The notes under the pieces were generated by a model that was not told the DNA's origin, did no database searches, and was given only the letters and a program-made list of their open reading frames with translations. From assembly GCF_000406145.1 (NCBI RefSeq), contig NZ_CM001976.1:3101337-3133336 (forward strand): 32,000 nt of DNA, given 5' to 3'. The position numbers and the translations under genes were made by a program. The stretch's first letter is position 1; the number at the start of each line of letters is the position of its first letter. Positions 1 through 32,000 of the stretch are shown here, piece after piece. This DNA comes from Dickeya dadantii NCPPB 898. Lineage in GTDB: Bacteria; Pseudomonadota; Gammaproteobacteria; Enterobacterales; Enterobacteriaceae.

Positions 1-3000
1 CACGTTGCCGTTATAAATATCCAGCTTGCTATGCTCAGAGGCCGGGCGAGCAATAAAGCATTCCAGTTTCGTCAGCAGATCATCCATGCTCGTCGCCACG
101 ATGGCCAACCGATGATCAAGCGTGACACGCCCAATCTGGCTGGTGTAGGCCAGATCAGCGAGATGAAGCGCGCTTCCCTGCTGCGTAACAAAGTCACGCA
201 TCTCGACGGCGTAAGCCGCCAGACGCTCCGCCCGGTGTGCCGACAGCACCACTATTTGCGGCCGGTTCTCGGCGTTATCCCTGACGACAGGTGTGTGATC
301 ACGACTGCGCATGAGCGCCTCTTCAGGGGACTCAACCACCACAAATGCGGTAGAACCGCCCATGCCATAGGCGTTAATCCCCGCCAAACGCGTGCCTCTG
401 GCATTGGTGCGCCATTCCTGCGCCTCGCGCGGGAACAGGAACACAGACGTCTCGTGTTCGAACGACGTATTGACGCGATCAAGGTTGACACAGGGCGACA
501 GACGACCGTGCTGCATGCTCAACAGCACCTTAATCAATGAACAAACGCCCGATGCCGCTTCCATATGCCCAAGGTTGGCCTTGGTTCCCAACGCGCAAAA
601 ATGTTGCGCGTGAGTGTGGCGACGCAGCGCGTTGGACAGCGCCTTCAGTTCAATCGGATCGCCCAACTCGGTCGCCGCACCGTGGCTTTCGATATAAGTC
701 AGCTCGTTAACGTCGATACGCGCCTCGTCCAGCGCCCGAACGGCGGTTTCCTCCATCACGGCCAGATTCGGCAAATATTGCCCTGCCCCCGTGCCCGCAT
801 GGCCGATGCTTGAACCGCGCAGCACGCCATAAATATGGTCGCCATCCGCCAGTGCGGCGCTCAGGCGCTTCAGTACCACCATGCCGCTGCCTTCGCTTGG
901 AATCAGGCCATTGGCGCGCTCATCGAAGGTATGTTCCTTGCCGTCCGAAGAGAGCACGTTCATCTCCTGGAGCAGCATATATTTACTGGGGTGGAGGCTA
1001 AGGTTTATGCCGCCGGCGAGCGCCATATCACACTCACCACCGAGAATGGCCTTACGTGCGATGTGCACGCTCGTCAGCGATGAGGCACAGGTGGTGGCAA
1101 CGCTGAAACTCGGGCCGCGCAGATTCATCAGGAACGAAATGCGATTCGCCAGCTCACTGACGACAGAACCGGCCCCCGGATATCGACCCGTGCGGGCATA
1201 AAGTTCGGCCATGACCCAGGTGAAATCTTCATTCATCGCGCCGACATACACGCCCACTTGCTGAGACGTGAGCGCTGACGGGGTGTAACCGGCGTTCTCC
1301 AGGGCATGCCAGGCGGAACGCAGCAAAACACGCACCTGAGGATCGAGACGACTGGCTTCATCACTGCTCATGCGGAACATCTCAGGATCAAAGACATTCA
1401 CGTTGCTGAGGAAACCGCCGCGATTCACGTAACGCGGATTGCCGTTATCGTCCGGCGTGATAGCCCAACGCGCATTCGGGATGGTGGTCAGGTTCTCTTT
1501 GCCCGCCTGAATATCCGCCCAGAAATCCGCCAGATTCTCGGCGCCGGGGAACTCGCCCGCCACACCGATAATCGCCACGGCATCACTGGCGGCATTCACA
1601 CTGGCTGATAACGATGAGCGGGCAGCATGCAACCCCAAGGTATTCGTGGGCGCGTTAGGCATAGCCCGTTTGGCATAAGGCACGGCAGGCGCGTCGGCGT
1701 GATGGCTGTTCACCGTCTCTGCGGTAAGATGCGGCGGCGTCTCTGCCGGCACCTGCCGGCTCTCCTGCGTTGCGCCATAACGTTCGCACAGATACCCGGC
1801 CAGTTTGGCCGTGGTATTAAACTCAAACGGCGCCGTTTTCGGCAGCCCGTCATACTCTTTCTCAAGCACGGCGCGCAATTCCATCAGCATGATGGAATCC
1901 ATACCTAACTGCTCAAAGGTGGCATCCACGGCGATATCGCCGGCGGGAAGCTTGATGATGGCCGAAATACGCTCCCTCAGCGCGTTCTCGCTCTGCATAT
2001 AGGCGCTGCTGCCGGGCGGCGTCGGCTCAACGGCATGTTGCTTGCTGGCCGCGACATTCACGTGCGCCGGCGGTGCAGAGCGCGCCACCTCATCGGCCTG
2101 AATGCGCAGGGCACGGGCAACCTTGTTACGGTCCCCAACCACAACCAGCAATGCAGGGCGTTGTTCGAGCAGCGCGCGTTCGAGGGCGATAATGCCTGCC
2201 TCCTGGTCCAATGCCGCCATGCCGGAGAACGCAAACAGGGTGGCATCCTGTTGTTCGATGTTCATCTGACCGCTGGCCCACAGCGGCCAGTTGATAGAGA
2301 CAGTCTGACCGGCGCGCAGTCCTTTTTTGACCAGGTTGTTGCGCCATACCGCATGGCTATCCATAAAGCGATTACCTGCGGCGTAAGCCCCTGAACCCAA
2401 GTCGCCGAGCACGGCAGAAACGGAAGAGAAGTTGACGAAGACGGAGAGCGGCTCCTGCGCCGTTGCACGGTCGAGGGCCACCAGACCGTCTACCTTCGGC
2501 CCAATCAGCGCGTAAAATTCAGCATCTTGCAGCGCGGTCATCGGTGTTGCGCTGGCGACGCCCGCGCAGTGCAGCACGCCGTCTACTGCGCCGAATGCGG
2601 CTTTGGCTTGTGCAATCAACGCGTCAGCCTGCCCTTCCTGCGCCACATCCGCCGCGATATAGCGCACCTCGGCCCCCAGTTCACGCATCCTAACCAGTTG
2701 CTGCTGGACGGCATCACCTGGCTGGGCCGAGCGGCCGCTCAACACGATACGGGCCTGATAACGGGATGCCAGATAGTGCGCTATCAGCAGCCCCAGCTTG
2801 CCGGCACCGCCGGTGATCACATAGTGACCGCGATGGACGAAGCTCAGGTGCGGTTCGTTGCCGTTTCCGTTGCCATCGGCCTGAGGCGGGGTGATTTCGC
2901 TCAACGTGCGCTGGTAGCGAGCGCCATGTCGATAGGCCAGCTCGACGCCGGCGAGCGGGGTCGGGCGCGGTACCCATTCCTGATAAATCGCACTCGCCAG

Positions 3001-6000
3001 CGCCGCTACGTCATCCGCATCGCTACGCAAGGTGAACAGCTCAAAGCGGTGGTTAATCGTCAGCAACGAGCGGGCATAACCGCTGGCTGCATCGTGCTGT
3101 GGCTCAACCTGATCAGTCTGTGCGGTATAGACGTTAGCGCAGCGCAGCGCCTGCCCCGGCGTTACCGTTTCCAGCGCCACAAACAGGTGCCGTAACGACT
3201 GCAGTCCGGCGTGTAATAGCGGCGCGGCCCCAACGGCCGGGAAGTCATCAAAGTGCTTATCCGCGCCGATTGCATGCACGATGTGGGTAGGCCACATCTG
3301 CTGTGCGGCCAACTGCTCACACAATGTCTGTACGCTGGTTTGAGATTGTGTATCGACGCTGAATCGATGGCTATCGTGCTGGGTAAACGCACTGGCTGGC
3401 GTCACCGCTATCACGCTGGCGTCGTCGCCGTAACGCGCGCGCAGCGCCTCGGCCAGCGTCTCGTCATCGCTGAGCACCAACACCCGTACCGCCGCAGCAC
3501 TCACCGCGGCACCCGATGTCGTCTCCGGCAGTGGCGATGCCTGCCACTCATAGGCATAGTACTGCACGTCTTGCGCGGTCACAGACTGCGCCGTACTGGC
3601 ATCACTCTCCAGTCTACGAGCGGCGAAGTCTTTCAGGCGCGCCAGCACCCGGCCGGTGGTATCCACCAGCGTAATATCGTGCTTTTGAATATTGCCGCCC
3701 ACACTCTGGCCCGACACACTCGACTGCGCTGGCGTCACATAGGCATAACACTCTGTGCCAAGCGGATGGCGCAACTCCAGCTCGCCGAGGAAGAACGGCA
3801 CGATCGGCGTTGAATACGCAGAGGGCTCCAGCCCGACCGCCAGACAGGTACGCAGCGCGCCGTCCAACAGCGACGGATGCAGATAAAACGCATCCGCGGA
3901 ATGTACCCCATCAGGCAGGCGCAAATGACTCAGCGCAGAATCAGCGAAGCGGTAACGTTCACGCGTCACCTGATAGCTGGGGCCATAGGCAAAACCCATT
4001 TTGGCAAAATCAGCATAGATGGCCGCCTGATCGCTTTCGTGTTGGCCGCGGTTACGCAGCGCGTCAAGGTCGATCCATTCATCGGCAATCTCGGTCGTTG
4101 TCGGGCGATAAACCAATTCCGCCTCTACCGAGAGCACATCGGTGTGACGGTTATGGATCGCCACCTGCACGCTTTCGCCATCCGAGTGCGCCAGGTCGAT
4201 TTCCACCTCCACCGGCTCGTCGTCCACCTCGATAGCGTTCATCCACATCAGGTTGCGCATCGTCCCGACGGCCCAATCGTTTCCGATCGCCAGCTGGCCC
4301 GCGGCATGTATCATCTCGATATAGGCCGAGCCGGGTAAGATCACCCGTGCCTCGGCGCTACCAATCACATGGTCACGCAGATAGGGCTCCTGCCCGGTCA
4401 GCTGTTTGATAAATCTCTGCTGCGACAGCGTGGAGGTATTTTCATCTATCAACGGGTGCAGCGATTTAGCGCGGCGTGACTCGCCTGGTTCCGAAGGCAG
4501 CGCCAGCCAATGGCTGCGCGTCATCAACGGCAACGCGGGGAATGAAACCCGACGCACCGCGCCAGATGCCCCACTATCGGCAAAGAGTAACGGCGCGAAC
4601 TGTTGCCAGTTCACATCCAGCATCGCGGTCCACAAGCGGCCCAAACGCAGGAGCTGGCGTTCTTGTACCAACCCGGCCACCAGCTCATCAAGCTGCTTGC
4701 CCTCAAGGATGGTATCCAGACGTTCGCCGCCGCCGGCAACGCGCCCACGAAACAGCTGTTTCGCCGCGCCGTCCTGCCGGTATTGCTCCAACTGACTCAG
4801 TAAATCGCCCAGGCTGCTCGCCACCACCGCGAGACGTTCCGTCATGGCGTCGCGCCCGACCAGCGAAGAAAATGCCAGAGAGTCAAAACCGGGCGCCGTC
4901 TGCGGTTCATATAACGCCTGACGGAGGAAGCTCACCATCCGCGCTACATACAGCGATAAACGTTCTTCGCTATCCGCCGAGAGCACGAACAAGCGCGGTT
5001 CACCACGATGGGCGGCGGTCGATGCAAGTTTTGACGCGTCTTCTTGTGGCGCTTCTTCTATCAGCACATGGGCGTTTGAACCACCCGCACCGAAGGCGCT
5101 CAGGCCGGCACGACGGGGATGATCGGCGGCCGACTCCCACGCCTCAAGCGCCTGCACCACGCGGAACGGCGAGGCAGCGAAGTTAATTTTCCCGTTCAGC
5201 GTCTGTGAGTGCAGCGACGGCACCAGCTTACGATGACGCATCTGTAGCAGGATTTTGGTCAACCCGGCGATGCCGGCGGCGGACTCAAGATGCCCGATAT
5301 TGCTTTTCACCGAACCGATACGGCAGTGACCAGACTGCAGCTCGTTGTTGATCCCCCGCTGTGTATTGATGCGCGAAAAGGCGTTGGCAAGTCCGGAGAT
5401 TTCGATCGGATCCCCCAGCATCGTGCCGGTGCCATGCGCTTCAATGTAGTCCACCGACGCGGGGCGCCAGCCGGCACGCTCGAATGCCGTGCTGATAACG
5501 TTGCTTTGCGCCGCCTGATTCGGCACCGTAAAGCCGCTGGTTTTGCCGCCGTGGTTAATGGCGGTGGCTTTGATCACGCCATAAATTTGGTCGCCATCCG
5601 CTATCGCCTGTTGCAACGGCTTAAGCAACACCGCGCCCACGCCTTCCCCTGGGACATAACCATCGCCGCCTTCGCCGAAGGCCCGGCAACGCCCGTCGCT
5701 GGAAAGGAATTGGTTTTGCCCCAGTTGGTAGTACTTCATCGGGTGCACAATCAAATTGACGCCACCGGCTATCGCCATTTTACAGTCGCCGCTTTGGAGC
5801 GCCTGACACGCGATATGTAGCGCGGTGAGCGACGACGAGCACATGGTGTCCAGCGCCACGCTGGGGCCATTCAGATTGAAGTAGAACGACACCCGGTTGG
5901 CTACCGATGAGTGCAACGACATGGCCCAGCCGGATTCGTGCTGTTTCTCCGTCGTTTCGATGCATTGATACTGCCCCCACATCACCCCGACATACACGCC

Positions 6001-9000
6001 GACCTGCGATTTGCTCAGTGCGTGACGCGAATAGCTGGCATCCGAAACACACTCCCAGGCGGTTTGCAGGAACAAGCGCTCCTGCGGATCCAACAGCTCC
6101 GCTTCGCGGGGCGATATGTTGAAATATTGGCTATCGAACTGATCAATATCATCGATAAACCCGCCCCATTTGCTGTAGACCTTGTTCTTGGGCCCCCGCA
6201 CTGGCGAATAATGTTGGTGATAGTCCCAGCGCGACAGAGGAATGTCGGTAATGCTGTCTACGCCGCCGGTGAGGTTGGCCCAGAATTCATCCACATTTTT
6301 GGCGCCCGGATAGCGGCCGCTCAGCCCGATAACCGCAATGTCATCTTTTACGCCAACCACGCCAACCGGTTCAGTGTCGCCCGACGCATTACGTCTCAGG
6401 GCATCAATACGCGGCGTGTTCAGCAGACTAGCCAGCGTCGGGCGCGCAGCCGGCACCGGCGACGCGGCGTTGTGTTGAAGCGCAGGCTGCTGCGCGGCCT
6501 GTATCGCCTCGGCCCATTCGGCCAGCATCTGATAACGGTAGACGGCGGTGGCACTAACGCCGGTAAAACGCGCATCCAACTCATGCTGTAAGCGAATAAG
6601 AGTGATGGTATCCAGCGGCCACTGCCAGAGCGGCGTCAGTGCAGAGTGGGTTGTCGCTGCCGAACCGACCGCCGCCGTCAAACTGTCAAACACCCCATCG
6701 CCTGTCGCCGATACCGGGTTTGCCGATCGGTCCGGTTCAGCAGCAGGCTCCGCAGCATGAGTGGCGTTTTGCTGCGACAACGCTACCGGCGCCGGCGTGA
6801 CGCTCGCCGTCGCGGGCTGCAAGGCGGCGACCTGCTCGGGATAGCTCTCGCAGAGAAAATCCGCCAGGGAGTCGAGGTCCTGATATTCGTAGAACAGCGT
6901 TTGCGACACCTCGCCGACGCTGGCCGCAAGCTTGCCGTTCAAGGCCAAAATCATCATCGAATCAAGGCCGTAATCCGACAACTGTGTTGCAGGCCGCACC
7001 TCGCCGGCATCTAACCTGGTGACCTCAACTACGCTGGCTATCAGATAATCCAGCACCCCGTCACGTACCGAACGGGCGTTCACAGGCTGCGCTTCACTCG
7101 GTTGCGCCACATTCGGTTGCACCCCACCCGCCGCAGACTCCGCGGGCGTTACGTCAGCAGGCGCCGCCACCTGTTCGGGATAGTTTTCAATCAGGTAATT
7201 AGCCAGTGAAGCGAGGTCTTCGTATTCATAGAAGAGTGTCTGAGGAAGGCCGTCAAAGGTTGCCGAAAGCTTCTCGTTCAAGGCCAGAATCATCATCGAA
7301 TCAAGACCGTAATTCGATAACAGCTCCGTGGCGGTCACGTCGCCGGCATCCAGTTTGGTCACGCTAATGACATGAGCAATCAGCGTATTAACGATAGCCT
7401 CGCGCGAAGGGACCGCGCCAGGCTGCTGACGCGGCGTGGCGGCAATAACCGATGCCGCCGCAACTGGCTGAAGCGTATTGGCGCCGCCTGCGCTCATTTG
7501 CGCGGCGGGCTTCGCGCTCTGCGCCGCACGTAAGGTTCTCATGCCCAAATGCGGCACCGCTTGCGTTTGCAACCGGGTGAGCCTTATCACCACATTGCCG
7601 ATGCTATCGAGCAAGTCGATATGGTAGCTGGCCGTCGCCGCCGAACCGTGGGCGTTATCCCGGCGGGCGTAGGCATAGCAAATCCCGTCAATCGGCCTGA
7701 ATATCTGCAACCGTGCCAGAGCGACCGGAACGTCAAGCGTATTGGTCGTCGCGCTAAAGCCGCCGATGCCCAGCGCGGTGCGTAATGCGCCGTCCAGCAG
7801 TGAAGGCGGCAGGATAAATGGCTGTACCACCGGCGCTATCTGCAAGCCGTCAGGAAACTTCAGCTCCGCCAGCGCCTCTTCGGCATTGGCATACAGACAC
7901 TCCAGCACCTGAAAAGCCGGGCCGAGCGTAAACCCACGCTGCCTGAAAGCCACATCGATATCATTGCGCTGATAAACCTGACCGTTAGTCAGCAGCCTTT
8001 GCAGGTTAGCCGGCTCTGGCTGAGGCGATGTCTCCTCGCACAGGCGGCCGCTGCCGTAGACATGACGTTTGTCGCCCTCCGCCCGGTAAATCTCAAAATC
8101 GAGCCCGCCCTGCGAGGGCGCCAGCGAGATAGCTATATCTATTGCATCACGCTCTATTGCATCACTGGCGACCATAATGGGCTGGCGCCACTTAATATCC
8201 TGCACCTGAGAAAGGACGGGCCTGTCGCCCGAAAGCGGCAGCGCATGACCTTGCAACGCCAGCTCGCTGGCGCTCAATGCCATCTCGATGTAGGCGGCGC
8301 CGGGCAGAATACGGTTATCGCCAAGGCGGTGATCGTTCAGTAAAAATTCGTCCGCGCGCAGCCGTTTGCGGAATGCCTGCGAGGCCAGAGTAGAAATATT
8401 GGCGTCAATCAGCGGGTGCAGCGCGGCAGCACCCGACACCACCGGCCCCAAAAGCACGGCAGGTGAGGTCGGCGCCCAGCAATCCTGGCGCTGGAACGCA
8501 TAACCGGGCAGAGAAACACGCCGACGGGAATGCGCCGCATGCAACTGGCTCCATTCAACCACATGGCCGTTGGCCCATGCCTCGCCCAGCGCACCCAGGC
8601 GCCCCTGTTTTATCCACTCAGCCAACGGCGGCGTTGAGGTAGCCTGACGCGCATTGTCGCGATGGCCGGTGATCAATCCCGATAATTGCTGTTGGGCATA
8701 GGCGCGCAGCATGTTGACCGCATCCGCCGCGACGTCTACGACAAACGCCAGTCGATATTCGTGCGCAACGCGTCCAACTTGCAGTGTATAAGCGACATCC
8801 TGTAGCGACAGTTCAGGATGCGGTTCAACGGCAGAATATTGTTCAATAAAGGTCGCAAGCTGCCCGGCCATGGCTCGCAGCGCGGTTTCACGACGAGCAG
8901 AAAGCACGATCAACGCCGGCTTACCCTTGTCATCGGTAGCCGGCGGCGGCGCAATATATTCTTCAACGATCAAATGCGCGTTGCTGCCCCCCGCCCCGAA

Positions 9001-12000
9001 CGAGCTAATGCCTGCGATACGCGGAATCTCGCTTGCGACGCGCTGACCATTCTCTTGCGTCACGTCGAGTACAGGACGTTGCCATGGTTCCAGCGACTGC
9101 TGAAGACGGAATGGCCCACCCTGAAAGTCGATAAACGGGTTAATCGCTTTTGACTGAATCGACGGCACCAGCGTCCGGTGTTTTATCTGCAGCAGCACTT
9201 TGGTCAACGCCGACATGCCGGCGGCGGCTTCCAGGTGACCGATATTGGCCTTGACCGAGCCGATGGCGCAGTATTTGGTATTCTCTCCGGCGATCGAAAA
9301 CGCCTTATTCAACCCGCTGATTTCAATCGGATCGCCAAGTTTAGTGCCCGTACCATGCGCTTCGACATAGCTGATATGACGCGGATTAACGTTGGCCGCC
9401 TCCAGCGCGTCAACGATCAACTCAGCCTGACGTTTCGCGTTAGGAACCGTAAAGCCGGATGTTTTACCGCCGTGGTTCACCGCCGTGCCGCGAATGATGC
9501 CATAGATATGGTCACCCTCTTCCCGGGCCTGAGACAGAGGCTTAAGCACCACCGCCCCAACCCCCTCTCCCGGCACATACCCCGTGCCGCCTTCACCAAA
9601 ACTGCGGCAGCGACCGTCCGAAGAGAGGAAGTGCATATTGGATAGCAGATGATACTTATAAGGGTGCAGCGACAGGTTGACGCCGCCTGCAATCGCAACC
9701 GGGACATCGCCGCTGCGAATGGCATGACAGGCAATATGGATAGCCGTCAATGACGATGAACAGGCCGTGTCCAGCGCCATACTGGGGCCGGAGAAGTTAA
9801 AGAAGTGCGAAACACGGTTCGCTACCGACCAATAAGATGAATGGGAGGTCGTCCATTCGTCTACGGGGCTGGTGATGGCATGAAGCTGGTAATCCCCCCA
9901 CATCATGCCGACATAGACGCCGACGCGGTTTTCGCGCCCTACCTGCAAGGGTGCGAGCTTATCTGCCGTATATCCAGAGTCTTCAATGGCATGAGCGACG
10001 GTTTCAAGGAACAGCCACTCATTCGGGTCCATGATTTCCGTTTCTTTCGGGGAAATATTGAAATAACGGAGATCGAAGCGTTCAACGTCGGAAAGGAATC
10101 CTCCCCACCGGCTGTAACTTTTCCCTGGCGTTGCCGCGCCTTCCTGAAACCAGCGTTCGTCCCAGCGTTCAGACGGGACATCGATAATGCAGTCACGCCC
10201 TTGCGTCAGATTGCGCCAGAACTGATCGAGATTGTCCGCCTGGGGGTAACGTCCGGCGATACCGATAATGGCAATATCGTCATCGTTTACGACACGCGGC
10301 GATCCCTGCAACCGCTGCACTGGCGCAGCCGCGCGTACGACATCGGCAGCCGGCAAGGCGGCGTTGACGGTCGGTTTTACCACCGCGCTCGCCGACGTCG
10401 TGCCCCGCAGGCCATTACAGGCCTCATGACAGTTCTCAAGCAGGAAGCGGCTAAGCTCTTCCATGGTTTGATATTCAAAGAACAGCGTCATCGGCAACCC
10501 GCTGCCGAATGTCGTTTTCAACGCATTGACCAGTTCAATAACCACGACCGAATCAAAGCCATAGTCACGAAAGAAGCCATTACGCTCGAAATGCGCCGGG
10601 ATTTGTAACTTTCTGGCAAACAGGTCGGACAAATACCGAATAACGACATCCTGTAACGAGTGACGGTCGTCGGCATCGGGAGCGCTCAACGCCTCGCGCA
10701 CCGGCGCCATATCGACAACGCCCAGAACCTCCTCAATGCGCGCATGTTCTCCCGGCATCACCACCATCTGAGCAGCCTGGCTTTGCAGGGCATAATCAAA
10801 AATGGCGATACCGTCTTCGGTCAGCAACGGAATAATCCCAAAATGGCTCTTCAGGAAGCCCTCTTCTTTATCAGTAAGACGCATGCCGCCGTCTTTCCAG
10901 TAGGGCCAGTTCAGAGACAGCGTTTTACCGCTACGTTCGCCCCGTTGTTGCAGTGCGTTACGCTGATAAGAAAAATAATCTTCGAAGGCATTGCCAAAGG
11001 CATAGTCGCATTGACCCATATTGCCTAAGACGCCGGTGACGGAAGAGAAGAGCGCAAAGAAGTCGAGCGGCTGATCGTGTGTGGCGTCATCAAGCAGCCA
11101 GGTGCCGATTGCCTTCGGGGTGACGACCCGCTCAAAGGCTTCACTGCTTTTACGCAGAATAAAGTTATCTTCGATGACGCCGGCAGAATGGATGATACCG
11201 TTCAGCGAGCGGCCCGATGCGCGGATCGCCTCGATTAAACCCTGAACGCTATCCGGATCGCTGATGTCACACGCCAGATAAATGGCATTGCCGCCGAGTT
11301 CATTCAGCTCATCAAGCTGCTGCCGCCGCTTTTCATCCAGCGCGGAGCGTCCGCTCAAATAGACGGTGGCGTCATAGCATGAGCACAGGTAACGAGCGAA
11401 AATCAGCCCCAACGCGCCCAACCCGCCGGTAATCAGGTAGGTTCCCTGCCGGCGCAAAGAAGCCGGGGCGGATAACGGCGGGTTAACCGCATCGGCCCCC
11501 TTCGCGCGCAACGCGGAGCCGGCATACGTTGATAACGGTGCATCCTTGACAAAGCGACGCACCAGACGAGCCCCCTGCACATAGCGCACGTCGGCATCTT
11601 TGGATACGTCGCTGAATTCGCTTTTGATCAACGCCGGGATAGTAACGCCAGCCTGTTTTTCACCATCAATAACCGCGTCGCAATGCACCACATGGCCGAT
11701 ATAGGCTGGTTTTTCGACACGCAAAGTCCGGTAGAAACCACTGATGGCGGAGATATCCGGCACGCTCTCGCCGGCGAGATAGAAATGGACAAACCGAACC
11801 TTTTTGACCTTACGCATCAGCGCTTTAGTCAGCGCGAAGAGGCTGTGAGGGCCACGACTCAGGCGAGCGACCCAATCATCGCCGGTCTGTTCCGCATTGA
11901 CCCAAAGCACCTGCTCAAACGTTGCTCCCCGCGACAACAGCGCATCCACCGCCGCAATGAAGTCGTCTCCATTGCCCGGGCGAACCCACGCGCGATCCGG

Positions 12001-14928
12001 CTCACGATCCACCTCCGGCGTGGATGCAAACTGGATTCGTTGCACCTGAGGCGGATTTTCCGATTGCGCGATAAGGTCTGCGAACCAGTCGACATCCTGC
12101 TCGCTACCCACCAGCACCACCTGCTGCATGGGCACGTCGGCCTCTGACACCGGTTTCTCAATCCAGTATGGCTGATAGAGGTTGACGGTTTCAGGTAGCG
12201 TAAGCGGCGGATGTTCGGCTTGCGGCTGATGTTTTACGGCAAGGCTGTCATCGAGAACGCGCAAGCTTAAGCCGCGGAATATCAGCGCGACGCGTTCAGG
12301 GTTGTTCGCATCGCTGACATGAATATCCACCTTGAAGACACCATCGTGGATAGGCTTCTCGCCTGACAGGGTGATGGTTGACGTCATGGCTGAACTGCAA
12401 GGATGCAGTAACTCCAGTCCCTCCAAAGAGAATGGAATGACCATCGCCCCCGGCTCATTCCCCGGCCGCAATGCGCGCAGCTTCTCGGTCGCCCAGACGA
12501 CCGCCGCCTGCAAGGCGCCATCCGCCAACGACGGATGAATAACAAAATCCGCGCTCTGCGCATCAGGCAGTATCAGATCGGCGACACAGGCACGCTCATC
12601 GAAAGCGATCTGGCTGATGGATCTCAGACCTGCGCCGTAGCACATCTGCAAACTATCGAGCAGTTGGTAGCAGGCGGCCGCATCGCGCGCGTGGGCATCG
12701 TCAGCCATCACCGCGGTCGGCAAAGCAGGCAGCGCATCCCCGGAAAACCCTATAGTCCCCCGGCAGTAAAGCGTTTGATCGTTGTCGAGAACCTGGAATA
12801 ACCACGATGTGCCTGGCTCATGCGGATCAAGCTGAATGTATATATCCGCAGCCGCGTCGTGAAATTCCAGCGGCCTTAACCAGGTCACCTGGGAGAAACG
12901 GATTGTGTCGACATTTTCTAAATCAATCGCATCAGTGAAGGCGGCGCGTACCAGTTCCAGATAGGCCACCCCCGGCAGGATCGTCTGGCCGCCGATGCGA
13001 TGACCGGCAATAAAAAACTCATCGCCCTGAAGCAGCGCTTTATAACGGGAACTCCCAATGTTCACTACACGGTGACGCTGAGCGCGCAAGGCGGCACGCT
13101 GCGAACCGGCCTTATCGCTTTTGCTGATCCAAAAATGATTATGGACAAATGGATAACCAGGAAGCGCAATTCGTTGCGGATGCTCCCCCTCAAATAGCCG
13201 GGTCCAATCCAATTGCACGCCACGCTCATAATATTCACGCAGTTGTTGCAAAGGCCGTTTCACCGCCGGGGCACCGGCTTGATGAATAGCATCAAGCAGC
13301 GCTGCGCCCGCAACACGGGCTTTTTCCACTTCATCCGCGGCATGTTCTTTCAAATCCGGCGGGCCTTGTTCAACCGCCTTTTCTAACGCCTGGATAATCT
13401 TCTGAACATCGCGGCCCACACACCCGTAGCGATAAGCAAAGTGGTCCCGGCGAGTCAATAATGTCGCACTCACATCACGCAGTGATGCGTCGGGATGTTC
13501 ACTCAACCACTGGATCAAATCTTTTTGGCGCTGCCACAGTGCAGCCGGACTTTTTGCAGAAAGCGCTATCAAATACTCATTGCGCTTCGCGGACTTGCCA
13601 GACGCGGGCTTACGACCCACAGGCTCAGGGGCTTCTTCCAATACAATATGGGCATTGGTCCCCCCGAACCCGAACGAACTCACCCCCGCGCGGCGCGGCG
13701 TATTAGCGTCAATACGTTGCCAGTCAGTGGTTTCATCAACGAAGAAAAAAGGCGTCGAGGTCGTATCAATTTTAGGATTGAGAGCGGAGAAATTGCGTAA
13801 TGGAGGCAGTTTGCGGTGTTTAAACGCCTGCAGAACTTTGATGACACCCGCCACACCGGCTGCCGCTTCAAGGTGGCCGATATTGCTTTTGATGGACGTC
13901 ACGCCGCAGAAAGCCTCATCCAGCGCGATTCCCTGCTGTTGAGCGAGCGTACTAAATGCTTTGGTAAGCCCCTCGAATTCAATGGGATCGCCCTTCGGTG
14001 TCCCTGTTCCATGAGCCTCGACTAAGCCAATAGAGCGAACAGGCACGCCGGCGTGCCTGTTCGCGGCAATAATCACATCAGCCTGCGCTTCGGCACTGGG
14101 GTAGGTGAGCGTGTAGGTGGTGCCACAATGGTTAATGGCACTCCCTTTGATGACCCCGTGAATCACATCACCGTCAGCCAGCGCATTATCTAATGGCTTA
14201 AGCAATAAGACGCCCGCCCCTTCTCCACGGACATAACCATCAGCACAGCTATCAAAAGAGTGACACGCACCGGTGGGCGACAGCATTCCCATTTTGGCAA
14301 AAGACTGATGCCGGGTAGACGTCAAAATAAGATTAACGCCACCGCTAATAGCAACGTCACAGTCGCCATTAGTGATGGCCTGAATAGCGCTGTGAATAGC
14401 GTTTAATGAACCCGAGCAGGCGGTATCAATGGCAACACTCGGACCATGAAAACCAAAGAAATGTGAAATACGGTTAGCAATAATAGAAGTGGCGGTGCCC
14501 GTGGAATGATGCGCTTCTATTGGCGCATTGGCATTTTCCTGTAGCTCTTTATAATCGTTATTGAAAACACCAATAATAACGCCAACTTTATTCCCTCGAA
14601 GCGTTGATGGAGGGATTCCTGCATCCTCCAAACAGGACCAGGTAAGTTCCAGCATGATCCTCTGTTGAGGATCCATGGTTTCCGCAACCTTAGGAAGAAC
14701 ACCAAAGAACTGGTTATCAAAACAATCAACGTTATTAACAAAGGCAGCCCACCGAGTTTCACTGGCATCAGGCCACTGTAAAGATTTTCGGTTATATGAC
14801 GCCGCATTTTTTTGAATGTCAGAAATTTTAGAGACTGAATTACGGCGATGAATAATATTATCCCACAAATCATTATAGTTGTTTGCATCAGGAAAACGAC
14901 AAGAAATGCCTATAATTGCAATATCCAT
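1..14928 (-). CDS. Giant multimodular trans-AT-type polyketide synthase, 5' portion (>=4976 aa in window, C-terminus beyond base 1)
   Basis: Hand translation from the ATG at 14928-14926 stays open in one frame down to base 1. The frame was verified at motif codons: KS Cys 14416-14418, 9760-9762, 5839-5841, 1087-1089; ACP Ser 10549-10551, 7297-7299, 6958-6960, 1894-1896. N-terminus is MDIAIIGISCRFPDANNYNDLWDN. The window ends in ...SEHSKLDIYNGNV. It is not in the ORF track because no stop codon lies in the window. Confidence 0.9.
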   Translation of the reverse strand, partial: MDIAIIGISCRFPDANNYNDLWDNIIHRRNSVSKISDIQKNAASYNRKSLQWPDASETRWAAFVNNVDCFDNQFFGVLPKVAETMDPQQRIMLELTWSCLEDAGIPPSTLRGNKVGVIIGVFNNDYKELQENANAPIEAHHSTGTATSIIANRISHFFGFHGPSVAIDTACSGSLNAIHSAIQAITNGDCDVAISGGVNLILTSTRHQSFAKMGMLSPTGACHSFDSCADGYVRGEGAGVLLLKPLDNALADGDVIHGVIKGSAINHCGTTYTLTYPSAEAQADVIIAANRHAGVPVRSIGLVEAHGTGTPKGDPIEFEGLTKAFSTLAQQQGIALDEAFCGVTSIKSNIGHLEAAAGVAGVIKVLQAFKHRKLPPLRNFSALNPKIDTTSTPFFFVDETTDWQRIDANTPRRAGVSSFGFGGTNAHIVLEEAPEPVGRKPASGKSAKRNEYLIALSAKSPAALWQRQKDLIQWLSEHPDASLRDVSATLLTRRDHFAYRYGCVGRDVQKIIQALEKAVEQGPPDLKEHAADEVEKARVAGAALLDAIHQAGAPAVKRPLQQLREYYERGVQLDWTRLFEGEHPQRIALPGYPFVHNHFWISKSDKAGSQRAALRAQRHRVVNIGSSRYKALLQGDEFFIAGHRIGGQTILPGVAYLELVRAAFTDAIDLENVDTIRFSQVTWLRPLEFHDAAADIYIQLDPHEPGTSWLFQVLDNDQTLYCRGTIGFSGDALPALPTAVMADDAHARDAAACYQLLDSLQMCYGAGLRSISQIAFDERACVADLILPDAQSADFVIHPSLADGALQAAVVWATEKLRALRPGNEPGAMVIPFSLEGLELLHPCSSAMTSTITLSGEKPIHDGVFKVDIHVSDANNPERVALIFRGLSLRVLDDSLAVKHQPQAEHPPLTLPETVNLYQPYWIEKPVSEADVPMQQVVLVGSEQDVDWFADLIAQSENPPQVQRIQFASTPEVDREPDRAWVRPGNGDDFIAAVDALLSRGATFEQVLWVNAEQTGDDWVARLSRGPHSLFALTKALMRKVKKVRFVHFYLAGESVPDISAISGFYRTLRVEKPAYIGHVVHCDAVIDGEKQAGVTIPALIKSEFSDVSKDADVRYVQGARLVRRFVKDAPLSTYAGSALRAKGADAVNPPLSAPASLRRQGTYLITGGLGALGLIFARYLCSCYDATVYLSGRSALDEKRRQQLDELNELGGNAIYLACDISDPDSVQGLIEAIRASGRSLNGIIHSAGVIEDNFILRKSSEAFERVVTPKAIGTWLLDDATHDQPLDFFALFSSVTGVLGNMGQCDYAFGNAFEDYFSYQRNALQQRGERSGKTLSLNWPYWKDGGMRLTDKEEGFLKSHFGIIPLLTEDGIAIFDYALQSQAAQMVVMPGEHARIEEVLGVVDMAPVREALSAPDADDRHSLQDVVIRYLSDLFARKLQIPAHFERNGFFRDYGFDSVVVIELVNALKTTFGSGLPMTLFFEYQTMEELSRFLLENCHEACNGLRGTTSASAVVKPTVNAALPAADVVRAAAPVQRLQGSPRVVNDDDIAIIGIAGRYPQADNLDQFWRNLTQGRDCIIDVPSERWDERWFQEGAATPGKSYSRWGGFLSDVERFDLRYFNISPKETEIMDPNEWLFLETVAHAIEDSGYTADKLAPLQVGRENRVGVYVGMMWGDYQLHAITSPVDEWTTSHSSYWSVANRVSHFFNFSGPSMALDTACSSSLTAIHIACHAIRSGDVPVAIAGGVNLSLHPYKYHLLSNMHFLSSDGRCRSFGEGGTGYVPGEGVGAVVLKPLSQAREEGDHIYGIIRGTAVNHGGKTSGFTVPNAKRQAELIVDALEAANVNPRHISYVEAHGTGTKLGDPIEISGLNKAFSIAGENTKYCAIGSVKANIGHLEAAAGMSALTKVLLQIKHRTLVPSIQSKAINPFIDFQGGPFRLQQSLEPWQRPVLDVTQENGQRVASEIPRIAGISSFGAGGSNAHLIVEEYIAPPPATDDKGKPALIVLSARRETALRAMAGQLATFIEQYSAVEPHPELSLQDVAYTLQVGRVAHEYRLAFVVDVAADAVNMLRAYAQQQLSGLITGHRDNARQATSTPPLAEWIKQGRLGALGEAWANGHVVEWSQLHAAHSRRRVSLPGYAFQRQDCWAPTSPAVLLGPVVSGAAALHPLIDANISTLASQAFRKRLRADEFLLNDHRLGDNRILPGAAYIEMALSASELALQGHALPLSGDRPVLSQVQDIKWRQPIMVASDAIERDAIDIAISLAPSQGGLDFEIYRAEGDKRHVYGSGRLCEETSPQPEPANLQRLLTNGQVYQRNDIDVAFRQRGFTLGPAFQVLECLYANAEEALAELKFPDGLQIAPVVQPFILPPSLLDGALRTALGIGGFSATTNTLDVPVALARLQIFRPIDGICYAYARRDNAHGSAATASYHIDLLDSIGNVVIRLTRLQTQAVPHLGMRTLRAAQSAKPAAQMSAGGANTLQPVAAASVIAATPRQQPGAVPSREAIVNTLIAHVISVTKLDAGDVTATELLSNYGLDSMMILALNEKLSATFDGLPQTLFYEYEDLASLANYLIENYPEQVAAPADVTPAESAAGGVQPNVAQPSEAQPVNARSVRDGVLDYLIASVVEVTRLDAGEVRPATQLSDYGLDSMMILALNGKLAASVGEVSQTLFYEYQDLDSLADFLCESYPEQVAALQPATASVTPAPVALSQQNATHAAEPAAEPDRSANPVSATGDGVFDSLTAAVGSAATTHSALTPLWQWPLDTITLIRLQHELDARFTGVSATAVYRYQMLAEWAEAIQAAQQPALQHNAASPVPAARPTLASLLNTPRIDALRRNASGDTEPVGVVGVKDDIAVIGLSGRYPGAKNVDEFWANLTGGVDSITDIPLSRWDYHQHYSPVRGPKNKVYSKWGGFIDDIDQFDSQYFNISPREAELLDPQERLFLQTAWECVSDASYSRHALSKSQVGVYVGVMWGQYQCIETTEKQHESGWAMSLHSSVANRVSFYFNLNGPSVALDTMCSSSLTALHIACQALQSGDCKMAIAGGVNLIVHPMKYYQLGQNQFLSSDGRCRAFGEGGDGYVPGEGVGAVLLKPLQQAIADGDQIYGVIKATAINHGGKTSGFTVPNQAAQSNVISTAFERAGWRPASVDYIEAHGTGTMLGDPIEISGLANAFSRINTQRGINNELQSGHCRIGSVKSNIGHLESAAGIAGLTKILLQMRHRKLVPSLHSQTLNGKINFAASPFRVVQALEAWESAADHPRRAGLSAFGAGGSNAHVLIEEAPQEDASKLASTAAHRGEPRLFVLSADSEERLSLYVARMVSFLRQALYEPQTAPGFDSLAFSSLVGRDAMTERLAVVASSLGDLLSQLEQYRQDGAAKQLFRGRVAGGGERLDTILEGKQLDELVAGLVQERQLLRLGRLWTAMLDVNWQQFAPLLFADSGASGAVRRVSFPALPLMTRSHWLALPSEPGESRRAKSLHPLIDENTSTLSQQRFIKQLTGQEPYLRDHVIGSAEARVILPGSAYIEMIHAAGQLAIGNDWAVGTMRNLMWMNAIEVDDEPVEVEIDLAHSDGESVQVAIHNRHTDVLSVEAELVYRPTTTEIADEWIDLDALRNRGQHESDQAAIYADFAKMGFAYGPSYQVTRERYRFADSALSHLRLPDGVHSADAFYLHPSLLDGALRTCLAVGLEPSAYSTPIVPFFLGELELRHPLGTECYAYVTPAQSSVSGQSVGGNIQKHDITLVDTTGRVLARLKDFAARRLESDASTAQSVTAQDVQYYAYEWQASPLPETTSGAAVSAAAVRVLVLSDDETLAEALRARYGDDASVIAVTPASAFTQHDSHRFSVDTQSQTSVQTLCEQLAAQQMWPTHIVHAIGADKHFDDFPAVGAAPLLHAGLQSLRHLFVALETVTPGQALRCANVYTAQTDQVEPQHDAASGYARSLLTINHRFELFTLRSDADDVAALASAIYQEWVPRPTPLAGVELAYRHGARYQRTLSEITPPQADGNGNGNEPHLSFVHRGHYVITGGAGKLGLLIAHYLASRYQARIVLSGRSAQPGDAVQQQLVRMRELGAEVRYIAADVAQEGQADALIAQAKAAFGAVDGVLHCAGVASATPMTALQDAEFYALIGPKVDGLVALDRATAQEPLSVFVNFSSVSAVLGDLGSGAYAAGNRFMDSHAVWRNNLVKKGLRAGQTVSINWPLWASGQMNIEQQDATLFAFSGMAALDQEAGIIALERALLEQRPALLVVVGDRNKVARALRIQADEVARSAPPAHVNVAASKQHAVEPTPPGSSAYMQSENALRERISAIIKLPAGDIAVDATFEQLGMDSIMLMELRAVLEKEYDGLPKTAPFEFNTTAKLAGYLCERYGATQESRQVPAETPPHLTAETVNSHHADAPAVPYAKRAMPNAPTNTLGLHAARSSLSASVNAASDAVAIIGVAGEFPGAENLADFWADIQAGKENLTTIPNARWAITPDDNGNPRYVNRGGFLSNVNVFDPEMFRMSSDEASRLDPQVRVLLRSAWHALENAGYTPSALTSQQVGVYVGAMNEDFTWVMAELYARTGRYPGAGSVVSELANRISFLMNLRGPSFSVATTCASSLTSVHIARKAILGGECDMALAGGINLSLHPSKYMLLQEMNVLSSDGKEHTFDERANGLIPSEGSGMVVLKRLSAALADGDHIYGVLRGSSIGHAGTGAGQYLPNLAVMEETAVRALDEARIDVNELTYIESHGAATELGDPIELKALSNALRRHTHAQHFCALGTKANLGHMEAASGVCSLIKVLLSMQHGRLSPCVNLDRVNTSFEHETSVFLFPREAQEWRTNARGTRLAGINAYGMGGSTAFVVVESPEEALMRSRDHTPVVRDNAENRPQIVVLSAHRAERLAAYAVEMRDFVTQQGSALHLADLAYTSQIGRVTLDHRLAIVATSMDDLLTKLECFIARPASEHSKLDIYNGNV
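335..1590 (-). other. PKS domain KS4
   Basis: SDAVAIIGVAGEFPGAEN, TTCASSLTSVHIARKAI (Cys 1087-1089), IESHGAATELGDPIE (HGAA rather than HGTG, His retained), GTKANLGHMEAASG, GGSTAFVVVE. Confidence 0.8.
1777..1995 (-). other. PKS domain ACP3
   Basis: FEQLGMDSIMLMELRAVLEKEYDGLPKTAPFEFNTTAKLAGYLCERY. Ser codon at 1894-1896. Confidence 0.8.
2105..3490 (-). other. PKS domain KR2
   Basis: GHYVITGGAGKLGLLIAHYL (about 2785-2830). HCAGVASATPM has no Asp at the LDD position. Catalytic region is SSVSAVLGDLGSGAYAAGNRF. Confidence 0.75.
3610..4465 (-). other. PKS domain DH3
   Basis: HPLIDENTSTL, YLRDHVIGSAEARVILPGSAYIEM (His 4369-4371), YLHPSLLDGALRTCLA. Confidence 0.75.
5058..6350 (-). other. PKS domain KS3 (predicted active)
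   Basis: KDDIAVIGLSGRYPGAKN, DTMCSSSLTALHIACQAL (Cys 5839-5841), IEAHGTGTMLGDPIE, GSVKSNIGHLESAAG, GGSNAHVLIEE. Confidence 0.85.
6495..6715 (-). other. Degenerate carrier-protein-like domain (Thr in place of the phosphopantetheinyl Ser)
   Basis: TPLWQWPLDTITLIRLQHELDARFTGVSATAVYRYQMLAEWAEAIQAA follows the ACP helix II/III pattern, but the D-S position is D-T (Thr codon 6607-6609). Confidence 0.5.
6835..7070 (-). other. PKS domain ACP2b (second of a tandem pair)
   Basis: QLSDYGLDSMMILALNGKLAASVGEVSQTLFYEYQDLDSLADFLCESYPEQ. Ser codon at 6958-6960. Confidence 0.8.
7175..7410 (-). other. PKS domain ACP2a (first of a tandem pair)
   Basis: LLSNYGLDSMMILALNEKLSATFDGLPQTLFYEYEDLASLANYLIENYPEQ. Ser codon at 7297-7299. 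Confidence 0.8.
7565..8425 (-). other. PKS domain DH2 (dehydratase-fold, in a module without KR)
   Basis: HPLIDANISTL..., LLNDHRLGDNRILPGAAYIEM (His 8329-8331), ILPPSLLDGALRTALG. Confidence 0.7.
8965..10290 (-). other. PKS domain KS2 (predicted active)
   Basis: DDDIAIIGIAGRYPQADN, DTACSSSLTAIHIACHAI (Cys 9760-9762), VEAHGTGTKLGDPIE, GSVKANIGHLEAAAG, GGSNAHLIVEE. Confidence 0.85.
10430..10665 (-). other. PKS domain ACP1
   Basis: FFRDYGFDSVVVIELVNALKTTFGSGLPMTLFFEYQTMEELSRFL. Phosphopantetheine Ser codon at 10549-10551. Confidence 0.8.
10730..12130 (-). other. PKS domain KR1 (ketoreductase, structural + catalytic subdomains)
   Basis: Rossmann motif GTYLITGGLGALGLIFARYL (about 11410-11445). 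HSAGVIEDNFI sits at the LDD position. Catalytic region is SSVTGVLGNMGQCDYAFGNAF. Confidence 0.75.
12250..13165 (-). other. PKS domain DH1 (dehydratase)
   Basis: LPGYPFVHNHFW, then FIAGHRIGGQTILPGVAYLEL (His codon 13000-13002) and later IHPSLADGALQ. Starts only about 156 aa after the KS1 end, too short for an AT domain. Confidence 0.75.
13634..14928 (-). other. PKS domain KS1 (ketosynthase, predicted active)
   Basis: Motifs DTACSGSLNAIH (Cys 14416-14418), VEAHGTGTPKGDPIE, SIKSNIGHLEAAAG, GGTNAHIVLEE. Boundaries approximate. Confidence 0.85.
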
Positions 14929-15915
14929 TATTCACATCCGTATGTTTATGTTTATTATTTCTCGAAATAATCAATGCCATTTTCGCAGCCAAATAACTCT
15001 CTGGATGCAGAACTCATCAATAGTTAAATAGTTTGGTATTCCATATACCATTACAAACAACTTAGTGGATATTGCATTAAAAACATTCACCCATCTAATG
15101 TAATTTAATTCTTTTTATTGTCATAATGTAACCAACAAACAATAAATACAGCAAAAATAAAAAATAATTAATTGTAGTTATTTGATTTTAATGTATTTTT
15201 TATTGAAACAAAAAAACACACTTCCAGAGCATTTCAAGATATTCGACACTATTAAAGTTAAAATACCCTAATGAAATCACGTAGTGGAAATGTTATTACA
15301 ATAATTATCTGTTGATTCTTAATTAAATAACCCCTGCGTTTCCTAAAGCATATTCACGGTGAATAACTTACTCGAAAATGAAATTAAAATGTCATATTAC
15401 TGTCATTTAAAATCACTTAGCAAACGAAGAGTATACTGCTGCGTGGCTTAATAAATATCGATGCTATGCGTGAAATTAGATGTAATTAGACAGCATCTCT
15501 TCTTCGAAAATCTTTCAATGCTTGATAGCATCAACCAGCGGTTGGCAGGGAACCATGCCCGATAGAAGTAGACCACAGTTCCCCACTCACCAAGTGGCAG
15601 AAACTGCTATATATCCTGTAAAGCCGTCTTCGGTAAGCACCTGAATTTACGTGGCGATGATGCGATGTGTGGGTAGCAGACGTGATGGTTATCAACCATA
15701 TATTGAGTAATATAATGCAGACTGGAATAGCGGAAAATGTTAAAGCCGACTGAAAGTGACAATATTATGACAGTAGTGGGCAGGGAATTTATTTATTCAA
15801 CAAGGCCAGATTGAGGGTGAGATTATTTTATTTGTTCAACATGAAACTGTCAGCTACCATAGCGATTGCTGCATTGTTATTGGATGATAAACGGTATATT
15901 TGACACGGAGTTATT

Positions 15916-16419
15916 ATGTTAGAGATTGTAACAGGGATGCCAGCATGGGTACTTATTATTTTGATTTCGACCACCTTCTATTGTATAAGTTTTTGCTTTG
16001 AAAAAGATGTTAGCATTAAGTTTTTGTTACTTATTCCAGGCTGTTTTATGATTTTTTCGATTATCTCTTTACTACAGCAAGGTCACATCCTGGTTTCAAG
16101 TCTGGTGTGGTTATTGGGCTGTATGTTAGGAGGGAGCGTAGCAAAGAGAATTTTTTCACCTCAAGCCTACAGCCTGGGCCGCAAGGAAGGTACAGTTACG
16201 GTGCCGGGAACGTATTCCATTATTACAATTTTTTTACTCTACTTCCCTCTTCGCTACTATATCGGCTATCGTCAGGCGATCGCGGTTGATCATACTCTCA
16301 GCACTACGATGATGTTGCTATTAGCCGTATCGTCAGGGGGCGTTGTCGGTTTTTTCGCCCTCCGCTCGTATATTATCTTTTTGCGCTATAAGAAACTGAA
16401 TATTAAAAAAATAGCGTAG
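15916..16419 (+). CDS. Hypothetical polytopic inner-membrane protein (167 aa)
   Basis: ORF-track ORF with ATG preceded by ACGGAG 6 nt upstream. It has 4-5 hydrophobic helices (AWVLIILISTTFYCISF, FLLLIPGCFMIFSIISLL, LVSSLVWLLGCMLGG, YSIITIFLLYF, MMLLLAVSSGGVVGFFAL). AT-rich, unlike the neighbouring PKS. No family recognised. Confidence 0.6.
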   Translation: MLEIVTGMPAWVLIILISTTFYCISFCFEKDVSIKFLLLIPGCFMIFSIISLLQQGHILVSSLVWLLGCMLGGSVAKRIFSPQAYSLGRKEGTVTVPGTYSIITIFLLYFPLRYYIGYRQAIAVDHTLSTTMMLLLAVSSGGVVGFFALRSYIIFLRYKKLNIKKIA

Positions 16420-16518
16420 CCTGTTGGACCATCCCGTGTTCGGGAGCGTTCAAATTAGCAGAGCATCTGCTTTTCAATAAAGGTTGCAATAACCTTTTCA
16501 TGCATCTCAACACAGCGC

Positions 16519-16650
16519 GTGGGAAAAACAGGTGCTTTTTCTAATCAACGTAAGGCTCGATTCACTGAACACCAGACCATCGCCGTCCTGAAGTCTGCCG
16601 AAGCTGGATGAAGCGTAAAAATGTTTGCCGTAAGGCCTATCGCTAAATGT
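16519..16650 (+). mobile_element. IS3-family (IS407-group-like) transposase orfA N-terminal remnant, broken by stop/frameshift
   Basis: GTG-GKTGAFSNQRKARFTEHQTIAVLKSAEAG-stop, then in the +1 frame KNVCRKAYR. This matches the RFTxEQIxxxLKxAEAGxxVKxVCRK N-terminal pattern of IS3-family OrfA. No orfB and no recognisable inverted repeats. Confidence 0.5.
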
Positions 16651-17087
16651 GTCCGTTAATTACCACCCTGCCCCCCAATCGCTTTTCATGTCAGCTTATC
16701 TATTCGACTCGTTGCCCTTCGGCGCGCCCTTTGGGGTGCTTTCCCTTATATTCCCGTAGACGAATTGGCTACTGGGGAGACATTGATACTTGGGGGCTGA
16801 AATTTCTTGCCGATGTACGGCTGAGGCAGCCCCATGTTGAAGCCGTGATGATGGATCGGGAAACACTGCTATCCCACGTTCAACAAGGAGTATGCGAAAA
16901 GCGACCAACAGAATTACCTGAGCAAGGTTTGACACCTGCCGAACGTACCTTGTTTGAAGTGTTACGTACTAATCGATACGGCGTCAGCCGACTGGAACAA
17001 GAGCGTCGGTTTCAGGACTACGTTGAACAGAGGTTAGAGCCGGGCACGCAGTTCATCGCGCTGCCGGCGCGCCTGCTTCAGGGTTGA
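16650..17087 (+). pseudogene. jetD: C-terminal remnant of a Wadjet JetD-like (DUF2220/Toprim-fold) gene
   Basis: GYWGDIDTWGLKFLADVRLRQPHVEAVMMDRETLLSH...GLTPAERTLFEVLRTNRYGVSRLEQERR matches the conserved YWGDxDxxGxxIL...MDxxTL...RLEQE C-terminus of JetD as I remember it. Only about 140 codons are present. There is no jetABC upstream, and the remnant abuts the IS stub. Confidence 0.55.
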
Positions 17088-17288
17088 AGAGCGGTGTACC
17101 ACGCACAGGGAAGCGACTCAGCAAACAACCCACATCCGCAACGCACCCGATTTTCGGGCACTAATTTGTGTGCTACGTCGGCGTGCTTTACAGTGATTTT
17201 CAGGGGATTTTTCTGGATGTGTAGCAGAGCGATCGCTCTGTTGAACCCGCAATCTACAGATTTTGGTGGACATCTATAGAAAAAAAAT

Positions 17289-17364
<76 letters not shown>

Positions 17365-17427
17365 ATTCTACAGAACATCTTGTTTATCAATAACTTTCAA
17401 TAAACTGTGTCGCTGTCGATGCGGTGC

Positions 17428-17455
17428 ATTCTACTTACCTGACGCAGTGAGTCAA
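17428..17455 (-). promoter_or_regulatory. Putative sigma70 promoter of tRNA-Gly
   Basis: Minus strand has TTGACT (17455-17450), a 16-nt spacer, TAGAAT (17433-17428), then the GC-rich discriminator GCACCGC. An A/T-rich tract lies upstream. Confidence 0.5.
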
Positions 17456-17505
17456 TAAAATTATCACCCCACCTGAATCGTTTGCTGTTTTTTAAGGCGA
17501 GGCGA

Positions 17506-18054
17506 TCAATGTTCAAGCAAATCGTGCCAGGCGGCGCTCAGGTACTGGAACATCGACCAAAACGTTAGCACGGCAGCCACGTATAACGCCGCCACGCCAG
17601 CGGCTTCGACCATACGTTCAGGCCGCCACAGCAACCCGACCAGTGCAACCATCTGCGCAGTCGTTTTGATTTTACCAATCCACGATACCGCCACGCTGCT
17701 GCGCTTACCCAGCTCCGCCATCCATTCGCGCAATGCGGAAATGATGATCTCACGGGCAATCATCGTGGCGGCAGGCAACGTAATCCACCAGGAGTGATAA
17801 TGCTCAGCCACCAGCACCAGCGCAACCGCCACCATGACCTTATCGGCCACGGGGTCCAGAAAAGCGCCAAAGCGCGTGGTTTGTTTCCAGCGACGGGCAA
17901 GAAAACCGTCAAACCAGTCGGTCACCGCCGCAAAGACAAAGATGCCTGCGCATACCATTGGTGCCCAGTTGAATGGCAGGTAAAACGCCAGCACAAAGAA
18001 TGGGATTAGCACAACACGAAACAGGGTAAGCCACGTTGGTATATTAAATCGCAT
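17506..18054 (-). CDS. pgsA: CDP-diacylglycerol--glycerol-3-phosphate 3-phosphatidyltransferase
   Basis: [27 protein letters not shown]...[11 protein letters not shown]...FLDPVADK is near-colinear with E. coli PgsA (182 aa). I chose the ATG at 18054 rather than the upstream GTG at 18078, by homology. Confidence 0.93.
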
Positions 18055-18111
18055 AGCGTCTGGGTAACTGTCTGGCACGAAAGATAATAGGGTTATGTTG
18101 CTACATTGCCT

Positions 18112-19944
18112 CTAGTGTTTCAATGCATGAAAGATTTTTTCTGCCAGCGCATGCGAAATTCCCGGTACGTTGGCGATGTCCTCCACGCTGGCGTTCATCA
18201 GCGGCTGTAATCCGCCCATGTATTTTAACAGCATCTGACGCCGCTTCGGCCCCACCCCGTCGATAGTCTCCAGCGAACTGGTGCTTTTTACTTTGGCACG
18301 CTGCTTACGGTGACCACTGATGGCATGATTATGCGAGTCGTCACGAATATGCTGAATGACATGCAACGCCGGCGAATCAGCTGGCAGCGCTACCCCCTCG
18401 CCTGTCGCTTCGAAAAACAGCGTCTCCAGCCCGGCCTTGCGATCGCTGCCTTTCGCCACACCCAGCAGCAAAGGACGTGATTTGTCCCAGGGCACCTGTA
18501 ATGACGCAAAGACCTCTTTGGCCTGCGCCAGTTGACCTTTACCGCCGTCAATTACGATGACGTCAGGAACCTTGCCTTCGTCAATCGACTTACCATACCG
18601 GCGCCGGAGCACCTGATTCATGGCGGCATAGTCATCTCCCGGCGTGATGCCGGCAATGTTGTAGCGGCGATACTCCGAGCGCAGCGGCCCATCCGCATTG
18701 AACACGACGCAGGACGCCACGGTCTGTTCCCCCATGGTATGGCTGATGTCGAAACATTCCATGCGGTTGATTTTTTCGATCCCGAGAACAGACGCCAACG
18801 CAGCCAGACGCTGTTGGACCGTCGATTGCTGCGACAACTTCGTCGTCAATGCCGTATGAGCGTTGGTGCGCGCCAGTTTAAGATAGCGCGCGCGGTCGCC
18901 GCGCGGTCGGGTTTGAATCTGAATTTTGCGGCCGGCCTGTTCGGTCAGGGATTCAGCCAGCAACTGATGCTCCGGCAGCGAGAAATCCAGCAGGATGTCA
19001 GACGGCAAGGTGCGGGAAACACTGCCTTGCAAATAGAACTGGCCGACAAACGTCTGCACCACTTCCGCCAGTTCTGTCCCTCCCGGGACTTTAGGGAAAT
19101 AGCTGCGACTGCCCAGCACTTTCCCCTGACGGATAAAGAGCACGTGTACACACGCCATACCGGCTTCAAACGCCACGCCGATCACGTCAAGATCATCGCC
19201 GTCGCCGGAGACGAACTGTTTTTCGGTCACCCGTCGCACCGCCTGTATCTGATCGCGAATACGCGCGGCTTCCTCAAATCGCAAGTCCCTGCTTGCCGTT
19301 TCCATACGTTCGATCAGGCGGGTCAATACCTGCTGATCTTTGCCCGACAGAAAGAGACGCACATACTCGACCTGCCGCTGATACTCTTCATCACTGACCA
19401 GACCGCTCACGCACGGCCCCAGACAACGGCCAATCTGATACTGCAGGCAAGGGCGCGAGCGGTTGCGGTACACGCTGTTTTCACACTGACGAATGGGGAA
19501 CAGCTTTTGCAACAGCAGCAGGGTTTCGCGCACGGCATTGCCATTGGGAAACGGGCCGAAGTATTCGCCCTTGGCGTGTTTGGCGCCGCGGTGAACCGAC
19601 AGACGGGGATGGGTATCCCCACTGAGGAAAATCAGCGGATAAGACTTATCGTCACGCAACAGCACATTGTAACGCGGCTGATAGCGTTTGATGTAATTGT
19701 GCTCAAGCAACAGGGCTTCGGTTTCAGTATGGGTGATCGTCACATCGATCTGCCGGATACTTTTCACCAAAGCCTCTGTTTTACGGCTGGCGACCTGAGC
19801 ACGAAAATAACTGGAAAGGCGTTTTTTTAGATCTTTGGCTTTACCGACGTAGATAACCGTGTCGCCGGCATCGTACATACGATAAACCCCAGGCTGACTG
19901 GTTACGGTCTTAAGAAAAGCCTGGGCGTCAAAACGTTCAGTCAC
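18112..19944 (-). CDS. uvrC: Excinuclease ABC subunit C
   Basis: 610 aa. [38 protein letters not shown] (GIY-YIG), a UVR domain, and a C-terminal HhH ([18 protein letters not shown]). The GTG start overlaps the uvrY stop by 8 nt. Confidence 0.97.
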
Positions 19945-20593
19945 TACTAATCAATGTCTCCGCGCTAAATAAGCCGTGGCGAATCGCCAGATGCGTCAGT
20001 TCAACATCGCCATTTATGTTCAGCTTACTGAACATTCGATAACGATAACTGTTGACCGTTTTCGGGCTAAGGTTGAGTTGATCGGAGATCTCCGTCACTT
20101 TTTGCCCTTTAGTGATCATCATCATAATCTGTAATTCGCGTTCAGACAGACACTCCAGCGGTGTTTCTGCCTGCGGCTCCAGTTGACTCAACGCCATTTG
20201 CTGAGCGATATCCGACGCAATATAGCGTTTGCCGGCATGCACAGAGCGAATGGCGCAAATCACCTCTTCCGGCGTGGCGCCCTTGCTAAGGTAACCCGCC
20301 GCCCCGGCCTGCATCACTTTAGCAGGTAACGGATTCTCTGTGTGAATCGTTAGCATTATAACTTTAATTTCAGGGGAAAATCGTACAATTTTGCGTGTTG
20401 CCTCAAGACCGCCGATTCCTGGCATGTTCATATCCATCAGCACAACGTCCGCACTGTTATTACGGCACCATCTGACCGCATCTTCACCGCACTGCGCCTC
20501 ACCAACAACCTTGAGGCCTTTAATATCGTCAAGAATGCGCCGTATCCCTGCTCGCACCAGTTCATGGTCATCAACAAGAAAAACGCTAATCAA
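19937..20593 (-). CDS. uvrY: Two-component response regulator UvrY/GacA family (218 aa)
   Basis: [20 protein letters not shown]...[21 protein letters not shown]...[43 protein letters not shown]. The TTG at 20593 has GGAG 9 nt upstream and matches the homologue N-terminus M-I-x-V-x-LVDDHE. The maximal ORF extends to a GTG at 20620. Confidence 0.92.
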
Positions 20594-21243
20594 AGAACAA
20601 TTCTCCAAAAAGAGTAACACTTACAGACGAGTTTGTTGCAGGTGGTACTACGTGGTTTAGAAAAAATGAATACACTTTTTAATTAAAAATGTATTTTTTA
20701 CTCTACCATGTGGTATTATTCTTTAAGTTCCCGAATGATAGCGACTGCGCATCAGACGTGGAACTCACTTCCATCACAGTATTCATATTTCCAACCTGGT
20801 TTTTTAGAGAAACAGACAGATTCACTGTCTGAAAAATGTCAAAATCTAAATTTAATCAATAGATTATCAAGTTTTGTAAGTACAGGCAATCGGGTGCGCA
20901 ATTGCTTTCTTTTCCATCATTGTAACTGTCTTGTCACTTTGCCGCACCGACTGTTTACTACAAATAATACACCTGCTTCAAAATATCCATATAAAAGTTG
21001 CAATGTATCTAATCAAACGCATTTAAAAGCCAAAAAACACACGTTAACAAAATATAGGCAAAATGTGGCGTAAACAGATAAAAAGAATACAACTTCATGG
21101 GTAAGAATGGTTATTTTCCTGACCAGATGTATTGTCAGCTATGGTATAATAAAGCCAAATTTTGTTATGTCGCCGGCGAGAATGGCAGCGCAGAACCAAT
21201 CCCTGCTCCACCGCGCCGGCTTCCGTTTGTTACAGGAGACACT

Positions 21244-21468
21244 ATGAACAACAACGACTTTCCGACAGCCTCTACACCCGAAACATTGGCGCATGAAGTC
21301 AGCTGCCTGAAAGTGCTGATGACGTTGATGCTGAAATCCATTGGTCAGGCTGATGCAGGCAAGGTCATCGTCAGCATGGAAAAATACATTGCCCAACTGG
21401 AAGACCCTGCTGAGGCGGAAATATTCGGCACAACCATTAAGCAAATCAAAACAGTCTATCGCCGCTAA
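21244..21468 (+). CDS. yecF: YecF-like small protein (DUF2594), 74 aa
   Basis: MNNNDFPTAS...LAHEVSCLKVLMTLMLKSIGQADAGKVIVSMEKYIAQLED...IKQIKTVYRR closely parallels E. coli YecF. AGGAGAC lies upstream of the ATG at 21244. The 123-aa ORF-track version is an upstream extension. Confidence 0.85.
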   Translation: MNNNDFPTASTPETLAHEVSCLKVLMTLMLKSIGQADAGKVIVSMEKYIAQLEDPAEAEIFGTTIKQIKTVYRR

Positions 21469-21800
21469 TCAAAACCCATCGGACATCAGCGCAACCCGCT
21501 ATTGCCCGATGGGGATGAGCCGCCTTCCCCGCACAATAAATAAGCAGAAATAAAAACAACAATGCGCGAATGTTGACATAATGATTTATATTTCGTCAAC
21601 AAAGCAGGCTATTGTCAGATAAATAGCCAGATAAATGGCAATATAAAAGTTTAATACTTGTGATCTATTCCGAAACAGCACGCCTTAACCCAAAATAGAG
21701 TTATTGAGTAATCATTCCGGGGAATTAAATAATGAGAAAATATTTCTGCGCGAAAATGCATTAGCATCAAAAAAAGAATAACACAAATGAAAGGAAGTGT

Positions 21801-21876
<76 letters not shown>

Positions 21877-21887
21877 AACGGGGACGG

Positions 21888-21916
21888 ATTATTCTCTTCT
21901 TAACGTCATCTGTCAA
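21888..21916 (-). promoter_or_regulatory. Putative sigma70 promoter of tRNA-Lys(CUU)
   Basis: Minus strand has TTGACA (21916-21911), a 17-nt spacer, AATAAT (21893-21888), then the GC-rich CCGTCCCCGTT just before the tRNA 5' end. Confidence 0.6.
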
Positions 21917-22202
21917 ATAGTTCATCTTATTTTTTCTGCGGACGGTGAATCGGCGAACACATTGTAACCTATCACTATTTTGTTACCCCTCACGGCTGCC
22001 AGTCGGCTTCAGACTGATTCCAGGATATAAATTCGCCATCGATTGAAGCACCTACCGAAGTGACACGAAATACGCCGCAACTCATCATGAGAAGAATACC
22101 GTGTTACTATTAACCATTCTAACTTCTTATATCACTAGGGAACGGGAGCGAAACCTGACAAACGCCCTCACCCTGGCAGACACAATCCGGAAATCACATT
22201 AC

Positions 22203-23606
22203 ATGACAGAACAAACGCACCACGTCCCGGACACTACCGGGCATAGCGATCTGCGGCGCAATCTAACCAACCGCCATATTCAGTTAATTGCCATCGGCGG
22301 CGCCATTGGTACCGGCCTGTTTATGGGGTCAGGAAAAACCATCAGCCTTGCCGGCCCATCAATTATATTCGTTTATATGATCATCGGGTTCATGCTGTTC
22401 TTTGTTATGCGCGCGATGGGCGAACTGCTGCTTTCCAACCTTAATTACAAATCGTTTAGCGACTTTGCCGCCGACCTGCTGGGGCCGTGGGCCGGTTTTT
22501 TTACCGGCTGGACTTACTGGTTCTGCTGGGTCGTGACCGGCATTGCCGATGTCGTCGCCATCAGCGCCTACGCACAATTCTGGTTTCCGGACCTGTCGCA
22601 GTGGATCAGTTCCCTGCTGTGCGTCCTGATGCTGCTGACGTTAAATCTGGCCACCGTCAAACTGTTTGGCGAAATGGAGTTCTGGTTCGCCATGATCAAG
22701 ATTGTCGCCATCGTTGCGCTGATCGTGATTGGCGCGGCTCTGGTTATCATGCAATTTACATCGCCTTCCGGCGCGGTAGCATCCGTGACTAATCTCTGGC
22801 AGGACGGCGGACTGTTTCCGAAAGGGCTCAGCGGCTTTTTCGCCGGCTTTCAAATAGCCGTGTTTGCCTTTGTCGGTATTGAACTGGTCGGCACCACGGC
22901 AGCGGAAACCAAAAACCCGAAAGTGGTTTTGCCACGTGCAATCAACGCCATACCGATACGCATCATTATGTTTTATGTGTTTGCACTGATGATGATTATG
23001 TCGGTTACGCCGTGGCGTCACATTGCGGCAGACCGCAGCCCGTTTGTCGAGATGTTTGTGTTAGTCGGTTTGCCGGCCGCCGCCAGCGTCATCAATTTCG
23101 TCGTGCTGACCTCCGCCGCATCGTCCGCCAACAGTGGGGTATTTTCGACCAGCCGCATGCTGTTTGGGCTGGCGAGACAAGGCGATGCGCCGGCGCGTTT
23201 CGGTCAGTTATCAAAACGGGCGGTGCCCTCGGCAGGACTGTTTTTTTCGTGCCTGTGCCTGCTTTCCGGCGTCGTGCTGATCTATTTAATCCCTAACGTC
23301 ATGACGGTCTTCACGCTGGTCACCACCGTGTCCGCCATTCTGTTCATGTTCGTGTGGAGTATCATTCTGTGCTCTTATTTGGTGTACCGCCGGAACCGGC
23401 CGCAGTTGCACCAAGCCTCTTCATACAAAATGCCATGGGGAATAGTAATGAGCTGGGTATGCCTGGCTTTCTTTGTTTTCGTGATGGTATTGCTGACATT
23501 GCAGCCGGATACCTTGCAGGCGTTGATGGTTACGCCGGTGTGGTTTGTCGTGCTGGCTATCGCCTATCAGTTTATTCGCCGCCGTAGAGCCAACGCCCTG
23601 GCGTGA
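22203..23606 (+). CDS. cycA: D-serine/D-alanine/glycine:H+ symporter (APC family)
   Basis: LRRNLTNRHIQLIAIGGAIGTGLFMGSGKTISLAGPSIIFVYMIIGFMLFFVMRAMGELLLSN... is near-identical in long stretches to E. coli CycA. The ATG at 22203 gives 467 aa (E. coli has 470). The ORF-track GTG at 22101 is an extension. Confidence 0.93.
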   Translation: MTEQTHHVPDTTGHSDLRRNLTNRHIQLIAIGGAIGTGLFMGSGKTISLAGPSIIFVYMIIGFMLFFVMRAMGELLLSNLNYKSFSDFAADLLGPWAGFFTGWTYWFCWVVTGIADVVAISAYAQFWFPDLSQWISSLLCVLMLLTLNLATVKLFGEMEFWFAMIKIVAIVALIVIGAALVIMQFTSPSGAVASVTNLWQDGGLFPKGLSGFFAGFQIAVFAFVGIELVGTTAAETKNPKVVLPRAINAIPIRIIMFYVFALMMIMSVTPWRHIAADRSPFVEMFVLVGLPAAASVINFVVLTSAASSANSGVFSTSRMLFGLARQGDAPARFGQLSKRAVPSAGLFFSCLCLLSGVVLIYLIPNVMTVFTLVTTVSAILFMFVWSIILCSYLVYRRNRPQLHQASSYKMPWGIVMSWVCLAFFVFVMVLLTLQPDTLQALMVTPVWFVVLAIAYQFIRRRRANALA

Positions 23607-23632
23607 CGCCTTAAAACAGCCCTGAGACCAAT

Positions 23633-23666
23633 ACGGTCAGCTACGCCTGATGATGTAGCTGACCGT
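23633..23666. terminator. 12-bp perfect hairpin between convergent cycA and nac' (terminator-like, no U tract)
   Basis: ACGGTCAGCTAC (23633-23644), a 10-nt loop, then GTAGCTGACCGT (23655-23666). Confidence 0.4.
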
Positions 23667-23672
23667 ACCCGA

Positions 23673-23948
23673 TTAAACGCTTACCGTTTGCCGTACACCA
23701 TTCACTGCATGTTTAGCCTGTTCGCACTGATTCAAAATGGTTTGTGCATGCGAATACAGAATTTTGCCCGCTTCAGTCGGCGTCACGCCACGACGACTAC
23801 GGACCAGCAGTTGCTTCTCCATTTCGCTTTCAAGCGTGGCAACTTGCTGGCTCAGCGCTGGTTGCGCGATATGCAACATTTCAGCGGCCTGGGTCAGGCT
23901 GCCGATATCAACGATTTTCACAAAGTATTTGAGCCGTCTCAGATTCAT
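23673..23948 (-). pseudogene. nac: Truncated nac-like LysR-family regulator: only the N-terminal winged-HTH (91 aa) remains
   Basis: MNLRRLKYFVKIVDIGSLTQAAEMLHIAQPALSQQVATLESEMEKQLLVRSRRGVTPTEAGKILYSHAQTILNQCEQAKHAV is colinear with E. coli Nac residues 1-~85, then diverges and stops (full Nac is 305 aa). AGGAGG lies 5 nt upstream of the ATG at 23948. Sits next to tRNA-Asn as nac-asnV does in E. coli. Confidence 0.7.
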
Positions 23949-24285
23949 GTGTACCTCCTGAATAGTTACGACTAAGTAGTAGCAAGAAGCGCGCCAGATC
24001 ATTTCACTATCATCAAAAAAAGCATGGCGATGGCTTAACCCGCTTAAAAATAAGTAAAAGCAATGGCGATAGCGGTGGCAGTAACAATACTAATCCCCCT
24101 GTCGCTGTCCGTCGTATCCTGATGCCAGGAGTTTTTTGCACCAAAACAGTGCGATCGCTGCTATTTGAAAGTGCACTCGCTAACGAGTTCAACGGTTCGC
24201 CTGGTGTGAAAAGCGCCGACTACCACAGTAATTTCAATCATTTGATTATAACTTCAGCAAACAGTCGCCCGCGACGTTAACATGC

Positions 24286-24315
24286 TTTGACAAGCCGTCA
24301 GGCTATCGCTATCAT
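24286..24315 (+). promoter_or_regulatory. Putative sigma70 promoter of tRNA-Asn
   Basis: TTGACA (24286-24291), an 18-nt spacer, TATCAT (24310-24315). The tRNA starts at 24333. Confidence 0.55.
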
Positions 24316-24332
24316 CCACACCACTTAGCGAT

Positions 24333-24408
24333 TCCTCTGTAGTTCAGTCGGTAGAACGGCGGACTGTTAATCCGTATGTCACTGGTTCGAGTCCAGTCAG
24401 AGGAGCCA
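24333..24408 (+). tRNA. asnV: tRNA-Asn (anticodon GUU)
   Basis: TCCTCTGTAGTTCAGTCGGTAGAACGGCGGACTGTTAATCCGTATGTCACTGGTTCGAGTCCAGTCAGAGGAGCCA is identical, as far as I recall, to E. coli tRNA-Asn. The locus name is inferred from adjacency to nac. Confidence 0.95.
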
Positions 24409-24418
24409 ATTTAAAGAA

Positions 24419-24447
24419 TGTAGATGCCTACGGGCGTCTACATTTTT
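24419..24447 (+). terminator. Rho-independent terminator after tRNA-Asn
   Basis: TGTAGATGCC (24419-24428), loop TACG, GGCGTCTACA (24433-24442, one G-U pair), then TTTTT (24443-24447). Confidence 0.7.
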
Positions 24448-24523
24448 GCATTTAATCAATTGCTTGCCCCTCTTCTCTTGTCTACTAACATCCACTGAAA
24501 TACACCTATATCCAGCAATTTTG

Positions 24524-24552
24524 TTGGTAGATTTCTTGGTAGTTCTGGTTAG
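24524..24552 (+). repeat. Three helically phased direct repeats TTGGTAG / TTGGTAG / TGGTTAG upstream of int
   Basis: Copies at 24524-24530, 24536-24542 and 24546-24552. TTGTTGG (24521-24527) is also inverted as CCAACAA (24565-24571), just before the int RBS. Confidence 0.4.
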
Positions 24553-24587
24553 ATTTTCCTTATACCAACAAAAAGGAAAGAGAATCT

Positions 24588-25862
24588 ATGTCACTTACTG
24601 ACACCAAAGTAAAAAAAGCTAAACCTCTTGAGAAAGAATACAAGCTTACTGACGGTTTTGGTATGCACCTGCTTGTCCACCCGAACGGCTCTAAATACTG
24701 GCGACTTTCCTACCGCTTTGCGCAGAAGCAAAAACTGTTAGCGTTGGGGGTTTACCCTGCTATTTCTTTGACTGACGCAAGGGAGCGTCGTGATGAAGCG
24801 CGTAAGCTGATTGCTAATGGGATTGATCCCGGAGCCAGAAAAAAATCAGGCCGTGAGCGACAAGGAACACATGATGAATCTCGCTCCTTTGCTGTAATGG
24901 CTCGTGCATGGGCTGAGACCAAAACCAAGTGGTCAGAAGACTACAAAGTTAAGGTCTGGAGACGCATTGAAAACTACCTCCTGCCAGATCTGGGAAATCG
25001 TGATGTATCAGAGCTTGATACCAGCGATTTACTCATCCCCCTCAGAAAAGTTGAGAAATTAGGCTATCTCGACATCACCATGCGCCTGAAGCAGTATACA
25101 ACCTCTATCATGCGATACGCCGTCCAACAGAAGATCATCAGTTATAACCCTGCTTATGATTTGCAAGGCACTATCGAAAAAGGTGAGACAGCGCACCGCC
25201 CTTCTATCGAAATCTATGAAATTCCCGATCTCTTACAAAAACTCGACAACTACCGTGGTCGGGGTCTTTTAACAGAATTAGCGATCAAGCTCACATTATT
25301 AGTTTTTGTCAGGTCAAGTGAGTTACGTTTTGCCCGATGGAGTGAAATCGACTTCAAAAAATCTCTCTGGGTTATCCCTGAACAACGCAAGGAAGTTAAA
25401 GGGGTAAAACACTCTGGTCGTGGTGCCAAAATGAAGAGAAAGCATTTTGTCCCACTGTGCAGGCAGGCGGTTGAGATCTTGAAAGAGGTTAAACAGATCA
25501 CTTATGGTGAAAAAGCGGGTGACGGGTTTATTTTCACCGGGTTTTACGACAATGATTCTGCGATGAGTTCAGGCACTATCAATAAAGCCCTTCAGCGTAT
25601 GGGATATGACACCAAAACCGATCTGTGTGGGCATGGCTTTCGCACGTTAGCCTGTAGTGCATTGACGGAATCTGGATTGTGGTCGGAAGATACAGTCGAG
25701 CTTCAAATGAGCCATAAAGAGAGAAACACCGTTAGATCTGCTTATACCCATAAAGTCAGTCATCTTGACCAGCGTAAACTGATGCTGCAATGGTGGGCAG
25801 ACTTTCTGGATGCGAATCGCAATGGAGTAGTTAGCCCGTTTGAGTTTGCACAGAAAGGATAG
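24588..25862 (+). CDS. int: P4/CP4-57-type tyrosine integrase (424 aa)
   Basis: N-terminus MSLTDTKVKKAKPLEKEYKLTDGFGMHLLVHPNGSKYWRLSYRF (DUF4102-type arm-binding domain). Catalytic motifs are FVRSSELRFARWSEIDF, CGHGFRTLACSAL and VRSAYTH. Strong resemblance to the tRNA-Asn HPI integrase. RBS is AGGAAAGAG. Confidence 0.93.
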   Translation: MSLTDTKVKKAKPLEKEYKLTDGFGMHLLVHPNGSKYWRLSYRFAQKQKLLALGVYPAISLTDARERRDEARKLIANGIDPGARKKSGRERQGTHDESRSFAVMARAWAETKTKWSEDYKVKVWRRIENYLLPDLGNRDVSELDTSDLLIPLRKVEKLGYLDITMRLKQYTTSIMRYAVQQKIISYNPAYDLQGTIEKGETAHRPSIEIYEIPDLLQKLDNYRGRGLLTELAIKLTLLVFVRSSELRFARWSEIDFKKSLWVIPEQRKEVKGVKHSGRGAKMKRKHFVPLCRQAVEILKEVKQITYGEKAGDGFIFTGFYDNDSAMSSGTINKALQRMGYDTKTDLCGHGFRTLACSALTESGLWSEDTVELQMSHKERNTVRSAYTHKVSHLDQRKLMLQWWADFLDANRNGVVSPFEFAQKG

Positions 25863-26095
25863 ATTTAAGGCCAAGGATGGCTAGATTGTATTATCACCTC
25901 GGTTCATTGCTTTACATTCTCAGTTTCTAAACGACAAGCTTTTTAAGTCGCTGTCCAGGCTAACGTGTCCGCTTACCACTACCTTAAACAAATCTCTTTC
26001 CAATGAAATACTTACCAATCTATTAATGTGATAAGAATGTATTCCGCTCATTAGTTGATTGCATTACAATCAATCGTAACGCAATCATGTAATTC

Positions 26096-26743
26096 ATGGA
26101 TGGAATGACAGTGACTGAAGCAGATCTGGATGAACTGGCTGACCGTATAGTGAAGATGCTAACCACTACGGATTTTTATGAAGGGATGGGATCTGGAATA
26201 TCAGAGATAGGCAAGAACTACGGTTATCTCGCATATGGCTTTATAGATACCGACTCTCGCTCATCAAGAGAAAGAGAGGTAGAAAGGCTGATCAGAGCGA
26301 TTCATAAAGGGATTGTATCAAGAGATAAGATCATTGAAGCAATAACCCGCATATTCAACATCTTCAACCGTAATGTTTCCGAAGCTAAAAAAGAGGCAAT
26401 TTATAATAAGGTAGCCGGAGGATTGGTCGGTGGATTCATTGTTTCTCAGGCAGTGATGATCACATCCAAGCGCATTGGTAATATGCCAAAAGTGTCTACC
26501 GCAATGGTGTATTATGTATTGCTATTAGGTGGGATGATGGATAGAGCAATATATAGATCCCGGTCGTTGAGAGAGCAGAATCCTGAAGTTTATTCAGAAC
26601 TAAGAAGAGATGATTTAGATCTTCTTTTCTTTCTTTTCGAAGATCAAGTCGAGCCATTGGTTGAAGCGATAAAGATGAGAAGAACTTATGGCGCAGGTAT
26701 GTTTAACAATCTGATTGATAAAGTTGAATACCGGATGAAATGA
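26096..26743 (+). CDS. Hypothetical protein (215 aa) with a central glycine-rich hydrophobic hairpin
   Basis: ORF-track ORF. VAGGLVGGFIVSQAVMITS and STAMVYYVLLLGGMM look like two TM segments. No recognisable family. Ends at TGA 26741-26743, followed in frame by another 66 sense codons. Confidence 0.55.
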   Translation: MDGMTVTEADLDELADRIVKMLTTTDFYEGMGSGISEIGKNYGYLAYGFIDTDSRSSREREVERLIRAIHKGIVSRDKIIEAITRIFNIFNRNVSEAKKEAIYNKVAGGLVGGFIVSQAVMITSKRIGNMPKVSTAMVYYVLLLGGMMDRAIYRSRSLREQNPEVYSELRRDDLDLLFFLFEDQVEPLVEAIKMRRTYGAGMFNNLIDKVEYRMK

Positions 26744-26944
26744 TATGCTTACACTCTTAAAAAAATCGGCGTATTTTTATTTAAAAACATCATCTTTGCT
26801 CTTTTCAGCATATCCTTTCTTTGTATTATCTATATTTTATTGGTTGGATATGCTCCGTGGAATGAAAAAACCATTCATCTCATCATCGCCATTGCAGTCT
26901 GCTTCGGATTAGGGAAATTCTTCACATGGCTTGATGAAAAATAA
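26744..26944 (+). other. In-frame 66-codon continuation after the TGA, encoding a two-TM hairpin (readthrough product, nonsense-split gene, or separate mini-protein)
   Basis: YAYTLKKIGVFLFKNIIFALFSISFLCIIYILLVGYAPWNEKTIHLIIAIAVCFGLGKFFTWLDEK-TAA (stop 26942-26944). No ATG or GTG start in this frame; the only TTG is 33 codons in. The ATG at 26746 is in a different frame and gives a 55-aa product. Confidence 0.4.
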
Positions 26945-26963
26945 ATGCAGGGTATCCCCTGCA
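26936..26963 (-). terminator. Rho-independent terminator of hcp (shared hairpin between convergent genes)
   Basis: Minus strand after the hcp stop reads TGCAGGG-GATA-CCCTGCA (26963-26946) followed by TTTATTTTT. Confidence 0.7.
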
Positions 26964-26968
26964 CTTGT

Positions 26969-27454
26969 TCAGTTCATGAACTTCGTCATTTCCCACAATG
27001 CATAACCAGACGTTCCGGCTTTGTGGTGCGTCCATGTCACATCTTTATATCTGATAGAGATATGCTCCAATATCAGTCCAGCACCATCATCAATGATATT
27101 AGGCATGACAAGATTGATATCAGATATGAGTCCATCATTGATCTGAATGGAGAAAAACTTCTCTTGCTTGGCATGTTGCGTCGTGCGGTAAAAGTCGAGC
27201 AGCACTTTGACTTTCTCTTGCTCGTTCAATGCCATTGCCATTAACGGCGTTGACTTATCGATAGGTTTTACCAGGGTGATCGGGTTATGAACGGCATGGC
27301 CGTCATTGCTCATCATATGGTTAAAAGCCAAGATCATGATTTCATCGGTATGCCCTGCCTGATATCGGTTACCGATAGATTCTAATGTGGAGCAGCCCTC
27401 AGAAATCAATCCCTGTGATTTACCTTCGATAGTCATGTATGCATAATTAGCCAT
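26969..27454 (-). CDS. hcp: Type VI secretion tube protein Hcp (TssD), solitary copy (161 aa)
   Basis: MANYAYMTIEGKSQGLISEGCSTLESIGNRYQAGHTDEIMILAFNH...HNPITLVKPIDKSTPLMAMAL...FYRTTQHAKQEKFFSIQIN...ISIRYKDVTWTHHKAGTSGYALW carries the Hcp1-family hallmarks (IxGxxQGxIxxGCS..SIG...GHxDEI, GTSG near the C-terminus). RBS is AAGGAAA. Confidence 0.85.
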   Translation of the reverse strand: MANYAYMTIEGKSQGLISEGCSTLESIGNRYQAGHTDEIMILAFNHMMSNDGHAVHNPITLVKPIDKSTPLMAMALNEQEKVKVLLDFYRTTQHAKQEKFFSIQINDGLISDINLVMPNIIDDGAGLILEHISIRYKDVTWTHHKAGTSGYALWEMTKFMN

Positions 27455-27543
27455 ATAAATTTCCTTTTCAATGGTTTGCGCTTTGCATATTATCGTTAAT
27501 GAACACTCAAGACCATTGATGCAATTATAATGATTAGGATGAT

Positions 27544-27720
27544 ATGGATATCAAAGAGCTCAGCGAATCGATTTGTTCATTCGTAAACTACGATGGGCGT
27601 TCCCCGTTGACTGAGAACGAAATAACCCTAATATACGAGTTTAAGAAGCAGCTTCTTGGTAGTGAAGTTGAGCCTCGTGATGTTTTTGTTGAAATATATT
27701 TAAAGCACTACAGACATTAG
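27544..27720 (+). CDS. Hypothetical small protein (58 aa), divergent from hcp
   Basis: ATG at 27544 with AGGA 4 nt upstream. Product is MDIKELSESICSFVNYDGRSPLTENEITLIYEFKKQLLGSEVEPRDVFVEIYLKHYRH. Below the ORF-track size cut-off. No family recognised. Confidence 0.4.
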   Translation: MDIKELSESICSFVNYDGRSPLTENEITLIYEFKKQLLGSEVEPRDVFVEIYLKHYRH

Positions 27721-27870
27721 ACTCTGGATATTAATCAGATTTAGTGAGTGATAAAGTACCAAATCCGGATACAAAAAACACTTCAATACTAGGCTTATTA
27801 GTATATTGAAAATATATAAATCGCCCTTTCAGGGATGCTTAGATCGATAATAAAAATTAAAATTATAACA

Positions 27871-27909
27871 TTAATAGCTAACAAGGATCCTCCACTCGTC
27901 AGCTATTAA
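27871..27909 (-). terminator. Possible terminator of the two-gene operon (9-bp inverted repeat, large loop)
   Basis: TTAATAGCT (27871-27879) and AGCTATTAA (27901-27909), 10 nt downstream of the stop at 27920 on the minus strand, followed by T-rich sequence. The 21-nt loop makes it weak. Confidence 0.3.
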
Positions 27910-27919
27910 TTTTAGCAAA

Positions 27920-29683
27920 TTATTCGATCAGTCGACACGTATCAAAATAAATATCTAAATTTAGATCCAAAGGTTTAGAAAAAAAACTTCTCTCATTTTT
28001 TCCATCACCAATGAAAAATAAACTCGTGCTTTCAGGAAAATATTTTTCTTTAATATCTTGAACTTTAGCCCTTCTAGTAATGCTGACTTTTTCACCACCG
28101 CCTGTCGATTTATCATCTGTATATTCTGAAATAGATATAAATGACTGAGTATCTGATGAAAGATTTTTCCCTACAAAAGATAATATGAGATCAAAATTTC
28201 TATCATCAATATCTTCTTTAAGGATCGCATCAAGCATAAATGGAAGCCTATGTATTTCAGCAGTCTTATCAATGAGATGATTTAATGCAAAGTGATATGA
28301 CATTACAGTTTTGTGCAACTCAACGCCCTGGAAAGGGAAAGAATTTATTTTATATAGTTCTGTGTATCTAGGTTCTTTTACATTGAATAATTGCATCTCA
28401 TTAAGATACCGTTGAAATATATCTTTAAAATCTTTTTCCTTATTAAACCGAGCCAAAAAAAGAGTCTGCTCCTCTTCCATCCCATCAATTAGTAATTTAA
28501 GATCGTTAACCCTTGTAGTATGCTCATCCATCTCTTTATGCATATTAGCTAAAAGCCGTACATTTGCTTTGTTGTCTATCCATGTATCAAAAGAAATGTT
28601 TTGTGATTTTTTTTCTATGAAATATGAATACTTAATCGATATATCTATTTCCAGGTTTTTAATCTTCGTCAACGAACTATTAATATCAGATTGAACCTCT
28701 TGGATTTTAGAATTTATTTTCTCTAAAAGTTTATCAGTATCGTTTATATTTTGATAAAAACTATATAACCCTTCTAAAGAGTATGGAAGTATTTGTGTGC
28801 AAGCAGGGCAACGGTCAATATCATTATAGCTTTGACTTTTAATATTCCTTTTCGTCCTTCTAAGTATTTTAAGGTGATTTCTAGTCAATGATAACTTATT
28901 ACATAAACTTGTATATGTATCGCGTTCACCATCTAACAGTTCTATTGATTGAATATAACCATCGATATATTTCTGAGCCTCATCACCAAACTCTTCATCT
29001 AATAATTTAGATACAACCAAGCGAGGTTCATTACTATATTTATTTAACGAGGAAATTTTAGATTGAAGCTGCGCAGTTTCTTTTTTTAATTGATAAAAAT
29101 GCTCTTTATCAAATGTGTTTTCAATACCCAAATAGTAATCAAGGTATGTATCTTTAAAATCTTTATAAAAACCAAGATTAGAAAATGACTCTCTTAAATA
29201 GACCCACCCTACAGACTGAGAAATATAGTAAGGAAGAAACATGCATTCTATTGATGCTTTTTTTAATTCTCCTTTTTGCTCTAAAAGCATATTAAAACCA
29301 AAAAGATGAGATAGTTTTTCTTTAAGCTTTATATGTTCAACTCGCGTATCAGCATCAATTCCATGAAAGCTAACAACGCTCCCTCCAACTTCCCTTAAAT
29401 ATATGCTACCTGAGTTTCTTACTATAGTATATTTCTCTTCCCCCTGACCTTTGTTAATAACAAAATCCAATCTAAAGATAGGATTATAATTAATAATTTC
29501 ACTTAATCCGTCTTTGACATCATTTATACCAAAAGTAAACAATATACTCTGTATTAAAGTGCTTTTACCAGAAGTATTACAGCCACTAATTATATTTATT
29601 GCATGTGAAAACCTTTGGTCAAAATATAAACCATGTGTTTCAGAAGCAACAAAAAGTCTATCAAATCTGATAATTGTCTTCAT
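27920..29683 (-). CDS. SMC/Rad50-like P-loop ATPase with central coiled coil and CxxC (LmuB/DUF3732-like), 587 aa
   Basis: N-terminal head: AINIISGCNTSGKSTLIQSILFTFG (Walker A 29558-29584). Residues ~190-440 are long heptad-like K/E/L/I/N-rich segments with CPAC at 292-295. C-terminal head: VMSYHFALNHLIDKTAEIHRLPFMLDAILKEDID (signature/Walker-B-like). The start is 8 nt after the upstream stop (TAAGGAATGCCATG). Confidence 0.8.
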   Translation of the reverse strand: MKTIIRFDRLFVASETHGLYFDQRFSHAINIISGCNTSGKSTLIQSILFTFGINDVKDGLSEIINYNPIFRLDFVINKGQGEEKYTIVRNSGSIYLREVGGSVVSFHGIDADTRVEHIKLKEKLSHLFGFNMLLEQKGELKKASIECMFLPYYISQSVGWVYLRESFSNLGFYKDFKDTYLDYYLGIENTFDKEHFYQLKKETAQLQSKISSLNKYSNEPRLVVSKLLDEEFGDEAQKYIDGYIQSIELLDGERDTYTSLCNKLSLTRNHLKILRRTKRNIKSQSYNDIDRCPACTQILPYSLEGLYSFYQNINDTDKLLEKINSKIQEVQSDINSSLTKIKNLEIDISIKYSYFIEKKSQNISFDTWIDNKANVRLLANMHKEMDEHTTRVNDLKLLIDGMEEEQTLFLARFNKEKDFKDIFQRYLNEMQLFNVKEPRYTELYKINSFPFQGVELHKTVMSYHFALNHLIDKTAEIHRLPFMLDAILKEDIDDRNFDLILSFVGKNLSSDTQSFISISEYTDDKSTGGGEKVSITRRAKVQDIKEKYFPESTSLFFIGDGKNERSFFSKPLDLNLDIYFDTCRLIE

Positions 29684-29691
29684 GGCATTCC

Positions 29692-30801
29692 TTAATCATA
29701 ACACTCCACATAAGAACAAAGAACCGCAAAAAAAGTATCAATATTACTTAGGTTTAAATGGTGATTCTTTTTAATATCGTTAACATATGCATTTAATATA
29801 TCTTGAATAGTAAAATACTGGGCTGTGTAATCGTTATTTCTAATAAAATTCTTAATAATTTGATAATCGTAATTACTCATATCCTTAAGTAATTCAAAAG
29901 AATTAATTATGTAATCTCCATGTCTTTTCTGTATGTTCATTGGTATTTTAAATTGTACTGAGAATTGTTGAGCGGCTGTTCGCCAGTGATCGAATGCTTT
30001 TTGCTGTGAGTCAATTATATTCATAACCATCTTAACTTCCTCACCTTCAACCCTTTTTGCTGGATCAAGCAAGCATATCTCCTGCCCTTGATTATATACT
30101 GTCTCCACATTCCTAAATAGATTAAGTATTACGTCAATAGCCGCTTTCGGATCAATTATATGTGGAAACTTTCTAGACATTAGTCCTATAAGCGATTCTT
30201 TCTGTTTCGCCGCTGTTCTAGGAAAATCTACCCACTGAATAATTAAATTATCTAATTCCTGTCGATGGAAAACAGAAGACTCATCACTACAGATCTCAGC
30301 AACTTTCTTTTCGATTTTATTTTTAATATTCTCGTGTAACTTATCATATAAACAGAGAGAATTCTGCTCGTTTATCTTTGATACCTGCTCAACAACACCT
30401 TCGTTTTTAAGCTTCTTTGATGGTGAGTATTTTAATTCCATTTCGGTGTTTGATATAAATGTTAACTGGTGCTTGTAATCTTCACTTTTTTCGAAAGAAT
30501 CATTTCTCAGATTATCCCCAACCAATAGTATTTTCGATACCATCTCTGAGAATCTAGCGTCTATAGTCCATATTTTCCCACTGAGTTTCTTGGCTTGGTA
30601 GGCATGAACTTCGTTAATATAATTCAAGCAGTCGGTTTTAAAACAAAAGAGAAAGTCATCATGATGTTCAATACAAATAAAAAAACTCTTATTTACGAAA
30701 GAATTGAAATTTTCTAATAGAAGATATAGCGCACAGTTTCTTTGAAATTCGAAACCAGTTAACGCATCAACCCCAGCATTTATCGCTTTATTTTTAGCCA
30801 C
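29692..30801 (-). CDS. PD-(D/E)xK nuclease-like effector (Cap4-nuclease/DUF4297-like N-domain, LmuA-like), about 369 aa
   Basis: N-terminal LTGFEFQRNCALYLLL...FFICIEHHDDFLFCF...VHAYQAKKLSG fits the GFxFQ...E-x-x-D-D...Q-x-K layout of DUF4297/Cap4 nuclease domains (from memory). The C-terminal ~200 aa is helical and unassigned. The GTG at 30801 has AGGAG 6 nt upstream. The maximal ORF starts at a TTG at 30816. Confidence 0.75.
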   Translation of the reverse strand: MAKNKAINAGVDALTGFEFQRNCALYLLLENFNSFVNKSFFICIEHHDDFLFCFKTDCLNYINEVHAYQAKKLSGKIWTIDARFSEMVSKILLVGDNLRNDSFEKSEDYKHQLTFISNTEMELKYSPSKKLKNEGVVEQVSKINEQNSLCLYDKLHENIKNKIEKKVAEICSDESSVFHRQELDNLIIQWVDFPRTAAKQKESLIGLMSRKFPHIIDPKAAIDVILNLFRNVETVYNQGQEICLLDPAKRVEGEEVKMVMNIIDSQQKAFDHWRTAAQQFSVQFKIPMNIQKRHGDYIINSFELLKDMSNYDYQIIKNFIRNNDYTAQYFTIQDILNAYVNDIKKNHHLNLSNIDTFFAVLCSYVECYD

Positions 30802-31002
30802 CTGACTCTCCTGCAATAGCTAAAAATTTCAATTGTTATCCAGCTATCCTGCGGACGCAAATGAAACCATTTAAACGACATATATCATGAAAACGGGAAA
30901 AAATAAAATTACACAGACATGTTTAGTGATCTAAAACTCTGTTTAGAATACTGTTTTTTTATACAGACAGAGGACGTAGAGATCTTATAAAAAGAAAAGA
31001 GA

Positions 31003-31194
31003 TCACTTAGGCTCAATCCCCTGCTTACGAAGCTCTTTACGGGCAAGTTCTTTGAACCAGTTGCCGAGGCTGACACCTTCTTTTGCTACGACTTCATCGA
31101 GCTGTTCACGTAACTCAGGTGAGATCCGGATCTGAAAAGTGGGTGATTTCCCCACTGATGAAGATTTTTTAGTGTCGCGTTTAATCGTTGACAT
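31003..31194 (-). CDS. Ribbon-helix-helix (Arc/CopG-like) DNA-binding protein, 63 aa
   Basis: Basic N-tail, then TFQIRISPELREQLDEVVAKEGVSLGNWFKELARKEL, a beta-strand/helix/helix pattern typical of RHH repressors and antitoxins. Same strand as the two-gene operon and 186 nt upstream of it. Confidence 0.6.
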   Translation of the reverse strand: MSTIKRDTKKSSSVGKSPTFQIRISPELREQLDEVVAKEGVSLGNWFKELARKELRKQGIEPK

Positions 31195-31236
31195 GTACGT
31201 ACCTTTTTAACTATGCTGAGTTTTATAGGTACGTAC
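31195..31236. promoter_or_regulatory. Candidate operator: inverted pair of 10-mers, each containing the palindrome GTACGTAC
   Basis: GTACGTACCT (31195-31204, abutting the RHH start codon) and AGGTACGTAC (31227-31236) are exact reverse complements. Palindrome centres are 34 bp apart, in the divergent promoter region. Confidence 0.5.
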
Positions 31237-31434
31237 AATATCACAAACGCATCTTATACTCATCACCTGTTTCGCCCCTGAAAGGTAGTGCAATACCAGA
31301 CAGGGGCTAACCACACCGTTAAGGAAGTAACGATATGGCTATCAGCAAGTCTAGCAATTCCCTTTTGGATAAGCACCTTAAACAAGTTAAACGTTATTTT
31401 AATCTGTTCCGGCAACAAGCTACGGAGGTGCGTT

Positions 31435-31623
31435 ATGTTCGATAACACACCTTTAGAGCAGGAAGAAATCATCGATCAGTGCAGAGCATTGATCTACGCC
31501 GTTATCGAAACCAAACAGCCACAAGTCAAAGAAATTCTGACGTTCATTCTTTGGGAACGGTTGGATTGGTTGTATCAGGATTTTCATGCGGAAGACGAAC
31601 ACAAACTCAGTGATATGAAATAA
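31435..31623 (+). CDS. Hypothetical small acidic protein (62 aa)
   Basis: ATG at 31435 with GGAGG 6 nt upstream. Product is MFDNTPLEQEEIIDQCRALIYAVIETKQPQVKEILTFILWERLDWLYQDFHAEDEHKLSDMK. The 111-aa ORF-track version has a hydrophobic, RBS-less extension. Confidence 0.5.
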   Translation: MFDNTPLEQEEIIDQCRALIYAVIETKQPQVKEILTFILWERLDWLYQDFHAEDEHKLSDMK

Positions 31624-31704
31624 ATTCCATTTATAATTGAAATTTTAAGTAATAATAGAGCTATAATCTTATAGCTCTTTATAATATGATACGTTATGAT
31701 TTCA

Positions 31705-32000
31705 TCATTGATTATTTATACTTGAAGTTCTTATTGTCCCTAAGTGCCAATATCCACCACTATATGTTCTAGCTATAGTTAAAAATCCGCAGCACACAAG
31801 AATAGTCAGCGAAACAAGAATGGTGTAATACCAATTAACATCAGAATCAACGGAAAATTTGGGGAGTGAATAAAATAGCAACCCACACCATATTATGGTT
31901 ATAAAAAGACTGATTAATTGATTTATTTTAGATACAGAAATAGGTGATGGACCGGTGAGAATGTGGATAAAATTTTCTTTTATTCCTATAGGCTTAGAGC
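31705..32000 (-). CDS. 3' end of a hypothetical membrane protein (start beyond the window)
   Basis: The minus frame is open from the window edge: ...ISLFITIIWCGLLFYSLPKFSVDSDVNWYYTILVSLTILVCCGFLTIARTYSGGYWHLGTIRTSSINNQ-TGA (stop 31705-31707). Two TM helices. Not in the ORF track because it has no start in the window. Confidence 0.45.
   Translation of the reverse strand, partial: SKPIGIKENFIHILTGPSPISVSKINQLISLFITIIWCGLLFYSLPKFSVDSDVNWYYTILVSLTILVCCGFLTIARTYSGGYWHLGTIRTSSINNQ

Follow-up and report, generated by a model that had tools for sequence, protein, structure and literature searches.

The giant polyketide synthase gene beside pgsA and glyW in Dickeya dadantii NCPPB 898 is very probably the solA orthologue of the solanimycin cluster

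In Dickeya solani MK10 / IPO2222, SolA is the only polyketide synthase (PKS) encoded by the solanimycin cluster (sol, also named ssm) (Matilla 2022, PMC9765074; Murphy 2023, PMC10204066). The published protein consists of 5,358 aa with the domain string 'KS-DH-KR-T-KS-DH-T-T-KS-DH-KR-T-KS' (Table 1, PMC9765074), and according to this architecture no ACP follows KS4 within SolA (PMC9765074). [quoted passage not shown] Deletion of solA abolishes the antifungal activity in D. solani (PMC9765074). The sol cluster was found in just over 100 of 382 Dickeya genomes, D. dadantii included; the tRNA genes glyW, cysT, and leuZ flank it in many strains, and other secondary-metabolite clusters occupy this site elsewhere (PMC9765074). 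For D. dadantii, sol/ssm is recorded as variable (mostly present) (Table 11, PMC10319131). The best non-enterobacterial matches listed were proteins of Collimonas and Lysobacter, which share 50-77% of their amino acids (PMC9765074). Since SolA carries too few modules for colinear assembly of solanimycin, an iterative mechanism was proposed (Murphy 2023, PMC10204066). The roles of module 3 and of the terminal KS4 and the complete structure of solanimycin remain unresolved in the literature (PMC10204066).

We analyzed a stretch of 32,000 nucleotides from the genome of D. dadantii NCPPB 898 (contig NZ_CM001976.1, positions 3,101,337 to 3,133,336), which is called the window in the following. Here, a six-frame scan revealed a stop-free frame on the minus strand (window 1-14931, 4977 codons). 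The first start codon of this frame is an ATG at position 14928, and from there 4976 codons can be read with no stop before window base 1. An earlier note on this DNA had claimed a single gene of at least 4976 codons that had been overlooked by the ORF track. Re-translation bore this out, and we found 14.9 kb without any stop or frame break. The gene is absent from the ORF list because the listing drops open reading frames that run off the source sequence. Its 3' end is located past base 1 and from the 98%-identical D. dadantii contig JABEPD010000020.1 we obtained a tail of 383 codons, which brings the total length to about 5,359 aa. We are highly confident that this gene is the solA orthologue of the sol cluster and that it is located in a variable island by pgsA/glyW.

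For domain assignment, Pfam was run on ten overlapping 900-aa pieces spanning all 4976 aa, and the results were combined with domain alignments. The gene and its domains are as follows:

1-14928, minus strand: very probable solA, partial (3' end past base 1), assigned by the stop-free frame, the Pfam order, and the identity to D. solani SolA
13789-14925, minus strand: KS1 (aa 2-380), Cys/His/His intact
12250-13056, minus strand: DH1 (aa 625-893), motifs HRIGGQTILP and DGALQ
10891-11985, minus strand: KR1 (aa 982-1346), B-type-like, IED at the LDD position
10441-10635, minus strand: ACP1, motif GFDS
9154-10281, minus strand: KS2, catalytic triad intact
7549-8418, minus strand: DH2, in a module without KR
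6853-7389, minus strand: ACP2a and ACP2b in tandem, two Pfam PP-binding stretches, both with GLDS
5206-6345, minus strand: KS3, catalytic triad intact
3595-4458, minus strand: DH3
2275-3486, minus strand: KR2, A-type-like, no Asp at the LDD position
1789-1983, minus strand: ACP3, motif GMDS
481-1584, minus strand: KS4, the terminal KS, Cys and both His present, divergent motifs

Thus, the Pfam order reads KS1-DH1-KR1-ACP1, KS2-DH2-ACP2a-ACP2b, KS3-DH3-KR2-ACP3, and KS4 with a linker, which corresponds to four KS, three DH, two KR, and four ACP domains when the tandem ACP2a/ACP2b is counted as two PP-binding stretches. This order is identical to the published SolA string when the Pfam assignment is compared with Table 1 of PMC9765074. 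Most of what the earlier note had read from a hand translation was confirmed by these data. The gene starts directly with a KS (KS1, aa 2-380) and without a loading module. The numbers of DH (three) and KR (two) domains were correct, and so was the reading that all four KS domains retain an intact Cys and both His residues. The alignment gave DTACSGS / HGTGT / NIGH for KS1, DTACSSS / HGTGT / NIGH for KS2, and DTMCSSS / HGTGT / NIGH for KS3. The active site of KS4 is divergent (ATTCASS / HGAAT / NLGH) but the Cys and both His are kept. The catalytic His and Asp were found in all three DH domains, and a GxDS serine is present in each of the four ACPs. IED at the LDD position of KR1 and the lack of the Asp at this position in KR2 were also seen in the domain alignment. 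The A-type-like KR2 is paired with DH3, as the earlier note had remarked, and this pair belongs to module 3, the very module whose function the literature leaves unresolved.

Some of the earlier readings had to be corrected. Four or five carrier domains had been counted, and four of them were found. The putative fifth one, a 'GFDS' at frame position 3348, belongs to the KS3 linker, and Pfam returned no PP-binding match there. The KS-to-DH gaps had been estimated at about 156, 180, and 198 aa, while the Pfam boundaries give about 245-250 aa. This stretch is filled by a RhiE-like/CurL-like linker domain, one of which follows each KS (Pfam), and its length is far too short for an acyltransferase.

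When the ten pieces covering the 4976 aa were searched for an embedded acyltransferase, no PF00698 (Acyl_transf_1) match was obtained at E<=0.01, and the GHSxG motif was found nowhere in the 4976 aa. Thus, none of the KS modules carries an integrated AT as judged by Pfam, motif, and spacing, and the previous suggestion that the modules are loaded in trans holds. A free-standing AT was found in the relatives. In JABEPD010000020.1, which shares 98.2% identity with window 1-6210, solE encodes a 628-aa free-standing tandem AT about 2.6 kb past the solA stop, and this protein carries an Acyl_transf_1 domain, two GQGS loops, and one GHSLG motif. A free-standing tandem AT is likewise located past solA in the D. 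solani and Rouxiella loci. For NCPPB 898, we infer from these loci that solE is present beyond the window. Taken together, these data support the classification of SolA as a trans-AT type I PKS.

To define the relation to D. solani SolA, we quantified the degree of identity. A D. solani SolA fragment shares 90% of its amino acids over 1360 aa (aa 437-1796), and comparison with the D. solani locus gave 91.9% amino acid identity over the last 2070 aa (aa 2907-4976) and 91.8% nucleotide identity over 6.2 kb. The 90-92% identity to D. solani SolA thus refers to aa 437-1796 and 2907-4976. For the first 899 aa, the closest named proteins in the homology search were D. solani 'PksN' (90%) and the proteins of D. 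ananatis (79%) and Rouxiella chamberiensis (70%). The protein set searched apparently lacks entries longer than about 1,575 aa, so that SolA orthologues were matched as fragments only. The window gene shares with D. solani SolA its position as first gene of the cluster, the KS opening, the domain order, the fitting size, and the pgsA-glyW tRNA hot spot. It differs by its D. dadantii host, by an amino acid divergence of 8-10%, and by the status of the product, which for this strain is a prediction. In summary, domain order, length (4976 + 383 aa vs. about 5,360 aa), identity, synteny in relatives, and the tRNA site all agree with an orthologue of SolA. Near-identity to a characterized cluster had been named beforehand as an outcome that leaves the gene real but not novel. 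This is what we found for solA (90-92% amino acid identity), and the giant PKS gene is real, correctly read, and already known.

Among trans-AT products of Dickeya and Serratia, oocydin is known best, and its cluster (ooc) resembles the locus described here in being a horizontally acquired trans-AT PKS system of plant-associated enterobacteria with an antifungal product. A weaker match to a D. dianthicola KS-ACP protein (40% identity) was also obtained. The possibility that the window gene belongs to a different trans-AT system, either as an ooc PKS gene or as part of an uncharacterized cluster with another product, is nevertheless extremely improbable. The 90-92% identity to SolA contrasts with about 40% for the other Dickeya PKS matches, the neighbors in relatives are solB-solG and not ooc genes, and a published overview scores ooc as lacking in D. 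dadantii (Table 11, PMC10319131). Genes, architecture, and product of the ooc system are different. We therefore rejected an assignment to ooc by orthology to OocJ/L/N/R/S and by ooc neighbors: the closest relatives and the neighbors are sol genes.

Reading the gene as solA, we next consider the remainder of the cluster, which can be seen in relatives. Contig JABEPD010000020.1 (D. dadantii) shares 98.2-98.5% identity with the window (bases 1-6210 and 7523-24409) and carries both the pgsA-side locus and the solE-side locus. After solA, it encodes solB, solC, solD, solE, solF, and solG in this order. The gene calls on the D. solani locus reproduced the published sizes (SolA 5358, SolB 329, SolD 89, SolE 628, SolF 2300, SolG 1163 aa); SolC was called with 414 aa vs. 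the published 415. Order and sizes of solB-solG are the same in the D. dadantii contig as in D. solani, so that the solB-solG neighbors of the D. solani cluster are matched in near-identical D. dadantii contigs. From the synteny met in the D. dadantii contig and in D. solani, we infer the same arrangement for NCPPB 898, beyond the window. A beta-branching cassette and an enoyl reductase, which the earlier note had proposed to look for, were not among solB-solG downstream of solA in the relatives, and neither is to be expected in a sol cluster.

These neighbors also bear on the question of whether the D. dadantii allele of a sol-type cluster yields a distinct congener, via altered iteration counts or tailoring. 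With 8-10% amino acid divergence from D. solani SolA, minor differences in the product are conceivable, and for sol clusters the literature describes six configurations of the downstream genes as well as losses of domains. Against this, the domain order and the motif status are the same as in published SolA, and order and sizes of the neighbors in the D. dadantii contig do not differ from those in D. solani. We consider a distinct congener very unlikely and retain the reading as solA of a solanimycin-type cluster like that of D. solani.

Clusters of this type are not confined to Dickeya. Scanning contigs with KS4, we found related PKS in Rouxiella, Serratia, Pantoea, Erwinia, Collimonas, Paraherbaspirillum, and Lysobacter, with Rouxiella as best match (86%) and no Dickeya genome among the matches to this set of contigs. 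The sol-type clusters of Rouxiella, Erwinia, Pantoea, Collimonas, Paraherbaspirillum, and Lysobacter share the same KS4 region with 54-86% amino acid identity. Downstream of the PKS in the Rouxiella sp. locus, Pfam identified an NAD-dependent epimerase/dehydratase-type reductase, then a class I/II aminotransferase, a tandem AT, and an NRPS, and the Pantoea, Erwinia, Collimonas, and Paraherbaspirillum loci contain open frames that match in size and order. A SolE homologue was also found in a more distant lineage, at a locus with 75-79% nucleotide identity to the window. The clusters outside Dickeya differ from that of D. solani by their lower identity and by their other genomic contexts.

The flank of the window codes for pgsA, uvrC, uvrY, and cycA and for three tRNAs, and Rfam detected only these three tRNAs in the window. 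The exact PgsA protein of the window also occurs in D. dadantii 3937 (CP002038) and in further Dickeya assemblies, and with these loci the DNA between positions 17034 and 24412 shares 98.5-99.5% identity. One of the three tRNA genes marks the border of the island:

17289-17364, minus strand: tRNA-Gly(GCC), glyW, adjoining pgsA, border of the island and integration hot spot, 2.4 kb from the solA start

Thus, the tRNA hot spot described for sol is represented here by glyW beside pgsA; cysT and leuZ are absent from the window and are presumably located on the far side. On the opposite side of this flank, window 24333-32000 comprises a tRNA-Asn(GTT) and, after it, a P4-type integrase (24588-25862) with cargo that is rich in AT (30-38% G+C). 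This cargo involves a two-gene Lamassu system with LmuB (27920-29683, minus strand, E=1.6e-255) and LmuA (29692-30816, minus strand, E=4.8e-149) and an orphan Hcp (26969-27454, minus strand). Beyond 24412, homology to D. dadantii 3937 is lost, which indicates that strain 3937 has different cargo at the same tRNA-Asn. A 432-aa open reading frame runs antisense inside uvrC (18532-19830, plus strand), and such a frame has most likely arisen by chance in coding DNA rich in G+C.

A foreign origin of the PKS block had previously been suggested on the basis of its higher G+C content. The block is richer in G+C, but only weakly so (57.9% for solA vs. 55.5% for uvrC/pgsA), and the G+C content at third codon positions is the same (0.643 in solA vs. 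0.64-0.67 in uvrC/pgsA). With so weak a difference, base composition was dropped as evidence for horizontal transfer. Comparison of the site among strains was more informative. At pgsA-glyW, a complete Wadjet operon (jetABCD) and then an NRPS gene are found in strain 3937, which has no solA there, and in several other strains. Two other assemblies share the layout of the window (a 146-aa JetD_C stub, a 167-aa open reading frame, and the giant PKS), and these two loci are 98.1-98.5% identical to the window across the PKS, which in one of them was called with 5380 aa. Such strain-to-strain presence or absence at identical flanks indicates that the sol island is a strain-variable insertion at a tRNA hot spot, which argues for horizontal acquisition more strongly than base composition does.

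The segment between glyW and the solA leader distinguishes the window from the D. solani sol locus, since it contains a jetD stub and a 167-aa membrane ORF. The stub is a 3' remnant of jetD coding for 146 aa (16647-17087, plus strand), and its residues 38-130 are 91% identical to residues 295-387 of 3937 JetD. The second frame (15916-16419, plus strand, 41% G+C) codes for 167 aa, is very hydrophobic, and separates the jetD stub from the solA leader. This frame has also been called as a gene in two related assemblies, and no match was obtained in Pfam, NCBIfam, or PADLOC. In strain 3937, an 858-aa PCP-C-TE gene is located just past the Wadjet operon (locus positions 18352-20549), and this gene may either be what is left of solH (C-A-P-C-TE) or open a different NRPS cluster. 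It looks as if a single hot spot is taken by the Wadjet operon in some strains and by the sol island in others, and as if a deletion has left a scar in NCPPB 898. There is a slim chance of a finding beyond the known system, namely that the D. dadantii sol allele makes a different solanimycin congener or that the jetD/solA junction records a direct swap between the anti-plasmid Wadjet island and an antibiotic cluster at one tRNA hot spot.

Upstream of solA, the earlier note had described an AT-rich leader of about 1 kb, and this was confirmed:

14929-15915, minus strand: AT-rich region upstream of solA (987 bp, 33.7% G+C), the presumed P_solA control region

When the solA leader was scanned for promoters and terminators, the counts did not exceed those of shuffled sequence. 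Quorum sensing (ExpI/R, Vfm), RsmA, and acidic pH affect the activity of the solA promoter in D. solani (PMC9765074), and SlyA binds and activates this promoter (bioRxiv 10.64898/2026.09.28.754996). By analogy, the AT-rich leader would fit this type of promoter regulation.

SolA is a three-and-a-half-module trans-AT PKS, and its ACPs would receive their malonyl units in trans from SolE, the free-standing AT-AT/acyl-hydrolase. In the published model (PMC10204066), one KS-DH-KR-ACP module (module 1 or 3) would iterate to form a methyl-terminated tetradecahexaenoyl thioester. The KR-less module 2 would then add one C2 unit, and a beta-keto C16 thioester would result (PMC10204066). Alpha-oxidation of this intermediate by the P450 SolI, transamination by SolC, and reduction by SolB would lead to a beta-hydroxy-alpha-amino acyl group, to which the NRPSs would add Gly, five dehydroalanines (by one iteratively used Ser module), and Val (PMC10204066). 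For NCPPB 898, iteration, the product, and expression control via the AT-rich leader would carry over from D. solani by orthology.

An intact solA might also be part of a cluster that has been inactivated elsewhere in this strain and is decayed or non-producing. In the D. dadantii assemblies GCA_013168465.1 and GCA_013168475.1, solA was called in three parts, and solB and solG are also interrupted; frame breaks in solA, solB, and solG apply to the assembly of contig JABEPD010000020.1 as well, and they may reflect pseudogenisation or sequencing/assembly errors. Moreover, solanimycin-type activity was observed in only about half of 15 Dickeya strains, which mirrored the genomic predictions (Matilla et al., PMC9765074). 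We consider such decay unlikely for NCPPB 898, because the 14.9 kb of solA in the window are unbroken with all catalytic motifs kept and because a second D. dadantii-type assembly carries solA as a single 5380-aa call. The solA orthologue of a solanimycin cluster remains the preferred reading, and NCPPB 898 should be predicted to be a solanimycin producer.

The window contributes just one further D. dadantii-type copy of solA, which previous work has mutated, analyzed, and surveyed in 382 Dickeya genomes. The practical value of our data is correct annotation: a 15-kb gene that was dropped at the window edge should be labeled solA. Solanimycin is a potent broad-spectrum antifungal, which matters for crop protection, and its unusual biosynthesis, with an apparently iterative trans-AT PKS module and an iterative single NRPS module, matters for enzymology.

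Follow-up and report, generated by a model that had tools for sequence, protein, structure and literature searches.

A two-gene cassette of probable type I Lamassu identity in a tRNA-Asn integrative island of Dickeya dadantii

We find that two adjacent minus-strand genes in a 32-kb window of Dickeya dadantii NCPPB 898 (the window being the whole stretch of DNA analysed, 32,000 nt) very probably constitute a type I short Lamassu system, that is, a two-gene system without LmuC, of the Cap4-nuclease subtype, and that they form a self-contained cassette within a tRNA-Asn integrative island of a member of the Pectobacteriaceae. The first-pass annotation of this DNA had read the pair as an SMC-like sensor and a Cap4-like effector, arranged in the order lmuA-lmuB in a variable island and lacking LmuC. 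That core reading is borne out, and in the PADLOC check that it had named both proteins match Lamassu models end to end. The cassette is an already known kind of anti-phage/anti-plasmid system, not a new one; as one more instance of a catalogued family, which PADLOC, and probably DefenseFinder, would label automatically, it changes the general picture little. Two genes now listed as "hypothetical protein" can be annotated as type I Lamassu, as can homologues from E. coli, Klebsiella, Yersinia, Photorhabdus and other bacteria.

ORF calling on the window revealed two closely coupled minus-strand ORFs between positions 27920 and 30816, and because full-length homologues number in the hundreds, these are genuine genes and not chance ORFs (Table 1). 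The genes, lmuA and lmuB, are adjacent and co-oriented and form one operon, the same pairing being present in all of the loci that we fetched. Their junction reads ...GAT TAA GGAATGCC ATG, with an AAGGA Shine-Dalgarno sequence that shares bases with the lmuA stop codon and ends 5 nt from the lmuB ATG. The same 8-nt gap is present in L001, L003-L006 and L014-L016, and more distant homologue pairs either overlap by 1-4 nt (L010, L011, L017 and L018) or are separated by 2-4 nt (L012 and L013). The GC content is 30.0% for lmuB and 32.3% for lmuA, versus 58.6% for window positions 1-14000, and a tRNA-Asn gene and a P4-type integrase gene lie in the same window; in sister loci, integrases of this family carry Arm-DNA-bind_3, Phage_int_M and Phage_integrase domains. 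Our analyses thus agree with what had been noted earlier about the spacing of the genes and the overlap of ribosome-binding site and stop codon, about their AT-richness relative to the host core and about their placement in an island, and all of the motifs then quoted (GFEFQ, EHHDD, QAKK, GCNTSGKST with K40, CPAC at 292-295, and HFALNHL...LPFMLDA) were found.

Table 1 Features of the lmuAB cassette and its surroundings, in window coordinates
Feature	Position	Strand	Remarks
tRNA-Asn gene	24333-24408		
P4-type integrase gene	24588-25862		
58-aa ORF	27544-27720	+	Downstream of cassette
Intrinsic-terminator-like hairpin with T-rich tract	27848-27910	-	Begins 9 nt past lmuB stop
Terminator, T-rich tract	27848-27869	-	Predicted
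Terminator, hairpin	27870-27910	-	Predicted
lmuB, short Rad50/SMC-like ABC ATPase	27920-29683	-	587 aa, ATG start
LmuB Walker B LPFMLDA (D485-A486)	28226-28246	-	Without catalytic Glu
LmuB signature-like SFPFQGVE	28319-28342	-	Upstream of Walker B; signature-motif Gly invariant
LmuB predicted zinc-hook motif CPAC (C292-C295)	28799-28810	-	Coiled-coil apex; sole CxxC in protein
LmuB Walker A GCNTSGKST (K40)	29558-29584	-	Canonical
lmuA-lmuB junction GGAATGCC	29684-29691	-	8 nt; AAGGA Shine-Dalgarno overlapping lmuA TAA stop
lmuA, Cap4-type nuclease effector	29692-30801	-	369 aa from GTG 30801; ORF reaches TTG 30816
LmuA predicted active-site motifs	30586-30669	-	EHHDD and QAKK, D...QxK arrangement, PD-(D/E)xK type
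LmuA QAKK (Q69-K72)	30586-30597	-	Position verified by translation
LmuA EHHDD (E45-D49)	30655-30669	-	Position verified by translation
5' leader, probable promoter region	30802-30948	-	Conserved; travels with cassette
LexA (SOS) box-like palindrome GTCTGTATAAAAAAACAGTA	30949-30968		As read on minus strand; 148 nt 5' of lmuA GTG
63-aa RHH gene	31003-31194		34 nt upstream of conserved cassette in Pectobacteriaceae loci

The longest lmuA ORF (29692-30816, minus strand) would encode 374 aa counted from a TTG, the start adopted in the first-pass annotation. That start is displaced by the GTG at 30801, which is most likely the true one: an AGGAG lies 6 nt 5' of the GTG, an NCBI-annotated protein 100% identical to the window LmuA has 369 aa, the Klebsiella and Pantoea genes are likewise called at 369 aa, the longest lmuA ORFs of Kluyvera, Buttiauxella and Photorhabdus (L001, L003 and L004) begin at GTG with no start codon further 5', and the match to the PADLOC LmuA model does not begin until residue 7 when counting from the TTG. 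That model, PDLC00244, aligns with residues 7-374 over its positions 3-363 of 366 (E 4.8e-149; 495 bits over 369 aa), and two other LmuA models match most of the length of the protein.

LmuA comprises an N-terminal nuclease domain (residues ~1-190) and a helical C-terminal domain (~197-369). The best PDB fold match of its AF2 model (pLDDT 85.6) is 9ux7_C, the LmuA chain in the DNA-bound type I LmuAB complex (E 4.3e-6, TMt 0.62). The second is Cap4 of the Moraxella osloensis CBASS system (6vm5), which covers the N-terminal half, where the two proteins share a nuclease fold and the family PF14130 (Cap4_nuclease, formerly DUF4297). This family is matched by 21 of 30 aligned LmuA homologues (best E 1.6e-11), and the window LmuA itself has no Pfam match at E ≤ 0.1; the DUF4297/Cap4 label assigned earlier agrees with the fold and with the homologues, and not with the Pfam result for the window protein. 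Residues E45, H46, D48, D49, Q69, K71 and K72 do not vary among 30 homologues with identities down to 35%, and by analogy with the published BcLmuA and VcLmuA K57A mutants, the EHHDD and QAKK motifs would form the nuclease active site. In CBASS, Cap4 contains a SAVED domain, and cyclic oligonucleotides made by a CD-NTase switch it on, whereas the C-terminal half of the LmuA model is helical, resembles the LmuA C-terminal domain rather than SAVED, and would instead bind LmuB. (Note that we rejected CBASS as an identity for the locus on this ground, and because Pfam scans of the neighbouring integrase, 215-aa ORF, Hcp and RHH proteins returned no nucleotidyltransferase.)

LmuB is matched over residues 1-587 by the PADLOC model PDLC00250 (model positions 1-580 of 582; E 1.6e-255; 847 bits over 587 aa); 13 further LmuB models cover most of the protein. 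Its length fits the short class of Lamassu, in which LmuB has ~600 aa. A first head half (~1-185), an antiparallel coiled coil (~193-429) and a second head half (~438-587) make up the protein, and the AF2 model (pLDDT 75) has the corresponding topology of head, ~237 aa of helices, and head. In a Foldseek search the best PDB match of this model was the type I LmuB 9ux7_A (E 3.4e-14), followed by YydD and then by LmuB proteins of Salmonella enterica and Vibrio cholerae. The TM-scores are low (0.44), probably reflecting coiled-coil geometry, though the structural certainty is limited. At the sequence level, a wide family profile seeded from the window LmuB reaches the Bacillus cellulasensis protein (BcLmuB, 9ux7_A) with E 1.9e-54 over residues 7-557 of 562. 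Single LmuA and LmuB sequences and clade-level profiles reach no solved Lamassu protein, and the sequence link to the solved systems therefore runs through intermediate homologues. The top Pfam and NCBIfam matches of LmuB are weak and are to Rad50/SMC P-loops. No DUF3732 match was obtained for the window LmuB (Pfam, E ≤ 0.1) or for 32 relatives (E ≤ 0.001), the families returned being of the SMC_N/AAA type; the DUF3732 label given earlier is thus dropped. In the PDB, V. cholerae and S. enterica LmuB, both of type II, go by this name, which does not define type I.

The nucleotide-binding and hook motifs of LmuB are highly conserved. The 32 relatives compared, with identities down to 17%, all keep Walker A residues G34, N36, G39, K40 and S41, and C292 and C295 are invariant in 32 wide-family relatives. 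The CPAC motif sits in a low-confidence loop of the AF2 model, between helices that end at 282 and start at 293, and it aligns with CQYC (residues 285-288) of BcLmuB, a canonical Zn hook according to the structure paper. Judged by sequence, the mid-protein CxxC is a predicted Rad50-type zinc hook. At Walker B, D485 is invariant and A486 is near-invariant in the clade and the majority residue in the wide alignment; the aligned residues of BcLmuB are MDS. Lamassu has been described as having a "naturally deviant Walker B", with hhhhD[Q/S/T/E] as the short Lamassu consensus, so that the missing Glu is shared with the family and the Ala lies outside the published set. With D-A here, D-S in BcLmuB and D[Q/S/T/E] in the literature, ATPase behaviour may therefore differ, and the near-invariant D-A might mean that ATP is hydrolysed very slowly or not at all.

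The closest characterised comparator is the type I system of B. cellulasensis NIO-1130 (LmuAB; PDB 9ux7 and 9ux8; Doron et al. 2018; bioRxiv 10.1101/2025.06.23.660979). Both systems have two genes in the order lmuA-lmuB and no LmuC; both LmuA proteins combine a Cap4 nuclease with a helical C-terminal domain; and both LmuB proteins are short, with a Rad50-like head, a Glu-less Walker B and a single mid-length CxxC. The two differ in that identity in the fold alignments is only 13-16%, and in that the cassette described here has a Gram-negative host and, in Enterobacteria, a LexA-box-like site. The type II systems, V. cholerae DdmABC and S. enterica LmuACB (PDB 9ny5, 9nyg, 9uxh and 9hqx), belong to the same family, and their LmuB proteins match the fold of the window LmuB with E 2e-10 to 7e-8. 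However, these proteins have 653-660 aa, that of V. cholerae lacks a zinc hook, and only around the N-terminal P-loop do they resemble the window LmuB in sequence (E about 1e-6).

Protection against phages or plasmids by abortive infection, DNA-end sensing and LmuA tetramerisation are established only in the Lamassu systems of B. cellulasensis, V. cholerae and S. enterica, and a mechanism presumably shared with them, in which an LmuB dimer sequesters monomeric LmuA, can be modelled on their solved structures. By this analogy, two LmuB molecules would pair, held together by their coiled coils and the CPAC zinc hook, and one LmuA monomer would be kept inactive on the coiled coil by its helical C-terminal domain. 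The LmuB heads would then detect free double-stranded DNA ends or replication structures of a phage or plasmid, a step that the Glu-less Walker B site may modulate by turning over ATP slowly. Freed LmuA would tetramerise through its C-terminal domain, the Cap4 nuclease domains would pair into an active site, and non-specific DNA degradation would kill the infected cell. Each of these biochemical steps, like the defence phenotype expected of the cassette, is carried over from those relatives, and what our data themselves establish is the family, the domain layout, the conserved motifs, the operon organisation and the mobility of the pair; our literature search found no experimental test of any member of the enterobacterial subclade of ~80% identity.

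The lmuAB cassette alone is common to loci of Kluyvera, Buttiauxella, Photorhabdus, E. coli, Klebsiella and Pantoea, at ~80% DNA identity. The flanks are unrelated among these six other enterobacterial genera, a P4-type integrase at a tRNA gene usually adjoins, and the integrases sit at different tRNA genes. The cassette is a compact 3.1-kb mobile unit with a conserved palindrome at its 5' edge and a terminator at its other end, and homologues reside on plasmids of Bacillus, Paenibacillus and Yersinia. This setting raises the question of whether a true Lamassu system might serve mainly in conflict between mobile elements or in island stabilisation (anti-plasmid activity or addiction), and not against phages. 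The type II homologue DdmABC eliminates plasmids, the cassette is always on integrative elements, including a relaxase-bearing island in sister strains, and its SOS-box-like site suggests induction alongside resident elements; the type I systems tested so far are anti-phage. The same data fit both roles, which are not mutually exclusive, and we regard a main role other than anti-phage defence as unlikely.

The first-pass annotation had also suggested a separate or undescribed lineage of SMC protein and nuclease that merely resembles Lamassu, citing the lack of LmuC, the CxxC and the Glu-less Walker B. Absent Pfam matches to Cap4/DUF4297 or DUF3732 for the window proteins, the failure of single sequences and narrow profiles to find a solved Lamassu protein, and the D-A of Walker B would favour such a reading. 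However, all three oddities are published Lamassu traits (the Ala itself excepted), the PADLOC subfamily models match both proteins at near-self scores and are joined by the other LmuA and LmuB models, the wide profile reaches BcLmuB, and type I LmuAB is the best fold match for both proteins. Taken together, these results make a separate lineage very unlikely.

Assignment to type I also depends on LmuC, the absence of which defines the type, named clade S in PMC12663957. In type II systems lmuC lies between lmuA and lmuB; here the intergenic gap leaves no room for it, and we found no candidate ORF between or beside the genes within the conserved cassette, on which grounds we rejected a type II/DdmABC identity. 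A third component could conceivably go unrecognised or lie elsewhere, the RHH gene upstream in Pectobacteriaceae and the 58-aa ORF downstream being the candidates at hand. Both, however, are absent beside the cassette in all six of the genera listed above. Matches of the RHH protein to YlcI/YnfO, HicB and RHH_1 fall below the cut-offs of those families, and neither it nor the flanking Hcp and 215-aa ORF proteins have a PADLOC match (the individual scan covered ORFs longer than 58 aa). Since BcLmuAB assembles and works with no LmuC, a hidden LmuC is highly improbable. As for a housekeeping DNA-repair pair akin to SbcCD/Rad50-Mre11, the proposed evolutionary source of Lamassu, with which LmuB shares weak P-loop matches, a head split by an antiparallel coiled coil and a CxxC hook (DNA-end recognition being a property of those enzymes), this reading is effectively refuted by distribution, the cassette being present in only 3 of 5,426 complete E. 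coli genomes, and is opposed by its low GC content, by inter-genus conservation that stops at the cassette, by a Cap4-type partner in place of the Mre11/SbcD phosphoesterase, and by a coiled coil far shorter than those of these core-gene products, which also retain the canonical Walker B Glu.

The type I cassette begins with a conserved 5' region. Aligned leaders from Pectobacteriaceae, Kluyvera, Buttiauxella, Photorhabdus and E. coli have a mean column identity of 86%; a sigma-70 scan of this probable promoter region gave no signal above chance. The palindrome GTCTGTATAAAAAAACAGTA, which marks the 5' limit of inter-genus homology, is the sole match to CTGT-N8-ACAG in the window (mean by chance, 0.26). 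It scores 18.3 bits against a matrix of 19 SOS boxes from E. coli, whose own scores range from 12.7 to 26.8, and when the 400-nt upstream region was shuffled 2000 times, only 2 of the shuffled sequences did as well. A LexA-like box of 18-24 bits is present in every cassette of ~80% identity that we fetched (L001-L008 and L014-L016). It is missing from the ~53%-identity cassettes L010, L012, L013, L017 and L018 and weak in L011, and a relative on a Bacillus cereus plasmid has no such site. Retention of the putative box in 7 of 7 genera sampled leads us to propose, tentatively, that the enterobacterial subclade of type I Lamassu could be under direct LexA (SOS) control, a form of regulation of which our literature search found no report for Lamassu. 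Transcription of a DNA-end-sensing abortive-infection nuclease would then be linked to DNA damage or prophage induction; SOS regulation of the subclade is testable and would bear on how a self-destructive DNA-end sensor is restrained.

At the other edge, the predicted terminator was not detected by a simple terminator scan, presumably because its stem is AT-rich. The hairpin has a minimum free energy of -20.9 kcal/mol (z = -2.8), and among seven cassettes 12 of its 18 predicted pairs stay paired despite changes on both sides. The LexA-like box and this covarying terminator, at the two edges of the cassette, are possibly a new detail.

Profile and fold evidence jointly point to a type I Lamassu system for two adjacent minus-strand genes of the window, lmuA, specifying the nuclease effector, and lmuB, specifying a Rad50/SMC-like ATPase. 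In particular, LmuA matched PADLOC model PDLC00244 (E 4.8e-149, model positions 3–363 of 366) and LmuB matched PDLC00250 (E 1.6e-255, model positions 1–580 of 582), near-complete matches returned by the profile check that the first-pass annotation had proposed for both proteins. Two further PADLOC models matched LmuA over most of its length and 13 did so for LmuB; models for GajA, AriA and others matched the P-loop only, with E≥2e-4. Against Pfam, LmuB gave only sub-threshold SMC_N/Rad50 P-loop matches and LmuA gave none; against NCBIfam, the P-loop, Rad50 and SMC matches of LmuB were all sub-threshold, and LmuA matched nothing beyond one chance-level hit to TuaF. For the DUF4297/Cap4 label previously given to LmuA, 21 of 30 aligned homologues matched PF14130 (Cap4_nuclease, the former DUF4297), and the window protein itself gave no such match. 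The DUF3732 label given to LmuB falls away, since a Pfam scan of LmuB relatives returned SMC_N, AAA_23 and AAA_15 and never DUF3732.

Single-sequence searches of the PDB with both proteins returned nothing meaningful, and of two clade-level profiles one (A1) reached only Rad50 P-loops and the other (A2) nothing meaningful, neither arriving at a solved Lamassu protein. When the window's clade was used to seed an exhaustive profile search, second-tier relatives of 560–580 aa emerged (E 1e-36 to 1e-22). The widened LmuB profile combining these with the window's clade (A3) matched "Lamassu protein LmuB" of Bacillus cellulasensis (BcLmuB; 9ux7_A) at E 1.9e-54 over residues 7–557 of 562, and was the sole profile to reach BcLmuB. 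Because only LmuB received a widened profile, the link of LmuA to solved structures rests on its fold and the PADLOC models. The predicted structure of LmuB (pLDDT 75) comprises an N-terminal head half, an antiparallel helical stretch of ~237 residues, whose apex (287–301) is modelled with low confidence, and a C-terminal head half. Its best fold match in the PDB was 9ux7_A, from the B. cellulasensis type I LmuAB–DNA complex (E 3.4e-14), followed by B. subtilis YydD, S. enterica LmuB and V. cholerae LmuB, and then by SMC, Rad50 and JetC. The LmuA model (pLDDT 85.6) best matched LmuA of the same complex, 9ux7_C, over its full length (E 4.3e-6, TMt 0.62), followed by Cap4 (6vm5) and Hachiman HamA. 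The full-length PADLOC matches and the shared best fold match bear out the original assignment to the Lamassu family.

The pair had further been suggested to form a separate lineage, on account of its lack of LmuC, a mid-protein CxxC and a Walker B motif without Glu. All three are published Lamassu traits. A two-gene lmuA-lmuB architecture defines type I Lamassu (bioRxiv 10.1101/2025.06.23.660979), and in clade S the type I state is described as LmuC loss (PMC12663957), so that a pair without LmuC is the type I definition rather than a departure from it; in B. cellulasensis, a functional LmuB2:LmuA1 complex forms without LmuC. The CPAC at residues 292–295, the only CxxC of LmuB, lies at the model apex and does not vary among 32 relatives, the most distant of 17% identity; it aligns with CQYC 285–288 of BcLmuB, which occupies the end of that protein furthest from the heads, and by this alignment corresponds to a predicted Rad50-type zinc hook. 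Short LmuB proteins carry 0–2 CxxC copies (PMC12663957). The Walker B motif reads LPFMLD-A; the Ala hardly varies within the clade and is the residue of most sequences in the wide alignment, and the aligned residues of BcLmuB are D-S. BcLmuB and its V. cholerae counterpart VcLmuB show moderate ATP hydrolysis in spite of what is described as a "naturally deviant Walker B", and the Walker B of short Lamassu is given as hhhhD[Q/S/T/E] (PMC12663957); the Ala of the window protein falls slightly outside this published set and keeps the same Glu-less character. The locus is type I Lamassu of an ordinary kind that has already been catalogued, and not a new lineage.

Homologue alignments revealed conservation in LmuB of Walker A residues G34, N36, G39, K40 and S41, of Y153, Q156, W160, C292, C295, P481, D485 (Walker B) and Q513, and of G453 within the signature-like SFPFQGVE. 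Conserved in LmuA are G16, F19, Q20, E45, H46, D48, D49, Q69, K71 and K72, a set that reads as a D...QxK arrangement of the PD-(D/E)xK type. K57A mutants of BcLmuA and VcLmuA have been described, and by analogy with these the D...QxK residues of the window protein may be catalytic. Every sequence motif quoted in the first-pass annotation is present.

Features of the window (positions in nucleotides)
Feature	Position	Strand	Details
Megasynthase-like frame	1-14931	-	one stop-free frame, at least 4,977 aa, continuing past the left window end
167-aa ORF	15916-16419		no Pfam match
tRNA-Lys(ctt)	21801-21876
tRNA-Asn	24333-24408
P4-type tyrosine integrase	24588-25862
215-aa ORF	26096-26743		no family assignment (PADLOC, Pfam scans)
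hcp	26969-27454	-	Hcp/TssD (NCBIfam TIGR03344, E 1.5e-55)
58-aa ORF	27544-27720	+	MDIKELSESICSFVNYDGRS...
Hairpin, then T-rich tract	27870-27910 (hairpin)		begins 9 nt past lmuB stop
lmuB ORF	27920-29683	-	587 aa, ATG start
lmuA ORF, longest form	29692-30816	-	374 aa from TTG
Palindrome GTCTGTATAAAAAAACAGTA	30949-30968	read on -	first conserved bases of cassette; 148 nt upstream of lmuA GTG
RHH gene	31003-31194	-	63 aa

The organization of the pair proved as first described. The genes meet at GAT-TAA-GGAATGCC-ATG, with an 8-nt spacer, and the AAGGA Shine-Dalgarno sequence of lmuB overlaps the lmuA stop, leaving 5 nt between its end and the ATG; such tight coupling would fit a need to avoid free LmuA. 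The extreme AT-richness noted previously is also evident, GC content being 30.0% in lmuB and 32.3% in lmuA versus 58.6% in window positions 1–14000. The TTG start formerly assigned to lmuA did not hold up: translation most likely begins at GTG 30801, giving 369 aa. An AGGAG sits 6 nt upstream of this GTG; P0121, an NCBI-annotated Pectobacteriaceae homologue that is 100% identical to LmuA, is 369 aa long; in Kluyvera, Buttiauxella and Photorhabdus the longest lmuA ORF begins at the equivalent GTG, with no start codon upstream; in Klebsiella and Pantoea the gene is called at 369 aa; and the PADLOC match leaves out the first six residues of the 374-aa form.

As first noted, lmuA and lmuB lie in an integrase-bearing island, downstream of tRNA-Asn and a P4-type tyrosine integrase. 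BLASTN of window positions 24001–32000 against related loci showed that the DNA shared between genera runs from ~27852–27920 to 30966–31000, that is, lmuB, lmuA and ~165–200 nt upstream, and nothing more. This cassette is 77–84% identical in Kluyvera, Buttiauxella, Photorhabdus and E. coli, and lies directly downstream of a P4-type integrase in these four and in Klebsiella. In a tRNA scan covering Kluyvera, Buttiauxella, E. coli and Photorhabdus, the cassette was next to a tRNA-Thr in one Kluyvera locus (L001), Buttiauxella and E. coli, and next to a tRNA-Leu in Photorhabdus; the stretch fetched for the second Kluyvera locus (L002) contained no tRNA. Integrase-adjacent cassettes are often followed by an ars operon. 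In Pantoea the cassette comes after a UvrD-like helicase and DUF2290 pair, and in sister Pectobacteriaceae strains the order is that of the window (RHH, lmuA, lmuB, hcp), with an extra 841-aa DEAD/ResIII helicase that the window lacks and a relaxase further along the island. Relatives of ~39% identity occur beside DUF4297-annotated genes on Bacillus cereus, Paenibacillus and Yersinia plasmids, and the LmuB profile retrieved 611 clusters at E≤1e-3 (50% clustering); a search of phage genomes gave only partial N-terminal matches, of 27% identity, in Klebsiella phage records. Among complete E. coli genomes, only 3 out of 5,426 have the cassette. This distribution is that of an accessory defence module and, with the variable flanks, refutes the alternative of a housekeeping SbcCD-like pair, which the first-pass annotation had named as a possible refutation.

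At the 3' edge of the cassette, the hairpin has a minimum free energy of -20.9 kcal/mol (z = -2.8). Double changes across seven cassettes keep 12 of its 18 pairs, which supports its prediction as a real intrinsic terminator, one missed by a simple terminator scan, which found none.

At the 5' edge, the palindrome fits the gammaproteobacterial LexA box consensus, CTGT-N8-ACAG, and is the only match within the window (chance mean 0.26). It scored 18.3 bits on a matrix built from 19 E. coli SOS boxes, which themselves range from 12.7 to 26.8 bits; among 2000 shuffled versions of the surrounding 400 nt, only 2 scored as high as the palindrome. A site of 18–24 bits is present in all ~80%-identity cassettes fetched, spanning seven genera. 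It is not family-wide, since among ~53%-identity cassettes it is absent from Stutzerimonas, P. syringae, V. cholerae, Providencia and Moellerella and weak in one Vibrio. A sigma-70 scan was not above chance and gave no minus-strand site upstream of lmuA. We regard SOS (LexA) control of the cassette, as predicted from this site, as possible but rather doubtful. The literature searched contained no report of LexA control of Lamassu; one preprint describes defence genes as generally negatively correlated with recA expression, with some lying within the LexA regulon. The boundaries of the transcription unit, terminator and palindrome, are new here, if modest, and the conserved SOS-box-like element is the only part that might repay follow-up. 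Beside the site in Pantoea agglomerans (L014, 2789–2870), an 11-nt unit, TATAAAAACAG, stands in ~5 tandem copies, against two in the window; the expansion puts the box 193 nt rather than 150 nt upstream of lmuA.

Beyond the observed family membership, architecture, motif conservation, operon structure and mobility, solved homologues suggest how the system may act. LmuB would dimerise via its coiled coils and zinc hook, and a single LmuA would be sequestered through its C-terminal domain. The LmuB head would bind dsDNA ends or replication intermediates of invading DNA, with slow ATP turnover modulating this step; LmuA, once released, would form a tetramer in which two Cap4 domains make an active site, and non-specific DNA cleavage would abort the infection.

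The RHH gene, Hcp and the 58-aa ORF were considered as components of the system and discarded, since the cassette moves without them. The RHH gene matches YlcI/YnfO, HicB and RHH_1, all below cut-offs, and its end is separated by 34 nt from the SOS-box-like site downstream. Its restriction to Pectobacteriaceae loci makes it probable that this gene is an island neighbour or a local regulator and no component of the cassette. Immediately downstream of the cassette, inside the island, hcp is an orphan T6SS tube gene, with no other T6SS genes in view around it, and is conserved alongside the cassette in Pectobacteriaceae loci only. The 58-aa ORF occupies the 465-nt hcp-lmuB gap on the opposite strand, and no gene is called at its position in the sister loci. 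Positions 26369–26940 are an indel hotspot within the island, where homology to the sister strains (L005/L006) is broken; in those strains the 841-aa helicase and a 67-aa gene, both missing in the window, lie between hcp and an integrase-proximal 213-aa gene.

Elsewhere, a P4-type integrase on one side and an arsenic-resistance operon on the other flank the cassette in E. coli JX2 (arsRDABC) and in one Kluyvera (L001) and two Klebsiella loci (L015/L016), which have ArsD/ArsB or ArsR-like and ArsD genes; tRNA-Thr(cgt) adjoins the ars-linked cassette in E. coli and Kluyvera. This arrangement suggests a common CP4-6-like island backbone, distinct from the tRNA-Asn island of the window.

Outside the island, the giant minus-strand frame at the left of the window is probably a PKS/NRPS-type megasynthase gene, as its N-terminus near 14928 reads MDIAIIGISCRFPDANNYNDLWDN... 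and resembles a ketosynthase start; plus-strand ORFs in 1–14000 had no Pfam matches and are probably spurious, the real gene there being this frame. Two low-GC patches (34–46%) interrupt core DNA of 54–60% GC: one at 14001–16500, just upstream of the megasynthase start and holding the 167-aa ORF, and one at 20001–22000, around tRNA-Lys(ctt) and adjoining a uvrY-like response regulator and uvrC.
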